This document shows positions 1 through 64,000 of a stretch of DNA of 64,000 bases, one piece after another. The notes under the pieces are model-generated. The model worked only from the letters and a program-made list of their open reading frames with translations. It was not told the origin of the DNA and made no database searches. Made by a program: the position numbers and the translations under genes. The DNA comes from Gaiellaceae bacterium (GTDB lineage: Bacteria > Actinomycetota > Thermoleophilia > Gaiellales > Gaiellaceae): positions 1,192 through 65,191 of the forward strand of contig DASSVO010000038.1 in assembly GCA_035706005.1 (NCBI GenBank). Reading direction: 5' to 3'. Positions within the stretch are counted from its first letter, which is position 1; each line of letters starts with the position of its first letter.

Positions 1-1
1 C

Positions 2-145
2 AACTCGTTCGCCGGCGTCACCGGCTACTCGGCCGGCCCGGGGTACGACCTCGCGAGCGGCCTGGGGACGATCGACGCCTCGAAGTTCGTCCCGGCACTA
101 GCGAACGCGGACGAACAAGGCGACCAGGACGGCAACAGCCAGTAG
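2..145 (+). CDS. 3' end of a peptidase gene cut by the window edge (S8/S53 sedolisin-like C-terminus)
   Basis: Frame open from the window edge to TAG 143-145. It translates NSFAGVTGYSAGPGYDLASGLGTIDASKFVPAL, which resembles the GYDLA[ST]GLG C-terminal block of S53 peptidases. Motif recalled from memory only. Confidence 0.4.
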   Translation, partial: NSFAGVTGYSAGPGYDLASGLGTIDASKFVPALANADEQGDQDGNSQ

Positions 146-160
146 GGCTGTCGCATCTGT

Positions 161-192
161 ATGGCGGCGCCTGCCTCGGCGGGCGCCGCCAT
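161..192 (+). terminator. GC-rich hairpin after the peptidase stop
   Basis: Perfect 11-bp inverted repeat ATGGCGGCGCC (161-171) / GGCGCCGCCAT (182-192) with a 10-nt loop. No U-tail follows. Confidence 0.4.
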
Positions 193-542
193 GCCCGACG
201 GACCACGCGGGCGGGTGAGCGGCTTCTCCCTCTAGGGCGTCAACGGCACGGGCGCCGTCGCCGGAATCCTGACCGGCTGGCTCTGCGCCCGGGCGGAACT
301 GAGCTCGCGTTCGTCGTCGCGGGACTGATCGGCATCGTGGCGGTAGGCGCGACGGCACTGAGCCTCGGCTGGAGGCCGCGCCTCGTCGCGCGGCGCCGCG
401 CCAACCAGCCGCAGCACGCTTGGAGCGCGCCTCAAGCAGGTTCAGGCTCCTTTCGGACCCTAGGGCTACCAAGATTGATCGGCGCTGCCTCGACAGTCGA
501 TCAACCCTATCCGTGCGTCCCACAGTCAACTATGGGCCAAGC

Positions 543-624
543 GGGGTTAGCGGGGTTAGCGGTGTTAACGGTGCTATCGCGGGGTTATCGAGGTCATCGG
601 GTTATCGGAGCTAACGGGGCTAAC
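543..624. repeat. Degenerate 9-bp tandem repeat (about 9 units, GGNGYTANC)
   Basis: Units read GGGGTTAGC x2, GGTGTTAAC, GGTGCTATC, GGGGTTATC, GAGGTCATC, GGGTTATC, GGAGCTAAC, GGGGCTAAC. The array sits in a locally lower-GC non-coding stretch upstream of the 767 gene. Confidence 0.8.
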
Positions 625-766
625 GCGGTTGGCGAATCCCGCAACAGAAACCGACTATCGCTACTTATGCCATTTTTCGTCAAGCGTCAGTCGTACTTGC
701 AGAAGTCTGTCATAACCCCTAGACTTATGCGAGTCTTCTACTCGCAACGAAGGCGCTTTTCTATCT

Positions 767-2428
767 ATGGCATACAGTCGCAATCGATTACCTCTCTTCC
801 ATCCGGACTCACGAGCAGCCCTACCTGTCTCGATGACGGAAGAGGAGTTCGCCAGACACTTCCCTCGGGAGAGCGCCTACATCGAGTTCAAGGCCGGCGT
901 CGGTGGCCGCGCGATCCAGCGCACCGCAACGGCGTTCTCCAACTCCGACGGCGGGATCATTCTCTTTGGAGTGACTGATGGCGGCGAGGTCATCGGCAAG
1001 AGCCTCACTCCCGGCGTCGAGACCGTCATAACGCAAGCCCTGCTGGAGGTCCACGATCCCGGACGCTTCTGGCTTCACGAGGTCAGCGTTGACGATATCC
1101 CGGTAACGGTTCTGGCGGTTGCGAGGCGTACGCACGGGTTCGCTCAGACCTCCGACGGACAGGTGATGGTCCGACACGGTGCGCACACAGCCCCTTTGCT
1201 TGGTGCCGAACTCCTGCAGTTCCTCGGGGAGAGGCAGCTAACAAGGTTCGACTCGACCGCTGCCCATATTCCTGTCGAGGACATCGACGAGGACGCAGTC
1301 GACAGCGTGAAACGGGCGTATGGTTGGCGCCGCGTATCAACCGAGCGACTGCGAAACGAGGGACTCGTCATCGGGGATGACGACGTGGCCGAGTTGACGG
1401 TCGCAGGCGTGCTGACACTGACTGCCGAGCCCGAGGATGTCCTCGGCAAAAGCTTCGTCGAGGTCCTCAGATATCCCGACGAGGGCGTCGACTACAACCG
1501 CCGAATCGAGATCACCGGCCCTGTCCAGGATCAGGTAGCGCGCGCAACTGAAGAAGTCATGGACGAACTCGGAACCGATCTTGTCATCAGCGGCATAAGA
1601 CGCTTGGAACTGCCGAAGCTCCCCCGTGTCGTGGTCCGCGAGGCGGTCGCCAATGCTGTCGCTCATCGAAGCTACGAAGAGCATGGACGGGCGATCCGCA
1701 TTGAGCTCCGCCCTGACCGGGTCGTCATCCAATCGCCTGGCGGCCTGCCCGAACCTGTTACCGAAGAGAACATCCGAGAGACGCAGTTCGCGCGGAACAT
1801 CAATGTCATCAAAGTCTTGCGTCGCGTTGGTCTCGCTGAGGACAGCGGGCGCGGCGTCGATGTGATGATCGACTCGATGGCCGAGGCGCTTCTAGACCCT
1901 CCCACCTTCCGCGACCAGGGGCATTCAGTTGAGGTTGTCCTTCCCGTCCGTGGAGCGATCAGCCCACAGGAGAGGGCCTGGATTCTCGAGATCGAGCAAC
2001 GTGGCGTTATCGGCCCGCGCGATCGACTTGTGCTCGTCCACGCGGCTCGTGGGGAGGAACTGACAAACGAGGACGTCCGCGAAATGCTGGGCGTCGACAG
2101 TCGGGACGCTCGGGCCGCGCTGCGCCGTCTCAGGGACGCAGGATTCCTTGAGCAGCTAGGCGAACGCGGGGGATCGCGGTACGTGCTCGCCGAGTCCGTG
2201 GGGGCGCCGCTCGCGTTGCGGATGAGTCCGCACGCACTCCGTCGGCTGGTCCTCTCACTCGCAGAAGATGGGCCAATTACGAACACGTCCGTGCGCGAGG
2301 CAACCGGACTTGATCGCACGGAAGCGCTCAGACTGCTAGAGGCGCTCGTCCGCGAAGGGAAGATCGTTCGACGTGGCGAGCGCCGGGGTTCCTACTACCT
2401 TCTGGCGTCGCAGCGTCTGCCTAGTTAA
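767..2428 (+). CDS. AlbA_2 (Schlafen-like) + HATPase_c_4 + winged-helix putative DNA-binding ATPase/regulator
   Basis: 553-aa ORF. N-terminus ESAYIEFKAG...GGIILFGVTDGGEVIG matches the AlbA_2 style, a central block reads REAVANAVAHRSY...GGLP, and there are C-terminal wHTH-like repeats. The start may instead be ATG 833 (MTEEEF). Confidence 0.7.
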   Translation: MAYSRNRLPLFHPDSRAALPVSMTEEEFARHFPRESAYIEFKAGVGGRAIQRTATAFSNSDGGIILFGVTDGGEVIGKSLTPGVETVITQALLEVHDPGRFWLHEVSVDDIPVTVLAVARRTHGFAQTSDGQVMVRHGAHTAPLLGAELLQFLGERQLTRFDSTAAHIPVEDIDEDAVDSVKRAYGWRRVSTERLRNEGLVIGDDDVAELTVAGVLTLTAEPEDVLGKSFVEVLRYPDEGVDYNRRIEITGPVQDQVARATEEVMDELGTDLVISGIRRLELPKLPRVVVREAVANAVAHRSYEEHGRAIRIELRPDRVVIQSPGGLPEPVTEENIRETQFARNINVIKVLRRVGLAEDSGRGVDVMIDSMAEALLDPPTFRDQGHSVEVVLPVRGAISPQERAWILEIEQRGVIGPRDRLVLVHAARGEELTNEDVREMLGVDSRDARAALRRLRDAGFLEQLGERGGSRYVLAESVGAPLALRMSPHALRRLVLSLAEDGPITNTSVREATGLDRTEALRLLEALVREGKIVRRGERRGSYYLLASQRLPS

Positions 2429-3434
2429 CGACCCAGGTCTCGCCGGAGTGGAGTAGCTCGGCGAGATCGCCCTTGCCCTTCTTCTCCTCGGCGGCCTTCA
2501 GCTGCTCCGCCATCAGGTCGTCGTAGACCGGGCGCTCGACGTTGCGGAAGATCCCGACCGGCGTGCCTCCGTGCGTCGCCTGCGTCACGCGCGACAGCGC
2601 GAACGCGACCGACGGGAACTCGTGCTCCGTGTCGTGCACGAGCACGCCCGCGTCCTCGGACGCACACGCCTCGATCGAGCCGTCCGAACGCTGCCGCAAC
2701 GCCTTATCGCCGTCCTTGCCCCACGTGATCGGCTCGCCGTGGCGGAGGGCGATCCGATTCACGCCCTCCTTGTCGTCGCGGACGTAGTCGAAAGCGTCGT
2801 CGTTGAAGATCGGGCAGTTCTGGAAGATCTCGACGAACGCGCTGCCGCGGTGCTGGGCCGCGGCGCGCAGCACCTCGGTCATCCCCTTCTTGTCGGTGTC
2901 GATCGCGCGCGCGACGAACGTCGCCTCGGCGCCGACCGCGAGCGAGATCGGGTTGAAGGGCCAGTCGATGGAGCCCATCGGCGTCGACTTCGTCCGCATC
3001 CCGAGCTCGCTCGTCGGCGAGTACTGCCCCTTCGTCAACCCGTAGACTCGGTTGTTGAAGAGCAGGATCTTGAAGTTGACGTTGCGCCGGAGCGCGTGGA
3101 TCAGGTGGTTGCCGCCGATCGAGAGCGCGTCGCCGTCGCCCGTCACGACCCAGACCGACAGGTCGGCCCGCGTCGTCGCGAGGCCGGTCGCGATCGCCGG
3201 CGCGCGGCCGTGGATCGAGTGCATCCCGTACGTGTTCATGTAGTACGGGAAGCGCGCCGCGCAGCCAATCCCGCTGATGAAGACGGTGTTCTCGCGCTCG
3301 ATCCCGAGCTCGGGCATGAACGACTGGAGCGCGGCGAGGATCGCGTAGTCGCCGCAGCCCGGGCACCAGCGCACCTCCTGGTCGGTGCGGAAGTCCTTCG
3401 CGGTCAGCTGGCCGTTGCCGTTGCCCTCGGTCAT
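2421..3434 (-). CDS. korB: 2-oxoglutarate:ferredoxin oxidoreductase beta subunit
   Basis: MTEGNGNGQLTAKDFRTDQEVRWCPGCGDYAIL...GDGDALSIGGNHL carries the TPP-binding motif. The ATG at 3434 overlaps the korA stop (ATGA). The rest of track ORF 2421..4766 is off-frame junk. Confidence 0.9.
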   Translation of the reverse strand: MTEGNGNGQLTAKDFRTDQEVRWCPGCGDYAILAALQSFMPELGIERENTVFISGIGCAARFPYYMNTYGMHSIHGRAPAIATGLATTRADLSVWVVTGDGDALSIGGNHLIHALRRNVNFKILLFNNRVYGLTKGQYSPTSELGMRTKSTPMGSIDWPFNPISLAVGAEATFVARAIDTDKKGMTEVLRAAAQHRGSAFVEIFQNCPIFNDDAFDYVRDDKEGVNRIALRHGEPITWGKDGDKALRQRSDGSIEACASEDAGVLVHDTEHEFPSVAFALSRVTQATHGGTPVGIFRNVERPVYDDLMAEQLKAAEEKKGKGDLAELLHSGETWVVN

Positions 3435-5287
3435 GCCGCGTCCACCAGGGCCTCGGCCGCCTCCGCCACCTCCGCCGCGCGCAGCGGGAAGCCGCGGACG
3501 TGGTTGTAGCCGATCGCATCGACGAGGAACTGCGACCGGACGAGCTGGAGGAGCTGGCCGAGGTTCATCTCCGGGATGAGCACCTTGTCGTAGCGGCGCA
3601 GCACCTCGCCGGTGTCGCGCGGGAACGGGTTGACGTGGCGCAGGTGCGCGTGCGCGACCTGCTTGCCGTTCGCGCGGACGCGCCGCGCGGCCGCCGCGAC
3701 CGGGCCGTACGTGCCGCCCCAGCTGAGCACGAGCAGCTTCGCCTCCCCGCTCGGGTCGTCCACCTCGAGCTCCGGGATGTCGCCGGCGATCCCCGCGACC
3801 TTCTGCGCGCGCAGCCGCGTCATCAGGTCGTGGTTCTCGGGGTCGTAGGAGATGTTGCCGGTGCGGTCCGCCTTCTCGAGGCCGCCGATCCGGTGCTCGA
3901 GCCCCTTCGTCCCGGGCAGCGCCCACGGCCGCGCGAGCGTCTGCTCGTCGCGCAGGTACGGCAGAAACTCCTCGCCGGCATTGGGCTCGGTCGCGAAGGT
4001 CGGAGTCAGGTCGGGCAGCGAGTCGAGATCGGGGAGGAGCCACGGCTCGGAGCCGTTCGCGAGATAGGCGTCGGAGAGGAGGTAGACCGGCGTCCGGTAT
4101 TTGAGGGCGATCCGCACCGCCTCGATCGCGGCGTGGAAGCAGTCGGAGGGCGAGCCGGCCGCGACGACCGGCACCGGCGACTCGCTGTTCCTGCCGTACA
4201 TGACCATGAGCAGGTCGCCCTGCTCCGGCTTCGTCGGCATCCCGGTCGACGGGCCGGCGCGCTGGATGTCGCAGATCACCAGCGGCAGCTCGAGCATGAT
4301 CGCGAGGCCCACCGTCTCGGCCTTGAGGACGATGCCCGGTCCCGCCGACGTCGTGACGCCGAGCGCGCCGCCGAACGCGGCTCCGACAGCGGCGCCCGCA
4401 GCTGCGATCTCGTCCTCCGCCTGGAAGGTGCGGACGCCGAAGTGCTTGTAGCCCGCGAGCTCCTCGAGGATCGAGCTCGCCGGCGTGATCGGGTAGGCGC
4501 CGAGGAAGAGCGGCAGCCCGGACAGCCGCGACGCGGCGACGAGGCCGAGCGAGAGCGCCTGGTTGCCCGTGATGTTCCGGTACGTCCCCGGCGCGAGCTG
4601 CGCCGGCTTGACCTCGTAGGTGACCGCGAAGGACTCCGTCGTCTCGCCGAACGCGTAGCCGGCGCGGAGGGCCTTGACGTTGGCGGCCGCGATTTCGGGC
4701 CGCTTCGCGCCGAACTTCGCCTCGAGGAACTCGATCGTCGGCTTGATCGAGCGCCCGTACAGCCACGACATGAGCCCGAGCGCGAACATGTTCTTCGAGC
4801 GCTCGGCCTCGCGCGGCGTCACGCCTTCGATCTCCTTCAGCGCGCCGACGGTCAGCGACGTCAGCGGCACCTCGTGCACCTGGTACTCGTCGAGCGAGCC
4901 GTCCTCGAGCGGGCTCTGCGCGTACCCGGCCTTCTGCAGGTTCCGCTCGGTGAAGGCGTCGGCGTCGACGATCAGCGTCCCGCCCCTCGGCAAGTCGGCG
5001 AGGTTCGTCTTCAGCGCCGCCGGGTTCATCGCGACGAGCACGTTGGGCGCGTCGCCCGGCGTGAGGATGTCGTGGTCGGCGAAGTGGAGCTGGAAGCCCG
5101 AGACGCCGGGCAGCGAGCCGGCAGGCGCGCGGATCTCGGCCGGGAAGTCCGGCAGCGTCGAGATGTCGTTGCCGAGCAGCGCCGCCTCGTTGGTGAACTG
5201 CGAACCGGTGAGCTGCATGCCGTCGCCGGAGTCGCCCGCGAACCGGACGATGACCTGGGAGAGCTGCTCGACGGGCTTGCTGCTCAT
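3431..5287 (-). CDS. korA: 2-oxoglutarate:ferredoxin oxidoreductase alpha subunit
   Basis: 618 aa beginning VIVRFAGDSGDGMQLTGSQF..., typical of actinobacterial KorA. Confidence 0.9.
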   Translation of the reverse strand: MSSKPVEQLSQVIVRFAGDSGDGMQLTGSQFTNEAALLGNDISTLPDFPAEIRAPAGSLPGVSGFQLHFADHDILTPGDAPNVLVAMNPAALKTNLADLPRGGTLIVDADAFTERNLQKAGYAQSPLEDGSLDEYQVHEVPLTSLTVGALKEIEGVTPREAERSKNMFALGLMSWLYGRSIKPTIEFLEAKFGAKRPEIAAANVKALRAGYAFGETTESFAVTYEVKPAQLAPGTYRNITGNQALSLGLVAASRLSGLPLFLGAYPITPASSILEELAGYKHFGVRTFQAEDEIAAAGAAVGAAFGGALGVTTSAGPGIVLKAETVGLAIMLELPLVICDIQRAGPSTGMPTKPEQGDLLMVMYGRNSESPVPVVAAGSPSDCFHAAIEAVRIALKYRTPVYLLSDAYLANGSEPWLLPDLDSLPDLTPTFATEPNAGEEFLPYLRDEQTLARPWALPGTKGLEHRIGGLEKADRTGNISYDPENHDLMTRLRAQKVAGIAGDIPELEVDDPSGEAKLLVLSWGGTYGPVAAAARRVRANGKQVAHAHLRHVNPFPRDTGEVLRRYDKVLIPEMNLGQLLQLVRSQFLVDAIGYNHVRGFPLRAAEVAEAAEALVDAA

Positions 5288-5369
5288 GTCCTACCGGCAG
5301 GTATAGCGCACGTCCCGGCCTCTCGGGACATGTAGCGCAGGAGACCGCCGAATCCGGGCGGCCTTCGAG

Positions 5370-5603
5370 CTAGTGGCAGTCGGGCAGGTCCTCGAGACTG
5401 CTGCGATCGGTGAGGTCGATCTCCGCCTGCTCGCCGGTCACCGGGCTGACGACGTAGAGGCGATGTCCCGCTTCGATCGCGTGCCGGGCCTGTTCGAGAG
5501 TCCAGCGGTCGTCGTAGATGGCCCCGTTCCCCGATTCGGAGTACCCGACGGCTTCGACCCCCTCGTTGCCGAGGACGACGCAGATGATCCGGTACTCGGC
5601 CAA
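5370..5603 (-). CDS. DUF3892-like small protein
   Basis: 77 aa ending in LEDLPDC. Paralogue of the adjacent ORF. Confidence 0.6.
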   Translation of the reverse strand: MAEYRIICVVLGNEGVEAVGYSESGNGAIYDDRWTLEQARHAIEAGHRLYVVSPVTGEQAEIDLTDRSSLEDLPDCH

Positions 5604-5610
5604 CGGTCTG

Positions 5611-5883
5611 TCAGCGACGGCAGTCCGGCAGCGCCAGCAGGTTGTCGGGCACGTAGTCGTCGATCGTGGTCTTCAGGTACTTCCGCCCCCGGTGGGTCGA
5701 GACGGCGACCTGCACGGCGCGGGAACCGACGGTCACGAAGTACGAGTTCGTCCAGCGCTCGATGTCGCGGATGACCTCGTCCTCGGCCTTGTACCACCCG
5801 CTGCCACCGAGGGCCCGGATCCTCTCGTGCGGGTCGTAGTGGTCGGGCATCTTCGTGATGCAGGTCACCTCGAGATGCGCCAC
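5611..5883 (-). CDS. DUF3892 domain protein
   Basis: 90 aa: VTCITKMPDHYDPHERIRALGG...YFVTVG...YLKTTIDDYVPDNLLALPDC, the DUF3892 pattern as I recall it. Confidence 0.7.
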   Translation of the reverse strand: MAHLEVTCITKMPDHYDPHERIRALGGSGWYKAEDEVIRDIERWTNSYFVTVGSRAVQVAVSTHRGRKYLKTTIDDYVPDNLLALPDCRR

Positions 5884-5994
5884 GCCGTCCTCCCTCTCCG
5901 CCGCATTCAGACATTAGACACTACATCCGAGAGCGTTTCTAGACTCCTGTCACCCTGGCCGGGGCTGTAGCCAAACGAGCGAAAGGACAGTCCC

Positions 5995-6081
5995 GTGAAG
6001 GCACGGATTACCTTCCTGGCCGTCATCCTCGGCGCGGTTGCGCTCGCGCTGATCGTGGCCGACGGCACCGTCTGGCCCTAG
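5995..6081 (+). CDS. 28-aa signal-peptide-like small ORF (candidate pro-peptide)
   Basis: GTG 5995 lies 7 nt after AAAGGA. It translates (M)KARITFLAVILGAVALALIVADGTVWP and ends at TAG 6079-6081. An in-frame stop lies upstream at 5968. Too short for the ORF track. Confidence 0.35.
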   Translation: MKARITFLAVILGAVALALIVADGTVWP

Positions 6082-6099
6082 GCGTCCAGACAGATCGCA

Positions 6100-6129
6100 G
6101 GCGGCGGCGAGCAATTCGGCGCCGCCGCC
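6100..6129 (+). terminator. 10-bp GC hairpin between the small ORF and the regulator
   Basis: GGCGGCGGCG (6100-6109) / CGCCGCCGCC (6120-6129), followed by GCTCTCCTT. Confidence 0.35.
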
Positions 6130-6174
6130 GCTCTCCTTGAGGACCGACTGTGCTGACTGTAGTCTCCAAGCGAG

Positions 6175-7467
6175 ATGCCGAGGCGACCCTCAACGCACGT
6201 CGACAGTGCGGCTGCAGTCGGGGAGCGGCTTGCGGCAGCGAGGAACGCTGCGGGGCTGACGCAGCGCCAGCTTTCGTTCCCCGGCTGCACTGCGGCCTAC
6301 ATCTCGCGGATCGAGGCGGGAGCCCGAATTCCCTCGTACCAGATCCTGCGCGAGTTCGGAAAGCGGCTCGGTGTCAGTGCGGACTACCTGGCGACCGGCG
6401 TCGAGGAGGCCGGGCTCGTGGACGAGCTGTTCGAGGCGGAGGTCGCGCTTCGGCTCGACGACCTCGAGCAGGCGGAGCGTCTGTATCGACGCCTCCGGCG
6501 GAGCTCCGAGCCCGACGCGGTCGCCGTCGCGCAGGCCGACGCGGGCCTCGGGCAAGTCGCGTTGCGCCGCGGAGAGACGAGCGAGGCTATCGACCTGCTC
6601 GAGGCAGCGTCTGCAGCCGCGCTCCCGGCTCGCGAGGCGGAGACGGTGGCCGAGGCGCTGGGCAGGGCGTATGCAGCGCAAGGGCGCTTCGCGGACGCGT
6701 TCGACGTCTTCGGCCGCACCCTCGACTCGGCCAAGGAGCGGAAGGACCGCATGCTGATGCTCCGCTTCAGTGTGCTGCTCGCAAACGCCCTGATCGACTG
6801 CGGCCGCTTCGACCATGCCGAGGAGGTGCTCGGCGACGCGGTCGATCTCGCGCGGCGGACCCTCGACCCGAGGCTCAGGGCGGATCTGTACTGGTCGCAG
6901 TCGCGCCTCTACTCCTCCGAGGGGAGCCCCGATCTCGCTGCCCGGTACGCGCAGCTGACGATCTCGACGCTCCAGGACACCGAGCACACGGTGCAGGCCG
7001 CGCGCGCGCTCTTGCTCCTGGCGCAGATCGAGAACGACCGCGACCACGCGCAGGAGGCGCTCGACCTTCTCGAGGAGGGGGAACCGGCAATCCGAGCGGC
7101 GGGGAGCGCCGCGGACCGGGCGATGGTCGTGTTCGAACGCGCCCGCGCGCTCGAGGGCCTCGGCGAGGCCGAGGAGGCAGCGAGCCTCGTGCTCGGCTCG
7201 GTCGCTGCGCTTGCAGAAGCATCCCCGGTCACCGCCGCTCGCGGCTACGCCGGCGCGGCCGGCTTCTTCCGCTCGCGCGGAGACGACGCCAAGGCGCTGG
7301 AGCTCTACGAGCTCGCGGCCGAGCAGTTCCCCGCGCGCGACCGGCACCTCGCGGACGTCCTGACCGCGATGGCGGAGATCCACGAGGCGCGCGGCGACAC
7401 GGCGGAGGCGCTGCGCCTGCTCAAATCCGCGATGGCCGCGAGAAGCGGCTTGCGCAGCGACGAGTAG
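6175..7467 (+). CDS. HTH-XRE + TPR transcriptional regulator
   Basis: 430 aa. N-terminal GERLAAARNAAGLTQRQLS...YISRIEAGARIPS is an XRE-type HTH. The remainder is Ala/Leu/Glu-rich TPR-like repeats. Paralogue of 21406..22755. Confidence 0.85.
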   Translation: MPRRPSTHVDSAAAVGERLAAARNAAGLTQRQLSFPGCTAAYISRIEAGARIPSYQILREFGKRLGVSADYLATGVEEAGLVDELFEAEVALRLDDLEQAERLYRRLRRSSEPDAVAVAQADAGLGQVALRRGETSEAIDLLEAASAAALPAREAETVAEALGRAYAAQGRFADAFDVFGRTLDSAKERKDRMLMLRFSVLLANALIDCGRFDHAEEVLGDAVDLARRTLDPRLRADLYWSQSRLYSSEGSPDLAARYAQLTISTLQDTEHTVQAARALLLLAQIENDRDHAQEALDLLEEGEPAIRAAGSAADRAMVVFERARALEGLGEAEEAASLVLGSVAALAEASPVTAARGYAGAAGFFRSRGDDAKALELYELAAEQFPARDRHLADVLTAMAEIHEARGDTAEALRLLKSAMAARSGLRSDE

Positions 7468-7482
7468 GCCGGACCACGGCGC

Positions 7483-8172
7483 TCAGCCCGGCGTCCGCGC
7501 GCGTAGGCACAAGCGGTAGCGGAACGTCTGGAAGCGGCGACCCAGGACCTTCTCGACGGGCTTCAGAACACGGAAGAAGCTCGCCTTCCACGCGGACCGC
7601 TCGACGACGAACCCGCAGGCCTGCAGGACCCCGACGAGCTCCGCGGCCGTCCGCAGGCCGATGTGCGTCGGATTCTGCGCCAGCACGAGGTTGCGCGCCT
7701 TGAGCCGCTCGATCAGATGGAGCGGGTTCGGCGTGTAGATCGAGAGGCTTCCGCCGGGAACGAGCACCCGCTGCAGCTCTCCCAGCATCGCGCGGAACGT
7801 CGAGTCGTCGAGATGCTCCACTAGGTCCCCGGCTACGGCCTTGTCGAAGGAGGCCGCCGCGAAGGGCAGCTCCGCGACACTCGCCTGCTCGAACTCGAGC
7901 TCGGGGAACAGCGATCGCGCCCTGACGATCGCTCGCTCCTCCGAGTCGACGCCGACCACCGTCGCGCCGAAGCCGGAGAAGTAGTGCGTGAGCGCGCCCG
8001 CGGCGCAGCCGAGATCGACGATCCGGTCGCCCGCCGCCGGCTCGACGAGCTCGCGCAGCGCTCCGAGCCTTAGCTCCGTCCACGGAGTCTGTTCCAGATA
8101 CTCGCTCGCCATCGTGTCCATGAAGGTCTCGTCGTACTCCGACGGGGACCGTCGAAAGGCGAGGCGGCGCAT
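7483..8172 (-). CDS. Class I SAM-dependent methyltransferase
   Basis: Motif I reads DRIVDLGCAAGALT. The ATG at 8172 (MRRLAFRR) is in frame with track ORF 7483..8574. An alternative ATG lies at 8121. Confidence 0.8.
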   Translation of the reverse strand: MRRLAFRRSPSEYDETFMDTMASEYLEQTPWTELRLGALRELVEPAAGDRIVDLGCAAGALTHYFSGFGATVVGVDSEERAIVRARSLFPELEFEQASVAELPFAAASFDKAVAGDLVEHLDDSTFRAMLGELQRVLVPGGSLSIYTPNPLHLIERLKARNLVLAQNPTHIGLRTAAELVGVLQACGFVVERSAWKASFFRVLKPVEKVLGRRFQTFRYRLCLRARTPG

Positions 8173-8217
8173 CGGCGCACGGTATCCGGGATCGCTCTGC
8201 AGGAGTACGATCGCCGC

Positions 8218-8733
8218 GTGGAACCGACTCCTGCTCCGACCGAGGCGACGCCCCGCCCGATCGATCCCGGCGTGGACATCGGCCATGTTCATCTGAAGGT
8301 GTCGGACATCGACCGGGCGCTCGAGTTCTACTGCGGCGTGCTCGGTTTCGAGGTCATGGCCCGCATGGGCGACCAGGCGGCCTTCATCTCCGCGGGCGGC
8401 TACCACCACCACCTCGGTCTGAACACGTGGGAGTCGAAAGGCGGCGCACCCCCGCCGCCCGGCACGACGGGCCTGTACCACACGGCGATTCGCTACCCCG
8501 ACCGGCGCACGCTCGCGGATGCGCTGCAGCGCGTGCTCGACGCCGGTGTCCCGCTCGACGGAGCGAGCGATCACGGCGTCAGCGAGGCCCTCTACCTCCG
8601 CGATCCCGACTCGAACGGCGTCGAGCTCTACCGCGACCGGCCGCAGGAGGAATGGCCGCGCACGGAGGACGGCGAGTTCACGATGTTCACGAAGCCGCTC
8701 GACCTGGGCGGCCTCCTCGCCGAGCTCGGCTAG
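8218..8733 (+). CDS. VOC (glyoxalase/dioxygenase) family protein
   Basis: IGHVHLKVSDIDRALEFYCGVLGFEV...GYHHHLGLNTW...SEALYLRDPDSNGVELY. GTG start. Confidence 0.85.
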   Translation: MEPTPAPTEATPRPIDPGVDIGHVHLKVSDIDRALEFYCGVLGFEVMARMGDQAAFISAGGYHHHLGLNTWESKGGAPPPPGTTGLYHTAIRYPDRRTLADALQRVLDAGVPLDGASDHGVSEALYLRDPDSNGVELYRDRPQEEWPRTEDGEFTMFTKPLDLGGLLAELG

Positions 8734-8736
8734 CTC

Positions 8737-9261
8737 TCAGCCCTCCCTGTGCTTCAGGTCGCCCTCGCGCTGCTGCGCCTCGGCAAGCGTCAGCCGTCCC
8801 GAGCAGACCTCGTCGTTGAGCTCGTTCTCGATCCTGTCCACGTCGGCCGCACGCGGGTAGGGCTCCGGCCAGAGGTTACGCGGGTCGGTCGGGTGGCCGC
8901 CGAGCTCGAGGCTGATCAGGTGATCCTCCTGGTAGTCGGAGAGCGAGCCCGTCTCTCGGTACTGGCGCATCTGCTTCCGCTTCAGGTCGTTCGTGTACGA
9001 GGTCGGCGGGCGGATCGTCGACGTCCAGCCGTGACGGCAGATCGTGGAGCGGATGTTCGCCTGCGTCACGTCCGGATTGAGGACGCCCGGCGTGCGCACC
9101 GGATCGGCGAGGATCGCGGGCTTCGCGCGCGCATGGCCGCGCGTCAGCACGAGCACGACGGCCGCGACGAGCAGCAGTCCGATGAGGAAGTCGACCGGGG
9201 TGAGCGGCCTCGTCACCCGGGCGACGGTAGGTCGCCCGCCGAGACGCCGCAAGACGCTCAT
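8737..9261 (-). CDS. Membrane-anchored HNH-nuclease-like protein
   Basis: Starts MSVLRRLGG at 9261 (in frame), followed by one TM helix. The C-terminal block reads YQEDHLISLELGGHPTDPRNLWPEP...DEVCSG. Confidence 0.6.
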   Translation of the reverse strand: MSVLRRLGGRPTVARVTRPLTPVDFLIGLLLVAAVVLVLTRGHARAKPAILADPVRTPGVLNPDVTQANIRSTICRHGWTSTIRPPTSYTNDLKRKQMRQYRETGSLSDYQEDHLISLELGGHPTDPRNLWPEPYPRAADVDRIENELNDEVCSGRLTLAEAQQREGDLKHREG

Positions 9262-9297
9262 CGAGCCGTGTCCAGGCGAGGCAGTACGCTCGCGGAC

Positions 9298-10143
9298 ATG
9301 GTCGAGCTGGTCGTTCGCCCCCGCGGTCCGTACTCGCTCGCGCTCTCGGCGCGCCTCGCCGGCGACGCAACGCGCCGGATGCGGGAGGGGCTCGTCACCG
9401 CCCGCTGCGGCGGCGGCGTGGCCTGCGCATGGCAGTCGCCGGACGGCACGGTGACGATCAGATCCGAGTCCCGGGCTGCAGCGGAGAAGCTGCGCTGGAT
9501 GCTCGCGGTCGACGACGACCACTCCGAGTTCCTGCGGCGCTTCGCCGACGACCCGCTGCTCGGCCGCGCCTCCAAGCACCTACGCGGCCTACGGCCGGTG
9601 CGGACGGCGACCGTCGCGCAGGCTCTCCTGCGTGCAGTCTGCGGGCAGCTCGTCGACTGGAAGACGGGACGAAGTCTCGAACGACGTGTGATCCGGGCGC
9701 TCGCGCCGGCCGACGAAGCCGGGCTCAGCGAGGCGCCGTCCTGCACCGCCCTCGCGGCCGTGGCGCCCTTCGAGCTGAGGCGTCTCGGTCTGCACGAGCG
9801 GCGTGGTGCGGCCGTCGTCCGCCTCTGCCGCGGCCTCGAGCTCGAGCGCCTCCACGAGCTGCCGACCGATGCCGTGGTCCGCCGGCTCGAGCGAGAGCGC
9901 GGGCTCGGCCCGTGGTCCGCCGGTGTCGTCTGTCTCGAGGGACTGGGCCGCTACGAGCACGGCCTCGTCGGCGACCTCGGGCTCGTGAAGCTCCTGCGGG
10001 CGCTGCGCGGCCGGCCGGTGGAGGCCTGGGAGACGGCGGAGCTGCTCGAGCCGTACGGCGAGTGGGCAGGTATCGCGAGCGTCTATCTGCTCGCGGGCCT
10101 CGGCCGCGGCCTGATCCCGCTGCCCGCGGCGCGCGCCGCCTAG
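9298..10143 (+). CDS. DNA-3-methyladenine glycosylase II (AlkA-like, HhH-GPD)
   Basis: ATG 9298 (MVELVVRPRGPYSL). Contains GLGPWSAGVVCLEGLGRYEHGLVGDLGLVKL. The upstream part of track ORF 8749..10143 is junk. Confidence 0.75.
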   Translation: MVELVVRPRGPYSLALSARLAGDATRRMREGLVTARCGGGVACAWQSPDGTVTIRSESRAAAEKLRWMLAVDDDHSEFLRRFADDPLLGRASKHLRGLRPVRTATVAQALLRAVCGQLVDWKTGRSLERRVIRALAPADEAGLSEAPSCTALAAVAPFELRRLGLHERRGAAVVRLCRGLELERLHELPTDAVVRRLERERGLGPWSAGVVCLEGLGRYEHGLVGDLGLVKLLRALRGRPVEAWETAELLEPYGEWAGIASVYLLAGLGRGLIPLPAARAA

Positions 10144-10153
10144 GCTTTCCGGC

Positions 10154-10966
10154 ATGAACAGGAAGGTTGCGATCCTCGGCGGCGGCCGGATTGGGGAAGC
10201 CCTGCTCTCCGGCCTGCTCAGCTCCGGGTGGCGCGACACCGCCGAGATCGTCGTCACCGACCGTGGCGAGGAACGCGCCGCAGAGCTGCGCGAGCGGTAC
10301 GGCGTGGACGCGACCGGGGACAACGTCGCCGCCGTTACCGGCGCCGGCCTCGTCGTCGTCGCGGTCAAGCCGCAGGACATCGACGGCTTGCTCGAGACGG
10401 TCGGCGCCCACCTGAGGCCGGAGCAGACGGTCGTCTCGGTCGCGGCCGCCATCCCCACGGCGCACATCGAGGAGCGGATCGCCGAGGGCGTCCCGGTCGT
10501 GCGCGCGATGCCGAACGCGCCGGCGACCGTGCACGAGGGCATGGCCGGCATCTGTGCCGGTGCGCACGCGAGCGACGCGCAGCTCGCGCTCGCGGAAGAG
10601 TTGCTCGCGCACCTCGGCCGCGTCGTGCGTGTGCCGGAGACGGGGATGGACGCGATCACCGCGGTCTCCGGCTCCGGCCCCGCCTACTTTGCGCTGCTCG
10701 CCGAGGCGATGATCGAGGCGGGCATCCTGCTCGGGCTGTCGCGTGAGGTCTCGACGACCCTCGTGGTGCAGACGATGTTCGGGACCGCGAAGCAGCTCCG
10801 CGACCAGGGCATGCATCCGGTCGAGCTGCGCGAGTCGGTCACGTCCCCCGGCGGCACGACGATCGCCGCGATTCGCGAGCTCGAGCAGGCGGGTGTGCGC
10901 GCGGCGTTCCTCAACGCGATCCAGGCGGCCATGGATCGCGCCCGCGAGCTCGCCGAAGGCGGATGA
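10154..10966 (+). CDS. proC: Pyrroline-5-carboxylate reductase
   Basis: KVAILGGGRIGEAL...RAMPNAPATV...SGSGPAYF...SPGGTT. Confidence 0.9.
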   Translation: MNRKVAILGGGRIGEALLSGLLSSGWRDTAEIVVTDRGEERAAELRERYGVDATGDNVAAVTGAGLVVVAVKPQDIDGLLETVGAHLRPEQTVVSVAAAIPTAHIEERIAEGVPVVRAMPNAPATVHEGMAGICAGAHASDAQLALAEELLAHLGRVVRVPETGMDAITAVSGSGPAYFALLAEAMIEAGILLGLSREVSTTLVVQTMFGTAKQLRDQGMHPVELRESVTSPGGTTIAAIRELEQAGVRAAFLNAIQAAMDRARELAEGG

Positions 10967-11646
10967 GCGCGGTCGACATCACGGTCGTCGGGGAGGCGGA
11001 GGAAGCCGCTCGCGTCGTCGCAGAACGGCTCGCCGAACAGGCGCGCGCCGGCGGCAGCATCGTCCTCACCGGCGGCTCGACCCCGCGCCGCGCCTACGAG
11101 CTCGCCGCCGAGCTCGAGCCGGACTGGAGCGGCGTCGAGCTCTGGTGGGGAGACGAGCGCTGCGTTCCGCCCGACGACGAGAACTCGAACTACGCCATGG
11201 CGAATGCGGCGCTACTCGACCGGCTCGCCGCGCAACCGGCCGCTGTCCACCGCATGCAGGGCGAGCTCGGCCCAGAGGCCGGCGCCGAGGAGTACGCGAG
11301 TGAGCTCGGTGGGGTGGGCACGTTCGACCTCGTCCTGCTCGGCCTAGGCCCCGACGGACACATCGCGTCCCTCTTCCCGAACTTCCCCACCCTCGACGTG
11401 ACCGACCGCGACGTCCTCGGCTCCGAAGCGGGGCACGAGCCGTTCGTGGACCGGATCTCCATGACGCTGCCGCGGCTCAGCGCGACGCGCGAGCTGCTCT
11501 TCCTCGTCGCGGGCGGGGACAAGGCCGACGCTGTCGCGCGAGCGCTCGCCGGAGAGCCGTCCCACGCGACGCCGGGCAGCCTCGCGCGTGCGGCCGACGG
11601 GTTGACGCGCGCGATCCTCGACCGCGCGGCCGCCGCGGAGCTCTAG
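10963..11646 (+). CDS. pgl: 6-phosphogluconolactonase
   Basis: LTGGSTPRRAYE...WWGDERCVPPDDENSN...LGLGPDGHIASLFP. ATGA overlap with proC. Confidence 0.9.
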   Translation: MSAVDITVVGEAEEAARVVAERLAEQARAGGSIVLTGGSTPRRAYELAAELEPDWSGVELWWGDERCVPPDDENSNYAMANAALLDRLAAQPAAVHRMQGELGPEAGAEEYASELGGVGTFDLVLLGLGPDGHIASLFPNFPTLDVTDRDVLGSEAGHEPFVDRISMTLPRLSATRELLFLVAGGDKADAVARALAGEPSHATPGSLARAADGLTRAILDRAAAAEL

Positions 11647-12239
11647 ACGAGGCCGCGGGCGGTCGCGAGCGCGTCGAGCGCGAGCGCCGTGTCGGGGACC
11701 GGGACGTCCTCGAGCCAGGCGTCCCGCTCCTCGAACGAGCGCCGCACCGCGGCGACCGCAACGCGGTAGCCCTCCGCGTCGTGCGCGGCGAGCGCCGCAA
11801 GCGAGGCGGCGACGTCGCTCGGGAATCCCTCGCCGAGGCTCGCCGCGAGGGCGCCTGCCTCCGCGTCCCGACCGAGCACGAGGAGCGCGAGTGCGCCTGC
11901 GTAACGGCCAATCGCCGAGCCCGCCCGCACGGCTCCCGCGTCGAGCGCCCAGCGGGCCGCCTCGGTCGCGTCCTCCCCGGCGACGAGCAGCGCCTTCGTC
12001 GCACCGATCAGCCGTCCCCACGCGTCCGTCGCCTCGCCGGCGTCCCAGCTCTCGCGATACCGCGTAGCCGACCGCACCAGCCACGTGCGAGCGCCCTCGC
12101 GGTCGCCGGTCATGAGCAGCGAGAGGCCGGCCGCCCAGGCCGCGTTCGCGAGCTGCACGAGCTGCCGCTCGTCGAGCTCGCGCGTCTCCCCGCCGGCATA
12201 GCGCGCCGCCGCGCTCTCGTACCGCTCGCGCCATTCCAC
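11643..12239 (-). CDS. Hypothetical Ala-rich helical protein
   Basis: 198-aa ORF with strong GC3 bias and a non-junk composition. I recognise no domain. Confidence 0.5.
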   Translation of the reverse strand: MEWRERYESAAARYAGGETRELDERQLVQLANAAWAAGLSLLMTGDREGARTWLVRSATRYRESWDAGEATDAWGRLIGATKALLVAGEDATEAARWALDAGAVRAGSAIGRYAGALALLVLGRDAEAGALAASLGEGFPSDVAASLAALAAHDAEGYRVAVAAVRRSFEERDAWLEDVPVPDTALALDALATARGLV

Positions 12240-12264
12240 CCGCGCAGACTAGGCTCGACCGCAC

Positions 12265-12855
12265 ATGGCCGACGACGACTGGCGCATCCGCATCGAGGTC
12301 GAGGAGGAGGAGCACGCCGCCGGCCTGCTCGAGCGGCTCGCGGGCGAGCTCGACTCCGAAGCGCGGGAGCTCGCACAGGATCTCGAGGCACGCCGGCTCG
12401 CGGTCTCGCGCGACGGCGACACCGTCTTCGTCTACGCCGCGACTCGCGCCGCGGCCGAGAGCGCGCATGCGGTCGCCGAGGCCGAGCTGCGGAAGCAGGG
12501 CTTCGCCGCTCGCGCGAGCCGGATCGAGCACTGGGTCGACGAGGAGGATCGCTGGGACGACGAGCCGCCGGGCGAGACGTGGGAGGAGGAAGAGCTCGAG
12601 CGGGGCTTCGCCCCCTGGGAGGTGCGCGTCGAATCCTCGTCGCGGCAGGAGGCGCGTGAGCTCGCTGAGCGGCTCGAGGGCGAGGGCTACAAGCCCGAAC
12701 GACGCTTCAACTACGTGATCGTCGGCACCGCGAGCCGCGAGGACGCGGACGCGCTGGCGGCCCGCCTCCACGGCGAGGTCGAGGGAGGAGGCGAGCTCGT
12801 CTGGGAGGCGAGCCGCGCCAATCCCTTCGCCGTATTCGGCGGCCTGGGCCTGTAG
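12265..12855 (+). CDS. Hypothetical acidic protein
   Basis: 196 aa with coding-like GC3 bias. I recognise no domain. Confidence 0.5.
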   Translation: MADDDWRIRIEVEEEEHAAGLLERLAGELDSEARELAQDLEARRLAVSRDGDTVFVYAATRAAAESAHAVAEAELRKQGFAARASRIEHWVDEEDRWDDEPPGETWEEEELERGFAPWEVRVESSSRQEARELAERLEGEGYKPERRFNYVIVGTASREDADALAARLHGEVEGGGELVWEASRANPFAVFGGLGL

Positions 12856-12970
12856 TCGGCATTGACGACGGCCCGAGAGCGGGTATTCTTCAGAAGCGCC
12901 GCTCGCCCAGGGGAAGTCAGCCGAGCGCGCATCTCTTGAAGGACGGGCAGCACCGAAGCGTGCTGCGCAT

Positions 12971-15490
12971 ATGCAGGAAGCGATTCAGCAGCCGACCAGC
13001 TCAACACTGGAGGCGGCAGACCCCGTAGTTGCCGCCGCCGTCCGCGCGGAAGCGTGGGCGGGAGAGCCGTTCGTCCGTGAGGGCGAGGATCCTGCCGAGG
13101 CGCTCGCGGAGGGCACAGCGCGCCGTCGTGCGCTCGACGAGGCGCTCGCCGAGATCGACGCCGGGCGGAAGACGCCGTCGCCCCAGTGGAAGGTCCGCTA
13201 CGGCCTCCTCCTCGGTCTCGAGCGCGTCCTCGCCGAGCCCGAGCCTCGCACCGCCACCGGCACCGCGCTCCGCCGCCACCAGGTCGACGCGCTCGCCGGG
13301 ATGCTCACCGAGCTGATCGCCGCGAGCCAGCGTTACGACGAGGCAAACGGAAACGGGAACGGCAACGGCCACACGGCAAGCGCCGAGGAGCTCGAGCTGC
13401 AAAAAGTCGAGGACGAGGACGAGGACTCGACCCTCGTCGTCGAGATCGAAGACGCGGAGCTCCCGGAGGAGCCGGAGCAGGACGACCCGGGGGCCGTGCG
13501 CCGCTACCGGTTCCGCCACCCGACCGCGTCGGGGAAGACGATCGCCGCGGCGGGCTTCGTCGAGGCGGCCCGCACGCTCGGTGTGCTGATCCTCACGCAC
13601 CGCCGCCTGCTCGTCTCCCAGTTCACGCGCGACCTCACGACCGAGGGCTACGGCAAGCGCCTCACCGACGTGATCACGCGCGACAGCCGCAGCGCCAAGA
13701 AGGCCCCGCTCACGATCCAGACGTACGCCTGGTTCGCACGGCATGTCGAATCGGTCGAGCGCGACGCCTACCAGCTCGTGATCTGCGACGAGGCGCACAC
13801 GGCCCTCGGTGAGAAGACCTCGGCGGCGATCCGCTCCTTCCCCGAGCCGATCTACATCGGCATGACGGCGACCGAGCAGCTGATCGCGAAGCAGGTCTCC
13901 GACGTCTTCCCCGCCTCGGTCGACGACCTGCCGCTGCAGGACGCGGCGCGCCGCGGCCTGATCGCGCCGCTCCGCGACCTGCGCGTGCCGCCGGTGGCGG
14001 CGATCAACTCCGTGCCGATCGTCGGCGGCGACTTCGACCAGGAGATCCTCGCCAAGACCCTCGACCACCAGGCGCTCAACCAGGCCGCCGCGAGCCTCTA
14101 CCGCGACCGCTTCGACAACACGCCGGGCATCGTCTACGCCGCCGGCGTCGACCACGCGTACAACCTCGCGACGGAGTTCCGCGCGGCCGGGCTGAAAGCG
14201 GAGGCGGTCTCGGGACGGACGCCGCCGGTGCGCCTCGCCGAGACGCTCGCCGCCTACGAGCGCGGCGAGATCAACGTGCTCATCAACGCGCAGCTGCTCG
14301 CGGAGGGGTGGAACTCCCCACGCGCGACCGTCTGCATGCACCTCGCTCCGACCGCTTCGCGCCGTGTGTACCAGCAGCGGATCGGCCGCATCATGCGCCT
14401 CCACCCGCGCAAGGAGGCGGGCATCGTCGTCGACTTCGTCCCGAAGGGCGCGACGCACAACGAGAGGGTGGTCTCGCTCCACTCGCTCCTCGACGCCGAC
14501 TTCTACCGCGAGGGTGCCCGCGTCACCCCGGCTCCCCGCCGCCGCTCCCAGAGACGCGCCCGCCGCCGGCTCACCCCGGCACCGTGGCTCGTGCCGGTCA
14601 CACCCGACGTCCGCCGCCGCATCGGCGTCATCCAGCGCGAATGGCAGCGCATCGATCCCAAGTACCTCGACGAGGACGAGCAGCGCTACTGGGCGACGAT
14701 CGCCGGACGCCAGATCCGTTTCGACGAGCGCGCGTCCTTCGTCCAGAAGCTGACCGACCGGAGCGCGAGCAAGGCGGCGCTCGAGCAGTTCCTGACGACG
14801 GCCGCCGCCGAGAACCCGAACCGGCGGCTGCGGATGATGGCGCTGCAGGACCGCGTCTCGATGCGCGTCGAGCGCGCCGACTTCGACGACCTCGTCACGC
14901 TCGTGACGCAGGCGCCGACATGGGAGAAGGAGCGGCTGCCGGGCATCCGCACCCTTCTGCGCGCAATCGGCGAGGAGAAGCCGGACGCGCCCGAGCAGAT
15001 CCTCGCCCGCTGGACGTGGCGGCTCGCACGTGCGACGAGGAAGGTGCAGGACCGCCGCGCGTCGGCGGAGTATCCGGAAGCGAAGCGCCTGCTCGGCGCG
15101 CTCGCGAACTCGCGCGGGCATCGGCACGAGGAGAACGCCGCGAAGCTCGTCCAGGCGGCGCTCGAGCTGCCGCTGCAGGTGGGCGCCGCGCTTCTCGCCT
15201 CGGCGGAGGGCTACACGCCGCGCGCGGCGAAGCTCATCGACGAGGCACGGGAGCGGCTCGGCTCGATCCAGGAGGTCGCGGTCGCGCTGTCGGAGAACCT
15301 GCCCGCGCCGAAGCAGGGCGGCGGCCGCAGCAGGCGGCGCCGGCGGCGGAGGCGGAAGGGCGGCGCCGGGAACGCGGCAGCGTCGGCGGCGAAGCCGAAG
15401 CAGGAGAAGCAGCAGAAGCAGGACAAGCCTGCCAAGACAGCGCCGGCCGCCGACAAGGCCGCCGCCGAAGATACTCGGTCATCGAGCTAG
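12971..15490 (+). CDS. SF2 DEAD/DEAH-box (ResIII-type) helicase with a long C-terminal extension
   Basis: Motif I HPTASGKT, motif II VICDEAHT, motif III MTATEQ, motif VI QRIGRIMR. Lys/Arg/Ala-rich tail [16 protein letters not shown]...KPKQEKQQKQDKPAK. Confidence 0.85.
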   Translation: MQEAIQQPTSSTLEAADPVVAAAVRAEAWAGEPFVREGEDPAEALAEGTARRRALDEALAEIDAGRKTPSPQWKVRYGLLLGLERVLAEPEPRTATGTALRRHQVDALAGMLTELIAASQRYDEANGNGNGNGHTASAEELELQKVEDEDEDSTLVVEIEDAELPEEPEQDDPGAVRRYRFRHPTASGKTIAAAGFVEAARTLGVLILTHRRLLVSQFTRDLTTEGYGKRLTDVITRDSRSAKKAPLTIQTYAWFARHVESVERDAYQLVICDEAHTALGEKTSAAIRSFPEPIYIGMTATEQLIAKQVSDVFPASVDDLPLQDAARRGLIAPLRDLRVPPVAAINSVPIVGGDFDQEILAKTLDHQALNQAAASLYRDRFDNTPGIVYAAGVDHAYNLATEFRAAGLKAEAVSGRTPPVRLAETLAAYERGEINVLINAQLLAEGWNSPRATVCMHLAPTASRRVYQQRIGRIMRLHPRKEAGIVVDFVPKGATHNERVVSLHSLLDADFYREGARVTPAPRRRSQRRARRRLTPAPWLVPVTPDVRRRIGVIQREWQRIDPKYLDEDEQRYWATIAGRQIRFDERASFVQKLTDRSASKAALEQFLTTAAAENPNRRLRMMALQDRVSMRVERADFDDLVTLVTQAPTWEKERLPGIRTLLRAIGEEKPDAPEQILARWTWRLARATRKVQDRRASAEYPEAKRLLGALANSRGHRHEENAAKLVQAALELPLQVGAALLASAEGYTPRAAKLIDEARERLGSIQEVAVALSENLPAPKQGGGRSRRRRRRRRKGGAGNAAASAAKPKQEKQQKQDKPAKTAPAADKAAAEDTRSSS

Positions 15491-15840
15491 ATCACGTCCA
15501 GCTCGCGGCCCCGCCCGGCTGCGAGGCCGAGGCGCGGCGGTTCTTCGGCGAGCTCCTCGGCCTCGCCGAGGTGGACAAGCCCGAGCCGCTGCGTTCGCGG
15601 GGCGGCGTCTGGTTCGCCCTCGGCGGCGGTGGTCAGCTCCACGTCGGCGTGGCGGAGCCGTTCGCGCCGGCGCGCAAGGCGCATCCCGCGTTCCGACTCC
15701 CTGCCGAGCAGCTCGACGAGCTCGCACGCCGGTTGGAGGCTGCGGGCGAGCGCGTCGAGTGGGACGAGACGCTTCCAGGCACGCGCCGCTTCTACACGGC
15801 GGATCCCTGGGGCAACCGGCTCGAGCTGCTGGCCGGCTAG
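15481..15840 (+). CDS. VOC/glyoxalase family protein (start codon unresolved)
   Basis: The domain IELDHVQLAAPPGCEAEARRFFGELLGL...ADPWGNRLELL begins at 15481. There is no ATG/GTG/TTG between the helicase tail and the first beta-strand. 15481 is ATC. Confidence 0.65.
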   Translation: MELDHVQLAAPPGCEAEARRFFGELLGLAEVDKPEPLRSRGGVWFALGGGGQLHVGVAEPFAPARKAHPAFRLPAEQLDELARRLEAAGERVEWDETLPGTRRFYTADPWGNRLELLAG

Positions 15841-16733
15841 GAGGCCGGCCCGCCGGCGCTCTCGCCGGCGTCGTCGCCATCCTGCTCCCGTTCGCGGAGG
15901 AAGCGGGTCAGCTCGGCGGCGAGGCTCTCACCCGACGGAAGTTCCTCGGCCGCTTCCATCATGTCGACGCGCTGCTCGAGCTCCTCGACGTACGCCGCGG
16001 TCTCGGCGTCGGAGGCGACCGCCTCGGTGACCTGCTCGCTGTATTCCTCTGCCGCCTGCTCGAGCTCGGCGAGGTCGATCTCGGTCTCGACCAGCTCGCC
16101 GAGGCGGCGGCAGAGCGCGAGCGCGGCGCGGGGGCTCGGGGCGAGCGAGACGTAGTGCGGCACGGCCGCCCACAGGCTCACCGACGCAATGCCCTCCTTC
16201 CGGCAGGCGTCGAGGAGCACGCCGACGATCCCGGTCGGCCCTTCGTAGCGCGACGGCTCGACCCCGAGCTCCTCGACGAGGGCGGGATCACTCGCGGCTG
16301 CGCTCACCGGAGCCGGCCGCGTGTGCGGCACGTCGGCGAGCAGCGACCCGAGGGTGACGACGAGCTCGACGCCGACGTCTTGCACCAGCTCGAGCACGAG
16401 GTTCGCGTACGTCTTCCAGCGGAGGTTGGGCTCGACCCCGAGCAGGATCACGGCGTCGCGGTCGAGGCCTGGGATCGGCGCGTGCATGAACGTGTTCGCG
16501 GGCCATTCGAGCTTCCGCGTCAGCCCGTCCTCGAGCGAGACGTGCGGCCGGACGGCCTGGAAGTCGTAGAAGTTCTCGGGGTCGATCTCCGCGAACGACT
16601 CGGCGCCCCATTGCCGTGCGAGGTACCCACCGCCGAGCGTCGCCCCCTGGCCGCCGTCGTTCCAGCCCCGGAACGCAGCGACGAGGACCGGACGGCGAAG
16701 GTCGGGCCGCGCGGAGACGATCAGCTCCGACAT
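15837..16733 (-). CDS. PAC2 family (proteasome assembly chaperone-like) protein
   Basis: 298 aa: VLVAAFRGWNDGGQGAT...YEGPTGIVGVL, followed by an acidic tail. Confidence 0.8.
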   Translation of the reverse strand: MSELIVSARPDLRRPVLVAAFRGWNDGGQGATLGGGYLARQWGAESFAEIDPENFYDFQAVRPHVSLEDGLTRKLEWPANTFMHAPIPGLDRDAVILLGVEPNLRWKTYANLVLELVQDVGVELVVTLGSLLADVPHTRPAPVSAAASDPALVEELGVEPSRYEGPTGIVGVLLDACRKEGIASVSLWAAVPHYVSLAPSPRAALALCRRLGELVETEIDLAELEQAAEEYSEQVTEAVASDAETAAYVEELEQRVDMMEAAEELPSGESLAAELTRFLREREQDGDDAGESAGGPAS

Positions 16734-16742
16734 TCTCGGAGT

Positions 16743-17675
16743 CTAGTCCGCAGCTACCGGGCGCCAGAGGCGCGCGACGAGGCCCACCGTCCAGCCGACC
16801 AGGGTCGCCGCCGTTGCGACGTGCAGGAGGACGAGCCACCACGGCACGTCTCCGTAGGTTCGGTACTGCACCTCGCCGATCACCAGCTGCGCGGCGAGGA
16901 TCGCAATCAGCCCGACGCAGCCGCGGAGCAGCCAGGGATACGCCTGACGCCGGGTCCACGCCCAGCCCGCGAGGACGAGGAAGACAATCCCGAACACGGC
17001 GACGGCACGCACGTGCCAGTAGACCGCGGGGTAGAAGTGGCCGAGCCGCGGCACGACCTTCGTGCCCGAGCTGCCCGGGAAGCGGCCCGCGGCGGTCGCC
17101 GCCGTTCCGCTCACCGCGAGCACGACCACGGACGTGACGAGGACGAGCCCGCCGAGCCGCGCGATCGCGGGCAGCGCGCTCCCGCCGCCGCGGGCGAGGC
17201 GCGACGCTTCGAGCAGCGTGACCACCGCGAGCGAGACGAGCGTGAACGAGAGCAGGAGATGCGTGATCACGAGGTACGGGTTCAGGTCGTAGTAGACGGT
17301 GATCGCGCCGAGCGGCGCCTGCGCGAGCGTCCCCACAAAGACGGCGGTCGCCAGCCACCGCCCGCGGCGCCCCAGTCCGCGCGTGCGCCACGCAGCGACG
17401 CCGAGAGCGAGAGTCGTGAACACCGTGATCGCGGAGACGACACGGTTTCCGAACTCGATGTACGAGTGGTAGGTCTGAGGCAGAGCATGCTGTGTCGTAC
17501 AGGTCGGCCATTCGGGACAGCCGAGCCCGGACCCCGTGAGGCGGACGGTCGCTCCCGACCCGACGATGAGGATGAGCACGCCGACCGCCGCGAGCGCGAC
17601 GCGACGGAAGACGACCGGGGAGACCGTCAGGGCAAGCCGGCGCGGCAATGCAGCCGATACGGACCCCGTGTCCAC
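16743..17675 (-). CDS. ctaA: Heme A synthase (COX15/CtaA)
   Basis: Multi-TM protein with VRLTGSGLGCPEWPTC and HSYIEFGNR motifs. Confidence 0.85.
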   Translation of the reverse strand: MDTGSVSAALPRRLALTVSPVVFRRVALAAVGVLILIVGSGATVRLTGSGLGCPEWPTCTTQHALPQTYHSYIEFGNRVVSAITVFTTLALGVAAWRTRGLGRRGRWLATAVFVGTLAQAPLGAITVYYDLNPYLVITHLLLSFTLVSLAVVTLLEASRLARGGGSALPAIARLGGLVLVTSVVVLAVSGTAATAAGRFPGSSGTKVVPRLGHFYPAVYWHVRAVAVFGIVFLVLAGWAWTRRQAYPWLLRGCVGLIAILAAQLVIGEVQYRTYGDVPWWLVLLHVATAATLVGWTVGLVARLWRPVAAD

Positions 17676-17705
17676 GACCTGAGTGTAGAGCGCTTTCTCC
17701 GCTCG

Positions 17706-18719
17706 CTACGGCTCGAGCACGACGCCGGCGCCTTCCTCCACCACACCCACCCGGGCGAGGAAGAGGCCCGCGCGCCCGAACTCCGCCTCGAGCGAAAGAG
17801 CCTTCTCGGCCGGCAGCGTCACGAGCAACCCGCCCGCGGTCTGGGCGTCGTAGGCGAGTGCGAGCAACTCGTCCGGCACGCCGTCGCTCGCCACGTGGGC
17901 GCCTGCGAAGTCGCGGTTCCGGGGATCGCCGCCGGTGCGGACGCCGTCACGCGCAGCCTCCACCGCTCCTTCGAGGGCCGGCAGCGCGGAGGCACGGAGC
18001 CGGATACGAACGCCGCTCCGTTCCGCCGTCTCGTGCGCGTGGCCGAGCAGCCCGAAGCCGGTGACGTCGGTCACCGCGTGCGGCGAGAAGGACCGCAGGA
18101 TCTCGGCCGCGCGATCGTTGAGCGTCGTCATCCAGCGCGCCGCCTCCGCAAGATCCCCCTTCGTCGCCAGCACGAGCCCGGTGCCGAGCGGCTTGGTCAG
18201 GAAGACGGCGTCTCCGGGCCGGGCGCCGCTCTTGACCCACACGCCGTCCGGATGCACCGTGCCGACCACCGCGAGGCCGTACTTCGGTTCGACGTCGCGA
18301 ATCGTGTGGCCGCCGGCGAGGATCGCACCTGCGGCCCGCACGGCCTCGTCCGCCCCCCTGAAGACCGCCGAGACGAGGTCGGTCGCGAGCTCCTCCGGAA
18401 AGGCCGCGATCGAGAGCGCGAGCAGCGGCGTCCCGCCCATTGCGAAGACGTCGTTGAGCGCGTTCGTCGCGGCGATCCGGCCGAACAGCGCGGGATCGTC
18501 GACGAGAGGCGGGAAGAAGTCCACGGTGAAGACGAGCGCGCGCTCGGCGTCGAGCCGGTAGACGGCGGCGTCGTCGGCGGGATCGAGGCCGACGAGGAGG
18601 TCCTCCGCCTCCGCCGGGACGAAGCCTTTCAGCAGCTCCTCGAGCCGCGCGGCGGAGTACTTCGCCGCACATCCTCCGCCGACGGTGAGGCTCGTCAGTC
18701 CGGCCGCTTCGGTCTCCAC
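17706..18719 (-). CDS. selD: Selenide, water dikinase (Cys-type)
   Basis: GTG 18719 is in frame. N-terminal LTSLTVGGGCAAKYS has Cys at the Sec/Cys position. Also DPALFGRIAATNALNDVFAMGG and TDVTGFGLLGHA. A longer start would overlap the divergent SDR gene. Confidence 0.9.
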   Translation of the reverse strand: METEAAGLTSLTVGGGCAAKYSAARLEELLKGFVPAEAEDLLVGLDPADDAAVYRLDAERALVFTVDFFPPLVDDPALFGRIAATNALNDVFAMGGTPLLALSIAAFPEELATDLVSAVFRGADEAVRAAGAILAGGHTIRDVEPKYGLAVVGTVHPDGVWVKSGARPGDAVFLTKPLGTGLVLATKGDLAEAARWMTTLNDRAAEILRSFSPHAVTDVTGFGLLGHAHETAERSGVRIRLRASALPALEGAVEAARDGVRTGGDPRNRDFAGAHVASDGVPDELLALAYDAQTAGGLLVTLPAEKALSLEAEFGRAGLFLARVGVVEEGAGVVLEP

Positions 18720-18738
18720 GCCGTTTACTGTAGGCCGA

Positions 18739-19434
18739 ATGGCTCGGGCTGCACTCGTCACCGGCGGCTCGTCGGGCATCGGCCTCGCGATTGCACGGAT
18801 GCTCCGGGACGAAGGCTTCGACCTCACCCTCGTCTCGCGGACGCCCGAGAAGGTCGAAGCCACGGCCGCCGAGCTCGGCGCCGCAGCCGTCGCTGCGAAC
18901 GTCGCCGAGGCGGAGGACTGCGAGCGAATCGTCGCGGAGCACCGCGACCGCTACGGCCGCCTCGACGTGCTCGTCAACTCGGCCGGAGTCGGTGTCGGCG
19001 GCCGGGTCGAGGAGCTACCCGTGAAGCACCTCGACCTCCAGCTCGACGTCAACCTGCGCGGGCTCTTCCTCGTCACGCAGGCGGCGATCCCGCTCCTGCG
19101 GGAGTCCCGCGGATGGATCGTCAACCTCGCCTCGATCTCGGGCACCCTGCCGACCCCATGGCTCGCAACCTACGGCGCCACGAAGGCGGCCGTGATCGCG
19201 CTCACCCGGTCGCTCAACGAGGAGCTCGACGGCGACGGCGTCCGGGCCATCGCGCTCTGTCCCGGCTTCGTCGACACGGCGATGGCGCAGTGGTCGGGAA
19301 TCGAGCCGAGCGAGATGATCCGGCCCGAGGACTGCGCGGAGGTGGTGCGCATGTGTCTCCGGCTCAGCCCGACGGCGCGGATTCCGTCTGTCGTCGTCGA
19401 GCGGATGGGCTCCCGCAACGGGGACGTCCACTGA
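18739..19434 (+). CDS. SDR family oxidoreductase
   Basis: ATG 18739 (MARAALVTGGSSGIGLA). Contains the YGATKAAV catalytic motif. Confidence 0.85.
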   Translation: MARAALVTGGSSGIGLAIARMLRDEGFDLTLVSRTPEKVEATAAELGAAAVAANVAEAEDCERIVAEHRDRYGRLDVLVNSAGVGVGGRVEELPVKHLDLQLDVNLRGLFLVTQAAIPLLRESRGWIVNLASISGTLPTPWLATYGATKAAVIALTRSLNEELDGDGVRAIALCPGFVDTAMAQWSGIEPSEMIRPEDCAEVVRMCLRLSPTARIPSVVVERMGSRNGDVH

Positions 19435-19466
19435 TGCCGCACTCGGGGCCGCGACCAACTACCCAA

Positions 19467-19481
19467 GTAACAGCCTGTTAC
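19467..19481. promoter_or_regulatory. Perfect 15-bp palindrome GTAACAGCCTGTTAC
   Basis: Lies in the lower-GC convergent intergenic region. The 1-nt centre is too tight for an RNA hairpin, so a dimeric protein site is more likely. First of two copies. Confidence 0.45.
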
Positions 19482-19546
19482 TTAGTTGGACAGCGGCACG
19501 ATCGGACCTGTCCGGCGACTGGTCGCAAGCATCTCCAGGACAGCTT

Positions 19547-19561
19547 GTAACAGTCTGTTAC
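19547..19561. promoter_or_regulatory. Second copy of the palindrome, GTAACAGTCTGTTAC
   Basis: Lies 80 bp from the first copy. Both copies are followed by T(T)AG-N5-GACAG. Confidence 0.45.
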
Positions 19562-19615
19562 TAGCAAAGACAGGCCAGCCACGGCCATGCTGCGCCCCGT
19601 GTTCTTGCCGGCTCC

Positions 19616-21214
19616 CTACAACTCGCCGGGGGTGCGGATGATCTTCCAGATCATGTAGAGCCCGAGCACTCCGGCGAGGCAGAACCCGGCGACGCCGAGC
19701 CACTCGACCCGGTGCGCGTTCACGAGCAGCGACGAGGAGAGCAGTAGCGCTCCGACGATCATCGCCGCGCCGATCCTGTTCGCGATCGACCGGAGGTTGT
19801 GCTCGAGCTCGTCCAGGCCGGTCGGAGTGACGCCGATCGTCAGCGTGCCCTGCTCGAGCTCGGCCGCAAGATGCCCGACGCGGCCCGGCAGCCGGGAGAG
19901 CGGAGCCAGCTGCGTGAAGGCGTAGGCGGCGAGCCGGTTCGGCTCGAGTCGCCGCTCGGCCTCACGCGTCATCACCTCGAGCGACTGCTCCTCGATCAGG
20001 GCTATCGGATCGAGCTCGGGATCGAGCAGCCGCGCGATCGAGTCGGCCTGAGCGAGCGTCTTGCCGACGAGCGCGAACGAGGTGGGCAGCCGGATGTCGC
20101 GTTGGATCGCGGCCCGCTGCAGGTCTGCGAGCGCCTGGCCGGCCTCGATCGACGCGAGTGGACGGTGGTGGAAGCGAGGCAGCTTGCGCCGCACGTCCTG
20201 CACGAATCCAGCCTGGTCGGAGCGCGTCGAGGTGAGCGAGAGCGAGACGACGAGGTCGGCGACGTCGTCGGCTCGGTTCTGGGCGAGGGCGAGGAGGAGC
20301 AGCCCGAGGCCCGTGCGGGTGTCCTCGTCGAGCCTGCCGAGCAGCCCGAAGTCGAGCAGTGCCAGCCTCCCGTCCTCGGTCAGGAGGACGTTCCCGTGGT
20401 GCGGGTCGGCGTGGTAGACGCCCTCGACCACGACCTGGAACACGTAGGCGCGGAAGAACTCGCGTGCGAGCAGCGCGGCGCGTTCCGAGTCGAGCCCGTG
20501 CCCCGACTCGACCTTGCCGCCGGCGATCCGCTCCAGGACGAGGGCGCGCTCGGTCACGTACGGCCGGATCACACGCGGCACGACGAGCCCCTCGAACGGC
20601 TCGACGAGGCTCCGCACGAGCTCCGTGTTGTGCGCTTCCTCGAGGAAGTCGAGCTCGGCCCGGAGGTGAACCTCGAGCTCGTCCGCGAGCTCCTCGAGCT
20701 GAATCCGCTGCGCCGCCTCGAAGCGCCGCGCCGCGAAGCGCACGGTCGAGCGAAGCACCGCGAGGTCGAGGTCGACCTGCTCGACCACGCCTGGCCGCCG
20801 CACCTTGACGACGACGTCGTGTCCCGTGACCAGCAGTCCGCGATGCGTCTGCGCGATCGAGGCCGTGGCGAGCGGCTCCGGATCGAGGCTCACGAACGCG
20901 TCCTCGCCGAAGTCGGCCCGCACCACGGCCTCGATCTCCGCGAAGGGCACCGCGGGCACGGCGTCGACCAGCCGCCCGAGCTCCTCGATGTAGACGTCGG
21001 GCAGGAGGTCGGGACGCGACGAAAGGAGCTGCCCGAGCTTGATGAACGTCGTCCCGAGCTCCTCCAGGCCACAGCGAAACGCCCGCGCGGTCTCGCGCGT
21101 GGCCTCGCGGCGGCCGGTCACACCGATCTCGCCGAGGATCCGCCGCAGCCCACTCTGGTGTGCGACCCGCCCGACGGTCAGCGCGCGGCGAGCGCGCTCG
21201 AGTCGTGCACCCAC
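19616..21214 (-). CDS. ABC1/UbiB-family atypical kinase with C-terminal TM helices
   Basis: 532 aa: FIKLGQLLSSRPDLLP, ASIAQTHRG, HADPHHGNVLL, LDFGLLGRL. Confidence 0.85.
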   Translation of the reverse strand: MGARLERARRALTVGRVAHQSGLRRILGEIGVTGRREATRETARAFRCGLEELGTTFIKLGQLLSSRPDLLPDVYIEELGRLVDAVPAVPFAEIEAVVRADFGEDAFVSLDPEPLATASIAQTHRGLLVTGHDVVVKVRRPGVVEQVDLDLAVLRSTVRFAARRFEAAQRIQLEELADELEVHLRAELDFLEEAHNTELVRSLVEPFEGLVVPRVIRPYVTERALVLERIAGGKVESGHGLDSERAALLAREFFRAYVFQVVVEGVYHADPHHGNVLLTEDGRLALLDFGLLGRLDEDTRTGLGLLLLALAQNRADDVADLVVSLSLTSTRSDQAGFVQDVRRKLPRFHHRPLASIEAGQALADLQRAAIQRDIRLPTSFALVGKTLAQADSIARLLDPELDPIALIEEQSLEVMTREAERRLEPNRLAAYAFTQLAPLSRLPGRVGHLAAELEQGTLTIGVTPTGLDELEHNLRSIANRIGAAMIVGALLLSSSLLVNAHRVEWLGVAGFCLAGVLGLYMIWKIIRTPGEL

Positions 21215-21275
21215 GAGGGCGTCATCCCACCGTTAGCGACGTGGGAAACGCCGGTGCGGGTCGCCGCAGGGTTCC

Positions 21276-21383
21276 CTAGAAACCGCCCCCGCTGCTCATT
21301 CCGAAGCCGGGGTGACCGCAGGCCAGGATGAAGGCGAAGAGCGACGCGATGAACAAGAGAGAGATGAGCCGTGCTTTCGTCAA
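21276..21383 (-). CDS. 35-aa lipobox-like small secreted peptide ORF
   Basis: TTG 21383 lies 7 nt after GGAGG (the SD region reads AAAGGAGGTGAC) and 22 nt after the regulator stop. It translates (M)TKARLISLLFIASLFAFILAC|GHPGFGMSSGGGF. It is the 3' part of track ORF 21276..21461. Confidence 0.45.
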   Translation of the reverse strand: MTKARLISLLFIASLFAFILACGHPGFGMSSGGGF

Positions 21384-21405
21384 GTTGTCACCTCCTTTCC
21401 GGTGT

Positions 21406-22755
21406 CTAGAAGCGGACGTCCTGAAGTGCCTCTGCAGCCCTGCGATAGAGCTCGGCTGCACGTGCGTGATCCCCCTGGCGGGCAGCGAGGTCGCCGCGCG
21501 CCATCCAGGCTGCGGCGCGGTGACTGCCTGACCCCAGCGTGCCGAAGCAGGCTTCGGCGTCGCGGAACGCAGCCTCGGCCTCGTCGAGCCGGTCTTGCTC
21601 GAGCAGTGCCCGGCCGAGCACGAGCTGCGCGTTTCCCATCTCGTCGACGTAGTCGACCCGGCCGTCGAGCAGCTCGAGCGCGTGACGCGCCTGCTCCTCT
21701 GCCTGATCGACGTTGCCCGTGCGCAGATGAACCTGCGCGAGGGACGAGACGGCGCGCCCGGCGTCGGCGTCCTGGCCGGCCTCGAGCGCGATCGAGAACG
21801 CCTCCTTGAGCAGCTCGACGGCGTCCTCCGTGTTCCCGAGCAGGAAGTTGAGTCCGCCGAGGTTGTTAGTCAGCTGCCCGACGTGGACGCGGTCGGCGAG
21901 CGCCGCGTACGCCTCGCGGGCCCGCTCCGCGTAGTTGCGCGCGAGCACCCAGCGGCCCTCGCGGTCGGCGACGAGCGAAGCCTGGAAGTAGGCGGCGCCG
22001 ACGGTGCGGAGGTCGTCGACGGCGTGGGCAAGCTCGAGCGCACGCTCCACGTCCTCCTTCGCCGCCTCGTAGTCGCGCTGGATGAGCCAGCAGCGGGCGC
22101 GCCAGGAGAGGATGTTCGCCTTCAGCGCATCGCACGGCAGGCCCGAGCGCTCCGCGAGCGTGAACGCCTCGTTGAGCAGGCCCAGCGCGGTCTGGATGCT
22201 GTTGAGCTGGACGCGGCAGCCGCCGAGCCGGAGCAGCACGTCCGCCCGCTCGACGTCGGAGAATGCCTCGGCCTCCGAGATCGCGCGCGCCTCGTTGAGG
22301 AGCACGAGGGCGGTGCGGTGCTGGCCGATGCGCATCTTCGCGAGCCCGGCCCCGACCAACGCGCGCACCTGCAGCTCGGGCACCCCGGTCGCGCGGGCAG
22401 CCGCGGGGAGCGGCTCGAACGCATCCGCCGCCTCCTCGTCCTCCTGCGCCTCGTACAACGCCTCGGCACGCGTAAGGGCCCCTTCGAGCCTGGCGCGCTC
22501 GTCGGTCGCAACGCCGTTCGCGAGAAAGCCTGCGTCGACTCCGAGACGGCCGGCGAGCCACTTGATCGTCTCCGCGGTCGGCCGCGTCTTGCCGCGCTCG
22601 ATCTGCGAGACGTATTCCTTGGAGAAGCGATCGCCGGCGAGCTCGCTCTGCGTCAGCCCGGCGGCAACGCGCAGCTGGCGAAGCCGTTCACCGAGGCGAA
22701 CGCCCTCGGGGCTGGTCCTGCGAGTGGTGCGGCTGGCTGTCTCTCGGATCGGCAT
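21406..22755 (-). CDS. HTH-XRE + TPR transcriptional regulator
   Basis: 449 aa. LGERLRQLRVAAGLTQSELA...YVSQIERGKTRPT is an XRE-type HTH, followed by multiple TPR-like repeats. Confidence 0.85.
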   Translation of the reverse strand: MPIRETASRTTRRTSPEGVRLGERLRQLRVAAGLTQSELAGDRFSKEYVSQIERGKTRPTAETIKWLAGRLGVDAGFLANGVATDERARLEGALTRAEALYEAQEDEEAADAFEPLPAAARATGVPELQVRALVGAGLAKMRIGQHRTALVLLNEARAISEAEAFSDVERADVLLRLGGCRVQLNSIQTALGLLNEAFTLAERSGLPCDALKANILSWRARCWLIQRDYEAAKEDVERALELAHAVDDLRTVGAAYFQASLVADREGRWVLARNYAERAREAYAALADRVHVGQLTNNLGGLNFLLGNTEDAVELLKEAFSIALEAGQDADAGRAVSSLAQVHLRTGNVDQAEEQARHALELLDGRVDYVDEMGNAQLVLGRALLEQDRLDEAEAAFRDAEACFGTLGSGSHRAAAWMARGDLAARQGDHARAAELYRRAAEALQDVRF

Positions 22756-22887
22756 GTCTCGGCGCGCCTAGTCAAGCGCATACTTCACTGAAGCGCAAGT
22801 TCAGGGGCTTGAACATCCCCCATTCGAGCGTATCCATCGGGAAAGTCGGTCAACCATGCGAACTGCACAATCACTTGACCGAGCTAC

Positions 22888-22916
22888 TTGACGAGTGCCG
22901 CAACCGCTCCTATAGT
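22888..22916 (+). promoter_or_regulatory. Near-consensus sigma-70 promoter (TTGACG-17 nt-TATAGT)
   Basis: -35 box at 22888-22893 and -10 box at 22911-22916 with an exact 17-nt spacer. This stands out in a 70% GC background. Confidence 0.5.
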
Positions 22917-22920
22917 GAGC

Positions 22921-23085
22921 GCACCTTGCAACCAGGCCGGACGCCAGGCCGAGGTTCGCAGGGGGTGCGCCGGGGCTCCCGGTAAGGACGGAAGCGGATG
23001 GGCCGCAGATCCGCCTCCACAATCCCGCCGAGAGTGGCGCACCTCTCGAGAAGGCCCCGGAGCCGCAGCCGGGGCCTTTTCTTTT
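22921..23085 (+). ncRNA. Candidate orphan small RNA (about 165 nt, family unknown)
   Basis: Bounded by the promoter above and an intrinsic terminator. Predicted helices are GGTGCGCC (22964-22971) / GGCGCACC (23036-23043) and GGAAGCGGAT (22990-22999) / ATCCGCCTCC (23009-23018). There is no credible ORF and no downstream plus-strand gene. Confidence 0.4.
23053..23085 (+). terminator. Intrinsic terminator
   Basis: GGCCCCGG (23053-23060), an 8-nt loop, CCGGGGCC (23069-23076), then TTTTCTTTT. Confidence 0.65.
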
Positions 23086-23220
23086 GGGCGCCTCGCCCGC
23101 TTCGCTTGCCCGGGCGCGCGCGCTTCGCGCGCGGGCGCGGGCTGCGCTGTGCTTTCCGCTCGCGCCGTGTGCCGCGCCCCGCGCATGTCGGTGCGCGGCA
23201 CGGAGCGGCGAAGCTCTAGC

Positions 23221-23817
23221 TCAACCTTTTAGCCAGGCGAGGCGGGCGGTTCGGATTGCCTGGAGCTCTCCGTCGTCGAGGAGGCCCACTCTTCTGCCGA
23301 CCATGCCGAGGATGCCGCCCGCGAGCATGATCCATGCCTCCGAGTCGGCGTCGCGCTCGCCGGCGATTGCTCCCTGCGTCTGGCCGCGGCGGATGAGGTC
23401 TGCGACGAAGTCGTGCACCTCGCGCATGTGGCGGCGCAGATGGCGGCGCAGGTCCGGGTCCTCCGAGGCCTCGCTCAGCGCCTGTACCCACAGCTCCGCG
23501 AGCTGGAGCTTCGGCGACCGGACCGACACGTGCCCCTTGCCGATCGCTTCGACGGCCGCGCACGCGTCGGGAGCCTCGTCGAGCGTCCGCTCCCAGGTTT
23601 CCCGGGTTTTCGCCCAGACGTGCTCGAGCGCCGCGAGGTAGAGGTCGCGCTTCGACGCGAAGTGGCGGTAGAGGATCGGCTCCGAGACGCCGGCGGCGCG
23701 CGCGATCTCCGCGGTCGTCGTGCCGTGGTAGCTCCCGTCGGTGAAGAGGCGGATCGCGGTCTCGACGAGATGCCGCCGCCGGTCGGCCGCCGCCATCCGC
23801 GGCGCCGCAGCTGTCAT
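23221..23817 (-). CDS. TetR/AcrR family regulator
   Basis: ATG 23817 overlaps the MFS stop (ATGA). The HTH reads TTTAEIARAAGVSEPILYRHFASKRDLY. Confidence 0.9.
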   Translation of the reverse strand: MTAAAPRMAAADRRRHLVETAIRLFTDGSYHGTTTAEIARAAGVSEPILYRHFASKRDLYLAALEHVWAKTRETWERTLDEAPDACAAVEAIGKGHVSVRSPKLQLAELWVQALSEASEDPDLRRHLRRHMREVHDFVADLIRRGQTQGAIAGERDADSEAWIMLAGGILGMVGRRVGLLDDGELQAIRTARLAWLKG

Positions 23818-25262
23818 GCCGCCATCTCCGCGAGGTGCTCCCGCACTACCTCGGGCCGCGTCCGCACGAGAACGATCGCAAGCGCAGCCGCGACGAACGT
23901 GATCGCTGCTCCGACCGCGAAGCCTGCGTGGAGGCCGTTGACGAAGTCCTGGGCGGCCGCCGGGCTCTGCGTCGGATGACGCTGGTACGCGGCGACGATC
24001 GCGCCCATCAACGCAATTCCGAGCGAGCCACCGACCTGGCGGAAGCTGTTGAGGACACCCGATCCCACCCCGGCCTTGTCGACCGGCACCGCCGCCATCG
24101 CCGCAGCGGTCATCGGCGACATCGTCATCGCCATCCCGACACCGCCGAGGAGCATCTGTGGCAGCAGCGTCCAGAAGTCGGAATGGACCGTGACGCGCTC
24201 GTAGAGCAGGAGCGAGATACCGACGAGCGTCATCCCGCCGCCCATCAGCCAGCGCGAGCCGAGGCGGTCCGAGAGCCTCCCCGCGAGCGGCGCGACGACG
24301 ATGATCAAGGTCGTCATCGGCAAGAACATCGCGCCCGCCTGGATCGCCGAGTAGCCGAGGATGCTCTGCACGTACAGGGACACGAAGAAGAAGACGCCGA
24401 ACATCGCGAGCGAGACGAGCATCGCCACGAGGTTCGCGCCCGTAAACGCGCCGATCCGGAATAGCGACAGGTCGAGCATCGCCAGGCGTTGCCGGAACTC
24501 GACGAGCACGAAGGCCCCGAGCAGAACCGCTGCCACGACGAAGAGGCCGAGGATCTCGGGCGAGGTCCACCCGTGACCGTTGCCCTCGATGAGAGCGTAG
24601 CTCAGCGCGAAGAGAAATCCGATCGACGTGACGAGCCCCGGAAGGTCGATGCTCTGCTCGGCAGACGTGTCGCGCGACTCGCGGATGACGAGCTGCGAGA
24701 CGAGGATGGCGAGCGCGCCGACCGGGACGTTGACGAAGAAGATCCAGTTCCAGTTCAACTTCTCGGCGATCAAGCCGCCGACGAGCGGGCCGATGGCGAG
24801 CGCGAGCGCCGATACGCCCGCCCAGATTCCGATCGCCTGCCCGCGCTGTCGCGGTGGGAAGGTGGCGGTGATGATCGAGAGCGTCGCCGGGTTCATGAGC
24901 GCGGCGCCGACGCCCTGCACCGCGCGCGCGCCGATGAGGAAGCCGGCGCTGGGAGCGAGGCCGCAGGCAAGCGACGAGAGCGTGAAGATCGCAAGGCCGA
25001 GCACGAAGATGCGCCGGCGGCCGTAGAGATCCGCGAGCTTGCCGCCGGTGATCAGGAGCGCCGCGAACGTCAGCGCGTACGCGGTGACGATCCACTCGAG
25101 CGACGACACCGACATGTGGAGGTCGCTCTTGATCGTCTGCAGCGCGACGTTCACGACCGTGTTGTCGAGCATGATCATGAAGAGGCCGAACGCGACCGCG
25201 AACAGCGTCCACCACTTCCGGTTCTCCTCTGCCGCCAGCGCGGCCAGCATCCTCGCTCTCAC
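23814..25262 (-). CDS. MFS transporter, DHA2 (EmrB/QacA-like, 14-TMS)
   Basis: 482 aa: LDNTVVNVALQTI, GKLADLYGRRR and many TM segments. GTG start. Confidence 0.9.
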   Translation of the reverse strand: MRARMLAALAAEENRKWWTLFAVAFGLFMIMLDNTVVNVALQTIKSDLHMSVSSLEWIVTAYALTFAALLITGGKLADLYGRRRIFVLGLAIFTLSSLACGLAPSAGFLIGARAVQGVGAALMNPATLSIITATFPPRQRGQAIGIWAGVSALALAIGPLVGGLIAEKLNWNWIFFVNVPVGALAILVSQLVIRESRDTSAEQSIDLPGLVTSIGFLFALSYALIEGNGHGWTSPEILGLFVVAAVLLGAFVLVEFRQRLAMLDLSLFRIGAFTGANLVAMLVSLAMFGVFFFVSLYVQSILGYSAIQAGAMFLPMTTLIIVVAPLAGRLSDRLGSRWLMGGGMTLVGISLLLYERVTVHSDFWTLLPQMLLGGVGMAMTMSPMTAAAMAAVPVDKAGVGSGVLNSFRQVGGSLGIALMGAIVAAYQRHPTQSPAAAQDFVNGLHAGFAVGAAITFVAAALAIVLVRTRPEVVREHLAEMAA

Positions 25263-25282
25263 GCACTCTCCCTCGTCCCGAA

Positions 25283-25313
25283 GTTAGCGTGCACTAGGTT
25301 AGCGGTCGCTAAC
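25283..25313. promoter_or_regulatory. Candidate TetR operator
   Basis: Half-site GTTAGCG at 25283-25289, plus the perfect palindrome GTTAGCG-GT-CGCTAAC at 25298-25313. Lies in the 77-bp divergent region between the MFS-TetR operon and the SDR gene. Confidence 0.5.
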
Positions 25314-25339
25314 TTGCCTCGGCAAACTAGAGTTGCGCC

Positions 25340-26089
25340 GTGATCGAGCTGGCGGGGCAGCGAGGGTTCGTCACCGGAGGCGGCCGCGGTGTCGGCGAGA
25401 GCATCGCCCGCGAGCTCGCGGCGGCAGGGATGGAGGTCGCCGTCAGTGGGCGCACCGCCGAGCAGGTCGAAGTCGTCGCCGCGGCGACCGGCGGCCACGC
25501 GCTCGTCGGCGACGTGACCGCGCGCGAGGACGTCGAGCGTTGGTTCGCCGAGGCCGGCCCGATCGATCTCCTGGTCGCGAACGCGGGGACCGGCAATGCC
25601 GGCGGGCCTCCCTGGGAGGTCGACCTGGACGACTGGTGGAGGACGCACGAGGTGAACGTCCTCGGCGTCCATCTCTGCTGTCGCGCGGCCATCCCGGGCA
25701 TGCTCGAGCGAGGATCCGGCCGGATCGTGATCGTCGGCAGCGGCTCGGCGTACCTGCCGGGGGCGAGCGAGACCGCGTACACCTCCTCGAAGGCCGCCGT
25801 CTGCCGCTACGGCGAGACGCTCGCGAACGCGCTGCGCGACCGGATTCCGGTGTTCGTGATCAGCCCGGGCCTCGTGAAGACCGCGATGACCGGCGCCTTC
25901 CCGGACGATGCGCCGTGGACGCCGCCCGAGTGCGCGCCCCAACTGGTGCGAGCGCTCGCGTCGGGAGAGTTCGATGCTCTCGCCGGCCGGTATATCCACG
26001 CCGAGCACGACCCGCCCGAGTCTCTCCGGGGCAGGATCGACGAGATCCTCGAGCACGACTGGAACGCGATTCGGCTGCGGCGTCCGTAG
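25340..26089 (+). CDS. SDR family oxidoreductase
   Basis: GTG start. Contains VTGGGRGVGESIA and YTSSKAAV. Confidence 0.85.
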   Translation: MIELAGQRGFVTGGGRGVGESIARELAAAGMEVAVSGRTAEQVEVVAAATGGHALVGDVTAREDVERWFAEAGPIDLLVANAGTGNAGGPPWEVDLDDWWRTHEVNVLGVHLCCRAAIPGMLERGSGRIVIVGSGSAYLPGASETAYTSSKAAVCRYGETLANALRDRIPVFVISPGLVKTAMTGAFPDDAPWTPPECAPQLVRALASGEFDALAGRYIHAEHDPPESLRGRIDEILEHDWNAIRLRRP

Positions 26090-26114
26090 GTTTTCGCCTG
26101 TTAGGCTGAAACCT

Positions 26115-27713
26115 GTGAGGTTGGCGCTGGCACAGGTGAATCCGGTCGTCGGCGACCTCGAGGGCAACCGCAACCTCATCGTTCGGAGGATCGCGGAGGC
26201 CCGAGACGCCGGCGCCGACCTCGTCGTCCTCCCCGAGCTCGCGATCACCGGATACCCGCCCGAGGATCTCCTGCTGCGGCCGGGGTTCGTGCGCGCGGCG
26301 CGCGCCTCGCTCGAGACCATCGCGGCCGAGACGCGGGAGATCGTCGCGCTCGTGGGCGTGCCGCTGTTCGACGGCGCTCTGTACAACGCATGCGCGATCT
26401 GCGCCGACGGCGGATTGACCGGCTGGGCGAGGAAGTGGCATCTGCCGAACTACGGCGTCTTCGACGAGAAGCGCTACTTCGCCTCTGGTGACGAGCCGGC
26501 GGTCGTCGGTGTCGCAGGCACGAAGGTCGGGATCACGATCTGCGAGGACATGTGGGTGCCCGGGCCACCGACGACCGAGCTCGTCTCGGCGGGCGCTGAG
26601 CTCGTCGTCAACCTCTCGGCCTCCCCGTTCCACGTCGGCCGAGCGGAGGAGCGCGAGGCCATCTTCTCCGCGCGCGCACGAGAGAGCGGCGTGCGCGTCG
26701 CCCTTTGCAACACCGTCGGCGGCCAGGACGAGCTCGTCTTCGACGGACACTCGCTCGTCATCGAGAGCGACGGCACCGTGGTGGCGCGCGCACCCGGCTT
26801 CGAGGAGACACTCCTCGTGGTCGATCTCGACCGGCCGGAAGCGGCGGTGCTCGCGCCGCTCGGCGACGACCTCGAGCAGATGCGGCGCGCTCTCGTCCTC
26901 GGGTTGCGGGACTACGTCGGCAAGAACGGGTTCGAGGACGTCGTCGTCGGGGTTTCGGGCGGGATCGACTCGGCCGTCACCGCCGCGCTCGCCGCCGAGG
27001 CCCTCGGGCCCGAACGGGTGCACTGCGTCTCGATGCCGTCCCGCTACTCCTCCGAGGGGACACGGAGCGATGCGCGCCGGCTCGCCGAGAACCTCGGCTG
27101 CGACTTCCGCGAGCTCCCGATCGAGCCCGTCGTCGAGACCTTCGGAGCCGTGCTCGCGGAGCCGTTCGCCGGCCGCGAGCCCGACCTCGCGGAGGAGAAT
27201 CTGCAGGCGCGGATCCGCGGGACGCTGCTCATGGCGCTGTCGAACAAGTTCGGCTGGCTGCTGGTCGCGACCGGCAACAAGTCCGAGCTGTCGGTGGGTT
27301 ACGCGACGCTGTACGGGGACATGGCCGGCGGCTTCGCGCTGCTCAAGGACGTCTTCAAGACCGACGTGTTCCGGCTGGCGCGCCACCTGAACGACCGCGC
27401 GGGCCGCGAGCTGGTACCCCGGTCGACGATCGACCGCCCGCCGACCGCCGAGCTGCGAGAGGGTCAGCTCGACGAGGACTCGCTGCCGCCGTACTCCGAG
27501 CTCGACCGCGTGCTCGAGGCGTATGTCGAGGACGACCGTTCGCTCGACGAGCTGGGCGCCGACGGGTTCGATCCGGAGGTCGTGGCGCGCGCGGTCGCGC
27601 TCATCGACCGGGCGGAGTACAAACGGCGGCAGGCGCCGCCGGGAGTGCGGCTGCGGCCGAAGGCGTTCGGCCGCGACCGGCGGACTCCGATCACCAATCG
27701 CTGGCGGAGCTGA
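26115..27713 (+). CDS. nadE: Glutamine-dependent NAD+ synthetase
   Basis: GTG 26115 is in frame (VRLALAQVNPVVGDL). An N-terminal CN-hydrolase domain is followed by a synthetase domain with GVSGGIDSAV. Confidence 0.9.
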   Translation: MRLALAQVNPVVGDLEGNRNLIVRRIAEARDAGADLVVLPELAITGYPPEDLLLRPGFVRAARASLETIAAETREIVALVGVPLFDGALYNACAICADGGLTGWARKWHLPNYGVFDEKRYFASGDEPAVVGVAGTKVGITICEDMWVPGPPTTELVSAGAELVVNLSASPFHVGRAEEREAIFSARARESGVRVALCNTVGGQDELVFDGHSLVIESDGTVVARAPGFEETLLVVDLDRPEAAVLAPLGDDLEQMRRALVLGLRDYVGKNGFEDVVVGVSGGIDSAVTAALAAEALGPERVHCVSMPSRYSSEGTRSDARRLAENLGCDFRELPIEPVVETFGAVLAEPFAGREPDLAEENLQARIRGTLLMALSNKFGWLLVATGNKSELSVGYATLYGDMAGGFALLKDVFKTDVFRLARHLNDRAGRELVPRSTIDRPPTAELREGQLDEDSLPPYSELDRVLEAYVEDDRSLDELGADGFDPEVVARAVALIDRAEYKRRQAPPGVRLRPKAFGRDRRTPITNRWRS

Positions 27714-28647
27714 GCCGCTCGGCAAGGTCCGGCGGGCGCGTCGACACGTGCTCCAGCTCGGTGGGCGCAAACCAGCGGAGCTCGTCGGCCTCGGTGAGGT
27801 GCGGAGGCTCGAAGCGTTCGACGCGGACGAGGTAGACGCGAGACAGAAAGCTCCCGAAGCCGGGCTCCTCGAGCGTCCAGCCGCCGAGCTCCCAGAGTCG
27901 CGGGCCGAGCTCGAACTCGACGAGTCCGACCTCCTCCTCGAGTTCGCGGCGCAGCGTCTGCTCGTCGTTCTCTCCGTCCTCGCGGCCGCCGCCGGGCGTG
28001 ATCCACCAGTCGCCGTACTCGTCGCCGTAACGGAGGAGCAGGATGCGGTTTTGTGCGTCTACGACCGCGGCACGCACGGTCTCGCGCTGCGGACGCTCGC
28101 TTGCACGGCCGGCGAGCTCCTGGAACCAGCGGAGCCGCTCCCGCCACGGCACCGCCGCGTTCGCGGGCGAGGTCGAGGGAAGGACGAAGAGCTTCGTCTC
28201 GTCGAGGGTCCGCTCCTGCAGGCCGAGCTCGGGACGCAGGCCGAAGGCGCCGCGGTACGCCTCCTTGCCCACGAACGCGAGCCAGCCGGGCCGGAGGTCG
28301 CGGGCGATCCGCTCGAGCCGCCCGGCGGAGCCGGCGAAGTCGGCGCGGCGGAGGTCACCGGAGCCGGGAGTCGTGCGATACGCGGCGTTCGTGACGCCGA
28401 TCCCCTCCTCGATCAGCGCGAGCTGCTCGTGCGGCTCGTAGAGGCGAGAGGTCAGCCGGGCCGCGTGGAGAAGGCGCCAGAAGTCGTTCCGTGGGTTCGC
28501 GAAGTGAGCTCGAGCAGCAGCGGAGACGCGGCCCGGATTGATGCCGACGAAGACGATGCGGAGGCCCGGCGCGAGGACATCCGGGACGTCACTCGGAGTC
28601 GCGTCCGCTTCGGTCATGTCCCTTGCGTGAGCCACGTATTCCCCCAT
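27691..28647 (-). CDS. Mug-type (family 2) uracil/mismatch DNA glycosylase fused to a NUDIX hydrolase domain
   Basis: The N-terminal half has IVFVGINPG...NPRNDFW...LPSTSPAN. The C-terminal half has the NUDIX box GGGREDGENDEQTLRRELEEEVGL. The gene's 3' end overlaps the convergent nadE by 23 nt. Confidence 0.8.
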   Translation of the reverse strand: MGEYVAHARDMTEADATPSDVPDVLAPGLRIVFVGINPGRVSAAARAHFANPRNDFWRLLHAARLTSRLYEPHEQLALIEEGIGVTNAAYRTTPGSGDLRRADFAGSAGRLERIARDLRPGWLAFVGKEAYRGAFGLRPELGLQERTLDETKLFVLPSTSPANAAVPWRERLRWFQELAGRASERPQRETVRAAVVDAQNRILLLRYGDEYGDWWITPGGGREDGENDEQTLRRELEEEVGLVEFELGPRLWELGGWTLEEPGFGSFLSRVYLVRVERFEPPHLTEADELRWFAPTELEHVSTRPPDLAERLSSASDW

Positions 28648-28733
28648 GGGGGGAGCGAGGCTCCCTTTGCGAACGGTAGGCGACGAGCCGTCACTCGGAC
28701 GTCACAACTTCGCGTCAGAACGTCGGCCGCGCG

Positions 28734-29036
28734 CTATGCAGCCTCGGCGGCGGCCTCGGCCGCATCGAGCTCGGCCGCGAGCTCCTCGGTCCGCGCTTCG
28801 ATGCGGGCTTCGAACTCCCGGCGCAGATCCTCGCCCGACACCGCCAGCTCGTACCTCGGAAGCCGCGGCTCGACCTTCATCACGGTCACCGTGGGGTCCC
28901 AGCCGCCGTAACAGCGGACATAGCATTCGTCCTCCGACAGCGTACGCAGCCGTCGCACGTACGGCAGCGTACGAGCCGTCTCGGACGGACCCGCGAGACG
29001 CTCGTAAACGGCGCTCCGGCGGCGATCTGAGACCAT
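28734..29036 (-). CDS. Hypothetical protein
   Basis: ATG 29036 is in frame (MVSDRRRSAVYERLAG...). 100 aa with coding-like GC3 bias. I recognise no domain. Confidence 0.4.
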   Translation of the reverse strand: MVSDRRRSAVYERLAGPSETARTLPYVRRLRTLSEDECYVRCYGGWDPTVTVMKVEPRLPRYELAVSGEDLRREFEARIEARTEELAAELDAAEAAAEAA

Positions 29037-29463
29037 GGGAGCGATGCCCGTCAAGGCGAAGGAGCTGCGGTTCGCGGTCGACCTCACGAGTGCGGGCCGG
29101 CTCACGGAGGAGAACGGCGTCCCCCTCGAGGTACCGGACGGCTGGTCGCCCGAGCACCTGCTGCTCGCGGCGCTCATCCGCTGCTCGCTCAAGAGCCTCC
29201 GCTTTCACGCAAGGCGGCGCGGCGTCGAGGTTCGCTCCGCGTCCGGCAACGGCCGGACGCTCGTGACGAAGCGCGAGACGGACGGGCGGTACGCCATGGT
29301 CGAGACGAGCCTCGACCTCGCCGTGCAGGTCGAGCGCGAGCCGGAACAGGCGGCACTTGGCGAGCTGCTCGCACTCGCCGAGCGCGACTGCTTCGTCGGC
29401 TCCTCCCTCACCGCCAAGCCGAGCTATCGGTGGACCGTGAACGGCCGGGCGACCGTTCCGTGA
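29035..29463 (+). CDS. OsmC family peroxiredoxin-like protein
   Basis: 142 aa: SPEHLLLAALIRCSLKSL...LALAERDCFVGSSL, giving the two OsmC-type Cys contexts. Confidence 0.75.
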   Translation: MGAMPVKAKELRFAVDLTSAGRLTEENGVPLEVPDGWSPEHLLLAALIRCSLKSLRFHARRRGVEVRSASGNGRTLVTKRETDGRYAMVETSLDLAVQVEREPEQAALGELLALAERDCFVGSSLTAKPSYRWTVNGRATVP

Positions 29464-29756
29464 GCAGCACCCTGACCCCGCCGCGCGAGCGGCTCGACCG
29501 CGGCGAGAACAGCGGCCTGGGCCGCCCCTGGCTCGTGATCGTCCTCAACGACGACCACAACACGTTCGAGGGCGTCGCCTTCGCCCTCTCGACCGTCATC
29601 CCGAGCGTCTCGTACGACGACGGAATGCGGTTGGCGAGCCGGATCCACAACTCCGGCCAGGCGGTCGTCTGGTCCGGGCTCCGCGAGCAGGCCGAGCTGT
29701 ACTGGGAGCAGCTGAACGGGCAAGGTCTCACGATGGCGCCGCTGGAGCAGGGCTAG
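29430..29756 (+). CDS. clpS: ATP-dependent Clp protease adaptor ClpS
   Basis: PWLVIVLNDDHNTFEGVAFAL...IHNSGQAVVW. The start is either GTG 29430 or GTG 29460, the latter forming a GTGA overlap with the OsmC stop. Confidence 0.85.
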   Translation: MDRERPGDRSVSSTLTPPRERLDRGENSGLGRPWLVIVLNDDHNTFEGVAFALSTVIPSVSYDDGMRLASRIHNSGQAVVWSGLREQAELYWEQLNGQGLTMAPLEQG

Positions 29757-30920
29757 ATGACCGCCGAGATCCTCGACCTCGAAGGCGTGCGCGCACGCTT
29801 CCCGGCGCTCGCGTCGGGTGTCGCGTTCCTCGACGGACCAGGAGGCACGCAGTGCCCCCTGACCGTGATCGACGCGATCGCCGCCTACCTGCGCGACTCG
29901 AATGCCAACCTCGGTGGAGCGTTCGCGGCCAGCCGCCGCAGCGACGAGCTCGTCGAGCGGGTGCACGAGACAGCCGCAGGTCTCCTCGGGTGCAGGCCCG
30001 AGGAGACGATCTTCGGCCAGAACATGTCGACGCTGAACTTCGCGCTGACCCGCTGCCTGGGCCGGACGCTTTCCGCAGGAGACGAGATCCTCCTCACCCG
30101 TCTCGACCACGACGGCAACGTCGCGCCGTGGCTCGAGCTTGCCGCCGATCTCGACCTGCGGGTCGACTTCGTCGAGATCCGCGAGGACACCACTCTCGAC
30201 CTCGACGACCTCGAGCGGAAGCTGACCGAGCGCACTCGCGCCGTCGCGTTTCCGCTCGCCTCCAACGCCTTCGGCACCGTGCCGGATGCCGCACGCGTCG
30301 TCGAGCTCGCACATGCCGCGGGAGCGCTCGCGTGGGCGGACGCCGTCCACTACGCCCCGCACCGGCCGATCGACGTCGCAGCCCTCGGCGTCGACGTCCT
30401 CCTCTGCTCGCCGTACAAGTTCTTCGGCCCGCACCTCGGCCTCGCCTTCGGACGCGAGGAGCTGCTCCGCGCGTGGCGGCCGTACAAGGTGCGGCCGGCG
30501 GCCGACGAGCCGGTCGGCCACCGGTTCGAGACCGGGACGCTCGCGCACGAGCTCCTGGCGGGTTTCGTCGCGGCGGTCGACTACCTCGCGGAGCTCGGCT
30601 GGAGCGCGATCGAGTCGCACGAGAGGGAACTCGGCGAGCGCTTCCTCGCCGGACTGCCGGATCGCTGCACGCTCTACGGGCTCGCGACGATGGAGGGACG
30701 AGTGCCGACGTTCGCCTTCCGGGTCGACGGCGTACCGCCGCGCGAGGTGTCCGCGCGGCTGGCCGCACGCGACATCGCAGTCTGGGACGGCGACTACTAC
30801 GCCGTCGAGGGAATGGAACGGCTCGGCCTCCAGCCCGACGGCGCAGTCCGGGCGGGCTTCGTCCACTACAACACGTTCGACGAGGTCGACCGGCTCCTCG
30901 ACGCGCTGACGGACCTGTAG
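29757..30920 (+). CDS. Class V aminotransferase, cysteine desulfurase-like protein
   Basis: 387 aa: FPALASGVAFLDGPGGTQ..., SNAFGTV, CSPYKFFGPH. Confidence 0.8.
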   Translation: MTAEILDLEGVRARFPALASGVAFLDGPGGTQCPLTVIDAIAAYLRDSNANLGGAFAASRRSDELVERVHETAAGLLGCRPEETIFGQNMSTLNFALTRCLGRTLSAGDEILLTRLDHDGNVAPWLELAADLDLRVDFVEIREDTTLDLDDLERKLTERTRAVAFPLASNAFGTVPDAARVVELAHAAGALAWADAVHYAPHRPIDVAALGVDVLLCSPYKFFGPHLGLAFGREELLRAWRPYKVRPAADEPVGHRFETGTLAHELLAGFVAAVDYLAELGWSAIESHERELGERFLAGLPDRCTLYGLATMEGRVPTFAFRVDGVPPREVSARLAARDIAVWDGDYYAVEGMERLGLQPDGAVRAGFVHYNTFDEVDRLLDALTDL

Positions 30921-30924
30921 CCGG

Positions 30925-31806
30925 TCAGGCCGCGTTGTCCGCCTTCGCAGCGCTCGCCGCGGCGGCCCAGCGCGGATCGTGGCGACGGATGCGATCCGGC
31001 TCGCGCCCGCGCGCCTCGGCGAGCTCGACCGTCAACCGCTGGAAGAGCACGATGTCGACGACCGGGTGCCGCGTCGGCAGGAGGTCGACCTCGCAGCCGA
31101 GCTCGCGCAGCGCCGCCGCCGCCGCGGCCGCCCGCTCGCCCGCCAGGCCTTCGCCCTCGAGGACGAACGCGCGGACGGATTCGTCGACCGCGGCGAGGTA
31201 GCCGTGGAGAAGCTGCTCCGTCTCGTACGCCTCCGCCGCGACCCAGGCTCCTTCGCGCAGCTTCAGCACCGCCTCGTGTGCGGTCGCCAGCTGGCGTCCC
31301 GCGCCGGCCACGAGGAACCGCTCCTGCTCCCCCACTTCCGGCACGGGCGCCGTCAGGGCATCTGCGACGGCCCCGGGCAGCCACGAGACATCCTCTCCGA
31401 GCAGGGCGGCGATCGCCGCCACCGCGCATGTGTAGCTCGCGGTGTGGCACCAGCTCGCCTCGATCTCCGGCGTGCAGACGACGACCTCGTCGCACAGCTC
31501 CGCAATCGGCCCGTCCGCGCGCCCGGTGACGAGCCACCGCGCCCCGCGCCACGCGCGCGCCGCCTCGAGCGTCAGCGGCGTCTCGCCCTCGTGCGAAACG
31601 AGGACGAGCAGGTCGGCGTCGCGCCCGGGGCGCAGCGCAAGCTCGAGCGCCTGCGCTGCGTCGCCACCGGTCATGGCCGCGTGGAACGAGGTTCCGCAGC
31701 CGGTGAAGAGGAGCCGCGCGCCGTCGGGGAAGCGCCGGTCCGTCGGCACCTGCGCCAGCCATTCCGGTTGCGCAGCGATCGCCCGCCTGGTCTCCTCTCC
31801 ATACAC
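30925..31806 (-). CDS. SIS-domain sugar-phosphate isomerase/aminotransferase-like protein
   Basis: GTG 31806 (VYGEETRRAIAAQPEWL) avoids overlap with the divergent peptidase gene. Contains FTGCGTSFHAA and VSHEGET. The track start at 31866 is also possible. Confidence 0.65.
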   Translation of the reverse strand: MYGEETRRAIAAQPEWLAQVPTDRRFPDGARLLFTGCGTSFHAAMTGGDAAQALELALRPGRDADLLVLVSHEGETPLTLEAARAWRGARWLVTGRADGPIAELCDEVVVCTPEIEASWCHTASYTCAVAAIAALLGEDVSWLPGAVADALTAPVPEVGEQERFLVAGAGRQLATAHEAVLKLREGAWVAAEAYETEQLLHGYLAAVDESVRAFVLEGEGLAGERAAAAAAALRELGCEVDLLPTRHPVVDIVLFQRLTVELAEARGREPDRIRRHDPRWAAAASAAKADNAA

Positions 31807-31834
31807 GAGCGGTAGGTCTATACGATCGGGCGGC

Positions 31835-33100
31835 GTGACGATCTTCGAACGACACACGCTCGACAACGGTCTGCGCGTCCTGACGGCCGACCTTCCGCAC
31901 GCGCAGTCGGTCGCGGTGATGGTGATGCTCGCCGCCGGCTCCCGCTACGAGACCGCGGAGACGAGCGGGATCGCGCATTTCGCCGAGCACATGTTCTTCA
32001 AGGGGACCGAGCGGCGGCCGAGCGCCCGCCAGATCGCGGGCGAGATCGACGCGATCGGCGGTGAGTTCAACGCCTTCACCGGCAAGGAGAACACGACGTA
32101 CTACGTCAAGTGCGCTGCCGATCACCGTGACATCGCGCTCGACGTCGTCGTCGACATGCTGCGCAACTCCCGCTTCGCCGAGGAGGAGATCGCGCGGGAG
32201 AAGGGCGTGATCATCGAGGAGATGAACATGTACTTCGACACGCCGCGCGATTTCATCGGCGGCGTCTACGAGGAGCTCCTCTGGGGAGACCAGCCTCTGG
32301 GCTGGGACATCATCGGCCGCAAGGAGACGATCCACGACGCGACCCGGGACACGTTCCTGGGCTACCTCGGCCGTTGGTACAAGCCCTCGCGGATGGTGCT
32401 CGGCGTCGCAGGCCGGATCGGCGACGGCCTACTCGAGCGCGCGCAGGAGCTGCTCGGCGACCTCGACGACGCCGAAACGGGCGAGCCGGAGCCCGCGGCT
32501 CCGTATGCGAACGGCCGCGTGCGCGTGTTCACGAAGCAGTCGGAGCAGGCGCACGTCTCCCTCGGCGTGCACAGCCGGCCGCTCGACCATCCGGACCGCT
32601 ACGCCATCCAGCTCCTCGCGACCGCTCTCGGAGGCGGGATGTCCTCGCGCCTCTTCACCGAGGTCCGCGAACGGCGCGGTCTCGCCTACTACGTCTACGG
32701 GCTCAACCACAGCTACACGGACGCCGGCACGCTCTACTCGCAGGCAGGCGTGGACATCACCAGGATCGACGACGCGGTGTCGACGATCGCGGCCGAGCTG
32801 CGCAAGATCGCGGCCGAGCCGCTCCCGGCCGAGGAGCTCGAGAAGGCACGCAATTTCGCGAAGGGGCGCTTCGTCCTTCAGCTCGAGAGCCCGCAGGGGC
32901 TCATGATGTTCGGGCTGCGGAAGGAAGTGCTCGAGCGGAAGCTTCCCGATCCGGAAGAGGTGGTCCGCGGGCTCGACGCCGTGACGAGCGACGACGTCGC
33001 CCGCGTCGCGTCCGAGCTCATCGCGCCCGATCGTCTCCGGCTCGCGGTGATCGGGCCCTTCGACGACGCCTCTCGCTTCGAAGCGCTCCTCGACGGCTAG
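31835..33100 (+). CDS. M16 (pitrilysin/insulinase) family zinc peptidase
   Basis: GTG 31835 is in frame. Contains the HFAEH zinc motif (GIAHFAEHMFFKGT). Confidence 0.85.
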   Translation: MTIFERHTLDNGLRVLTADLPHAQSVAVMVMLAAGSRYETAETSGIAHFAEHMFFKGTERRPSARQIAGEIDAIGGEFNAFTGKENTTYYVKCAADHRDIALDVVVDMLRNSRFAEEEIAREKGVIIEEMNMYFDTPRDFIGGVYEELLWGDQPLGWDIIGRKETIHDATRDTFLGYLGRWYKPSRMVLGVAGRIGDGLLERAQELLGDLDDAETGEPEPAAPYANGRVRVFTKQSEQAHVSLGVHSRPLDHPDRYAIQLLATALGGGMSSRLFTEVRERRGLAYYVYGLNHSYTDAGTLYSQAGVDITRIDDAVSTIAAELRKIAAEPLPAEELEKARNFAKGRFVLQLESPQGLMMFGLRKEVLERKLPDPEEVVRGLDAVTSDDVARVASELIAPDRLRLAVIGPFDDASRFEALLDG

Positions 33101-33413
33101 CTCCGCAATCGGCTCTTGCGGCACGCCGAGCAGATCGTGCCCGGCGTGTAATCAAGAGGACGAGCGGTGCCTTTCCGTAGGTCGGCGGTCCAGTTGGCAC
33201 CTGACCCGGATCCCGCCCGTTGGAGTGCCTTCGACCTCCGCAGCCGCTCGTACGCGAGGTTTCTAACATTCCCCCCGGACGGATCTTCTCCTCGTTCAAC
33301 CAGAGCGCGGCCCAAGGCCGGAGGCCGGACCGCGCTCGCGCCGGCCTCTGCCGCGCGCGAGCGCACAACAGCGGCCACTCGCCCAGGGACCGACCAAACA
33401 GGAACAGCACGGA

Positions 33414-33443
33414 GGGCCGGGGAGATCGCGCTCTCCCCGGCCC
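33414..33443 (-). terminator. Probable acs terminator hairpin
   Basis: Perfect 12-bp stem GGGCCGGGGAGA/TCTCCCCGGCCC. On the minus strand it is followed by UCCGUGCUGUUCCUGUUUGG. A second 12-bp hairpin at 33459-33486 abuts the acs stop. Confidence 0.5.
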
Positions 33444-33485
33444 GTAGTTCCGTCCCCAGCTCGCGAGACCGCAAGGTCTCGCGAG

Positions 33486-35465
33486 CTAGGACTCCGCCTC
33501 CTGCGCCTTCTCGTCGGCCGCCCGCTTCGAGATCTCGTCGACCACGGTCGGATCGGCCAGCGTCGTCGTGTCGCCGAGCTGGCGGTCGTTCGCGACGTCC
33601 CGCAGCAGACGGCGCATGATCTTGCCGCTGCGGGTCTTCGGCAGCTCGGGCGTGAAGACGATGTTCGCGGGCTTCGCGATCGGCCCGATCTTCTGCGCGA
33701 CGTGGTTGCGCAGCTCCTCGAGCTTCTCGACGCTGCCCTCGCCGCCGCCCTTCAGCGTCACATAGGCGACGATCGCCTCGCCCGTCACCGAGTCGGCGCG
33801 CGAGCACACCGCCGCCTCGGCGACCTCGAGATGGTCGACGAGCGCCGACTCGACCTCGATCGTCGAGATGCGGTGCCCCGAGACGTTCATCACGTCGTCG
33901 ATCCGGCCGAGGAGCCAGTAGTCGCCGTCCTGGTCGATCCGGGCGCCGTCCCCGGCGAGGTAGATGTCGTCGTACTTCGACCAGTACGTGTCGCGGTAGC
34001 GCTGGTCATCGCCGAAGATGCCTCGCAGCATCGCCGGCCACGGACGCTTGAGGACGAGGTAGCCGCCCCCACCGGGACCGACCTCGTTGCCCTGCTCGTC
34101 GTACACCGCAGGCACGACGCCGGGGAACGGCTGGGTCGCCGAGCCCGGCTTGAGCGTCGTGATCCCGGGCAGCGGCGTGATCAGGATCATCCCGGTCTCC
34201 GTCTGCCACCAGGTGTCGACGACCGGAGTCCGGTCGCCGCCGATGTTCTCGCGGTACCAGATCCACGCCTCAGGGTTGATCGGCTCGCCGACGGAGCCGA
34301 GCAGGCGCAGGGACGACAGGTCGTGCTTCTGCGCGTGCTCCGGCCCCCACTTCATGTGCGAGCGGATGGCGGTCGGCGCCGTGTACAGGATCGTCACCTT
34401 GTACTTCTCGACGATCGACCACCAGCGGTCCTTGTCGGGGAAGTCGGGCGTCCCCTCGTAAAGGACCGACGTCGTCCGGTTGCACAGTGGGCCATACACG
34501 ATGTAGCTGTGGCCGGTGATCCAGCCGATGTCCGCAGCGCACCAGTAGACGTCCTCGTCCCGCTTCAGGTCGAAGATGTAGTGGTGCGTCGACGCCGTGC
34601 CGATGAGGTAGCCGGCCGTCGTGTGGATGATCCCCTTCGGCTTCGCGGTCGTACCGCTCGTGTACATGAGGAAGAGCAGGTCCTCGCTGTCCATCGGCTC
34701 GCACGGACACGACTCCGGATCGTCCGACACGTCGCTCTCGAGGTCGTGCCAGTAGTGGTCACGGCCCTCCTTCATCGGCACCTCACCGCCCGTGCGGCGG
34801 AGGACGACGCAGTGCTTCACGCCGGGTGCTGCGGCCATCGCCTCGTCAGCGACTGCCTTCAGCCCGATCTTCGAGCCGCGACGCCAGGCCTCGTCCTGCG
34901 TGATGACGACCTCGCACTCCATGTCGTTCATCCGGCCCGATAGCGAGTCGGCCGAGAACCCGCCGAAGACGACCGTGTGCGGCGCTCCGATCCGCGTGCA
35001 CGCGAGCATGGCCACCGGCAGCTCCGGGACCATGCCCATGTAGATCCCGACCGGCGTCCCCTTCTTCACTCCGAGCTTCTTCAGCCCGTTCGCGAAGCGG
35101 ACGACGTCCTTCTGGAGATCCGCGTACGTGATCGTGCGCGTCTCCCCTTCGGGCTCGCCCTCCCAGTGGTACGCGACGACGCCCCCGTCGCCCGCCTCGA
35201 CATGCCGGTCGACACAGTTGAAGCAGACGTTCAGCTTGCCGCCGAGGTACCACTTCGCGTACGGCGGCTCCCACTGGTAGAGCTCGGTGAACGGCTCGAA
35301 CCACGCGACCCGATCGCGGCCCTCCCGCTCCCAGAACTCCTCGAACGGGACGTCGTAGATGTCGGGCTGCGCATTCGCCTTGGCCGCGAAGTCCTCGGGC
35401 GGCGGATACGTCCGCTCCTCGAGGAACATCGTGTCGATCGCGTGGTGGCTCGCCTCTGTTGCCAA
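33486..35465 (-). CDS. acs: Acetyl-CoA synthetase
   Basis: 659 aa: YTSGTTAKPKG, WWQTETG, PKTRSGKIMRRLLR. Confidence 0.95.
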   Translation of the reverse strand: MATEASHHAIDTMFLEERTYPPPEDFAAKANAQPDIYDVPFEEFWEREGRDRVAWFEPFTELYQWEPPYAKWYLGGKLNVCFNCVDRHVEAGDGGVVAYHWEGEPEGETRTITYADLQKDVVRFANGLKKLGVKKGTPVGIYMGMVPELPVAMLACTRIGAPHTVVFGGFSADSLSGRMNDMECEVVITQDEAWRRGSKIGLKAVADEAMAAAPGVKHCVVLRRTGGEVPMKEGRDHYWHDLESDVSDDPESCPCEPMDSEDLLFLMYTSGTTAKPKGIIHTTAGYLIGTASTHHYIFDLKRDEDVYWCAADIGWITGHSYIVYGPLCNRTTSVLYEGTPDFPDKDRWWSIVEKYKVTILYTAPTAIRSHMKWGPEHAQKHDLSSLRLLGSVGEPINPEAWIWYRENIGGDRTPVVDTWWQTETGMILITPLPGITTLKPGSATQPFPGVVPAVYDEQGNEVGPGGGGYLVLKRPWPAMLRGIFGDDQRYRDTYWSKYDDIYLAGDGARIDQDGDYWLLGRIDDVMNVSGHRISTIEVESALVDHLEVAEAAVCSRADSVTGEAIVAYVTLKGGGEGSVEKLEELRNHVAQKIGPIAKPANIVFTPELPKTRSGKIMRRLLRDVANDRQLGDTTTLADPTVVDEISKRAADEKAQEAES

Positions 35466-35498
35466 GAGCGGCCTCCTTCCTTTTCGCCTACCGGGATC

Positions 35499-36167
35499 CT
35501 AGGCCGTCGCCGCCACGCGAGATTCGGTTACGAACGGCCTCCCGACCGGCAGAAGCACTCGGCCTGCGACGCCGTTCCAGACGCCCGCGGCCGAGGTGTA
35601 CCAGGCGACAGCCGCCGTGACGACGCCCGCCCATCCGCCCGCGTGCAGCCACCAGTTGTTCGTGGTGGGACTGATGTGCGAACCGTTGAAGAATCCAATC
35701 ACGAGCAGGATCTCGGTGATCTGCAGCGTGAGAAAGACCCCGAATACGGCCGCGTTCACGCGCATGCTGCCGATCAGCATGTAGAGGTTGAAGACGGCGA
35801 ACGCGAACAGGAACCAGGCGACCGAGTTGTCGATGTTGTGCGGGCCCACGCCGGCGAACCAGTTCTTCGTGACGACGCCGAGGGTGATGAATAGGCCGAG
35901 GCCCATCCAGAAGCCTCCGTACGTCGAGAACGCGGTCGCGCCGAACACGTTCCGGTTGCGGAACTCCCACATTCCGGCGCAGAACTGAGCGAGGCCGCCG
36001 TAGAAGATCGCGGGGCCGACCCAGATCAGGTCGGGAATGAACGACGCGTTGTGCCCGCTGAGCAGGAACGTCGTCAGTGCGAATCCCGCGAGACCCAGCG
36101 GCGCGGGGTCGGCGGCCGGTGTGCCCTCAACCAACTGCACCGGCCGGTCGGAAGACAGTGCGCTCAT
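35499..36167 (-). CDS. GPR1/FUN34/YaaH (SatP/AceTr) acetate channel
   Basis: 222 aa: DPAPLGLAGFALTTF, YGGFW and six TM segments. Lies 33 nt upstream of acs on the same strand. Confidence 0.85.
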   Translation of the reverse strand: MSALSSDRPVQLVEGTPAADPAPLGLAGFALTTFLLSGHNASFIPDLIWVGPAIFYGGLAQFCAGMWEFRNRNVFGATAFSTYGGFWMGLGLFITLGVVTKNWFAGVGPHNIDNSVAWFLFAFAVFNLYMLIGSMRVNAAVFGVFLTLQITEILLVIGFFNGSHISPTTNNWWLHAGGWAGVVTAAVAWYTSAAGVWNGVAGRVLLPVGRPFVTESRVAATA

Positions 36168-36265
36168 CCAGCCCTCCTAGCTAGGAGGCGGCGGAAGCGC
36201 CCCTTGGCCGTCCCCTCGCCTCCCGATCTATTTGGGCAGCCTTTACCCGCTTTCGGGCGAATTAG

Positions 36266-37456
36266 TCAGGGTTCGAGGTCGTACGGGTAGTTCGTGAGCA
36301 CGTCGGCGCCCTGCTCGGTCACGAGGACGACGTCCTCGAGCCGGACGCCGCCGTAGCCGACGCGGTAGAGCCCCGGCTCGACGGTGACCACGTCACCTGC
36401 GAGGAGCTTCTTCCGCGACAACCGTCCCATCCCGGGCTCCTCGTGCACCTCGAGGCCGACGCCGTGGCCGAGTCCGTGGAAGAACCCGTCGCCCAGCGTC
36501 TCACCGGGAGTCTTCGTGCGCTGGGTCGGCTCGCCCGCCGCCTCGAAGATGTCGCAGGTGACGTCGAAGACCGCGCGCGCGTCCGCGCCGGCACGAATCC
36601 CCGCCACGGCGGCGTCGAGCGCCTCCTTGACGAGGCGATGCCATTCGCGCACGTGATCGGGCACCTCGCCGACGACGAAGGTCCGCGTCATGTCCGTGTA
36701 GACGGCGGAAGCATTGTCACGGGGCCAGATGTCGACGACGAGCGGCGTGCCGGGCGGAATCGGCCCCGAGCCCATGTCGTGACCGACGGCGCCCTGGGCG
36801 CCCGGCGCGACGATGTACTCGTCGGCGGTCGTGTCGTGCCTGGCGAATGCCACGCTCATGTCCGCCTTCACCCGCTCCACCGTGAGCTGCTCGCCGTCGA
36901 GGAGCAGCGCGTCACCGCGGATCTCCGCCCGCCGGAGGAGCTCGCGGCACGCGTCCATCGCCGCCTCGGCTGCGCGCTGTGCCCGCCGCATCCCCGCAAG
37001 CTGCGCCTCGGTCTTGGCGCGCCGGCGTGCGTCGAAGAGATCCTGGTCGACCTCGAGCTCGACCCCGTCGCCCCGGAGCCGGTCGGCGAGCCAGACAGGG
37101 AAGTTCTCGGGCACTGTCGCCCGCTTCAGGCCGAGGCTTCCGGTGGCCCGAAGCGCAAGCTGCGCGTCCAGCTCCCGGCGCTCGATCCCCGACGCGATCA
37201 GCTCGTCGGCGCCGAACTCCTCGTGCACGTGCACGTCGAAGAGCCCGAGCTCGCGTAGGCGACCTGCTTCCATCGAGCTGGCGAACACGTGCCGGTCGCC
37301 GTTCCGCTCCGCGTAGAGAAACGGGTCCGGGACCCCGAGAGGCACCGCGTGGCGCATGTCGGCGGACCGGAACGAGTCGCCGTAGATGAGAACCGCGTCG
37401 GCCACGAGCGCCACCGATGCTAGCGATCCGATGCCGGTTCCTTCGGCGCTTCTCAT
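36266..37456 (-). CDS. M24 family Xaa-Pro aminopeptidase
   Basis: The ATG at 37456 was placed by residue count. Contains HGLGHGVGLEVHEEP and VEPGLY. The upstream part of track ORF 36266..37645 is Arg-rich junk. Confidence 0.85.
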   Translation of the reverse strand: MRSAEGTGIGSLASVALVADAVLIYGDSFRSADMRHAVPLGVPDPFLYAERNGDRHVFASSMEAGRLRELGLFDVHVHEEFGADELIASGIERRELDAQLALRATGSLGLKRATVPENFPVWLADRLRGDGVELEVDQDLFDARRRAKTEAQLAGMRRAQRAAEAAMDACRELLRRAEIRGDALLLDGEQLTVERVKADMSVAFARHDTTADEYIVAPGAQGAVGHDMGSGPIPPGTPLVVDIWPRDNASAVYTDMTRTFVVGEVPDHVREWHRLVKEALDAAVAGIRAGADARAVFDVTCDIFEAAGEPTQRTKTPGETLGDGFFHGLGHGVGLEVHEEPGMGRLSRKKLLAGDVVTVEPGLYRVGYGGVRLEDVVLVTEQGADVLTNYPYDLEP

Positions 37457-37485
37457 CGCGAACGTGGATACTCGCGGGTCGAGTG

Positions 37486-38913
37486 ATGGCGGCCATCGGC
37501 GAAAGAGACGATCCGGCCTTCCCGGTCGGAGCGGTGTGCCGGATCGACTCGCGCGCGCCGTGGCGGCAGGTCGCGGAGATCCCGGTCGGCCTCGACCCGG
37601 AGGGAATCGCCGTCGACGTCGCGCGGCGGCGCGCGTTCGTCGCATGCTCGCGCAGCGACTTCGTCTCGGTCGTCGACCTCGACTCGCACGAGGTCGTCGC
37701 GGAGATCGCGACCGGCGCCGAGCCGATCGACATCGGACTCGACGAGCAGACAGGCCGCGTCTTCACTGCCGACGCACACTCCGACCAGGTGACGATCATC
37801 GACTCGGCGACACTCGAGGTGGAGACCGCCCTGCCGGTCGGCGGCTATCCATCCGGCCTCACGCACGTCCCCGAGTACCGTCGGCTCTACGTCGGCAACT
37901 CGCTCGGGTCGACGATGAGCGTGATCGACCTCGACACGCTCGAGACCGTCGCCACCGTCGACGCCGAGCCCGGCGCCGGCGCGATCGGCGTCGACTCGAC
38001 ACGGCGCCTCGTCGTCTGCGTCAACTTCGTCGCCGCCTCCGCGAACTTCTACGACGTCGACTCCTTCGAGGAGATCGCGCGGCTTGAGCTCGGCACCGGC
38101 ACGTGCGCGATCGGGATCGTCCCCGAGCGCGGCGAGGCCTTCATCGTCAACTCGATCGCCGGCACCGTCTCACGCGTCGACCTCGAATCGATCGAGGTCG
38201 TGGAGGAGATCCGCACCGGCCAGGCACCGGTCGGACTCACGGTCGCGCCGGCGCACGACCGGATCTACGTCACGAACCGGGGCGCCGGCACCGTGAGCGT
38301 GCTCGGCGTCGCCGATCGGTGCGAGTGGTCGCAGATCCCGGTCGGCAACGGCCCCGGCGGAGTCGTCGTCGACCCGCACGACGGCCGCATCCTCGTCGCC
38401 AATGCGGGCAGCCAGACGATGTCGATCGTCGAGGACCTGCTCGCCGCGAAGCCGCCGGCCCCGGTCGTCGAGGAGTCGAGCCCGTGGCTCGGGAACCGGC
38501 TGCCGGCGTTCGCGCTCGAGGACTACTGGACGGGCGAGCGGCGCACCAATCACGACTGGGCGGAGAAGAAGTACATCCTCAACTTCTTCGCCTCGTGGTG
38601 AGGACCGTGCAACGCGGAGGCGCCGTTCCTCGAGGAGCTGCGCGTTCGCGAGGAGGCCCGGTCGGGCCTCGAGGTCGTGCTCGTCGACATCTGGGAAGGG
38701 ACGGAGCCTCGCCCCGAGGTTGAGCGGTTCTGCGACATGTGGGGCATCAAGGGGCCGATCCTCCTCGACCCGGGTGGCGAGCTCGCCACGACGCTCGGCG
38801 TGCGCGGCGTGCCGACGAACGTCGTCGTCGACTCGGACGGGACGATCCGCGCCTTCGGGGCAGCGCGGCTCGATGAGCTCGAGCAAGCGATCGACAGCCT
38901 CTACGGCCGGTAG
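37486..38913 (+). CDS. Predicted selenoprotein: YVTN beta-propeller repeats fused to a TlpA/ResA-like redoxin with W-U-G-P-C (Sec at 38599-38601)
   Basis: Track ORF 37417..38601 ends at ...YILNFFASW-TGA. The same frame continues GPCNAEAPFLEEL...RGVPTNVVVDSDGTIRAF to TAG 38913. Track ORF 38677..38913 is in frame. The TGA sits exactly at the first Cys of the redoxin CxxC. Confidence 0.75.
38609..38649 (+). promoter_or_regulatory. Candidate SECIS hairpin
   Basis: Lower stem GCAACGCG (38609-38616) pairs with CGCGTT(C)GC (38641-38649). Upper stem GAGG/CCTC closes the loop CGCCGUU at 38621-38627, 20-26 nt after the UGA. The structure is imperfect, and an alternative 7-bp hairpin lies at 38652-38669. 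Confidence 0.35.
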
Positions 38914-38918
38914 GGCGG

Positions 38919-39560
38919 ATGGCGCTGCTGCGCGCCGAAGAAGAGACCAGGGTCCGGGAATGGTTCGCCGAACTCGAGCGGCCGGTGGAGCTCCTCGTGG
39001 CGGTCGGTCCCGAGGAGACGCCGCTTCCCGGTGCGGGTGACGTCGACTTCGGCGCGGAGATGATGCGCGTGTGCGAGGGGCTGGCGGAGCTCGGCGAGGC
39101 CGTGACCTGCCGTCGGGAGGAGGAGCCGGACGGCTTCCCCCGCTTCCCGGCCGTCTCCATCCGTCCCGAGGGGCGCGATTCCGGAGTCCGGTACGACGGG
39201 CTGCCGTGGGGTTACGAGCTCGGCTCGCTCGTCGGCGCGATCGTCGAGGCCGGCCGCGCCGAGCCCTCGCTGCGTCCCGAGTCGCTCGCGGCCTTGGGCG
39301 AGCTCGACCGCGACCTCGCGCTCGACGTCTTCGTCACGCCGACTTGACCGCACTGCCCGCCGGCCGTGCTGCTGGCGTTTCGGTGCGGCTTCGCTTCGGA
39401 GCGGGTGGCGGCGACCGCGATCGAGGCCAACGAGTTCCCGCAGCTCGCGCAGGAGATGCAAGTCTGGGCGGTGCCGCGCATCGTCGTCGACGGCGTACCG
39501 CAGTGGGACGGGGCGGTGCCCGAGCCCGAGTTCCTCCGCCGGATCCTCTCGGCCGCCTAG
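38919..39560 (+). CDS. Predicted selenoprotein: PDO/AhpF-N-terminal-like glutaredoxin-type protein with T-U-P-H-C (Sec at 39345-39347)
   Basis: Track ORF 38919..39347 ends at ...LDVFVTPT-TGA. The same frame continues PHCPPAVLLAF...EANEFPQLAQEMQVWAVPRIVVDG to TAG 39560. Track ORF 39366..39560 is in frame. This matches the vfvTptCPyCp...efp.la..y.V..VP pattern with U at the first Cys. Confidence 0.75.
39348..39388 (+). promoter_or_regulatory. Candidate SECIS hairpin
   Basis: Outer stem CCGCAC (39348-39353) / GTGCGG (39383-39388). Inner 7-bp stem CGCCGGC/GCTGGCG closes the loop CGUGCU at 39365-39370, 18-23 nt after the UGA. Confidence 0.45.
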
Positions 39561-39718
39561 CCGGTCAGCTTGACGGCGAGCCAGAGCCCGGCGAGGCCGC
39601 CGAGGCAGCCGAGCGCGAGCGAGGCGACGCCGAATGCGCTCCCACCCCAGGCTTCCGGGAGGAACCCGCCGACCGTGGTGCCGACACCGACGAAGATCCA
39701 GACAACGCGTCTGTCCAT
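39557..39718 (-). CDS. 53-aa two-TM small membrane protein
   Basis: ATG 39718 gives MDRRVVWIFVGVGTTVGGFLPEAWGGSAFGVASLALGCLGGLAGLWLAVKLTG. Lies 32 nt downstream of the preceding minus-strand gene. Below the track length cutoff. Confidence 0.4.
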   Translation of the reverse strand: MDRRVVWIFVGVGTTVGGFLPEAWGGSAFGVASLALGCLGGLAGLWLAVKLTG

Positions 39719-39750
39719 GGGCGCTCTATCGGCTTACGCCTCTGGGATCT

Positions 39751-40512
39751 TCACAGGCGTACGCGGAACGAGCGCCGCCGGCCGCCCACGGACGTCGGCA
39801 GCTCGACTCGCGCGACGACCGTTCCATGCACACGCCCGCGGTACGTGAACTCGGCGATGCCGGTGCTGCGCGGAAGAAGCTCGCGCCGTCGCGGCCTCAG
39901 CCTTGAGAGCACGCGGCCGTGCCGGAACAGCACGAGCCGCAACGCGGCGCCGCCGAGCCGCTCCGTCACATTGCCGCGGTTGACGAGACGCAGCTCGAGC
40001 AGCTGCCGCGCTCCGACCCGGCGAACCGTGAGGGCGCGCGTGTCGAGCCGTCGCACGACCCGGCCGCGGACGTGGAGGACGACGAGGACGCCGACACGTA
40101 CGCGCACCCGGACTCGCCGCACGCTGAGGGGGCGTGTCGTCAGGAGCACCAGGGCCGGGTGGTCTCCCGGCTCGGCGCGCCGCGGCACCGCGACACGGAC
40201 GTGGAGCATCGCCTTCGCTCCCGGTGCGATGCGGATCCTGCGCGGACGCAACCGCAGCCAGGTCGCCGCGCCGCGCGCCGGTCGCACCCGCGGTTTCCCA
40301 CGCAGGGAGCGCGCGAAGCCGGCGCGCGAGACGTCGACGATCAACGTCCTACGGCCGGGATTCCGCACCCCGATAGCGGCCGCCGATGCGCCTTCGAGCC
40401 TCAGGCGGAGCGGGCTCGCGCTGAGCCCGATGCCGGGGCCGGGAGCGGCCGCGGCACCCGGGATGGATGCCGCGGCCATTGCAAGGGCGAGAGCCGCAAC
40501 GGCGCTCTTCAC
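39751..40512 (-). CDS. Secreted, extremely Arg-rich two-domain beta-sandwich protein (PapD/DUF916-like, uncertain)
   Basis: GTG 40512 is in frame and overlaps the upstream stop (GTGA). Signal peptide VKSAVAALALAMAAASIPGAAAAP, then ...AEPGDHPALVLLTT... Confidence 0.55.
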   Translation of the reverse strand: MKSAVAALALAMAAASIPGAAAAPGPGIGLSASPLRLRLEGASAAAIGVRNPGRRTLIVDVSRAGFARSLRGKPRVRPARGAATWLRLRPRRIRIAPGAKAMLHVRVAVPRRAEPGDHPALVLLTTRPLSVRRVRVRVRVGVLVVLHVRGRVVRRLDTRALTVRRVGARQLLELRLVNRGNVTERLGGAALRLVLFRHGRVLSRLRPRRRELLPRSTGIAEFTYRGRVHGTVVARVELPTSVGGRRRSFRVRL

Positions 40513-41564
40513 CCGCCGATCACCGTGAACGTGAGCGTCGCGGAGTAGTGCCCGGCCGGGACGACCGGCAGTGGGGAGACGAACCCGACGCTCGTGGCCC
40601 AGGCGTCGCCACCGCCTGCGCTGGGGCCACTCGCGCTTCCCAGGAGCAGGTCGGCCGCAGGTGCGACCGGCACGGCCACGAGACCGGCGTCCCCGACGCC
40701 GATGCCGAGCGGCAGATCGTGCGGCGAGAACGCCGTCCGGTGGACGGTGAGCGTGTAGCCGCTCGGGTCGTTGCTCGTCACCGTGACGTTCTCGGGGAGC
40801 GGGGCGGGCGTCGTGCCGGGCACCGCCGCCGGGAAGCTCAGCGTCGGATGATCGAGCGCGATCGAGAGCACCGGCTGGACGTCGACGTCGACCCCGGCCG
40901 ACGCGCTTGTTCCGTTCGGCGGCGGCGACACCTCGCAGGCGCTCGCCGGCGCAGACGAGTTCCGCGGATCGGGCGCCGCGGTGGCGAAGTCGGCCGCATT
41001 GTCGTCGCTGTCGGTGCAGCCACCGCCCGCGCGCGCGATCGCCGTCGTCGCGCTCGGAGCCGGAGCGGTAGCAGTTCCTTCGTAGTCGGTGGCACTGCCA
41101 TAGCCGATGAGATCCTCGACCGTGGAAACCGCCGAACAGCTTCCGGCGGTCGCGCCGCACGAGAGCGCAGTCGCATCGTGAACGAGCGCGACCTTGCCGC
41201 CCGTGGCGGCGAGGTTCGAGGTACCGGTCGCGTCGGGCGTCGGCAGCGGCGCGCCGTTCGTTCCGCCGGAGGCGAGCTGGACGAGGTACCGGCCGCCGGC
41301 CGGGATGGTGCCGCTGAGCGCGGTCGCCTGCCACGTGGTGCTCGAGGCGGAGGCGTACTGGACCGTCCAGCCGTCGATGGCGACGGCACCCGCGCCTCGG
41401 TTGAACAGCTCGACGTAGTCGTTGGCGTACACGGCGCCGCTGTTGCCGCCGGAGGCGTAGACCTCGGCGACGACGAGGCTGCCCGAGCCGCTGCCGCGCG
41501 CCGAAGCCGCAGCGAGCGAGAGGGCAACGGCCGTGAGCAGGACGAGCACGTGGAATCGCTTCAT
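40509..41564 (-). CDS. Secreted lamin-tail-domain (LTD) protein with a C-terminal beta-rich surface domain
   Basis: ATG 41564 follows GGAGG. Signal peptide MKRFHVLVLLTAVALSLAAASA. The LTD block reads LVVAEVYASGGNSGAVYANDYVELFNRG...IDGWTVQY. Confidence 0.75.
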   Translation of the reverse strand: MKRFHVLVLLTAVALSLAAASARGSGSGSLVVAEVYASGGNSGAVYANDYVELFNRGAGAVAIDGWTVQYASASSTTWQATALSGTIPAGGRYLVQLASGGTNGAPLPTPDATGTSNLAATGGKVALVHDATALSCGATAGSCSAVSTVEDLIGYGSATDYEGTATAPAPSATTAIARAGGGCTDSDDNAADFATAAPDPRNSSAPASACEVSPPPNGTSASAGVDVDVQPVLSIALDHPTLSFPAAVPGTTPAPLPENVTVTSNDPSGYTLTVHRTAFSPHDLPLGIGVGDAGLVAVPVAPAADLLLGSASGPSAGGGDAWATSVGFVSPLPVVPAGHYSATLTFTVIGG

Positions 41565-41709
41565 GGAGCCTCCGATCGGGGACGACTTGACGGCCCCCTT
41601 GCTACCGCCCGCCGCGCGGCGCCGACAGTGTCCTTTGCCGATTCGGCACGGAATCGGCACACTTCCGCGCGCTCCGCGCGGCCCGGCGGCGGGCGGCTAG
41701 ATTCCGCCT

Positions 41710-42858
41710 GTGGAGGCGCTCGAGCGAGCACGGCAGGTCGCAGCGACGTGGGACGAGCGCCTGCGCGCCGACCTTCCCGGCGAGCTCGACATCTTCGACG
41801 CCCACACGCACCTCGGCACCGACATCGACGGGATGGTGGGCCGCTATGAGGAGCTCGTCGGCTCGATGGACCGCTACGGCTTCTCGCGGGCGTTCGTGTT
41901 CTGCCTCGACGAGCCCGACCGACACCCGGGGTTCCGTGCCGGCAACGACCGGACACTCGAGTTCGCAGCGCGCTCGGAGGGGCGGCTGATCCCGTTCGTC
42001 CGCCTCGCGCTCGACGAGGGACCGATCGAGGAGGCTCGCCGCTGCCTCGATCTCGGCGCACGCGGGATCAAGCTCCACCCGCGGGCCCAAAAGTTCCTGC
42101 TGAACGACGAGCGGCTCGCACCGGTGTTCGCCCTCGCAGCCGAGCGAGGCGTCCCGATCCTCGTCCACGCGGGCCGCGGACTGCCGCCGATCGCGGCCGA
42201 GCTGGAGCGTCTCGTCGACTCGCATCCCGGCGCGCAGCTCATCCTCGCTCACGCCGGCATCGCAGATCTCGCGAACCTCGCACATCGCTTCTCGGGCAAG
42301 CGCGGCGTCTTCTTCGACACCTCCGTGTGGAGCGCGATCGACCTGCTCGGACTACTGCGGCTCGTCCCGCCCGAGCAGATCGTCTACGCCTCCGACTACC
42401 CGTACGGCCAGCAGCCGGGCTCGCTTCTGCTCTCCCTCCGCGTCGCGCGAGCCTCCGGCTTCGACGAGCAGCAGCTGCGGGACATGTTCGCCGGCAACGC
42501 GATCCGCATCGCTGCGGGGGAGAAGCCCCTCGAGCCCTCGCAGCCGCGCGGCTCCGACATCCTCGAGCAGCCACTCGCACAGGCGCGCATCCACCAGTAC
42601 CTCTCGATGGCGATGCCGCTCCTCTTCGTCCGGCAGCCGGACGCCTTCGGCGCGCTCGGGCTCGCGCTCAACGCGACGGAGGAGCCCAACGGCGCTCACC
42701 GGAGCGAGCTCGGGCAGATCCGCGAGCTGCTCGAGGCGGCACGCGACCTGTGGCGCACGCTGCCGGAAGCCGAGGACGACAGCGAGCGCCGGCTCGTCGC
42801 ACGCACCGCCGTTCGGCTGATTCAGATTGCGGACACCGTGGCAGTGACCTCCGTATGA
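41710..42858 (+). CDS. Amidohydrolase-2 (TIM-barrel metal-dependent hydrolase) family protein
   Basis: 382 aa: IFDAHTHLG, GIKLHP, LVHAG, ILAHAG. GTG start. The stop overlaps the next start (ATGA). Confidence 0.75.
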   Translation: MEALERARQVAATWDERLRADLPGELDIFDAHTHLGTDIDGMVGRYEELVGSMDRYGFSRAFVFCLDEPDRHPGFRAGNDRTLEFAARSEGRLIPFVRLALDEGPIEEARRCLDLGARGIKLHPRAQKFLLNDERLAPVFALAAERGVPILVHAGRGLPPIAAELERLVDSHPGAQLILAHAGIADLANLAHRFSGKRGVFFDTSVWSAIDLLGLLRLVPPEQIVYASDYPYGQQPGSLLLSLRVARASGFDEQQLRDMFAGNAIRIAAGEKPLEPSQPRGSDILEQPLAQARIHQYLSMAMPLLFVRQPDAFGALGLALNATEEPNGAHRSELGQIRELLEAARDLWRTLPEAEDDSERRLVARTAVRLIQIADTVAVTSV

Positions 42859-43295
42859 GCGAGCTCCGCCTCACCGTCAACGGCGAGCACCACGTCCTCG
42901 ACGCGCCGGTCGGGGCGAGCCTCGCCCACGTCCTGCGCGAGGAGCTCGGCCTGACGGGGACGAAGGTCGCCTGCAACGAGGGGCACTGTGGCGCTTGCAC
43001 CGTTCAGGTCGACGGCGTGCCGCGGCTCTCGTGCATCACCCTCGCGCACGCGGTCGAGGGAGAGGTGACGACGATCGAGGGTCTGCGGGAGCATCCGCTC
43101 GTCGAGGCGTTCGTCCGCGCCGACGCGGTCCAGTGCGGCTACTGCACGCCCGGACAGGTGGTGTCGGCGGCCGCACTCGTCGCGGCGAACCCGCAGCCGA
43201 CGCGCGAGGAGATCCGGCACGCGATGGCCGGGAACATCTGCCGCTGCGGCACGTATCCGAAGATCGAGGAGGCGATTCTCAGTTGGCAAGGCTGA
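42855..43295 (+). CDS. (2Fe-2S)-binding small subunit of a molybdenum hydroxylase (CoxS/XdhC-type)
   Basis: CNEGHCGACTV and QCGYCTPGQ...CRCGTY motifs. ATG 42855 is in frame. Confidence 0.9.
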   Translation: MSELRLTVNGEHHVLDAPVGASLAHVLREELGLTGTKVACNEGHCGACTVQVDGVPRLSCITLAHAVEGEVTTIEGLREHPLVEAFVRADAVQCGYCTPGQVVSAAALVAANPQPTREEIRHAMAGNICRCGTYPKIEEAILSWQG

Positions 43296-45553
43296 TCCGC
43301 ACCGAGAAGGAGGTCGAAGGGCGCTTCGAGGAGGTGTGGATCGTCGTCGAGGAGGATCCGCTCGAGCAGTGGCCCGCGGGGCCGCTCACCGTCGTGGGCC
43401 GTCCGGCGCCCCGCAAGGACGGGGCCGAGCGCGTGCGGGGCGAGGCGCGCTACACGGCCGACATCCGGCTGCCCGGGATGCTCCACGCCGCAGTCCTCCG
43501 CTCCCCGCACGCCCATGCCCGCGTGCGGCGGATCGACCTCGCGCCCGCGCTGGCGCTACCGGGCGTGCGAGCGGCGATCGGCCCCGGCGAAGCGCACGGG
43601 CTCGAGGCAGAGGCGGGATTCTCCGGCGCGCCCGTTGCCGCGGTCGCCGCCGACACCTTCGACCAGGCGCGGGCGGGGGTCGAGGCGATCGAGGTCGAGT
43701 GGGAGGAGCTCGAGGTCGTGCTCGATCCCGACGAGGCCGTCCGGCGGGGGCTCCTCAACGACGAGCCGCGCCGCACCGAGCGAGGCGACGTCGACCGGGC
43801 GCTCGCCGAGGCCGACGTCGTGGTGGAGGCGACCTACCGGACGCAGACCGTCCTTCACAACTCGCTCGAGACGCACCAGGCCGTCTGCGAATGGCAGGGC
43901 GACACGCTCCACGTCTACATCTCGACACAGTTCATCTGGGGCGTCCGTCAGGCGGTCGCCGAGACCCTCGGCCTGCCCGAGGACAAGGTGCGCGTCGTGT
44001 GCGAGTTCATGGGCGGCGGTTTCGGCTCGAAGAACGGGCCCGACGAGTACACGTTCGTGGCGGCCGAGCTGGCGAGGCGGACGGGCCGCCCGGTCCGCTG
44101 CGCGCTCACGCGACGCGAGGAGCACACCTCCGCCGGGAACCGCAACGCGACGATCCAGCGCCTTCGCGCCGGGGCACGCAGCGACGGGACGATCGTCGCC
44201 CTCGACGGCGAGTTCACGAACTCCCTCGGCTGGTCGGGCTGGAACGCCTCCACCGAGGGCCCAATGAAGATGCTCTACGACTGCGAGAACGTCCGCACGG
44301 TCACCTACGGCACCAAGCTCAACACGCCGCCGATGAAGGCGTTCCGGGCGCCCGGCTTCGTCGAGGGGACGTTCGGCCTCGAGTGCCTGATCGACGAGCT
44401 CGCCGCCAAGCTCGACGTCGACCCGCTCGAGCTCCGGCGTCGCAACTACGCGAGCTCGAACGAGGGGACGCCGTTCTCCTCGAAGAACCTCGAGGACTGC
44501 TACCGCCGCGCGGAGCCGCACTGGGAGCGGCGCCACGAGGTGCATGCACGATCCGATGCCGTCTGGAAACGCGGGGTCGGGATGGCGAGCCAGATCTGGT
44601 ACGGCGGCGGCGGACCTCCCTCCTACGCTTGGGTGCGGCTCGGCTCCGACGGACGCGCGACCGTGATCACGGCGATGCAGGACATCGGCACCGGCACGCG
44701 CACCGCAATGGCGCAGATCGCAGCCGAGGAGCTCGGCCTGCCGATCGAGCACGTCGAGGTCGTGCTCGGAGACTCGGCCCGCGGGCCGTACGCCTCGGTC
44801 TCCGCGGGCTCCTCGACCCTGCCGTCGATGGGGCCGGCGGTGCGCGCAGCTGCGGCAGACGCGAAGCGGCAGGTGATCGAGATCGCCGCTCAGCGCTACC
44901 ACCTCGAGGAACGCGTGCTCGACATCCGCGACGGCGCGGTGCTCTCCGCGGACGGCAATCTCTCTGCACCGGTCCACGAAGTCGTAGGCCTGCTCGAGGA
45001 GGCGCAGATCCTCGGAAAGGGGGCTCGCGGCCCCAACCCGACCGGGATGAGCGTCCTGACGTTCGGCGTCCACGTCGTGGAGGTCGCGGTCGATGTCGAG
45101 ACCGGCGAGGTGCGCGTCGAGCGCGTCGCCGCGATCCACGACGTCGGCCGGATCGTCAACCCGCTCGGCGCCTCGAGCCAGGTCGAGGGAGGCGTCATCC
45201 AGGGGATCGGCCATACGCTCTCGGAAGACCGGCTGCTCGACCCGGAGACCGGGCGCATCCTCACCACCTCGCTCGACGCGTACCGGATGCCCACCATCGC
45301 CGACGTGCCGCCGGAGATCGTCTGCGAGTTCGTCGACCGGCCCGACGAGCACCTCACGAACCTCGGCTCGAAGGGGCTTGGTGAGCCGCCGATCGTGCCG
45401 ATCGCAGCCGCGATCGCGAACGCGATCCGCGACGCGACCGGCGCGGACGTGCACGAGCTGCCGATCTCCCGCGAGGAGATGCTCCGCGCGCTGCGCGAGG
45501 CCGAGACCCGGCAACGCGAGAAGGAGAAGCGTGGAGCTCCTGCGGCCGTCTAG
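43283..45553 (+). CDS. Molybdopterin-binding large subunit (xanthine dehydrogenase/aldehyde oxidase family)
   Basis: TTG 43283 lies about 10 nt after GAGGAGG. Contains GGGFGSKNG and a typical a/b-hammerhead N-terminus. Confidence 0.9.
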   Translation: MARLIRTEKEVEGRFEEVWIVVEEDPLEQWPAGPLTVVGRPAPRKDGAERVRGEARYTADIRLPGMLHAAVLRSPHAHARVRRIDLAPALALPGVRAAIGPGEAHGLEAEAGFSGAPVAAVAADTFDQARAGVEAIEVEWEELEVVLDPDEAVRRGLLNDEPRRTERGDVDRALAEADVVVEATYRTQTVLHNSLETHQAVCEWQGDTLHVYISTQFIWGVRQAVAETLGLPEDKVRVVCEFMGGGFGSKNGPDEYTFVAAELARRTGRPVRCALTRREEHTSAGNRNATIQRLRAGARSDGTIVALDGEFTNSLGWSGWNASTEGPMKMLYDCENVRTVTYGTKLNTPPMKAFRAPGFVEGTFGLECLIDELAAKLDVDPLELRRRNYASSNEGTPFSSKNLEDCYRRAEPHWERRHEVHARSDAVWKRGVGMASQIWYGGGGPPSYAWVRLGSDGRATVITAMQDIGTGTRTAMAQIAAEELGLPIEHVEVVLGDSARGPYASVSAGSSTLPSMGPAVRAAAADAKRQVIEIAAQRYHLEERVLDIRDGAVLSADGNLSAPVHEVVGLLEEAQILGKGARGPNPTGMSVLTFGVHVVEVAVDVETGEVRVERVAAIHDVGRIVNPLGASSQVEGGVIQGIGHTLSEDRLLDPETGRILTTSLDAYRMPTIADVPPEIVCEFVDRPDEHLTNLGSKGLGEPPIVPIAAAIANAIRDATGADVHELPISREEMLRALREAETRQREKEKRGAPAAV

Positions 45554-46355
45554 CGTCGAGCAGCTCGACGGCGGCGTGATCGTCCACGGGGGGACGGAGG
45601 TCGTGCCGCTCCTACGTGAGGGCTTGCTCGATGCGGAGCGACTCGTCGACGTGCGCGGCGTCGTGCCCCGCGGCATCCGGGAGGGAGTGATCGGCGCAGG
45701 AACGATGCTCGCGGAGATCGAGGTCGAGCCCGCGATCCCGGAGGCGCTGCGCGAGGCATGCCGGCTCGCGGCTTCGCCCCAGCTCCGGAGCATGGGCTCG
45801 CTCGGCGGCAATCTCCTGCAGGCGACGCGCTGCTGGTACTGGCGGCTCGGTTACCCGTGCCGTCTCCACGGCGGAGAGCGCTGTCACGCGCGCGACGGCG
45901 AGCACCGCGAGCACGCGATCTTCGCGAACGGCTTCTGCGCCTCCGCGCACCCCTCCGACGTGGCGGCCGCGCTCGTCGCACTCGGCGCTCGGCTGCGGAC
46001 GGACCGCCGCGAGTTCGCAGTCGAGGAGCTCTACCGGCTTCCGGACGAGGCAGACCGGAGCACGACGACGCTCGAGGGCGGCGAGCTCCTCCTCGAGGTC
46101 GAGCTGCCGCCGGTGGAGGCGAGCGCGTACCTCAAGGCGATGGACCGCAAGCGATGGTCGTTCCCGCAGGTCGGCGTGGCCGCAGCGCGTCACGCCGACG
46201 GCTCGACGCGGATCGCGCTCGCCGGCGTGGCGCCGATCCCGTGGCGGATCGGGGGCCTCGAGGAGCTCGAGCAGGCGACCCCGCTCCCCCGAACGGAGTG
46301 GAAGGTGCCGCTCGCGCAGGCGCTCGTGCGCCGCGCGCTCGCAGCGCTGGCGTGA
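45531..46355 (+). CDS. FAD-binding medium subunit (CoxM-like)
   Basis: GTG 45531 is in frame. Contains GGTEVVPLL and SMGSLGGNL. Confidence 0.85.
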   Translation: MELLRPSSVEQLDGGVIVHGGTEVVPLLREGLLDAERLVDVRGVVPRGIREGVIGAGTMLAEIEVEPAIPEALREACRLAASPQLRSMGSLGGNLLQATRCWYWRLGYPCRLHGGERCHARDGEHREHAIFANGFCASAHPSDVAAALVALGARLRTDRREFAVEELYRLPDEADRSTTTLEGGELLLEVELPPVEASAYLKAMDRKRWSFPQVGVAAARHADGSTRIALAGVAPIPWRIGGLEELEQATPLPRTEWKVPLAQALVRRALAALA

Positions 46356-46837
46356 TCGCGGCGGTGGTGCTCGCCGCGGGCGCTTCGTCCCGCTACGGGA
46401 CGGAACCGCCGAAGCAGGTCGAGCTGCTCCCGAGGGTCCTGGCTGCGCTGCGGGAGAGCTGCGTCGACGAGATCGTCGTCGTGAGCGGGGCGCACCCACT
46501 CCCCGTCGAAAGTGTCTCCTGCCCCGACTGGGAGCGAGGCCCCGGCGCCTCGCTTCGCTGCGGCCTCGCCGCTCTCCCCGCGGACGCGGAAGCGGCGCTG
46601 GTCGTCCTCGCCGACGGTCCCGACCTCGACGCCCGCGCGGTCGACCGGGTCGTCGCGGAGTGGCGGGCGAACGACGGCGACGCGGTCGCCGCGACGTACG
46701 GAGGCGTACGCCTGCATCCGGTCCTGCTCGCCCGTTCGGTCTGGGACGACGTGCCCGACGAGGGCGCGAAGTCGCTGCCCGCGAGGCTCGTCGCCTGCGA
46801 CGACCTGACCCCGCCCGGCGACGTCGACGTCGCATAG
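46352..46837 (+). CDS. MobA-like nucleotidyltransferase (MocA-type molybdenum cofactor cytidylyltransferase)
   Basis: GTG 46352 forms a GTGA overlap. Contains AAVVLAAGASSRYG and VLADGP. Confidence 0.7.
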   Translation: MIAAVVLAAGASSRYGTEPPKQVELLPRVLAALRESCVDEIVVVSGAHPLPVESVSCPDWERGPGASLRCGLAALPADAEAALVVLADGPDLDARAVDRVVAEWRANDGDAVAATYGGVRLHPVLLARSVWDDVPDEGAKSLPARLVACDDLTPPGDVDVA

Positions 46838-47002
46838 CGCGTTCCTCGGGCGTCGCTGGCAAAGGAGGCAAGCGCGCGTCGCGCAGGACAGTACGCCGCT
46901 GTACGGACCAGCGGCGCGCGCGCAGCCTCCTGCCGCCAGCGGCGGCAGGCGTCGGCGGAGCCGGGCTTCGCCCGGCGGGAGCCGTCGCCGGCGAGGAGCG
47001 CG

Positions 47003-47233
47003 CTATTCCAGCGGGATCCTGAGGGCGGCGAGCTTCTGCCGGAGCTCCGCCGGCATCGGCTCGTTCGCCGCCTTGCGCACGTAGACGCGCAGGCTCTCCT
47101 CGAACCGATAGCGCCTGCGACAGTACTCGCACTCGTCGAGATGCGCCTCCGCCTCGACCCGCTCCGCCTCGGTGAGGACGTGGTCGAGGTACGGCTGCAT
47201 CATCTCCTCGCAGTGCGCGCAGGGATCCTTCAT
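47003..47233 (-). CDS. Zinc-binding anti-sigma factor (ZAS, RsrA-like)
   Basis: 76 aa with CAHC and the H-x3-C-x2-C motif (HLDECEYC). Lies directly downstream of the ECF sigma gene, with its start overlapping that gene's stop (ATGA). Confidence 0.8.
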   Translation of the reverse strand: MKDPCAHCEEMMQPYLDHVLTEAERVEAEAHLDECEYCRRRYRFEESLRVYVRKAANEPMPAELRQKLAALRIPLE

Positions 47234-47814
47234 GTTTCCTCCTCCACTGCGGCCTCGGCGAGCTCCCGCTTCAGGATGCGGCGCCCCCGGTGCAGCCTCG
47301 ACATCACCGTGCCGACCGGGATGTCGAGGATCTGGGCCGCGTCCGCGTAGCTGAAGTCGCCGAGGTCGACGAGCACGATCACGTCACGGAAGTCGTGCGG
47401 CACCGCCGAGAGGGCCGACACGATGTCGTCCTGTGACAACCGCTCCACGACCCGGTCCTCGTCGGAGACGCCGTCCCCGTTTTCGGCGAGCCGGTCGTAG
47501 AGGAAATAGTCGTTCGCTTCGAGCGGCTGCATCTGCGGCGAGCGCTGCTGCCTCCGCCCCCGGTCGATGTTGAGGTTGGTGAGGATCCGCAGGAGCCACG
47601 CGCGCATGTTCGTCCCGGGCTGGAACGAGCGCCAGCTGCGGAACGCCCGCGCGTACGTCTCCTGCACGAGCTCTTCGGCGTCCTCGCGCGAGTTGGCGAG
47701 GTGGCGCGCCACGCGGTAGACCTGGTCGGAGAGCGCGAGCGCGTCCTCCTCGAACCTCACGCGGTCCCGCGCCTCGGTCGCGAGCCGCTGTCCCTCCTCC
47801 GGCTCCGCCTCCAT
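47230..47814 (-). CDS. ECF sigma-70 factor (SigR/SigE-like)
   Basis: ATG 47814 was placed by residue count. Region 2 reads DAEELVQETYARAF and region 4 reads SYADAAQILDIPVGTVMSRLHRGR. Confidence 0.85.
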   Translation of the reverse strand: MEAEPEEGQRLATEARDRVRFEEDALALSDQVYRVARHLANSREDAEELVQETYARAFRSWRSFQPGTNMRAWLLRILTNLNIDRGRRQQRSPQMQPLEANDYFLYDRLAENGDGVSDEDRVVERLSQDDIVSALSAVPHDFRDVIVLVDLGDFSYADAAQILDIPVGTVMSRLHRGRRILKRELAEAAVEEET

Positions 47815-47899
47815 GCGGTCCACCGTACCAGCGAGTGCCACTCTCTCCCGAACGGCGCCTAGGACGTTGCTATTCCGGGCGGGCGGGTAGCGAAGAGCC

Positions 47900-48061
47900 A
47901 TGGAAGAGAGACCCGAGACCGAGGAACACCCCGAGAGCGAGCCGACCTCGCTCGAGGACGGCGAGTCGATGGAGCCCGGCAAGGGGCCGCTGGACAAGCA
48001 CCCGGAGCTCGAGCAGCTGCACGGCGTCCCGACCGACCGCCGGCAGGACGAGGACCGCTAG
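47900..48061 (+). CDS. 53-aa acidic small protein (hypothetical)
   Basis: ATG 47900 gives MEERPETEEHPESEPTSLEDGES...RRQDEDR. Strong GC3 bias. Below the track length cutoff. Confidence 0.35.
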   Translation: MEERPETEEHPESEPTSLEDGESMEPGKGPLDKHPELEQLHGVPTDRRQDEDR

Positions 48062-48280
48062 CTAGACCGCTGCCAGCTCGGGGAAGCCGGCTTTCGAGAG
48101 CCGCTCGACGATCGCCTCGCGGCTCGTCTGCTCGTCGTCCCAGGCGAGCGACACCTGCCCCATCAGGTTCGCGTTCGCGCCCTCGAGGCCCTCGTGGCCC
48201 TCGAGCGCATGGGCGAGGCGCATCACGCACCGCTCGCAGCGGACGCCGGCGACCTGGATCGTCTCGTTGCGCGTCGCCAT
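48062..48280 (-). CDS. Heavy-metal-associated (HMA) domain protein
   Basis: 72 aa: MATRNETIQVAGVRCERCVMRLAHALEG... The fold pattern is CopZ-like with a C-x2-C. Confidence 0.65.
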   Translation of the reverse strand: MATRNETIQVAGVRCERCVMRLAHALEGHEGLEGANANLMGQVSLAWDDEQTSREAIVERLSKAGFPELAAV

Positions 48281-48285
48281 CGACC

Positions 48286-49191
48286 TCAGCCTAGCGTCGC
48301 CGCGGCGATCTCCCGCACGGCAGCCTCCGGCCCGAGCTCCAGCTGGCGCTCCGCCTCCGCCCCTCCGCCCTCTCGGCCGGCGACGTCCCGCTGTGCCGCG
48401 TACTCGTCGCGGTCGTAGGGCTCGCCGTCCGCCTCGGCGGCCTGCCGGACGAGTTGTTGCACCTCGGCGGCGATCTGAGCCGTCCGCCGCACCGACGTCG
48501 GCTGGTCCATGACCCGGACCTCGAGCGTCCCGTATTCCGGCCGCGGCCAGGCATCCCAGTGGCGGCGGGTGCTGTCGTCCCTGCTCGCCGCCTGCCAGTC
48601 GTCCCAGCTGCGCAGCACGGGGGGCGTGCCTCCGGTCGGCATCTCGAGCAGGATCTGGGAGCGGATCGAGCGCCAGCCGCTGTCCGCGGCGTCCCAGTAC
48701 GGCGAGTTCGCGGAGGCGGCGAGGAGCCCCGGCAGCCGCGGCACGACGCCCTCGAAGGCGCGGAGGCACGTGTCCGGATCCGGCACCGAGACGTGCACGT
48801 GGAGGCCGCAGACCTGCTGGCGGTAGAGGCGCGGCCCGAGCTCGGCCTTCAGCCGCCGGTAGCGGTCGACAGGAACGATCGGCACGCGCCCGCGTGCGGT
48901 CGGATGCGAGCCGGTGGCAAGTACCGCGAACCCCTCCCCGGCCGCACGCTCTCCCACCTCGTTGCGCAGCTCCCGCAGCTCGGCCTCGACCTCGTCCGGC
49001 GTCTCGACGACGGTCGTCGTGATCTCGACGAACGACTCGAACAGCTCGGGCTTGATCCGCTCCGTCGCATCGCCGAACACGCGCGAGAACCCGTCCCGCG
49101 CCGGCTCGAGCGTCTCCGCGTCGACGAGCATCAGCTCCTCCTCGACCCCGAGCGACCACGCCGGAGCCGAGCCGAAGCGGCTGAGATCCAT
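48286..49191 (-). CDS. Carboxylate-amine ligase, YbdK/GCS2 family
   Basis: ATG 49191 was placed by residue count. Contains LGVEEELMLVD, CGLHVHVSV and SANSPYW. Confidence 0.85.
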   Translation of the reverse strand: MDLSRFGSAPAWSLGVEEELMLVDAETLEPARDGFSRVFGDATERIKPELFESFVEITTTVVETPDEVEAELRELRNEVGERAAGEGFAVLATGSHPTARGRVPIVPVDRYRRLKAELGPRLYRQQVCGLHVHVSVPDPDTCLRAFEGVVPRLPGLLAASANSPYWDAADSGWRSIRSQILLEMPTGGTPPVLRSWDDWQAASRDDSTRRHWDAWPRPEYGTLEVRVMDQPTSVRRTAQIAAEVQQLVRQAAEADGEPYDRDEYAAQRDVAGREGGGAEAERQLELGPEAAVREIAAATLG

Positions 49192-49193
49192 GG

Positions 49194-49556
49194 CTACTTG
49201 CCGCGGACGCCGTGCACCGGCCGGCCCGCCGCCTCCCACGCGTAGTACGAGGCGCTCGGCCCGAAGTCGGCCTCGTAGGAGATGATCCGCGGGTTGCGGC
49301 CCACCTCCTTCGCGCGTTGCGCGTGACGGAGGAGGTTCGGGTCGTCCTGCTCCTCCCAGACGAGCACCAGATGCGCGGCCGTCATGAACACGGCCACGAA
49401 CGCGCAGCCGGGGGCCGGGCACGGGAACGGATCGGTCCGGACGCAGAACCAGCCGACGTGCTCCTGGCCGTCCTCCGTCCAGAGCTCCTCGGCCTCTTCG
49501 GGGACGGCATGCTCGACGGTTCGGGCGATGCCCGGCTGGATCTCCTCCCGCCTCAC
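49194..49556 (-). CDS. Hypothetical protein
   Basis: GTG 49556 is in frame. 120 aa with coding-like GC3 bias and a CPAPGC motif. I recognise no domain. Confidence 0.4.
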   Translation of the reverse strand: MRREEIQPGIARTVEHAVPEEAEELWTEDGQEHVGWFCVRTDPFPCPAPGCAFVAVFMTAAHLVLVWEEQDDPNLLRHAQRAKEVGRNPRIISYEADFGPSASYYAWEAAGRPVHGVRGK

Positions 49557-49590
49557 CGGCTCAAAGGTAGCGCCAGCCCGCGAGCGGTCG

Positions 49591-51408
49591 CTACCCGTGC
49601 AGAAGAAGGGCCCAGACACCTCCCGTGACGGCCGTGCCCACCGCAACCCAGGTCACGTAATCCCCCACCACCCCGCTGTGCAGCGCATGGAGGACGCGAA
49701 TCGGCGGCGCGATGGTCCGTTCGGCCGCGACCGCGACGATGCGGGGGAGTCGCCGTCGATAGAGACCGACGACCCCGAGCCCGAGCGCGAGGATCGTTGC
49801 GCTCACTCCGTAGAGGATCGACTCGAGCGACGTGTGGCGGATGGTGACCGGCAGGCTCGTAGGCGGGGACATCGCCTTCGCGTGGAGGACGCGCGCGGCG
49901 TAGCCGCTGGTGTCGCGGAAGCGCTCGGCGGCGTACTCGGCCCGCTGGCCGAGACCGGGGACGACGCTCATGGCGATCCCGAGGACGACTGCGGCCACGG
50001 CGACGGCGACGAGCAGAGGACGCAGGACGTGCCGCTCGAGCGGATCCTCCTCGATCGCCTTCCCGAGCAGCTCGTCCTCCTCGTCGCCCCAGCCCAGGAA
50101 GATGCGGGCGCCCGCGCGGAAGAGGGCTGCTCCGGCGAGCGCGGAGCCGAGCCACAGCAGAGCGGGTACCCACGGCCGGCCGAGCTCGGTGGCGCTCTCG
50201 TCGATCAGCCCGTGACCGAGATAGATGCCCACGTACGGCGTCCCCACGAGGCCGATCGTCCCCGCGAACCACGCGAGAGCGGGTACCCAGCAGCCGCGCG
50301 CCCGCCCGCGCAGGTGCAGCTCGTCGATCAGGCCGTGGTCGGAGTGCAGGATCCCCCCGACGAAGAACAGGCCCGCGGTGAGGAGCGCGTGCGCAAGGAA
50401 CATCAACTCGGCGCCGGCGAGCCCCGATGAGCCGAGCAGGCCGATCCCGGCCAGCATGATCCCGATGTGGCAGACGACGGAATAGGCGAGCATCCGTTTC
50501 AGATGCCGCTGGAGGAACGCCATCGTCCCCGCTAGCACGGCGGTGACGATCCCGAGCCAGAGGAGCACGTCCCCCACCGCGTGGCCGTGCCCGAAGGGCA
50601 CCGCAAAGATGGTCCAGTAGAGGCGGGCGACGCCGATGAGGCCGATGTCCGTCATCACGCCGCCGAGCACCGCACAGACGGGCGCCGGCGCGACCGCGTA
50701 GGCATCGGCCGCCCAGAGGTGGAACGGGACGACCGCTCCCTTCACGAGGAACCCGCAGAGCAGGAGGGTCATGGCGACGATCACGAGCCCGCCGGCCGGC
50801 CCGTGCGACAGGGTCGTCCCGATCTGGGCGAGGTTCAGCGCGCCCGTGCGGGCATAGAGCAGGGCGATCCCGACGGCGAAGAGGTAGCCGCCGAGGCTGT
50901 TCGTGATGGCGAAGTTGACGGCGCCCTGGACGGGCCCCAGCCGCTCCACCTGAAAGCCGGTGAGCGCATACGCCGCAACGCCCATCAACTCCAGCCAGAC
51001 GAAGAGGTTGAAGAGGTCGCCCGACATCGCGAAGCCGCACATCGCTCCGAGCGCGACGAGCATCAGAGCGTCGTAGAGCCGAGCGGCCTCGGGCAGAAAC
51101 GTGAGCGAGTAGAGAAGCGCGAGAGTGACGACGAGGCCGATGACCGCGCACATCCCGGCGGCGAGCGGTCCCACCGCGAAGTCGATCCCGAGCGCGACTC
51201 CGTGGCGCGGCTGCCAGCCGCCGAACCAGTGGACCGCCTCGTGGCTGTACACCTCCCAGAGCAGGACGAAGGAAAGCGCGGCGGTGGCCGCGGACGAGGC
51301 GATGACGATCGCGTCCTGGACGGGCCGAGGCGTGATGTGGTCCAGACCGGCCGTCACGGCGGCGGCGACCAGCGGGATCGCGACGAGCAAGGGCGGGATC
51401 CAGCTCAT
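49591..51408 (-). CDS. Mrp/Mbh antiporter-like subunit (MrpD/MbhH/NuoL-N family)
   Basis: 605-aa polytopic protein: GDLFNLFVWLELMGVAAYALTGF, which is proton-conducting-membrane-transporter-like. Confidence 0.85.
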   Translation of the reverse strand: MSWIPPLLVAIPLVAAAVTAGLDHITPRPVQDAIVIASSAATAALSFVLLWEVYSHEAVHWFGGWQPRHGVALGIDFAVGPLAAGMCAVIGLVVTLALLYSLTFLPEAARLYDALMLVALGAMCGFAMSGDLFNLFVWLELMGVAAYALTGFQVERLGPVQGAVNFAITNSLGGYLFAVGIALLYARTGALNLAQIGTTLSHGPAGGLVIVAMTLLLCGFLVKGAVVPFHLWAADAYAVAPAPVCAVLGGVMTDIGLIGVARLYWTIFAVPFGHGHAVGDVLLWLGIVTAVLAGTMAFLQRHLKRMLAYSVVCHIGIMLAGIGLLGSSGLAGAELMFLAHALLTAGLFFVGGILHSDHGLIDELHLRGRARGCWVPALAWFAGTIGLVGTPYVGIYLGHGLIDESATELGRPWVPALLWLGSALAGAALFRAGARIFLGWGDEEDELLGKAIEEDPLERHVLRPLLVAVAVAAVVLGIAMSVVPGLGQRAEYAAERFRDTSGYAARVLHAKAMSPPTSLPVTIRHTSLESILYGVSATILALGLGVVGLYRRRLPRIVAVAAERTIAPPIRVLHALHSGVVGDYVTWVAVGTAVTGGVWALLLHG

Positions 51409-51749
51409 CCCTTGACGTCCGCGAGGCCGTCCGGGTCGACGGTCCCGGACAGCCGGTGCGCGTCCAGAGCCAGCGCGAGGATGAGCGCGACCACGACCAC
51501 GCTGACGACGATGTCCGTCAGTGTGAGGGCCTGTACGACCGGGTCGACGGCAGGCGTGCCGAGCTTGATGCCCTTGAAGATTGGCGCTCGCCCGTGCTTC
51601 ACGTATCCGACCGTGAGCAGGAGAACGTAGCTCGACGACTGCGTCACCGTCAGGCAGACCGCCAGGTGGATGAGGTTCCGGCTCGTCGCAACGCCGGCGA
51701 GACCGACGAGGCAGAGCCAGGCAGCGACCGCATACGGGAGATAGCTCAA
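51405..51749 (-). CDS. MrpC/MnhC (NuoK-like) subunit
   Basis: 114 aa with three TM segments: SRNLIHLAVCLTVTQSS...LTDIVV. Confidence 0.8.
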   Translation of the reverse strand: MSYLPYAVAAWLCLVGLAGVATSRNLIHLAVCLTVTQSSSYVLLLTVGYVKHGRAPIFKGIKLGTPAVDPVVQALTLTDIVVSVVVVALILALALDAHRLSGTVDPDGLADVKG

Positions 51750-52495
51750 GACGCCGCGTCCTCCGGCTCGAGCGGGATGACGTAGGTCTCGAGAAACTCC
51801 GCGAAGAGCAGCAGCATCGCGAAGGCGACCGCGAGCCCCGCTGCCGCGTTCAGGATGCCGATGCTGCCGCCCGAGAGCAGCGTGCCGGTCGTGCCCTTGC
51901 CGAAGAGGTTGGCGAGGAACGGCAGCCCGGACGCGAGCGCGGCAAGGCCGGTTACGACGTAGCCGCCTGCCCCGATCCCCTCGAACGGATCGAGCGCGTG
52001 CTCGTTGCGAAATGGGCGGTAGTCGCGATGGCTACCGACGAGATAGAGCACCAGGATCGCGCCGGCCAGGACGACGCCTCCCGGGAAGCCACCGCCCGGG
52101 GTGATGTAGCCGAACGCCACGAGCCAGAGGCCGACGAGGAGACCGCCGCCGACCATGCCGACACCGACGAGCCGGACGGCGTCGCTTCGGAGCCGCCGCG
52201 TCTTTCGCTCCACCCGGCGGGCCCCCGACTCGTCCCGCAGCAGGAGCGTGACGCCGATGACCGCGGCGTAGAGGATGAACTCCTCCCCCATCGTGTCGAC
52301 CCCGCGCACGTCGAAGGTCGTCGCCATTACGACGTTCGTCGTATGACGCAGCGGGACGACGATCCGGTTGAGCACGTAGCCATATGGGCCGCGGTAGTCG
52401 CCGAACGCCGGCAGTCCTGCGATCGCCCAGGCAAAGAGCGCGCCGAGCCCGAGCAGGGCCGGTCCGAGGACCGCCATCCGCACGCGCCTAGTCAT
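51746..52495 (-). CDS. MrpB/MnhB-domain subunit
   Basis: ATG 52495 is in frame. Contains VMATTFDVRGVDTMGEE and GGGFPGG. Confidence 0.75.
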   Translation of the reverse strand: MTRRVRMAVLGPALLGLGALFAWAIAGLPAFGDYRGPYGYVLNRIVVPLRHTTNVVMATTFDVRGVDTMGEEFILYAAVIGVTLLLRDESGARRVERKTRRLRSDAVRLVGVGMVGGGLLVGLWLVAFGYITPGGGFPGGVVLAGAILVLYLVGSHRDYRPFRNEHALDPFEGIGAGGYVVTGLAALASGLPFLANLFGKGTTGTLLSGGSIGILNAAAGLAVAFAMLLLFAEFLETYVIPLEPEDAAS

Positions 52496-52769
52496 CCGAC
52501 GTCTTCTTCGATCGACGGCGCTCGCCACGCACGCGTGCGACGGCGGCGAGGATCACGAGCGGGTAGGCGATGCCCGAGACGACGAGCATCGAAAGCGCAG
52601 GGTCGGGCGCCGCGAGCACGACGAAGAGCAGCACGAGCGAGACGCCGTAGACGCCGTTGACGAGCGCCTGACGGAGCGGGTCGCGCGTGAGGACGACGAG
52701 CGGAGCGCCGAGAGCGACGAGCGCGAACGCCACAACCTGCAGGGGCACGAGAGTTCCGGCGACGATCAT
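52488..52769 (-). CDS. MbhD/DUF4040 (MrpA C-terminal-like) subunit
   Basis: 93 aa with three TM segments: LTRDPLRQALVNGVYGVSLVLLFV. Confidence 0.7.
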   Translation of the reverse strand: MIVAGTLVPLQVVAFALVALGAPLVVLTRDPLRQALVNGVYGVSLVLLFVVLAAPDPALSMLVVSGIAYPLVILAAVARVRGERRRSKKTSDD

Positions 52770-53065
52770 GCGCTCGAGTCGGGGTCGTCCGCCCGATGGG
52801 CTGCGCGAGCCGTCGTGATCACGAGGGCCGGATTGAGGAAGAAGAGCAACGCGACCGCTGCGATCGCCTGGATCCCTCCCGAGGTCAGGTGCTCGCGGAT
52901 GAGAACGGCCGCGAGCACGAGGAAGGCGGGGACCGTCGTGCAGGCGGCGGCGTAGTGCAAGCGGTCGAGCGTCGTCCGCATGACGAGAATCCCCGCCACG
53001 CAGAAGAGCTCGGCAAGCACCCCGAGCGCGAGCAGAACGTCGACGGCGAGGTCTGCCGACTGCAT
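52766..53065 (-). CDS. MrpG/MnhG subunit
   Basis: 99 aa placed by residue count: MQSADLAVDVLLALGVLAELFCVAGILVMRTTLDRLHY. Confidence 0.7.
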   Translation of the reverse strand: MQSADLAVDVLLALGVLAELFCVAGILVMRTTLDRLHYAAACTTVPAFLVLAAVLIREHLTSGGIQAIAAVALLFFLNPALVITTARAAHRADDPDSSA

Positions 53066-53316
53066 CAGGTCCAGCGGCCGAGGAAGCGGGCGAACACGAG
53101 GCAGCCGATCCAGGACGTGACCGCGGCGATGATCGGCACCGTGAAGAACGTCGACTGACCGAGGCCCACGGAGAGACAGAGCAGGATCAACGTGGCGATT
53201 GCCCCGACTGCCTCCAGCGCGACGAGCCCGTCGATGGGGGGGCGCACCGAAGCGACGACCAGAAGCGGCGCAAGCGCGGCGATCAGGACCGTTGCTGCGA
53301 CGAGGAACGCATTCAC
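53065..53316 (-). CDS. MrpF/MnhF subunit
   Basis: 83 aa with a GTG start and three TM segments: RPPIDGLVALEAVGAIATLILL. Confidence 0.7.
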   Translation of the reverse strand: MNAFLVAATVLIAALAPLLVVASVRPPIDGLVALEAVGAIATLILLCLSVGLGQSTFFTVPIIAAVTSWIGCLVFARFLGRWT

Positions 53317-53780
53317 GCGGGACGCTCCGAGCTGCGGTTCGGGACGAGATCGTGGAGGAGAACGGTGCCTGTCTCGGGATCGACGTCGATCGGATACGCA
53401 TTCGGGCTGTAGCAGGCGAGGAGAACCCTCAGCGCGCGGGGCCCGACGCCGCAGGCGGCGGCCACTCCGCCCTCCAGCTCCCGCGACACGAGGCGGCCCC
53501 GGACGACGCGACGGCGGGCGGCGCTCGTGACCAGCGCCCACGCGACGATGCCGAAGTCCGCCACGACCATGCCGAAGGCCTGAGGCAGATCGGCGAGCCC
53601 GCGAAGCGGCACGCGCGCATGGAAACCGGTTCGCGTGCGCGCGTACTCGGCGAGGCTCGCGGCGATCGTCGACGCGACCGCAGCAGCCACCAGCTCCTGC
53701 ACATTCCACTCGCCGACGAGCAGGAACCAGAGCCAGAAGAGGGTGAGCCACCACGCGACCCAGGCGACGACGTGCTTCAC
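53313..53780 (-). CDS. MrpE/MnhE subunit
   Basis: 155 aa with a GTG start: VAWWLTLFWLWFLLVGEWNVQELV. Confidence 0.65.
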   Translation of the reverse strand: MKHVVAWVAWWLTLFWLWFLLVGEWNVQELVAAAVASTIAASLAEYARTRTGFHARVPLRGLADLPQAFGMVVADFGIVAWALVTSAARRRVVRGRLVSRELEGGVAAACGVGPRALRVLLACYSPNAYPIDVDPETGTVLLHDLVPNRSSERPA

Positions 53781-53887
53781 GCCGCGCGTATCCCCGCCTG
53801 GCGACAGCGCCAATCGTTCCACGCAGAACGAGGGCCCGCCGTCCGGGCGGGCCCTCGTCTCTCGGGCGAGGCGATGTGGCTGCTGTG

Positions 53888-54655
53888 TTACTGGCCCTGC
53901 TTGATCCCAGGCTCCGCCCACGGAAGCTCGACTGCCTCGAGCGGTTGCCTGCCCGGGACGTTCGCCGCCTTCTTGTACTCGAACAGCGGCAGGATGGTGC
54001 GCTTCGTGACCGAGGTGAGGCATAGCGCCGTCACCACGTAGGCCGCGAGGCCTGCCGAGATTACGAACAGGACTCCCCCGGCGCCGAGCCAGCCACTGCC
54101 GATTCCGCCCATGAACCAGCCGGCGCACGAGAGGGCCGAGCCGGCCGCGAGCGTCCACAGCACTGCCGAGACGGCGAGATTGTGGCCCATCGCGGCCACT
54201 GCCGGGATGAACGTGATGTAGGCGAGACCGAAGAACCACAGCCCGAGAGCCGTGTTCGACACGCCGGGTGCGGGCGCCGGCAGCTTGCCGACGAGGATGA
54301 AGATGTTCAGGAGCCCGAAGGCGATCCAGAACGCTCCCCACGCACCGTGTGCGAGCGTCGCGACGACGTCGCGTGCCTTGTAGGACCACATTCCGGCGGC
54401 GAACTGCGCGATGCCGCCGAAGGTCAAGGCGAACAAGGCGATGACGGGCATGTCGGACCATGCCCCCCACCATCCGGCCTGAATGACTGCCACCATGAAC
54501 GTCGCCACCGAGAAACCCGCGAGGCCGAGCGCGGACGGTGCCGCAATCGGCTGGAGGAACACGCGCGGGCGGGCGAAGCCGTCGCGCCACGCCTCCTCCT
54601 CGCGGAGCGCGACGCCGGCAGAAGCGTGTTGTCTGCGCTCGTCGATCGTGCTCAT
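53888..54655 (-). CDS. Divergent GPR1/FUN34/YaaH-family channel (second paralogue)
   Basis: ATG 54655 was placed by codon count. Contains APSALGLAGFSVATF and FGGIAQFAAGMW with six TM segments. It has a C-terminal extension absent from the 35499 paralogue. Confidence 0.7.
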   Translation of the reverse strand: MSTIDERRQHASAGVALREEEAWRDGFARPRVFLQPIAAPSALGLAGFSVATFMVAVIQAGWWGAWSDMPVIALFALTFGGIAQFAAGMWSYKARDVVATLAHGAWGAFWIAFGLLNIFILVGKLPAPAPGVSNTALGLWFFGLAYITFIPAVAAMGHNLAVSAVLWTLAAGSALSCAGWFMGGIGSGWLGAGGVLFVISAGLAAYVVTALCLTSVTKRTILPLFEYKKAANVPGRQPLEAVELPWAEPGIKQGQ

Positions 54656-54758
54656 AAAGCAACGACCCCTTTCTGCGTCGTGTCCTTTAGTTCGTATTGC
54701 GTTGCTCCTTTCGCCTGCCCGCTTGCGGCGGGGGAAAACCTCAAGAATCCCCGCGACT

Positions 54759-54772
54759 GCGATGTACATCGC
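54759..54772. promoter_or_regulatory. Perfect 14-bp palindrome GCGATGTACATCGC
   Basis: Lies in the 159-bp divergent region between the channel/mrp operon and the fdh operon. Confidence 0.35.
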
Positions 54773-54814
54773 ACCCCGTTTACACGCTCGCGTGGATCGG
54801 AAGAAACAACAGCA

Positions 54815-57800
54815 ATGGCGCTCGCGAAGCTCCTCGACTCGTGGCCTGCGCTGCGGCAGCTGCGGGAGGGCGATCCCCTCGGCCTGGGCAAGTCGGTGCA
54901 ATCGCCGCGCTCCCAGCGCCTCGTGCCGCGCCTCGACGAGGCCGAGCACGTCGTCCACTCGATCTGTCCCTACTGCGCGGTCGGCTGCGGCCAGCTCGTC
55001 TACGTCAAGGACGGCGACGTCACCCACATCGAGGGCGATGCGGCGAGCCCGATCTCACGTGGCCGGCTCTGCCCGAAGGGACAGGCGTCGAAGAGCTTCG
55101 TCCAGAGCCCGCTGCGCGAGTACAAGGTCAAGTACCGGCGGCCCTACGGCACCGCGTGGGAGGAGCTGTCGCTCGACGACGCGATGGACATGATCGCCGA
55201 GCGGATCGTCAGGACGCGCGCCGACACGTGGCGCAAGCGGACGGAGGGCGGCGCACCCGCGAACCGCACGATGGCCATCGGCAATCTCGGCGGCGCGACG
55301 CTCGACAACGAGGAGAACTACCTCATCAAGAAGCTGATGACGGCGCTCGGCATCGTGCAGGTCGAGAACCAGGCCCGCATATGACACAGCTCCACGGTGC
55401 CCAGTCTGGGCACCTCGTTCGGACGAGGCGGCGCGACGACCTTCCAGCAGGACCTGCAGAACGCGGACTGCATCGTGATCATGGGCTCGAACATGGCCGA
55501 GAACCACCCGGTCGGATTCCAGTGGGTGATGGAGGCCAGGGAGCGCGGCGCGAAGGTGATCCACGTCGATCCGCGCTTCACGCGCACGAGCGCGATGGCG
55601 ACGAAGCACGTCGGCATCCGCGCCGGTAGCGACATCGCCTTCCTCGGCGGCATCGCCAACTACCTCCTGCAGAACGACCTCTACTTCCGGGAGTACGTCG
55701 AGAAGTACACGAACGCGCCCGTCATCATCGACGAGCGCTTCGTCGGCCCCGAGGATGCGGACGGACTGTTCTCGGGCTGGGATCCGGAGTCCGGGCGCTA
55801 CGACATCGAGTCGTGGCGCTACGAAGGGATGGAGGTTCACGGTGCAGCCGGACAGCGCGGCGAAGGCTTCGAGCCGAGCGGCGAGCAGTCCGGCCACGGG
55901 GCCGCCGGCGGCGGGCTGCATCACGGCGAGCCGCCGGCCGAGGATCCCGAGCTCAACCATCCGCGCTGCGTCTTCCAGATCCTGAAGCGCCACTACCAGC
56001 GCTACACGCCCGAGTTCGTGGCCGAGACCTGCGGCTGCTCGGTGGAGGACTTCGTCGAGGTCTGCGAGACCCTGGCGGCGAACTCCGGCAGGGAGCGGAC
56101 GAGCGCCTTCTGCTACGCGGTCGGCTGGACGCAGCACACCGTCGGCGTGCAGATGATCCGCTCGGCCGCCGTCGTGCAGCAGCTGCTCGGCAACATCGGC
56201 CGTCCCGGCGGCGGGATCATGGCGCTCCGCGGCCACGCGTCGATCCAGGGCTCGACCGACATCCCGACGCTGTTCAACATCCTGCCCGGCTATCTGCCGA
56301 TGCCGCACACGCTGAGCTACCACACCCTCGACAACTTCGTCGACTCGAACACGTCGCCGACGGGCTGGTGGGGGAAGTTCGAGTCGTACTGGGTCAGCCT
56401 GATGAAGGCCTACTTCGGCGAGCACGCGACCGCCGAGAACGACTGGCTGTTTGACCACATGCCGCGCGTCGACAGCGACAACTCCGCCTACTTCACCGTC
56501 CAGCAGATGCTCGAGGGAAACGTGAAGGGCTACATCATCGCCGGCGAGAACCCGGCCGTCGGCCACGCGAACGGCAGGGCCCACCGGCTCGGGCTCGCGA
56601 AGCTCGACTGGCTCGTCGTGCGCGACGTCGTCGAGATCGAGTCGGCGTCCTTCTGGTACGACAGCCCCGAGGTCGAGTCGGGCGAGCTGAAGCCCGAGGA
56701 GATCCCGACCGAGATCTTCTTCCTCCCGGCCGCCGCGCACACGGAGAAGGACGGCTCCTTCACGAACACGCAACGCCTGCTGCAGTGGCACTGGCAGGCG
56801 GTCGAGCCGAAGGAGGACTGCCGTTCGGAGCTCTGGTTCTACTTCCACCTCGGCCGCCGGATCAAGCAGAGGCTCGAGGACTCCGAGGAGGAGCGCGACA
56901 CGCTCATCAAGGCCCTGCGGTGGGAGTACCCGACCCACTCGGCGATCCAGGAGCCCGACGCCGAGGCCGTCCTCCAGGAGGTCAACGGCTGGGAGATCGA
57001 GAGCGGCAAGTTCCTCAGCGGGTATCCGGAGTTGAAGGACGACGGCTCCACCCTGTGCGGCTGCTGGATCTACTGCGGCTGCTTCAAGGACGGGATCAAC
57101 CAGACGGCGCGCAAGAAGCCGCACTGGGAGCAGGAGAGCTACGTCGCGCCCGAGTGGGCCTGGGCCTGGCCGGCCAACAGGCGGCTGATCTACAACCGCG
57201 CCTCGGCGGATCCCGACGGGAACCCGTGGTCGGAGCGGAAGCGCTACGTGTGGTGGGACGAGAGCGAGGGCAAGTGGACCGGCCTCGACGTCCCGGACTT
57301 CAAGGAGGACAAGGAGCCGCACTACGTGCCGCCCGACGACGCGAAGGCCGAGGACGCGATCGCCGGCGCTCACCCGTTCGTCATGCAGGCGGACGGCCGC
57401 TCGTGGCTGTACGTCCCGCAGGGTCTCGAGGACGGACCGCTCCCGACGCACTACGAGCCGCACGAGTCGCCGTTCGACAACCCGCTGTACTCGCAGCGGG
57501 CGAACCCGCGCCGCCAGCAGAACAAGGACCTCGCCGAGGATCCGTACAACCCGGTCGCCGACGAGCCGGGCGCCGAGGTCTATCCGTACGTCGTGACCAC
57601 CTACCGCTTGACCGAGCACCACACCGCCGGCGGAATGACGCGCTCCGTCCCCTACCTCGCGGAGCTCCAGCCGGCGATGTTCTGCGAGGTGCATCCCGAC
57701 CTCGCGCGGGAGGTCGGGCTCGAGCACGGCGGCTGGGCGACGATCTACACGTCCCGGTCGGCGATCGAGGCGCGCGTGCTCGTCACCGAGCGCATGCGGC

Positions 57801-58087
57801 CCCTCCGCAGGAAGGACGGCCGCAGCGTCCACCAGGTGGGGCTGCCGTACCACTGGGGCAAGCGCGGCCTCGTCACCGGCGACTCCGCAAACGACCTCGC
57901 GCACATGGCGCTCGACCCGAACGTCCACATCCAGGAGGTCAAGGCGTTCACCTGCGGGATCCGGCCGGGCCGCCGGCCGCGCGGCCCGGAGCTGCCCCGC
58001 TTCGTCGCCGAGCTGCGCGACCAGGCGCATTCGCGCCGCGAGCAGGAGCCTCGCGTCGAGCCCGAGGAAGTGAGGAAAACGACGTGA
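54815..58087 (+). CDS. Formate dehydrogenase alpha subunit (FdnG/FdoG-type), selenocysteine at 55382-55384
   Basis: Track ORFs 54182..55384 and 55397..58087 share one frame. The junction reads VENQARI-U-HSSTVPSLGTSFGRGG, compared with QARVUHGPTV in E. coli FdnG. The N-terminal 4Fe-4S motif is CPYCAVGCG. The ATG at 54815 is in frame, and there is no RRxF Tat motif. Confidence 0.9.
55396..55414 (+). promoter_or_regulatory. SECIS-like hairpin of the fdh alpha gene
   Basis: GGTGCCC-AGTCT-GGGCACC forms a perfect 7-bp stem. The loop lies 19-23 nt after the UGA. The GUCU-containing loop recalls the E. coli fdhF SECIS. Confidence 0.55.
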
Positions 58088-58989
58088 ACGGTCCTCTCGG
58101 GAGCCTGATGGAGCCCACCGGCATCCCCGCCGGTTGGGAGGCATACGGGGACGAGAAGAAGGAGCGCGTCGGCTTCTTCACCGACACCTCCGTCTGCATC
58201 GGCTGCAAGGCGTGCGAGGTCGCCTGCAAGGAGTGGAACCTCATCCCGGAGGACGGCCGCGCCTGGACCGGCGAGTCGTACGACCACACCTCGCAGCTCG
58301 ACGCGAACTCGTGGCGCCACGTCGCGTTCATCGAGCAGGAGAAGCCGCTCTTCAACAATGGCGACGGCAGCACGGGACTTCGCTGGCTCATGGAATCGGA
58401 CGTCTGCAAGCACTGCACTCACGCCGCGTGTCTCGACGTCTGTCCGACCGGCTCCCTCCTCCGCACCGAGTTCGGCACCGTCGTCGTCCAGCAGGACATC
58501 TGCAACGGCTGCGGCTACTGCGTCCCTGCCTGTCCCTTCGGCGTCCTCGACAAGCGGCACCTGCCGGCCACGACCGACCCGCCGCCGGCGTTCCTCGGCC
58601 GCAAGGAGGACGGCCGCGTCTGGAAGTGCACGCTCTGCTACGACCGTCTGAAGGGTGGCCACGAGCCGGCCTGCGCCAAGGCGTGCCCGACGAAGTCGAT
58701 CCAGTTCGGCCCGCTCGAGGAGCTCCGCGAGCGCGCCGACGCGCGGCTGGCGAAGCTCGAGGCCGAGAACTGGAACGGCGCGCAGCTGTATGGCCGCGAC
58801 CCGGACGACGGCGTGGGAGGCTTCGGCGCCTTCTTCCTCCTGCTCGACGATCCCGAGGTCTACGGGCTGCCGCCGGATCCGGTCGTGACGACGCGCGACC
58901 TGCCGGAGATGTGGACGAACATGCTCGCCGCGGCGGGCGCCCTGCTCGCGGGCGTGACGGCCCTGACGCTCCTCGGAGGCCGGAGATGA
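58084..58989 (+). CDS. Formate dehydrogenase beta subunit (FdnH-like 4x[4Fe-4S], C-terminal TM anchor)
   Basis: GTG 58084 forms a GTGA overlap, and an alternative ATG lies at 58108. Contains CIGCKACEVACKEWN, CKHCTHAACLDVCP and CNGCGYCVPACP, with a hydrophobic tail. Confidence 0.9.
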   Translation: MNGPLGSLMEPTGIPAGWEAYGDEKKERVGFFTDTSVCIGCKACEVACKEWNLIPEDGRAWTGESYDHTSQLDANSWRHVAFIEQEKPLFNNGDGSTGLRWLMESDVCKHCTHAACLDVCPTGSLLRTEFGTVVVQQDICNGCGYCVPACPFGVLDKRHLPATTDPPPAFLGRKEDGRVWKCTLCYDRLKGGHEPACAKACPTKSIQFGPLEELRERADARLAKLEAENWNGAQLYGRDPDDGVGGFGAFFLLLDDPEVYGLPPDPVVTTRDLPEMWTNMLAAAGALLAGVTALTLLGGRR

Positions 58990-59972
58990 CGGAGGCGTTC
59001 CGGCTCGACGGAAAGCCTTCGATCACCGCGGCCGGCAACGACATGCGCTCGTACTACGGGCGTCCGGTGATCAAGGAGCCGGTCTGGACGTGGGAGATCC
59101 CCACCTACTTCTTCACCGGCGGCCTCGCCGGCGCCTCCGCGGTGCTGAGCTCGGCGGCGAGGCTGACGGGGAACGAGAAGCTGGCGCGGACGGCGCTCTA
59201 CGTCGGCGCCGCCGCAGATCTCGTCTCCCCTGCACTCCTCGTCTCGGACCTCGGACGGCCCGAGCGCTTCCACCACATGCTCCGCGTCGTCAAGGTCACG
59301 TCGCCGATGAACCTCGGCTCCTGGGTCCTGCTCGTAAGCGGAGGAGCCTCGACGACCGCGGCGCTGCTCCAGCTCCTCGGCCGCTGGAAGCCGGTGCGGA
59401 TCGCGGCGTCGATCGTCGCCGCGCTGGCGGGTCCGCCACTCGCGACGTACACCGGCGTCCTCATTGCGGATACGGCCGTGCCGGTGTGGCACGACGGGCG
59501 CCACGAGCTGCCGTGGATCTTCGGCGCGAGCGCGGCTGCCAGCTCCGGGGCCGCCGCGTGCGTGTTCGTGCCCCCCGAGGACGCCGGCCCCGCCCGGCGG
59601 GTCGCGATCGCCGGTGTTCTCGCCGAAGGCGCGCTCATGCAGTTGATGGAGCTCCGGCTGGGAACGGTCGGCGAGGTCTACCACCAGGGGCCGGCCGGGA
59701 AGCTCTCCTGGGCGGCGAAGGGGCTCGCGGCCACGGGCGCCGCGGTGCTCGCGAAACGCGGCCGGAAGAGCCGCGGTGCCGCAGTCCTCGGCGGAGCGCT
59801 CGTCTGCGCCGGCGAGCTGTGCCTCCGCTGGTCCGTGTTCAAGGCGGGCTTCCAGTCGGCGCGCGATCCGAAGTACGTCGTCGAGTCGCAGCGGCGACGC
59901 GTCGAGCAGCAGGGGACGAAGGCGACGACGAAGCCCGGCGAGAGCCCGGGCTCCGCGAGCCGCGGCGCATGA
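58986..59972 (+). CDS. NrfD/PsrC-family integral membrane subunit
   Basis: ATG 58986 forms an ATGA overlap. Contains YYGRPVIKEPVWTWEIPTYFFTGGLAG and multiple TM segments. Confidence 0.85.
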   Translation: MTEAFRLDGKPSITAAGNDMRSYYGRPVIKEPVWTWEIPTYFFTGGLAGASAVLSSAARLTGNEKLARTALYVGAAADLVSPALLVSDLGRPERFHHMLRVVKVTSPMNLGSWVLLVSGGASTTAALLQLLGRWKPVRIAASIVAALAGPPLATYTGVLIADTAVPVWHDGRHELPWIFGASAAASSGAAACVFVPPEDAGPARRVAIAGVLAEGALMQLMELRLGTVGEVYHQGPAGKLSWAAKGLAATGAAVLAKRGRKSRGAAVLGGALVCAGELCLRWSVFKAGFQSARDPKYVVESQRRRVEQQGTKATTKPGESPGSASRGA

Positions 59973-59978
59973 GGGCGC

Positions 59979-60335
59979 TCAGCCGCCGCTGACGGTGTCG
60001 AGGTCGGGCACCTGCCCGCTCTCCGGGTGCGGCTGCGTGTACGCCTCGCGGCCGGGCGGGTCGCCGCTCTCCTCGCGGGGCGAGTGCGGCACCTCGTGTT
60101 CGTCGGCTGGCTGGACACGGAGGAGCTGCTCCGCCACCTCGTCGATGTTGTCGTAGCGCCGCTCGGGCAGCCGCTGGAGCAGCGCCAGCTGCTCTCCGCT
60201 CGCCCCCTCCCGCAGGGCGTACTTCAGGAGGGCGGAGCGCTCGTTGGGAAGGGCCACGCCCTCCAGTAGCGTCTGAAGCTCGGCGACGGTCGCGAAGTCC
60301 ACGAGGATTCGGTGCCTCGTTTGGCGCCGCAGCAA
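59979..60335 (-). CDS. DUF2795 domain protein
   Basis: LLEGVALPNERSALLKYALREGASGEQLALLQRLPERRYDNIDEV. GTG 60302 is an alternative start. Confidence 0.65.
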   Translation of the reverse strand: MLRRQTRHRILVDFATVAELQTLLEGVALPNERSALLKYALREGASGEQLALLQRLPERRYDNIDEVAEQLLRVQPADEHEVPHSPREESGDPPGREAYTQPHPESGQVPDLDTVSGG

Positions 60336-60352
60336 ACAGGTACTCGGGCTGG

Positions 60353-61303
60353 ATGGAGCTCGGCTTCGCCCTCTCCTCGGAAGACCACCCGCCGAACGAG
60401 CTCGTCCGCCAGGCGCAGAGCGCAGAGCGGGCCGGCTTCACGTTCGCGCTCATCTCCGACCACTTCCATCCCTGGGTCGGCGAGCAGGGCCACAGCCCGT
60501 TCGTCTGGTCGACGCTTGGCGGCATCGCGCAGGCGACCGAGAAGATCCGCGTCGGTACCGGTGTGACCTGCCCGCTCATCCGCATCCATCCGGCAATCGT
60601 GGCGCAGGCAGCCGCGACGGTCGCCTGCATGATGCCCGGCCGCTTCTTTCTCGGAGTCGGCACGGGCGAGAACCTCAACGAGCACGTGACGGGAGCGCGC
60701 TGGCCGCTGCCATGGGAGCGGCTCGAGATGCTCGAGGAGGCGGTCGAGGTCATCCGCCCGCTCTGGACCGGCGAGGAGATCACGCATCGCGGCGAGCACT
60801 ACACCGTGGAGGAGGCCCGCCTCTACACGGTTCCCGACGAGCGGCTCGAGATCTACGTCGCCGCTGCCAAGCCGCAGGCCGCGGAGGTCGCCGGGCGGAT
60901 CGGTGACGGGTTCATCTCGACCGCGCCCGACGAGGAGCTCGCCGAGACGTTCGAGTCGGCCGGCGGGCGCGGTAAGCCGAAGGTCGGGATGATCCACGTC
61001 GCGTACGACGCGGACGAGGAGGCGGGACACGAGCGCGCACACCGCATGTGGCCGAACCTCGCGCTGGCCGGCCCGGGCGGCCAGGAGCTGCCCGCGCCCC
61101 GCGACTTCGAGGAGTCCGCCGCGAACGTCACGGTCGAGGACGTCGCCTCCTCGACGCCGGCCGGGCCCGACCCGGAGCCGTACCTCGAGCTGATCCGGAA
61201 GTACGAGGAGGCAGGCTTCACGCACGTCTACGTCCATCAGATCGGGGAGAACCAGGAGGAGTTCGCCGAGTTCGCCGCCCGCGAGCTGATCGGCTCTCTC
61301 TAA
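60353..61303 (+). CDS. LLM-class F420-dependent oxidoreductase (G6PDH-family type)
   Basis: 316 aa: [15 protein letters not shown]...[11 protein letters not shown]. Luciferase-like TIM barrel. Confidence 0.8.
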
Positions 61304-61313
61304 GATCGAAGAC

Positions 61314-64000
<2,687 letters not shown>

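Follow-up and report, generated by a model that had tools for sequence, protein, structure and literature searches.

The frame between positions 37486 and 38913 of the window, by which we mean the whole 64-kb stretch of Gaiellaceae DNA analyzed here, is very probably (roughly 85%) a single gene encoding a fusion of a beta-propeller and a redoxin domain in which an internal UGA is decoded as selenocysteine (Sec). The first-pass annotation had described one interrupted frame at these coordinates, and this held when the sequence was re-read: the frame starts at ATG 37486, reads ...AEKKYILNFFASW, encounters TGA at 38599-38601, and then continues with GPCNAEAPFLEEL... to TAG 38911-38913. The use of ATG 37486 as the start is backed by orthologs whose tblastn match opens at residue 1, as well as by P0036. 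The listed open reading frame at 38677..38913, which begins at a GTG 75 nt past the TGA, is in the same frame as the propeller open reading frame. The two features that define the gene are as follows.

37486..38913, + strand: complete coding sequence of the predicted propeller-redoxin selenoprotein, 475 residues, with Sec as residue 372 and the stop codon TAG at 38911-38913
38599..38601, + strand: in-frame TGA, putative Sec codon at the nucleophilic-Cys position of WCxxC (ortholog TGA in 88/88 loci; ResA alignment)

This arrangement is far beyond chance, as only three TGAs in the window are flanked on both sides by coding-like GC3 and the TGA is conserved in every orthologous locus read. GC3 downstream of TGA 38599-38601 is 0.91.

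In a genome collection with a single genome for each GTDB species, relatives were found at 271 places; the best 80 of the 271, mostly from Gaiellaceae and Acidimicrobiales together with cultivable Streptomyces, were read. The 88 orthologous DNA loci come from Gaiellaceae, Acidimicrobiales, and two Streptomyces, at about 45-92% protein identity; Streptomyces coelicoflavus (GCA_042734225.1) is one carrier of the gene. All 88 have TGA at the Sec site, with TGC or TGT in none and TAA or TAG in none, and in every one the TGA is followed by GPC and ~100 conserved in-frame codons that make up the full redoxin domain. Purifying selection is the same on the two sides of the TGA, with diversity at the third codon position far above that at the first and second (0.077, 0.051, and 0.277 at positions 1, 2, and 3 after the TGA; 0.091, 0.060, and 0.266 before it). 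These data bear directly on whether the TGA could instead be a true stop, ending a stand-alone propeller at ...FASW, with the downstream DNA being either an untranslated remnant or the source of a small redoxin fragment that is initiated separately. Gene callers annotate the gene in this manner everywhere, several records list downstream open reading frames of 71-113 aa, and a GTG is available at 38677. The family has 51 proteins in the databases, every one of which ends at ...FASW and lacks a redoxin Pfam domain; the gene callers thus truncate all of them. However, a true stop is very improbable given that TAA or TAG never takes the place of the TGA, that selection on the frame is the same on both sides of it, and that the domain's most conserved peptide (GPCNAEAPFLEEL) is encoded in the 25 codons that separate the TGA from the first possible start. 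No start codon is conserved among the orthologs in these 75 nt, and a split would sever the active site, separating W from GPC. The first-pass annotation had argued that the downstream open reading frame alone would lack both a start and the active site, with which these results agree. It had also looked ahead to orthologs that either bear the TGA or end at FASW ahead of a separate downstream gene; at the DNA level, the former is the case, and the latter is true only of the annotated proteins. A pseudogene, or an assembly or sequencing error in one genome, has next to no probability. Frameshifted chimeric calls do occur in the ENA long-read assemblies of some relatives (P0001, P0036, and P0039-P0043), but the identical TGA in 88 independent assemblies from differing projects and sequencing technologies refutes this explanation.

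The host very probably decodes Sec, as both selD and a Sec-type formate dehydrogenase are encoded in the window, in accordance with what had been noted earlier. The selD gene (17709-18779, minus strand; 330 bits to TIGR00476; Cys type, GGGCAAK) was located by tblastn with an Escherichia coli SelD query and confirmed with NCBIfam, and the formate dehydrogenase gene, fdhA, has a TGA at 55382 within QARI-U-HSSTV, as identified with NF041513. Neither selA, selB, nor the gene for tRNA-Sec (selC) was found within the 64-kb window, where the tRNA search gave none. We infer that the UGA at 38599-38601 specifies Sec as opposed to a standard amino acid (Cys, Trp, or Arg) introduced through near-cognate or suppressor decoding, which we consider improbable. 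Readthrough of the latter kind would be in keeping with the misfit between the downstream RNA and the canonical bacterial SECIS (bSECIS) model, but the UGA is located precisely where Sec/Cys pairs typically have their redox-active Cys, the same genome encodes SelD and a Sec-containing FdhA, and the second of the two hairpins described below resembles the FdhA SECIS hairpin. Moreover, whereas the neighboring PDO-like gene has one ortholog with a Cys codon (L066), none of the 88 diverged loci has TGC or TGT at the site considered here; Cys is therefore apparently unacceptable at this position, which argues against readthrough by Cys.

The RNA that follows the TGA contains two conserved hairpins.

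38613..38650, + strand: hairpin H1, candidate SECIS element or spacer hairpin (pairing, conservation, and a dip at synonymous sites)
38653..38670, + strand: hairpin H2, GAGGCCC-GGUC-GGGCCUC, candidate SelB-binding apical hairpin (conservation and compensatory changes)

H1 begins 11 nt past the UGA and has 15 bp, interrupted by two 1x1 internal loops, and the apical loop UCGA; 90% of cells are paired, compared to 34-53% in slid controls, and 84.9% are paired in the diverse set. In H2, CCGGU is invariant in all orthologs and CCGGUC is found in all except L083 (GGUU). Compensatory changes are present among the orthologs for H1/H2, and synonymous codon entropy just past the TGA is 0.28-0.32, compared to a gene mean of 0.66 +/- 0.20. 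Hairpins of the H2 type are rare, with 7 in 128 kb, one of which is the SECIS of the fdhA gene in the same window, whose G(G)UC-loop type H2 shares. The consensus bSECIS rules call for a G among the first two loop nucleotides and for a loop 16-37 nt from the UGA (PMC13188914). The RNA after the TGA would be a non-textbook SECIS, with neither hairpin alone fitting this model: H1 has an acceptable spacing (28 nt) but its UCGA loop is without the required G, and H2 is acceptable in loop, stem, and energy but its loop lies 58 nt from the UGA rather than 16-37 nt. H2 is a candidate for binding SelB. Both structures were derived from single-sequence folds and pair counts, which lean toward the proposed structure. 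An RNAalifold analysis of 26 diverse sequences in a codon-based alignment gave a weak consensus (-4.8 kcal/mol) other than H1/H2, probably as the result of register shifts and a 3-nt indel in that alignment, and Rfam had no matches at gathering thresholds over the whole window and only chance-level ones around the TGAs. Small hairpins that do comply with the bSECIS rules, for example GCGG-AGGCG-CCGU at a spacing of 16, are present in 69 of 86 sequences; they are lost in distant lineages and were not adopted.

The joined protein is composed of two domains and a short linker, with several positions of note.

37561..38436, + strand: seven-bladed YVTN/YncE-type beta-propeller, residues 26-317, 28 beta-strands (AlphaFold2, Foldseek, TIGR02276)
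37537..37539, + strand: Cys18, family-specific, Ser/Thr in non-fused YVTN homologs (sequence comparison)
37645..37647, + strand: Cys54 (VACSR) in blade 1, replacing the canonical Asn of the YVTN motif, family-invariant (sequence comparison)
38017..38019, + strand: Cys178 (CVNF) in blade 4, family-specific (sequence comparison)
38104..38106, + strand: Cys207 (GPCA/GTCA) in blade 5, family-specific and invariant (sequence comparison)
38437..38490, + strand: Pro/Ala-rich interdomain linker, residues 318-335, of lower model confidence (pLDDT 66-81)
38491..38910, + strand: TlpA/ResA-type redoxin domain (thioredoxin fold), residues 336-475 (PF08534; phmmer to ResA 4nmu, E=2.7e-16)
38608..38610, + strand: Cys375, resolving Cys of the U-G-P-C motif (ResA alignment, orthologs)
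38806..38817, + strand: GVPT, cis-proline loop of the thioredoxin fold (ResA alignment)

The C-terminal part had been recognized from the sequence as a TlpA/ResA-type redoxin with the TGA exactly on the nucleophilic first Cys, and both points are borne out. Pfam PF08534 (Redoxin) matches residues 336-456 with an E value of 1.6e-17 (64.1 bits against a cutoff of 26.6, which is passed), and PF00578 (AhpC-TSA) likewise passes its cutoff of 26 with 54.5 bits (E=1.5e-14). When aligned to ResA proteins of solved structure, the TGA falls on the N-terminal active-site Cys and the CxxCxxExP motif is kept, with W-U-G-P-C-N-A-E-A-P and G-V-P-T aligned to ResA and U replacing the first Cys. The NCBIfam family cutoffs for ResA (66 vs 170), DsbE (47.7 vs 123), and TlpA (34.9 vs 230) are not reached. 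The N-terminal part is a YVTN propeller without a signal peptide, again as first described. It scores 128.7 bits to the YVTN repeat TIGR02276 in NCBIfam, above the cutoff of 27.85, and the AlphaFold2 model of the N-terminal 371 residues has seven blades and a mean pLDDT of 89.2 (about 97 in the blades), with 1l0q (E=4e-21) and YncE (3vgz/7seu; E=5e-20) as the top Foldseek matches. Pfam applied to the joined protein also returns the YNCE propeller, and NHL repeat matches are only marginal. The N-terminus is acidic and variable, residues 1-19 are disordered in the AlphaFold2 model, and a hydrophobic segment is absent both in the protein from the window and in 35 orthologs. C18, C54, C178, and C207 are found only in fused members of the family, which suggests that the propeller itself may carry a site, redox-active or metal(loid)-binding, that the redoxin domain serves.

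The expectation that Cys-containing homologs would align across the TGA was correct for the redoxin domain; for the fusion as a whole, no such homolog was found. Cys-type redoxin domains with NFFASWCGPCN, like the ResA structures, align over the TGA position, and homologous Cys-type domains with NFFA[HS]WC[GP]PCN are present in P0061, P0070, P0161, and P0167, with P0161 reading NFFASWCGPCNSEAP. A Cys-form of the fusion was found neither in a library-wide HMMER search with the 103 residues that follow the TGA nor in a profile search of 5.8 billion proteins, and a DNA-pattern scan of metagenomes for FA[ST]WCGPCN gave a propeller in none of the matches listed (at least 80 loci). That no Cys-form ortholog was found is unusual for selenoprotein families. 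This apparent, although not proven, absence argues that selenium is functionally indispensable in the propeller-redoxin family, which would be a rare situation and one of relevance to the question of why organisms use Sec.

Because the UxxC domain belongs to the long-known class of Sec redoxins, the novelty of the family is architectural and does not extend to the catalytic domain. Known UxxC families include the "Prx-like thiol:disulfide oxidoreductase", "Thiol-disulfide isomerase-like cd02966", and "Redoxin family protein PF08534" (PMC13188914 Table 1; PMC2398784). The Sec redoxins of Zhang and Gladyshev have in common with the protein described here the TlpA/redoxin fold, a U-x-x-C motif with Sec in place of the first Cys, and the same presumed chemistry, but they are listed without a propeller, the one recorded fusion being that of Prx-like 3 to an unknown CxxC-bearing domain. 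Here, in contrast, the redoxin is the C-terminal quarter of 475 residues, the first 317 of which form the seven-bladed propeller, and the family is confined to Actinomycetota, has no Cys-form ortholog that we could find, and carries RNA that departs from the standard bSECIS model. ResA, TlpA, and CcmG (DsbE; 4nmu, 1st9, and 3gl3) are the best sequence matches to residues 336-456 and share W-C-x-x-C-x-x-E-x-P, the cis-Pro loop, and the domain length. They are, however, Cys enzymes that are membrane anchored or secreted and function in the maturation of cytochrome c or copper centers, whereas the propeller-redoxin has no signal peptide or anchor, contains Sec and a propeller, and falls below the ResA cutoff (66 vs 170 bits). 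The WAxxUGC ResA-like selenoprotein (NF041054) also combines a ResA/TlpA-like fold with Sec, but it has a U-G-C motif and a different N-terminal part in a 354-residue model, compared to FASWUGPC here, and the score to that model is 32.2 bits against a cutoff of 300. YncE and the archaeal S-layer YVTN propellers (3vgz, 1l0q) have the same seven-bladed fold and repeat signature as residues 26-317, without a redox domain, and only the propeller-redoxin family has Cys at the four positions. NHLRC2 and plant SOQ1 are analogs in architecture and not demonstrated homologs. Both couple a TlpA-type thioredoxin-like domain covalently to a beta-propeller whose presumed role is substrate presentation; the NHLRC2 structure shows the active site turned toward the propeller "cup", and in SOQ1 electrons from the Trx domain are relayed to a neighboring domain and a client protein is repaired (PMC6107167; bioRxiv 10.1101/2024.11.01.621559). 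In the protein studied here, the order is reversed, with the propeller first, and there are seven YVTN blades rather than six NHL, WUGPC rather than CC(I/V)NC, Sec, and no C-terminal beta domain. The first-pass annotation did not recognize the fusion among described selenoprotein families, and it is indeed absent from the 119-family inventory of 2026 (PMC13188914) and from the deep-Sep paper, which has no propeller entry. No selenoprotein model in NCBIfam 20.0 matches, NF041054 being the closest and below its cutoff. Literature searches combining selenoprotein and YVTN found none, and those for Gaiella found nothing relevant.

Actinomycetota are usually held to be poor in selenoproteins, often with formate dehydrogenase as the only one. 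The gene described here would define a widespread actinomycetotal selenoprotein family, cut short by gene callers and absent from curated lists. In carrier genomes it would be a second selenoprotein, joined in one clade by a third, and all annotation pipelines shorten it to a "YVTN/YncE family protein". Gaiellaceae and Acidimicrobiales are abundant in soil. Corrected annotation shifts estimates of selenium use in soil. Streptomyces coelicoflavus offers a tractable case in which to define how far a bacterial SECIS may depart from the consensus, and with this family the Trx-plus-propeller proteins NHLRC2 and SOQ1, both poorly understood, gain a counterpart in bacteria.

The gene immediately downstream also appears to encode a selenoprotein, one from the known PDO/AhpF-N-terminal family.

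38919..39560, + strand: PDO/AhpF-N-terminal-like selenoprotein, 213 residues, TPT-U-PHC (Thioredoxin_3, E=5e-13; TIGR02187)
39345..39347, + strand: second in-frame TGA (putative Sec), in the PDO-like gene (TGA in 38 loci, TGC in L066)
39348..39388, + strand: hairpin right after the second TGA, with upper stem CGCCGGC / loop CGUGCU / GCUGGCG at 39358-39377

This PDO-like gene opens 5 nt past the stop codon of the propeller-redoxin gene, co-occurs with it in 39 loci, and is likely its operon partner. The protein scores 148.8 bits to TIGR02187 (cutoff 185) over model positions 3-208 of 209, with U-P-H-C present; L066 is its Cys ortholog, and the hairpin after the second TGA satisfies the consensus bSECIS rules. 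A role for the PDO-like protein as electron donor to the propeller-redoxin is conceivable and is put forward tentatively. Among the loci compared, no neighbor is conserved outside of one Gaiellaceae clade, and thus the partnership is not general.

For production of the protein, we propose that translation would pass the UGA at 38599-38601 by insertion of Sec through SelB and tRNA-Sec, directed by RNA structure within the next ~70 nt, first H1 and, two nucleotides on, H2. The product would be a 475-residue cytoplasmic selenoprotein consisting of the propeller, the short linker, and the TlpA/ResA-type domain with W-U-G-P-C. Its selenolate may attack a disulfide (or a sulfenate or selenenylsulfide) of a substrate that the propeller holds; the resulting Se-S intermediate would be resolved by Cys375, after which the oxidized U-x-x-C would be re-reduced. 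Electrons for this step may come, in the Gaiellaceae clade, from the neighboring U-P-H-C selenoprotein of the PDO/AhpF-N-terminal-like type, which may in turn be fed by a thioredoxin-reductase-type enzyme. Reduction of disulfides on a putative propeller-bound substrate has, in our estimation, about an even chance of being the actual mechanism. The more ambitious combination, in which the family is obligately dependent on Sec with no Cys-form, the SECIS is bipartite and non-canonical, with the inserted 38-nt H1 shortening the distance from the UGA to the displaced SelB-type hairpin H2, with its G(G)UC loop, to an effective ~20 nt, and the redoxin serves a Cys-based redox or metal(loid) site in the propeller, is unlikely to be right in all of its parts; if it were, the activity would be one without a characterized bacterial counterpart.

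A different function, as a peroxidase or as a detoxifier of metalloids (arsenic or selenium) whose propeller Cys bind the metalloid or peroxide, is doubtful, although several observations would fit it. The redoxin domain matches the AhpC/TSA HMM, the neighboring gene product is a homolog of the N-terminal domain of AhpF, the natural reductant of AhpC, the propeller has its four family-specific Cys, and in Streptomyces sp. OZ186885.1 the gene comes after arsC(LMWP)-arsR-acr3. However, the active site is of the TlpA/ResA type (W-C/U-x-x-C with ExP) and not the PxxxTxxC of Prx. Adjacency to an arsenic operon was discarded as a general clue, as it is limited to one locus and neither S. coelicoflavus nor the other lineages have it. 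The surroundings that include an M24 peptidase, an acetyl-CoA synthetase, YaaH, and an amidohydrolase are specific to the Gaiellaceae.

Our reading of the propeller-redoxin locus, which we hold with a probability of about 0.9, is that it is a genuine, widely conserved, and unannotated selenoprotein gene. From the ATG at 37486, the frame runs for 371 codons to a C-terminal end of ...AEKKYILNFFASW, meets TGA at 38599-38601, and then reads GPCNAEAPFLEELRVREEARSGLEVV... until it closes at TAG 38911-38913. For domain searches, the TGA was translated as Cys, and the joined protein matched Redoxin in Pfam at residues 336-456 (E=1.6e-17), along with AhpC-TSA and a YNCE-type propeller, as well as the YVTN repeats of NCBIfam (128.7 bits versus a cutoff of 27.85). 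In an alignment to solved ResA structures, the N-terminal active-site Cys of ResA aligns with the TGA, and the redoxin domain retains C-x-x-C-x-x-E-x-P as well as GVPT of the cis-proline loop. A catalytic mechanism may be read, by analogy, from this ResA-type site. Coordinates, frame, domain matches, and structural alignment thus agree with the first-pass annotation, which had joined a propeller and a redoxin across an in-frame TGA at the CxxC Cys, and the mechanical ORF 38677..38913 is indeed in the same frame, starting 75 nt 3' of the TGA. When the whole window was scanned, third-position GC was coding-like both before and after just three TGAs.

TGAs in the window with coding-like flanks
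38599-38601, forward strand, propeller-redoxin gene
39345, forward strand, next gene (PDO-like)
55382, forward strand, formate dehydrogenase alpha subunit (FdhA), QARI-U-HSSTV

When proteins were searched with the joined sequence, about 35 orthologues (45-53% identity) were recovered, all of which have the C-terminal end ...[FV]FASW. A profile search brought the family to 51 proteins; members scoring over 450 bits have lengths of 360-433 residues, and a redoxin Pfam domain is missing from all of them. All database members of the family are cut at the TGA by gene callers, and they are named only 'hypothetical protein', 'YVTN family beta-propeller protein', or 'YncE family protein'. The ENA-derived database proteins P0001, P0036, P0039-P0041, and P0043, which match parts of the query at 80-90% identity, result from frameshifted or chimeric gene calls in error-prone assemblies and could misguide automated family building. 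Scanning a set with a single genome for each GTDB species yielded 271 loci that encode a relative, and the best 80 of these 271, mostly from Gaiellaceae/Thermoleophilia with some from Acidimicrobiales, were fetched for codon reading. The Sec site is TGA in 80/80 and in the window, followed by GPC, ~100 conserved in-frame codons, and a real stop, and seven more distant loci, fetched singly, have the same TGA and downstream frame.

More distant loci and their Sec-site codon
Streptomyces sp. OZ186885.1, TGA
Streptomyces coelicoflavus GCA_042734225.1, TGA
Five metagenomic or MAG contigs, TGA

Across all loci read (the best 80 of 271, the window, and the seven more), the codon is therefore TGA in 88/88, with TAA, TAG, TGC, and TGT at 0 among the 88. 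The database proteins all end at FASW, yet the DNA has TGA and in-frame GPC at every one of these loci, which bears out the uninterrupted gene of the first-pass annotation. Nucleotide diversity was compared between the two sides of the TGA in 55 orthologues without gaps: codon positions 1/2/3 have values of 0.091/0.060/0.266 in the part preceding the TGA and 0.077/0.051/0.277 in the part following it. Because these patterns match, the post-TGA frame is translated and under the same constraint as the pre-TGA frame. This constraint rules out the locus being two genes, as do the first in-frame start codon 3' of the TGA, which is unconserved among orthologues, and the 25 codons between the TGA and that start, which encode the most conserved peptide of the redoxin domain. 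A pseudogene is likewise ruled out by the invariance of the TGA in the 88 loci and the equal constraint on both sides.

Cys-containing counterparts across the TGA, which the first-pass annotation had taken as potential support, were found for the redoxin domain (ResA and the database proteins P0161, P0061, and P0070) but not, among the matches listed, for the whole propeller fusion. The redoxin domain has its nearest Cys-type relatives in P0061, P0070, P0161, and P0167, which share NFFA[HS]WC[GP]PCN (the active-site stretch is NFFASWCGPCNSEAP in P0161 and NFFAHWCGPCNAEAP in P0061 and P0070). Their N-terminal domain is different from the propeller, secreted, roughly 330 residues long, and without a Pfam match in the precomputed list, and they are a separate uncharacterised fusion family. 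As for a Cys-form of the fusion itself, an exhaustive HMMER search with the 103 post-TGA residues gave as nearest matches only short post-TGA ORF fragments, a metagenome scan for FA[ST]WCGPCN found a propeller in none of the at least 80 loci listed, and the profile search had none among the matches listed. Among the matches listed, the propeller-redoxin family appears to be exclusively Sec; in contrast, the PDO-like gene, with TGA at its Sec site in 38 related loci, has TGC (Cys) in one of 39 loci, L066.

Single-sequence folds placed two hairpins 3' of the TGA in every lineage.

Hairpins after TGA 38599-38601
H1, 38613-38650, forward strand, starting 11 nt past the UGA; about 15 bp, two 1x1 internal loops, apical loop UCGA
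H2, 38653-38670, forward strand, GAGGCCC-GGUC-GGGCCUC

Pairing in H1/H2 holds in 89.8% of cells over 80 sequences, versus 34-53% with partners slid, and compensatory changes are present. In a diverse set (n=26), pairing is 84.9% for H1 and 65-74% for H2, the latter depending on register because the loop is 3, 4, or 5 nt across lineages. RNAalifold did not recover the helices on the diverse alignment, which we count as a weakness. The CCGGU of H2 is invariant in all sequences examined, even though its bases form Arg/Ser codons with six synonyms each, and CCGGUC is present in all except locus L083, where GGUU accompanies a Ser to Phe change at the loop codon. Synonymous codon entropy is 0.28-0.32 in windows from codons 374-376 versus 0.66 +/- 0.20 gene-wide. 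Under the consensus rules for bacterial SECIS elements (bSECIS), the loop lies 16-37 nt from the UGA and has a G at one or other of its first two positions (PMC13188914). H1 has this spacing, but its loop lacks such a G, whereas H2 conforms in loop, stem, and energy but has its loop 58 nt from the UGA, outside 16-37 nt. Unlike H1 or H2 singly, the hairpins of FdhA (11-nt spacer, then GGUGCCCA-GUC-UGGGCACC) and the PDO-like gene (10-nt spacer, then CGCCGGC-CGUGCU-GCUGGCG) both fit the bSECIS model. Hairpins of at least 7 bp with a G(G)U[CU] loop number 7 in 128 kb of window sequence, H2 and the FdhA SECIS among them. We infer that SelB would bind H2, with H1 acting as a structured spacer; folding of H1 would leave 11 + 2 + 7 = 20 nt between the UGA and the H2 loop, essentially like the 19 nt of the FdhA SECIS.

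An AlphaFold2 model of the N-terminal 371 residues only (35 sequences; pLDDT 89) has 28 strands within residues 26-317, or seven four-stranded blades, with the first 19 residues disordered and the linker at lower confidence. Among PDB entries, Foldseek ranks the archaeal YVTN propeller 1l0q and YncE of E. coli as its best matches. None of the orthologues examined has a signal peptide or a membrane anchor, and a cytoplasmic location is accordingly predicted, in contrast to TlpA, ResA, and CcmG. The propeller has four cysteines that are invariant or nearly so within the family and replace canonical YVTN-repeat residues.

Family-conserved propeller cysteines
C18, 37537-37539, forward strand
C54, 37645-37647, forward strand, in place of the canonical Asn of the YVTN motif
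C178, 38017-38019, forward strand
C207, 38104-38106, forward strand

Sixteen non-fused YVTN homologues have no Cys at three of the four positions, and one of the sixteen, P0044, has Cys at that of C54. This co-occurrence suggests that the propeller cysteines may be functionally linked to the redoxin fusion, with a redox relay, a regulatory disulfide, or a metal(loid) site as candidate roles.

Sec Trx-fold redoxins with UxxC have been reported since 2005-2008, including Prx-like, thiol-disulfide isomerase-like, and Redoxin-family proteins (PMC13188914, PMC2398784), and Sec redoxin domains fused to unknown Cys-bearing domains are already on record (PMC13188914); the chemistry is therefore not new. 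What is new is the propeller-redoxin architecture as a selenoprotein, a family limited to Actinomycetota yet broad within that phylum, the apparent absence of any Cys-form, and a SECIS arrangement that is atypical. None of the 119 families or subfamilies compiled in May 2026 (PMC13188914) has this architecture, and NCBIfam offers no model for it, its nearest one for selenoproteins, NF041054, scoring 32 bits against a cutoff of 300, so the earlier impression of novelty among described selenoprotein families holds. The nearest architectural analogue is NHLRC2/SOQ1, in which a TlpA-like Trx domain is likewise joined to a propeller, of the NHL type, with the active site towards the propeller cup, and in SOQ1 electrons pass from the Trx domain to an adjacent client-repairing domain (PMC6107167; bioRxiv 10.1101/2024.11.01.621559). 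However, NHLRC2/SOQ1 differ from the present protein in the order of the domains, the number of blades, the motif, and the use of Sec, and the likeness is therefore one of functional analogy rather than family membership.

Immediately downstream lies the gene of a second selenoprotein.

The PDO-like neighbour
38919-39560, forward strand, PDO / AhpF-N-terminal-like family gene, starting 5 nt past the propeller-redoxin stop
39345-39347, forward strand, second TGA, at the first Cys of CxxC, FVTPT-U-PHC-P
39348-39388, forward strand, canonical SECIS-like hairpin

Its product aligns over the full length of the TIGR02187 model 'PDO_seleno_TRX' with 148.8 bits, under the cutoff of 185. The two genes adjoin in 39 loci of one Gaiellaceae clade, and their arrangement points to a two-selenoprotein operon; in Acidimicrobiales, Streptomyces, and other lineages examined, the propeller-redoxin gene stands alone, with no PDO-like gene beside it. 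The N-terminal domain of AhpF physiologically reduces an AhpC-fold protein, and the two gene products could therefore plausibly act as a Sec-to-Sec electron relay in that Gaiellaceae clade. In Streptomyces sp. (OZ186885.1; locus L081, 3761-7428), the propeller-redoxin gene directly follows an arsC(LMW phosphatase type)-arsR-acr3 cluster, an adjacency found neither in S. coelicoflavus (L207), where a transposase and an integrase flank the gene, nor in the other lineages examined.

Other genes and elements of the window
17709-18779, reverse strand, selD, selenide, water dikinase (TIGR00476, 330 bits), Cys type GGGCAAK
29757-30920, forward strand, cysteine desulfurase-like gene (TIGR01976, 406 bits, above cutoff), with weaker likeness to selenocysteine lyase SclA
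35499-36167, reverse strand, GPR1/FUN34/YaaH-family acetate/succinate channel, adjoining acetyl-CoA synthetase (33486-35465)
42995-46837, forward strand, xanthine dehydrogenase / aldehyde oxidoreductase-type molybdenum subunit, all models below cutoff
53888-55027, reverse strand, GPR1/FUN34/YaaH-family acetate/succinate channel, just upstream of the FDH operon
54815-58087, forward strand, FdhA gene with TGA 55382-55384 (NF041513, actinobacterial formate dehydrogenase model)
55396-55414, forward strand, textbook FdhA SECIS hairpin, 11-nt spacer
about 58134-59972, NrfD-like membrane subunit, downstream of the FdhA gene

The TIGR00476 match and QARI-U-HSSTV at 55382 confirm that selD and a Sec-type formate dehydrogenase are both in the window, as previously proposed, and SelD, being of the Cys type, is itself no selenoprotein here. 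The cysteine desulfurase-like protein could be a supplier of selenium or sulfur, with no link to the propeller-redoxin gene. The molybdenum subunit is accompanied by an FAD-binding subunit and a MobA-like nucleotidyltransferase gene, and this region has weak matches to selenium-dependent molybdenum hydroxylase models.

Follow-up and report, generated by a model that had tools for sequence, protein, structure and literature searches.

A PDO/AhpF-N-terminal-domain-like gene of Gaiellaceae with an in-frame UGA codon, a probable selenoprotein gene often paired with a β-propeller-redoxin gene

Organization of the locus

The window, that is the whole stretch of DNA that was analysed, comprises 64 kb of a contig from a Gaiellaceae bacterium. 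On its forward strand, positions 38919..39560 hold a complete gene for a putative PDO/AhpF-N-terminal-domain-like selenoprotein, referred to here as Sec-PDO, which is composed of 142 codons, a UGA codon (39345..39347) corresponding to residue 143, 70 further codons and a TAG stop codon. The gene structure proposed in an earlier, sequence-only reading of this DNA is reproduced in every detail. The upstream gene ends with a TAG at 38911-38913, 5 nt before the ATG start codon at 38919, and the first ORF of 142 codons ends with ...LALDVFVTPT followed by the TGA. The frame then runs on as PHCPPAVLLAFRCGFASERV (PHCPP...) to the TAG at 39558-39560, the ORF 39366-39560 with its GTG start codon lies in the same frame, 18 nt past the TGA, and the joined product has a length of 142+1+70 = 213 residues. 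The UGA codon occupies the position of the attacking residue (U143) in a U-P-H-C redox motif, aligned with the first cysteine of the CPHC motif in homologous proteins. The resolving cysteine of the UxxC motif, Cys146, is encoded on the same strand by TGC at 39354..39356; the cysteine is invariant in the homologue alignment and in all 59 Sec-form sequences, while its codon varies synonymously between TGC and TGT.

The upstream gene (37486..38913, forward strand, with the start taken from public gene calls) encodes a YVTN β-propeller joined to a Redoxin/ResA-like thioredoxin fold. As the sequence-only reading had noted, this gene is likewise split by a TGA (38599-38601), in the context ...FFASW-TGA-GPC, which gives a W-U-G-P-C motif. 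The gene downstream of Sec-PDO is located on the opposite strand. A scan of the complete 64-kb window for in-frame TGA codons with coding-type GC3 on both sides yielded three sites only: the one in Sec-PDO, the one in the neighbouring redoxin gene and the catalytic Sec codon of a formate dehydrogenase. In the public records inspected, Sec-PDO is always stored as two ORFs, a 142-aa piece named 'alkyl hydroperoxide reductase subunit F' and a 63-64-aa piece named 'predicted thioredoxin/glutaredoxin'.

Protein family, fold and redox centre

For the family searches the 213-residue product was used with a cysteine in place of the stop. It matches the NCBIfam model TIGR02187 (PDO_seleno_TRX) with an E-value of 1.3e-43 and 148.8 bits over profile positions 3-208 of 209, a score which, despite the full-profile alignment, is below the NCBI curated cut-off of 185. 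A match to AhpF takes in the first ~195 positions of its profile, and the Pfam domain Thioredoxin_3 covers residues 136-210. A profile built from 43 homologues matches the protein disulfide oxidoreductase (PDO) structures 1J08 (E-value 1.9e-39), 1A8L, 2AYT and 2HLS, as well as the AhpF N-terminal domain structures 1ZYN, 1HYU and 4O5Q.

The protein chosen for structural modelling was a natural Cys orthologue (P0003), which is 81% identical to Sec-PDO. Its AlphaFold (AF2) model has a pLDDT of 95.1 and a pTM of 0.92, and in a Foldseek search it superimposes with TM-scores of 0.86 on the PDO structures 1J08 and 1A8L and of 0.82-0.88 on the AhpF N-terminal domain. Together with the full-profile match to TIGR02187, the TM-score of 0.86 bears out the layout of two thioredoxin folds, PDO-like or AhpF-N-terminal-like, that had been proposed from the sequence. 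In the model, a strand formed by residues 133-139 is followed by a helix formed by residues 146-159, which places residue 143 in the turn that leads into helix α1, directly before the N-terminus of this helix in the second fold; this is the position that had been anticipated for the Sec/Cys residue. The V185-P186 pair, at the cis-proline position of the thioredoxin fold, is invariant in the homologue alignment.

The N-terminal fold, in agreement with the sequence-only reading, contains no CxxC motif, and the homologue alignment shows no conserved cysteine in this fold. The N-terminal CQYC motif of Pyrococcus PDO aligns with D-F-G-A in Sec-PDO, and the redox centre is therefore confined to the second fold, as in AhpF. 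On the evidence of the model, Sec-PDO has the fold of the PDO and AhpF N-terminal domain proteins with a single UxxC motif (U143-P-H-C146) in its second thioredoxin fold.

Conservation across the in-frame TGA

A protein search retrieved full-length homologues of 212-216 aa, with 58-83% identity to Sec-PDO, which read TPT-C-PHCPP across the TGA; the shorter motif TPT-C-PHC was read in P0002-P0011, P0067 and P0103. Homologues thus align across the TGA as continuous proteins with a cysteine at exactly this position, and the comparison of their TPT-C-PHC with TPT-TGA-PHC here supports the earlier proposal that U replaces the first active-site cysteine. The same search returned scores of metagenome proteins with 84-94% identity which stop at exactly 142 aa (...FVTPT).

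The nucleotide sequence around the site was compared for 64 loci of species-representative genomes; with few exceptions these are soil MAGs of Gaiellaceae or other Thermoleophilia. VFVTPT-TGA-PHC is present in 58 of the 64 loci, at protein identities down to 45% and including the loci of Gaiella sp. at 45-52%. The occurrence of the in-frame TGA followed by PHC in 58 independent genomes is far beyond chance. Among the remaining loci, TGC is found in two and CPYC in the Chloroflexia relatives; TGC in place of the TGA was read in the loci L020, L022 and L072. The distant Cys orthologues lie in a gene neighbourhood of acetyl-CoA synthetase, YaaH, peptidase M24, PDO and amidohydrolase, and this shared neighbourhood identifies them as positional orthologues.

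The coding constraint is similar in the two parts of the gene. Mean pairwise differences at codon positions 1, 2 and 3 amount to 0.188, 0.146 and 0.372 before the TGA and to 0.167, 0.129 and 0.358 after it, and the mean amino-acid identity to the Sec-PDO of the window is 0.80 after the UGA and 0.78 before it. Homologues, related genomes and the downstream frame are three independent lines showing that the TGA is translated. Taken together with the hairpin and the selenium-related genes described below, they make it almost certain that the in-frame TGA of Sec-PDO is decoded as selenocysteine.

A SECIS-type hairpin downstream of the UGA codon

A 20-nt hairpin, CGCCGGC-CGUGCU-GCUGGCG (39358..39377, forward strand), starts 10 nt after the UGA codon and forms the core of a SECIS element. 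Its 7-bp stem consists of a 5' arm at 39358-39364 (CGCCGGC) and a 3' arm at 39371-39377 (GCUGGCG), enclosing a 6-nt loop at 39365-39370 (CGUGCU) that follows the UGA at a distance of 17 nt. The calculated free energy of -12.4 kcal/mol is unremarkable for DNA of 70% G+C (z about -1.6). The bSECIS model allows a loop of 3-9 nt, a stem of 4-16 bp, a UGA-to-loop distance of 16-37 nt and a minimum free energy of at most -7.5, and places a G at loop position 1 or 2, with G or U as the usual next nucleotide (PMC13188914). The Sec-PDO hairpin agrees with this model on every point, with the loop G at position 2 followed by U. Like bacterial SECIS elements of the consensus type (bSECISearch; E. coli fdhF type), it is a stem-loop within the coding sequence immediately after the UGA, with an early loop G and then U.

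The conservation of the hairpin, unlike its energy, is exceptional. Across 58 sequences not one of the 14 stem nucleotides differs. The hairpin spans the codons +4 to +10, which encode PPAVLLA and are without exception four- or six-fold degenerate; their codon entropy averages 0.08 bit, versus 1.05 bit for the 81 comparable codon columns elsewhere in the gene, none of which is at or below 0.12 bit. Not one of 200,000 random draws of seven comparable columns was as low in entropy as the hairpin codons. The distant Cys orthologues encode the same PPAVLLA, or PPAVLHA, with synonymous changes that break the stem (CTC, GCC, CCT, GCT, GCG). Codon bias is rejected as an explanation for the frozen codons, since none of the 81 comparable columns is as invariant and since the Cys orthologues do vary. 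At the level of sequence comparison, the contrast between the frozen stem in the Sec forms and its decay in the distant Cys orthologues constitutes the decisive control. The recently converted Cys forms L020, L022 and L072 retain the stem, with the loop altered to CGUCUU in L020 and L022. The SECIS element to be expected for a selenoprotein gene is thus represented by a bSECIS-type hairpin with frozen synonymous sites in the Sec forms.

In a covariation test of the fold, 7/7 pairs of the upper stem were invariant; because the stem never varies it offers no compensatory covariation, and its support comes from synonymous-site conservation instead. A lower helix, which folding of the window alone predicts between 39349-39355 and 39381-39387, was no better than in shuffled sequences and was dropped. 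An Rfam scan gave no SECIS family, either at the gathering score in the window or in the range 38400-39700 at E≤10. This result is uninformative in view of the diversity of SECIS elements in bacteria.

Selenium trait in the window

Besides the two neighbouring genes, the window contains two further genes connected with selenium. A selD gene for a selenophosphate synthetase of the Cys type (GGGCAAK) was first located on the reverse strand at 17706..18779 or 17706..18950 (start approximate) with a tblastn probe, and was then confirmed by NCBIfam TIGR00476 with 329.9 bits at a cut-off of 125. The gene for the formate dehydrogenase alpha subunit (FdhA, NF041513) occupies 54833..58087 of the forward strand (start approximate), and its frame is broken by the Sec codon TGA at 55382-55384 in ...NQARI-U-HSSTVPSLGTSFGRGG. 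The part before the TGA matches positions 3-185 of NF041513 and the part after it positions 187-1066, the latter with 1494.7 bits. A hairpin at 55396-55414, 11 nt after the UGA of FdhA, has an 8-bp stem, a GUC loop and a free energy of -15.2 (z -3.8), and resembles the Sec-PDO hairpin in geometry, both having GU in a small loop. The Sec trait is thus represented by selD and a UGA-containing FdhA in the same 64-kb window. With selD, these organisms would have a selenoproteome of at least three proteins: Sec-PDO, FdhA and the redoxin(U).

No selA or selB was found in the 64-kb window, in which every ORF of 400 aa or more that has coding composition was scanned, nor in 60 related loci; ARAGORN found no tRNA-Sec, and indeed no tRNA at all, in the window or the 60 loci. 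A reassigned genetic code is rejected, because TGA terminates 10 of the 23 confident genes in the window.

Alternative readings of the TGA

Three other explanations of the TGA have to be considered. The one that survives best, improbable as it is, holds that read-through or suppression places a standard amino acid (Trp, Cys or Arg) at the UGA and that the hairpin is a mere stimulator of read-through. It accommodates the negative selA, selB and tRNA-Sec results for the window and related loci and a metagenome variant (P0001) with TGG (Trp) at the site, but it leaves aside that the site is that of the nucleophilic cysteine of a CxxC motif, the classic position for Cys/Sec exchange, and that Sec members are already known in this family. 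Nor does it account for a hairpin that fits the geometry of SelB-type bSECIS elements, with a GU loop like that of FdhA, in a window that holds both selD and a UGA-containing FdhA.

Two separate genes, a 142-aa protein ending at the TGA and a 64-aa thioredoxin-like protein starting from GTG 39366, are still less probable, with very little left to commend them. Exactly these 142-aa and 63-64-aa products are found in the public collections, and 58 of 59 sequences have the GTG; one genome, however, has GTT instead, and the GTG falls in the loop of the conserved hairpin. The amino acids encoded by the six codons from the TGA to the GTG never change, although the codons themselves vary synonymously; the codon of the resolving cysteine is one of the six. 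The first three of these, +1 to +3, encode P, H and C in all 59 sequences (CCG/CCA/CCC, CAT/CAC and TGC/TGT) and sit upstream of the GTG that gene callers take as the start of the 64-aa ORF. The invariant P, H and C residues encoded ahead of the GTG, together with the GTT, are what makes the two-gene reading fail: the 64-aa ORF, when tested as a gene of its own, does not prove to be independent. In addition, the Cys orthologues are continuous proteins of 212-216 aa, and in the P0003 model the 64-aa fragment would be devoid of strand β1 and of the entire active-site turn.

A pseudogene, or a stop created by sequencing or assembly error, can practically be dismissed, as the sequence-only reading had done for an artefact: frameshifts do occur in neighbouring genes of some related long-read MAG loci (L047, L055, L058, L060), but the same TGA is found in 58 independently assembled genomes and in two further metagenome contigs, with purifying selection on both sides of it.

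Very probably, then, the product of the gene at 38919-39560 is a single cytoplasmic selenoprotein of 213 residues and of the PDO/AhpF-N-terminal-domain type, with the UGA read as Sec. From the single reading frame, the recoding signal and the active-site geometry we infer that Sec is actually inserted at position 143.

The upstream propeller-redoxin gene

The TGA of the propeller-redoxin gene is conserved in 47 loci, and downstream of it synonymous variation is suppressed and a strong hairpin is present. In 34 loci, including that of the window, the two genes are adjacent and their Sec codons are ~745 nt apart. The two Sec codons are separated by 1.1-1.66 kb in 12 other loci; in 11 of these 12 (~1.64 kb) the interval contains an oppositely oriented aldo/keto reductase gene, as inspected in L011. 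The propeller-redoxin gene is absent from 10 loci that still keep Sec-PDO (L036 for example), and in L047 it is present but frameshifted. In L020, L022 and L072 a Cys-PDO adjoins a Sec-redoxin. A promoter and terminator scan of 37000-40000 gave no such site between the propeller-redoxin and Sec-PDO genes. The pairing is common, and probably operonic in this genome, but it is not obligatory, the partner being absent or separated in about 20 genomes. On inspection, neither Sec-PDO nor the propeller-redoxin protein appears to have an obvious signal peptide.

The sequence-only reading had taken the two consecutive UxxC genes to suggest a dedicated selenium-based redox relay, and had raised the question whether the pair occurs together in related genomes. 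The adjacency of the genes stands, in 34 loci and thus in most of those compared, but the dedicated relay fares less well, with the pair split in 12 loci and the partner missing in 10. Because the partner is separated or absent in about 20 genomes, such a relay is plausible but unproven. In its full form, it would be a cytoplasmic relay of two selenoproteins, Sec-PDO and the propeller-redoxin(U), that is conserved across the abundant aerobic soil Gaiellaceae and constitutes an all-selenium analogue of the transfer from the AhpF N-terminal domain to AhpC, with the propeller selecting the substrate. This is a tentative idea which we regard as rather unlikely; if it were true, a major soil lineage would depend on selenium to an extent not appreciated so far.

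Proposed mechanism

In the mechanism that we propose, the hairpin at 39358-39377 would recruit SelB carrying Sec-tRNA(Sec), such that UGA 39345 is read as Sec, and the selenophosphate would be supplied by the SelD encoded 20 kb away. The redox centre U143-P-H-C146 is predicted to lie at the N-terminal end of helix α1, opposite the conserved cis-proline of V185-P186. The U143 selenolate would attack a client disulfide or a sulfenic or selenenic acid, after which Cys146 may resolve the mixed selenenylsulfide. The resulting Se-S bond would be re-reduced by a flavoprotein of the thioredoxin-reductase type encoded elsewhere.

Thioredoxin reductase is the reductant of archaeal PDO, and in AhpF the N-terminal domain hands electrons on to a peroxiredoxin; archaeal PDO, too, shuttles electrons to peroxiredoxins. 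By analogy with these systems, Sec-PDO is most likely a thioredoxin-like carrier of electrons. The same analogy, together with the gene order, suggests what its reductant and client might be: the adjacent redoxin(U) protein is the most economical candidate for a client, although this assignment is put forward with considerable reserve.

Comparison with known systems

Sec-PDO belongs to a family in which selenocysteine has been predicted before. UxxC PDO proteins are reported from Carboxydothermus hydrogenoformans (ABB15282.1), Symbiobacterium thermophilum and, later, Asgard archaea; among predicted selenoprotein families, TIGR02187 is entered with a UxxC motif, and the family 'Prx-like thiol:disulfide oxidoreductase, UxxC' is listed as well (PMC1794560, PMC9312934, PMC13188914). 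The NCBI model name for TIGR02187 itself contains 'seleno'. As far as can be drawn from the TIGR02187 profile and the motif layout, Sec-PDO resembles the proteins of Carboxydothermus and Symbiobacterium in being a stand-alone protein of ~210 aa with two thioredoxin folds and the UxxC motif in the second. It differs from the known members in its UPHC motif, in the frequent pairing of its gene with that of a β-propeller-redoxin(U) and in its host, soil Gaiellaceae and Gaiella (Thermoleophilia) versus the reported Firmicutes, Symbiobacterium and Asgard archaea.

The PDO proteins from archaea and Aquifex (PfPDO 1A8L, PhPDO 1J08, 2AYT and 2HLS) have the same architecture, with TM-scores of 0.83-0.86 at 24-30% sequence identity. 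Their C-terminal CPYC motif aligns with UPHC and the cis-proline is conserved, but whereas these proteins have two CxxC motifs, Sec-PDO has D-F-G-A at the N-terminal site and Sec at the remaining one. The AhpF N-terminal domain (1ZYN, 1HYU, 4O5Q, 5H29) is similar in having two thioredoxin folds with one redox centre, located in the second. Unlike AhpF, Sec-PDO ends at residue 213 and does not include a fused FAD/NAD(P)H thioredoxin-reductase-like module; its motif is UPHC where AhpF has CHNC, and the candidate client encoded next to it is a ResA/TlpA-like redoxin with a β-propeller, not AhpC.

In a full-text literature search no report of a selenoprotein was found for Gaiella or Thermoleophilia. 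That Sec-PDO represents a new lineage of a known selenoprotein family, and not a new kind of selenoprotein, is well supported; its only unusual feature is the recurrent pairing with the propeller-redoxin(U) gene, and it reveals no new mechanism. The known family now extends to Gaiellaceae and Gaiella, a widespread lineage of soil actinobacteria, and a systematic mis-annotation, in which the gene is split into 'AhpF' and 'thioredoxin/glutaredoxin' fragments, is corrected. The frozen SECIS element, set against the decaying hairpin of the Cys orthologues, provides a clean example from nature of synonymous sites that are constrained at the RNA level.

Apparent replacement of selenocysteine in close relatives

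In three close relatives (homologous loci L020, L022 and L072), the selenocysteine position of the PDO gene, the two-thioredoxin-fold selenoprotein gene of the window, is occupied by TGC (Cys), while the TGA is retained in their upstream redoxin gene. The loop of the PDO hairpin, a SECIS-type stem-loop, is altered to CGUCUU in L020 and L022. A single metagenome variant, the homologous protein P0001 from a JGI metagenome contig of 1364 bp, carries TGG (Trp) at the same position, within the motif TPTWPHC. The three loci and P0001 look like recent conversions of Sec to Cys or, in P0001, to Trp.

Organization of the two selenoprotein genes

The upstream propeller-redoxin gene (37486-38913, plus strand) encodes a YVTN beta-propeller fused to a ResA/Redoxin-like fold with the motif W-U-G-P-C, the TGA being located at 38599-38601; an obvious signal peptide is absent from the protein. 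Synonymous sites are frozen 3' of this TGA, where an interrupted 15-bp hairpin is also found (38613-38650, plus strand; dG -26.4, z -3.1). Of the two selenoprotein genes, the one for this propeller-Sec-redoxin fusion, rather than the PDO gene, may be the less ordinary. Frameshift-like breaks are observed in the propeller-redoxin gene of several loci from long-read MAGs (L047, L055, L058, L060 and L059), and in L059 the PDO match is restricted to residues 1-102. These broken genes and the short match probably represent assembly errors, with gene decay as a conceivable but less probable explanation.

In L011 both selenoprotein genes are separated by an opposite-strand aldo/keto-reductase-like gene of about 298 aa (8621-9517, minus strand), recognised by eye from the translation. 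The same spacing points to this gene in ten further loci (L013, L016, L018, L019, L024, L025, L031, L055, L056 and L060), and co-transcription would thus be broken in these 11 species. At its 3' end the PDO gene converges with a hydrophobic ORF of 53 aa (MDRRVVWIFVGVGTTVGGFLPEAWGG...; 39557-39718, minus strand), which overlaps the PDO stop codon and has no family match; gene calls in L001, L002 and L072 place a comparable small gene at the corresponding position.

Formate dehydrogenase and selenium supply genes

The gene fdhA (54833-58087, plus strand; family NF041513) encodes the alpha subunit of a canonical, selenocysteine-containing formate dehydrogenase. Its reading frame is broken by gene-calling logic at TGA 55382-55384 (context NQARI-TGA-HSSTV), and a SECIS-type hairpin, GGUGCCCA-GUC-UGGGCACC, follows at 55396-55414 (plus strand) after a gap of 11 nt. 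The region 3' of fdhA (58087-59990), a possible place for the FDH beta/gamma subunit genes, has reduced GC3 and contains no ORF matching any family.

The selenophosphate synthetase gene selD (about 17706-18950, minus strand) is of the Cys type, with the motif GGGCAAK, and is flanked by a COX15/CtaA-like gene on one side and a UbiB-like kinase gene on the other; selA and selB were not found near it within the window. A cysteine desulfurase-like protein is encoded at 29757-30920 (plus strand; TIGR01976, 405.8 bits). This protein also shows a weak match to SclA, selenocysteine lyase (99.5 bits versus a cut-off of 525), and may have a tie to selenium supply.

What the first reader, a model, noticed from the sequence alone, without database searches (positions are those of the whole stretch)
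49591..59972. Mbh-order Mrp module (E-F-G-MbhD-B-C-D, no full MrpA, no hydrogenase) divergent from the formate dehydrogenase operon
The seven minus-strand genes from 53780 to 49591 encode MrpE, F, G, a 93-aa DUF4040/MbhD piece, MrpB, MrpC and a single antiporter-like subunit. This is the MbhA-H gene order of membrane-bound hydrogenase / formate-hydrogenlyase membrane arms. It is not the mrpABCDEFG order, and there is no NuoL-like MrpA N-terminal domain.

No hydrogenase or Nuo peripheral subunits are present. The module is instead headed by a SatP-like channel gene and faces, across a 159-bp divergent promoter, a Sec-FDH with FdnH and NrfD subunits. In Thermococcales, fdh-mfh-mnh clusters couple formate oxidation to ion translocation.

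This juxtaposition could be a simpler formate-linked ion-translocating unit. Functional coupling is inference from gene adjacency only.
Basis: inference. Interest (0 to 1): 0.6.

Follow-up and report, generated by a model that had tools for sequence, protein, structure and literature searches.

The report
One-pump Mrp antiporter beside formate dehydrogenase
A soil Gaiellaceae bacterium carries a small seven-gene sodium/proton exchanger of an already named type next to a formate-oxidising enzyme, but comparison across several hundred genomes shows two self-contained machines that sit side by side mainly in this lineage.

Summary
Minus-strand genes 49591-53780 encode MrpE, F, G, MbhD, an MbhE+MrpB fusion, MrpC and one antiporter-like subunit. 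A SatP-family gene lies upstream. Across 159 bp lies a divergent selenocysteine FdnG-FdnH-NrfD operon.

Each Mrp subunit matches the MBH/MBS membrane arm best. The 605-aa pump subunit also carries a C-terminal tail: transmembrane helix, lateral helix, then transmembrane helices. Its end motif weakly resembles MbhI. Two 91-94% complete genomes of the genus show no MrpA, NuoD-like or NuoH-like gene outside nuo.

This is the mrpA-less "group 3" Mrp. Its tested relative is the stand-alone Pyrococcus furiosus mrpEFGBB'CD. The scan has met this one-pump type before on other DNA.

The formate-coupling idea is not supported as a rule. Outside the genus I examined 92 loci of this subtype, from Streptomyces, Nocardia, Acidobacteriaceae, Methylobacterium, Planctomycetota and others. 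Three have the FDH operon alongside and one more is ambiguous. The same FDH trio is common without this Mrp.

Within the genus the roughly 11-kb Mrp-SatP-FDH block is present or absent as a unit. That fits a contiguous accessory block and does not show coupling.

Verdict: an ordinary new member of known kinds. A loose physiological link is possible, and a physical formate-driven pump is unlikely (about 6%).

The parts
49591..51408 (-). Single antiporter-like subunit, 605 aa. It has an MbhH/MrpD-like 14-TM core plus a C-terminal tail (aa ~443-605: TM, lateral helix, TM helices) that ends in an LxxLHSGxxGDY motif.
   Evidence: PF00361, 3.3e-45. Best PDB sequence hits: MbhH 6cfw_H 3.7e-42, MbsH 3.9e-37, MrpD 2.4e-30, MrpA 1.2e-20. 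AF2 model: pLDDT 89, pTM 0.92, tail helices at 463-482, 486-509, 528-549, 556-576 and 581-604. Foldseek top hits are MrpD and MbhH, TM-score 0.88-0.93. A profile of the tail has MbhI 6cfw_I as its top PDB hit, E=0.25. Key residues: E140 and K223 kept; TM8 Lys is Asp254; TM11 Lys is Thr344; TM12 Lys is His399.
51405..51749 (-). MrpC / MbhG (NuoK-like), 114 aa. Its end overlaps the MrpD-like start by 4 nt.
   Evidence: PF00420, 4.3e-15. NCBIfam MrpC families hit, all below cut-off.
51746..52528 (-). MbsE-type fusion of MbhE (the last TMs of MrpA) and MbhF/MrpB. Length is 249-260 aa; the start is either 52495 or 52528.
   Evidence: 6u8y_E 1.7e-17 over residues 24-236; 6cfw_F 4.2e-8 (131-239); 6cfw_E 2.5e-4 (51-99). 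PF04039 3.1e-16 and PF20501 9.6e-4.
52488..52769 (-). MbhD / DUF4040 piece (equivalent to MrpA TM17-19), 93 aa.
   Evidence: PF13244, 4.8e-9. 6cfw_D 0.0012; MrpA residues 654-716, 0.016.
52766..53065 (-). MrpG / MbhC, 99 aa.
   Evidence: PF03334, 3.1e-9. TIGR01300, 1.5e-8, below cut-off.
53065..53316 (-). MrpF / MbhB, 83 aa.
   Evidence: PF04066, 1.1e-7.
53313..53780 (-). MrpE / MbhA, 155 aa.
   Evidence: No Pfam or NCBIfam hit. A profile of 18 positional orthologues hits MbsA 6e-13, MbhA 1e-7, MrpE 7qru_E 0.008.
53888..54655 (-). SatP/GPR1-FUN34-YaaH family channel, 255 aa. Likely a formate or acetate channel. It lies 107 bp upstream of MrpE on the same strand.
   Evidence: PF01184, 1.5e-18. 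NF038013 AceTr_1, 3e-10, below cut-off. Absent in G002 and G022, which keep Mrp and FDH. A 47% homologue sits directly upstream of fdnG in G051, which lacks this Mrp.
54656..54814 (.). 159-bp divergent intergenic region.
   Evidence: Alignment of nine genus loci. The 14-bp palindrome at 54759-54772 is not conserved. A CCGTTTACGCG-like motif about 40 nt upstream of fdnG is kept in 7 of 9. The sigma-70 and terminator scans found nothing.
54815..58087 (+). FdnG, 1090 aa, molybdopterin formate dehydrogenase alpha subunit. Selenocysteine U190 is encoded by TGA at 55382-55384. No twin-arginine motif is visible.
   Evidence: Read-through translation. NF041513 formate_DH_Act, 1483 bits against a cut-off of 1400. 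PF04879, PF00384 and PF01568.
58084..58989 (+). FdnH-like four-cluster Fe-S subunit, 301 aa.
   Evidence: Fer4_11, 3.3e-17. TIGR01582 FDH-beta, 2.8e-52, 178 bits, below the 335-bit cut-off.
58986..59972 (+). NrfD-family, heme-less membrane quinone-interacting subunit, 328 aa. Its ATG overlaps the FdnH stop (ATGA).
   Evidence: PF14589, 5.9e-18, and PF03916, 2.2e-14. Start read from the sequence.

Best explanation
There are two autonomous membrane systems that happen to share an accessory block in Gaiellaceae.

(1) The seven genes build a stand-alone, mrpA-less 'group 3' Mrp cation/proton antiporter with one pump subunit.
- MrpE/F/G plus the MrpB-like half of the fusion form the Na+(K+) module.
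- MbhD, the MbhE half and MrpC form the connecting proton path.
- One MbhH/MrpD-like subunit provides the proton channel. Its C-terminal lateral-helix tail, the equivalent of MbhI and of TM15-HL-TM16 of MrpA/NuoL, clamps or caps the complex.
- By analogy with the P. furiosus stand-alone Mrp, it exchanges H+ for Na+ (or K+) at the expense of existing gradients and serves pH or Na+ homeostasis.

(2) FdnG(Sec)-FdnH-NrfD is the usual actinobacterial formate:menaquinone oxidoreductase. The SatP paralogue probably conducts formate.

No obligatory energetic or physical coupling exists between the two.

Shown here: gene content, homologies, distribution and synteny. Inferred: ion specificity, direction of transport, FDH orientation and quinone use.
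For: Subunit-by-subunit homology to the MBH/MBS arm and to Mrp.

The type is defined and partly tested in P. furiosus (PMC8415708). There, group 3 means no mrpA. The stand-alone mrpEFGBB'CD deletion strain is sensitive to acidification, and Na+ is the coupling ion.

The same seven-gene module, with the tail, stands alone next to unrelated housekeeping genes (LysR regulator, adenylate kinase, aldo-keto reductase, epimerase). I saw this in 17 of 20 phylum loci and in about 70 named genomes, including Streptomyces rimosus, Nocardia, Micromonospora, Acidobacteriaceae, Roseomonas and Methylobacterium.

The tail alone finds 596 clusters at 50% identity.

FDH and the module are distributed independently. 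The FDH trio is complete in 14 of 14 loci without the module. It belongs to a curated actinobacterial family (NF041513), and a homologous alpha-beta-NrfD enzyme is described in Rhodococcus equi (PMC13332983).

There is no NuoH/MbhM-like or NuoD-like gene outside nuo. Subunit lengths are similar (MrpD-like about 573-626 aa) in the two loci where the full gene was read next to an FDH (L024, L048) and in loci without one.
Against: Adjacency is kept across deep divergence inside Gaiellaceae; in L048 the MrpD-like protein is only 43% identical.

Adjacency recurs in another arrangement in G227 (MrpD followed by FdnG on the same strand, roughly 0.15-0.2 kb apart) and in L092. That is more than the roughly 0.2 adjacent cases I would expect by chance among about 70-90 loci (my rough estimate).

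In the genus, Mrp and FDH are all-or-none. Ten genomes have both and twelve have neither. Two have only one, each on a broken contig.

An FDH with no visible Tat motif and a heme-less NrfD anchor has no obvious redox-loop coupling site, so an attached pump would make energetic sense.

The pump subunit has non-canonical TM8 (Asp) and TM12 (His) residues, so ordinary antiport is not guaranteed.

Nothing here is experimental. The window's genome is only 61% complete.
Confidence: 0.68

Rival explanations
1. Loose physiological coupling. The block is a co-regulated 'formate island'. SatP admits formate and the FDH oxidises it. The one-pump Mrp then corrects the resulting cytoplasmic pH or Na+ disturbance, or converts the proton gradient into a Na+ gradient. 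The complexes do not touch.
For: The block is gained or lost as one unit between orfX and acn. In G011 the two flanks are 55 bp apart and in G024 137 bp. The divergent arrangement is kept in 8 of 8 genus contigs and in L048 and L092. G227 has a co-directional arrangement. A SatP homologue accompanies the FDH in G051. The P. furiosus Mrp acts in pH homeostasis (PMC8415708).
Against: A contiguous block is lost as a unit whatever its function. No conserved shared operator was found: the palindrome is unique to the window, and the conserved motif lies on the fdnG side and persists without SatP. Most carriers of either system lack the other nearby.
Confidence: 0.2
2. Physical formate-driven ion pump. 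FdnGH-NrfD docks onto the Mrp module, for example at the MbhI-like tail, which contacts MbhM in MBH. Formate:quinone electron transfer then drives Na+/H+ translocation. This would be a hydrogenase-less analogue of the Thermococcus fdh-mfh-mnh system.
For: Gene adjacency in Gaiellaceae and three other lineages. An energetic rationale: large driving force, no heme redox loop and no visible Tat motif. T. onnurineus fdh2 clusters with a membrane hydrogenase and an antiporter and is essential for growth on formate (PMC8965080 abstract). NrfD-like subunits are proposed to translocate ions (PMC8076601 title and abstract).
Against: No NuoH/MbhM- or NuoB/D-type coupling subunits exist. In every known Mrp-derived respiratory complex these transmit redox energy (established knowledge; PMC8415708). 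The tail and all seven subunits show the same architecture in the many genomes without an adjacent FDH. FDH subunits show no lineage-specific extension. Either system occurs without the other in complete genomes.
Confidence: 0.06
3. The module is not a Na+/H+ antiporter. The changes in the central charged axis could mean a different ion (K+, Ca2+), a different stoichiometry, a uniport-like leak, or a decaying system.
For: The TM8 Lys is Glu or Asp in most of the family. In this clade the TM12 Lys is His, and in this genus the TM11 Lys is Thr. All Mrp subunits fall below NCBIfam cut-offs. No bacterial one-pump Mrp has been assayed (PMC8415708 covers only the archaeal one).
Against: The TM5 Glu and TM7 Lys are invariant. 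All seven genes are intact, translationally coupled and conserved from 35 to 87% identity across phyla. This argues for selection on a working complex. His and Asp can still be protonated.
Confidence: 0.12

Closest known systems
Stand-alone group 3 Mrp of Pyrococcus furiosus (mrpEFGBB'CD; Haja & Adams 2021, PMC8415708)
   Same: Seven genes in E-F-G-(B-type pieces)-C-D order. No mrpA, one MrpD-type pump subunit and no redox module. The proposed role is Na+-coupled pH homeostasis.
   Different: There, MbhD and MbhE are fused (MrpB) and MbhF is separate (MrpB'). Here MbhD is separate and MbhE and MbhF are fused, as in MbsE. Here the pump subunit carries an MbhI/NuoL-like lateral-helix tail and has Asp at the TM8 Lys and His at the TM12 Lys. 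This one is bacterial and mesophilic. I did not compare directly with the P. furiosus Mrp sequences because they are not in the PDB.
Membrane arm of MBH (6CFW) and MBS (6U8Y), subunits MbhA-I / MbsA-H
   Same: These are the best sequence matches for every subunit: MbhH, MbsE, MbhD, MbsA/MbhA. The tail motif resembles MbhI. The order is colinear, A-B-C-D-(E+F)-G-(H+I).
   Different: No MbhJKLMN hydrogenase or NuoBDHI-like module lies in the cluster, and none was found in the genomes searched beyond complex I.
Thermococcus onnurineus fdh2-mfh2-mnh2 formate hydrogenlyase cluster (PMC8965080, PMC5703873)
   Same: A formate dehydrogenase next to a group 3 Mrp-type module.
   Different: In Thermococcus a membrane [NiFe] hydrogenase (Mfh2) links the two and is the energy-converting step. 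There is no hydrogenase here. This FDH is a quinone-linked FdnGH-NrfD enzyme.
Actinobacterial FDH alpha-beta-NrfD (NCBIfam NF041513 'formate_DH_Act'; Rhodococcus equi enzyme described in PMC13332983)
   Same: The alpha subunit scores above the family cut-off. The beta subunit is a four-cluster Fe-S protein of the FdnH type (I did not check for a C-terminal TM helix). An NrfD-family anchor of about 330 aa replaces cytochrome b FdnI. There is no canonical Tat signal.
   Different: This one uses selenocysteine (U190). It is adjacent to Mrp and SatP, which is not the case in 13 of the 14 other FDH loci I examined.
Group 1/2 Mrp antiporters (Anoxybacillus flavithermus 6Z16, Bacillus pseudofirmus 7QRU, Dietzia 7D3U)
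   Same: Homologous MrpB/C/D/E/F/G parts. The fold of the pump subunit matches MrpD (TM-score 0.90-0.93).
   Different: Those have a second pump, the N-domain of MrpA, fused to the MbhD/E-equivalent helices. Their gene order is A-B-C-D-E-F-G.

Membership tests
Group 3 (mrpA-less) Mrp antiporter, CPA3 | No mrpA gene (a NuoL-like N-domain fused to MrpB-type helices) in the cluster or genome | tested here: met
   The cluster has one PF00361 gene. The own genome (61% complete) and genus genomes G002 (91%) and G014 (94%) have only nuoLMN plus this gene. The own genome has a single MbhD/DUF4040.
Group 3 (mrpA-less) Mrp antiporter, CPA3 | At least one MrpD-type antiporter-like subunit | tested here: met
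   PF00361, 3.3e-45. MbhH, MbsH and MrpD are the best PDB matches.
Group 3 (mrpA-less) Mrp antiporter, CPA3 | Both MrpB-type domains present (the MrpA TM17-21 equivalent and MrpB proper) | tested here: met
   MbhD PF13244 and 6cfw_D. The fusion matches MbsE over its full length, MbhE and MbhF.
Group 3 (mrpA-less) Mrp antiporter, CPA3 | MrpC, MrpE, MrpF and MrpG present | tested here: met
   PF00420, PF04066 and PF03334. MrpE is supported only by the profile against the PDB.
Group 3 (mrpA-less) Mrp antiporter, CPA3 | Canonical charged axis of the pump subunit (TM5 Glu, TM7 Lys, TM8 Lys/His, TM12 Lys/Glu) | tested here: inconclusive
   E140 and K223 are kept. TM8 is Asp254 (mostly Glu in the family). 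TM12 is His399 (mostly Lys in the family).
Group 3 (mrpA-less) Mrp antiporter, CPA3 | Cation/proton antiport activity | not testable with these tools
   This needs vesicle assays.
MBH/MBS-type Mrp-containing respiratory complex | NuoH-like (MbhM) and NuoD/NuoB-like (MbhL/J) subunits encoded with the Mrp module | tested here: not met
   None lies in the window around the module. G000, G002 and G014 each have one PF00346 and one PF00146 gene. In G000 and G002 both lie in the nuo cluster; in G014 NuoH lies beside nuoLMN and NuoD is on another contig.
Thermococcales fdh-mfh-mnh formate hydrogenlyase | A membrane [NiFe] hydrogenase between FDH and the Mnh module | tested here: not met
   There is no hydrogenase gene in the block. 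There is no extra NuoD-family large subunit in the genomes.
Formate dehydrogenase, actinobacterial type (NF041513) | The alpha subunit scores above the curated cut-off | tested here: met
   1483 bits against a cut-off of 1400, using only the part after the Sec codon.
FDH-N (E. coli FdnGHI) type | A Tat signal on FdnG and a di-heme cytochrome b FdnI anchor (redox loop) | tested here: not met
   No twin-arginine motif is visible in the N-terminus. The third gene is NrfD-family, not cytochrome b. TIGR01553 scores 785 against a cut-off of 814, and TIGR01582 scores 178 against 335.

The most novel reading that the evidence does not exclude
In Gaiellaceae, and independently in a few other soil lineages, the NrfD-anchored formate dehydrogenase (no Tat motif visible) may dock on the one-pump Mrp module. 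The MbhI-like tail occupies the face that binds MbhM in MBH and could be the docking site. This would give a hydrogenase-less, quinone-linked, formate-driven Na+/H+ pump. It would be a new way of attaching a redox enzyme to an Mrp module without NuoH/NuoBD-type subunits.
Probability: 0.06. Interest if true: 0.75.

Novelty: new member of a known kind. Interest (0 to 1): 0.3.

Why it matters
As it stands, this is an annotation-level result.

It shows that the bacterial one-pump, mrpA-less Mrp is widespread. The tail alone finds 596 clusters at 50% identity, and carriers include cultured Streptomyces, Nocardia, Micromonospora, Methylobacterium and Roseomonas. The family has a fixed architecture colinear with MbhA-I of the archaeal hydrogenase, including an MbhI-like tail. 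It also has an unusual acidic residue where canonical pumps have the TM8 lysine.

That makes it a convenient minimal system for asking how a single antiporter-like subunit can drive or gate Na+/H+ exchange. Haja & Adams raised this open point for the P. furiosus enzyme.

The formate link would matter only if a physical or regulatory coupling were shown. The comparative evidence here argues against it as a rule.

Tried and rejected
(1) A full MrpA or a hydrogenase-type coupling module elsewhere in the genome. None was found in the own genome or in two near-complete genus genomes.

(2) A conserved redox partner next to the module in other lineages. All-against-all clustering of flanking ORFs in 20 loci gave only lineage-local housekeeping neighbours such as a LysR regulator, adenylate kinase, an ABC ATPase, an aldo-keto reductase and an epimerase.

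(3) The 14-bp palindrome in the divergent promoter as a shared operator. It is not conserved in any of eight other genus loci.

(4) Promoter and terminator scans of the SatP/MrpE/FdnG region and of the MrpD-FdnG gap in L024. Nothing was found; the scans are uninformative in 70% GC DNA.

(5) The small ORF downstream of MrpD (orfX) as an eighth subunit. It travels with GCS2, not with Mrp, and is present in genomes without the block.

(6) Residue changes specific to FDH-adjacent modules. TM12 His is specific to the Gaiellaceae clade and is not shared by L024 or L054.

(7) My first two GC3-based gene callers mis-called antisense frames. I replaced them with a GC3>GC1>GC2 rule.

(9) The first homologous-protein search returned only relatives at 83-94% identity and gave the taxon name but no diversity.

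Full report
WHAT IS THERE

The window comes from a 61% complete MAG. Database names of near-identical proteins place it in Gaiellaceae.

With 70% GC the six-frame ORF list is noisy. Pfam scans and a codon-position GC rule pick out a tight minus-strand run:
- MrpD-like, 49591-51408, 605 aa.
- MrpC, 51405-51749.
- A 249-260 aa 'MrpB', 51746-52495 or 52528.
- MbhD, 52488-52769.
- MrpG, 52766-53065.
- MrpF, 53065-53316.
- MrpE, 53313-53780.

After a 107-bp gap comes a SatP-family gene, 53888-54655. Across 159 bp, on the plus strand, lie three genes:
- FdnG (54815-58087), 1090 aa when the single internal TGA is read as Sec, giving U190 in ENQARIUHS.
- FdnH (58084-58989).
- An NrfD-family gene (58986-59972), whose ATG overlaps the FdnH stop.

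WHAT THE MRP MODULE IS

Every subunit is closest to the archaeal MBH/MBS membrane arm, not to bacterial Mrp.
- The pump subunit hits MbhH (3.7e-42), MbsH (3.9e-37), MrpD (2.4e-30) and MrpA (1.2e-20).
- The 'MrpB' matches MbsE over its whole length (1.7e-17). Its halves match MbhE and MbhF, so it is the MbhE+MbhF fusion known from MBS.
- The 93-aa protein matches MbhD and MrpA residues 654-716.
- The MrpE-position protein has no Pfam or NCBIfam hit. A profile of 18 positional orthologues finds MbsA (6e-13), MbhA (1e-7) and MrpE (0.008).

The pump subunit is 100 aa longer than MrpD or MbhH. Its last 160 residues are conserved across the family and end in an LxxLHSGxxGDY motif. The top PDB hit of a profile of this tail, among 177,635 sequences, is MbhI residues 78-113 with the same H-G-DY motif. 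The E-value is only 0.25, so this is a lead and not proof.

An AlphaFold2 model (pLDDT 89, pTM 0.92) shows, after the 14-TM core, a TM helix, an amphipathic helix at about 486-509, and further helices at 528-549, 556-576 and 581-604. By Foldseek the core matches MrpD and MbhH (TM-score 0.88-0.93). NuoL and NdhF align over more than 630 columns, including the tail, but with poor rmsd.

The cluster is therefore colinear with MbhA-B-C-D-(E+F)-G-(H+I).

Key residues:
- The TM5 Glu (E140) and TM7 Lys (K223) are kept.
- The TM8 Lys is Asp254. In 60 of 87 family members it is Glu.
- In the Gaiellaceae clade the TM12 Lys is His399.
- In this genus the TM11 Lys is Thr344.

IS ANYTHING MISSING ELSEWHERE?

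The own genome holds only nuoLMN besides this pump gene, and holds a single MbhD. Two genus genomes that are 91% and 94% complete (G002, G014) also have only nuoLMN plus the orthologue. They have one NuoD-like and one NuoH-like gene each. In G000 and G002 both lie in the nuo cluster; in G014 NuoH lies beside nuoLMN and NuoD is on another contig.

So there is no MrpA to complement the cluster and no MbhM/MbhL-type coupling module.

WHAT IS KNOWN

Haja & Adams (PMC8415708) define group 3 Mrp by the lack of mrpA. They describe the stand-alone P. furiosus mrpEFGBB'CD. It has no 'energy-input module', its deletion strain is more sensitive to acidification, and Na+ is its coupling ion. Ito et al. 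(PMC5703873) use 'group 3' for irregular gene orders.

The present module is a bacterial member of that kind with a different fusion pattern and a tail. Earlier notes of this scan flagged the same one-pump type in other genomes and supplied the lead to this paper. I checked the paper and the TM8 observation myself.

IS IT TIED TO FORMATE DEHYDROGENASE?

Within the genus (24 genomes sampled), 11 have the MrpD orthologue and 11 have the FDH.
- Ten have both and twelve have neither.
- The two single cases (G004, G003) sit on broken contigs.
- On all eight contigs long enough, the two operons are adjacent and divergent.
- The flanks (sigma, HMA, GCS2, orfX on one side; LLM, aconitase on the other) are equally syntenic, so this is shared descent.

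In genus members without the block, orfX and aconitase are 55 bp (G011) or 137 bp (G024) apart. The roughly 11-kb Mrp-SatP-FDH(-LLM) stretch is therefore a present/absent unit. Those genomes have aconitase 90-91% identical to the window's. That is closer than some block carriers (78-82%), which suggests loss inside the clade. I built no species tree.

Beyond the genus the picture changes. In an even sample of 401 Actinomycetota genomes:
- About 26 carry the long-tailed subtype.
- 140 carry an FdnG relative at E<=1e-80.
- Nineteen of the 26 carriers also have the FDH. It is on the same contig only in G227, where FdnG follows MrpD on the same strand (L024).
- One family has the FDH in 30 of 31 genomes and no MrpD-like hit at all.
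- Complete genomes G092 and G427 have the module and no FDH.

A scan of one genome per species found the module in Streptomyces (including S. rimosus), Kitasatospora, Embleya, Nocardia, Micromonospora, Pseudonocardiaceae, Acidimicrobiales, Solirubrobacteraceae, Acidobacteriaceae, Roseomonas, Methylobacterium, Rhodospirillales, Planctomycetota and others.

I examined 92 non-genus loci; 67 have at least 1.5 kb on both sides.
- An FDH operon adjoins the module in L024, L092 and, at a contig edge, L048. L048 is a distant Gaiellaceae with the same orfX-GCS2-sigma flank.
- L054 shows only a 40%-identical N-terminal fragment of a molybdoenzyme.
- On a FastTree of the pump subunit these cases are not one clade, but the backbone is weak.

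Neighbours elsewhere are unrelated housekeeping genes. Conversely, the FdnG-FdnH-NrfD trio is intact in 14 of 14 FDH loci that lack the module. One of these has a SatP homologue directly upstream of fdnG, and one lies 3.6 kb from a canonical Mrp.

FdnG scores above the cut-off of the curated actinobacterial family NF041513. A homologous alpha-beta-NrfD enzyme has been described for Rhodococcus equi, where its orientation is also unsettled (PMC13332983).

REGULATION

A CCGTTTACGCG-like motif about 40 nt upstream of fdnG is conserved, including in the two genomes that lack SatP. Consensus promoter and terminator scans found nothing.

READING

The best-supported explanation is two autonomous systems:
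- A stand-alone group 3 one-pump Mrp antiporter, working like the P. furiosus enzyme. Ion specificity and direction are inferred.
- An ordinary actinobacterial Sec-FDH that feeds the quinone pool through an NrfD anchor, with SatP as a likely formate channel.

Their adjacency is a property of a Gaiellaceae accessory block. A loose physiological link is possible (about 0.2), for example pH or Na+ homeostasis during formate uptake and oxidation. The few recurrences of adjacency hint at this.

A physical formate-driven pump (about 0.06) lacks any known coupling subunit. It would also require that a family-wide architecture serve a partner that most members do not have.

The altered TM8 and TM12 residues leave open whether transport is canonical (about 0.12 that it is not Na+/H+ antiport).

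NOVELTY

This is a new member of known kinds. The useful by-products are the subunit-level mapping onto MbhA-I, the conserved tail, the acidic TM8 residue, and a list of cultured carriers in which the one-pump bacterial Mrp could finally be tested.

Noticed in passing
window 49194-49556 (-): A conserved 120-aa ORF with no Pfam family and a Cys-rich motif (WFCVxTDPFPCPAPGC). It is 70-93% identical across the genus and always sits next to the GCS2 gene. It is also present in genomes that lack the Mrp-FDH block, so it is not an eighth Mrp subunit.
   Followed up: partly
window 54759-54772: The perfect 14-bp palindrome GCGATGTACATCGC in the divergent promoter is not conserved in any of eight related loci. 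A CCGTTTACGCG-like motif about 40 nt upstream of fdnG is conserved in 7 of 9.
   Followed up: yes
L126 (G051:C1) 6663-7304; L014, L016: A SatP-family gene (47% identical) sits directly upstream of fdnG in a family that lacks the one-pump Mrp. Two genus members (G002, G022) have lost SatP but kept Mrp and FDH. SatP looks like an FDH accessory (formate channel) and not the head of the Mrp operon.
   Followed up: partly
L133 (G064:C1) 14360-18461: In an 8.5-Mb actinobacterial genome the same FDH genes (there ordered FdnH-NrfD-FdnG) lie 3.6 kb from a canonical MrpA/C/D-type Mrp cluster. This is a second, different Mrp type near an FDH.
   Followed up: no
window 49591-61313 versus G011:C6:111135-114225 and G024:C74:69-3235: The whole Mrp-SatP-FDH-DUF2795-LLM stretch (about 11.7 kb) is missing in close relatives. 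There orfX and aconitase are 55 and 137 bp apart, giving a clean presence/absence polymorphism.
   Followed up: partly
window 59979-60335 (-): A DUF2795 gene (PF11387, 6.8e-13) lies between NrfD and the luciferase-like monooxygenase. It is present in only some genus members.
   Followed up: no
L092 (CAWKKG010000055.1) 1883-6900: The FDH operon next to the Mrp module is broken into many frame-shifted tblastn pieces. This is probably long-read assembly indel error and not decay.
   Followed up: no
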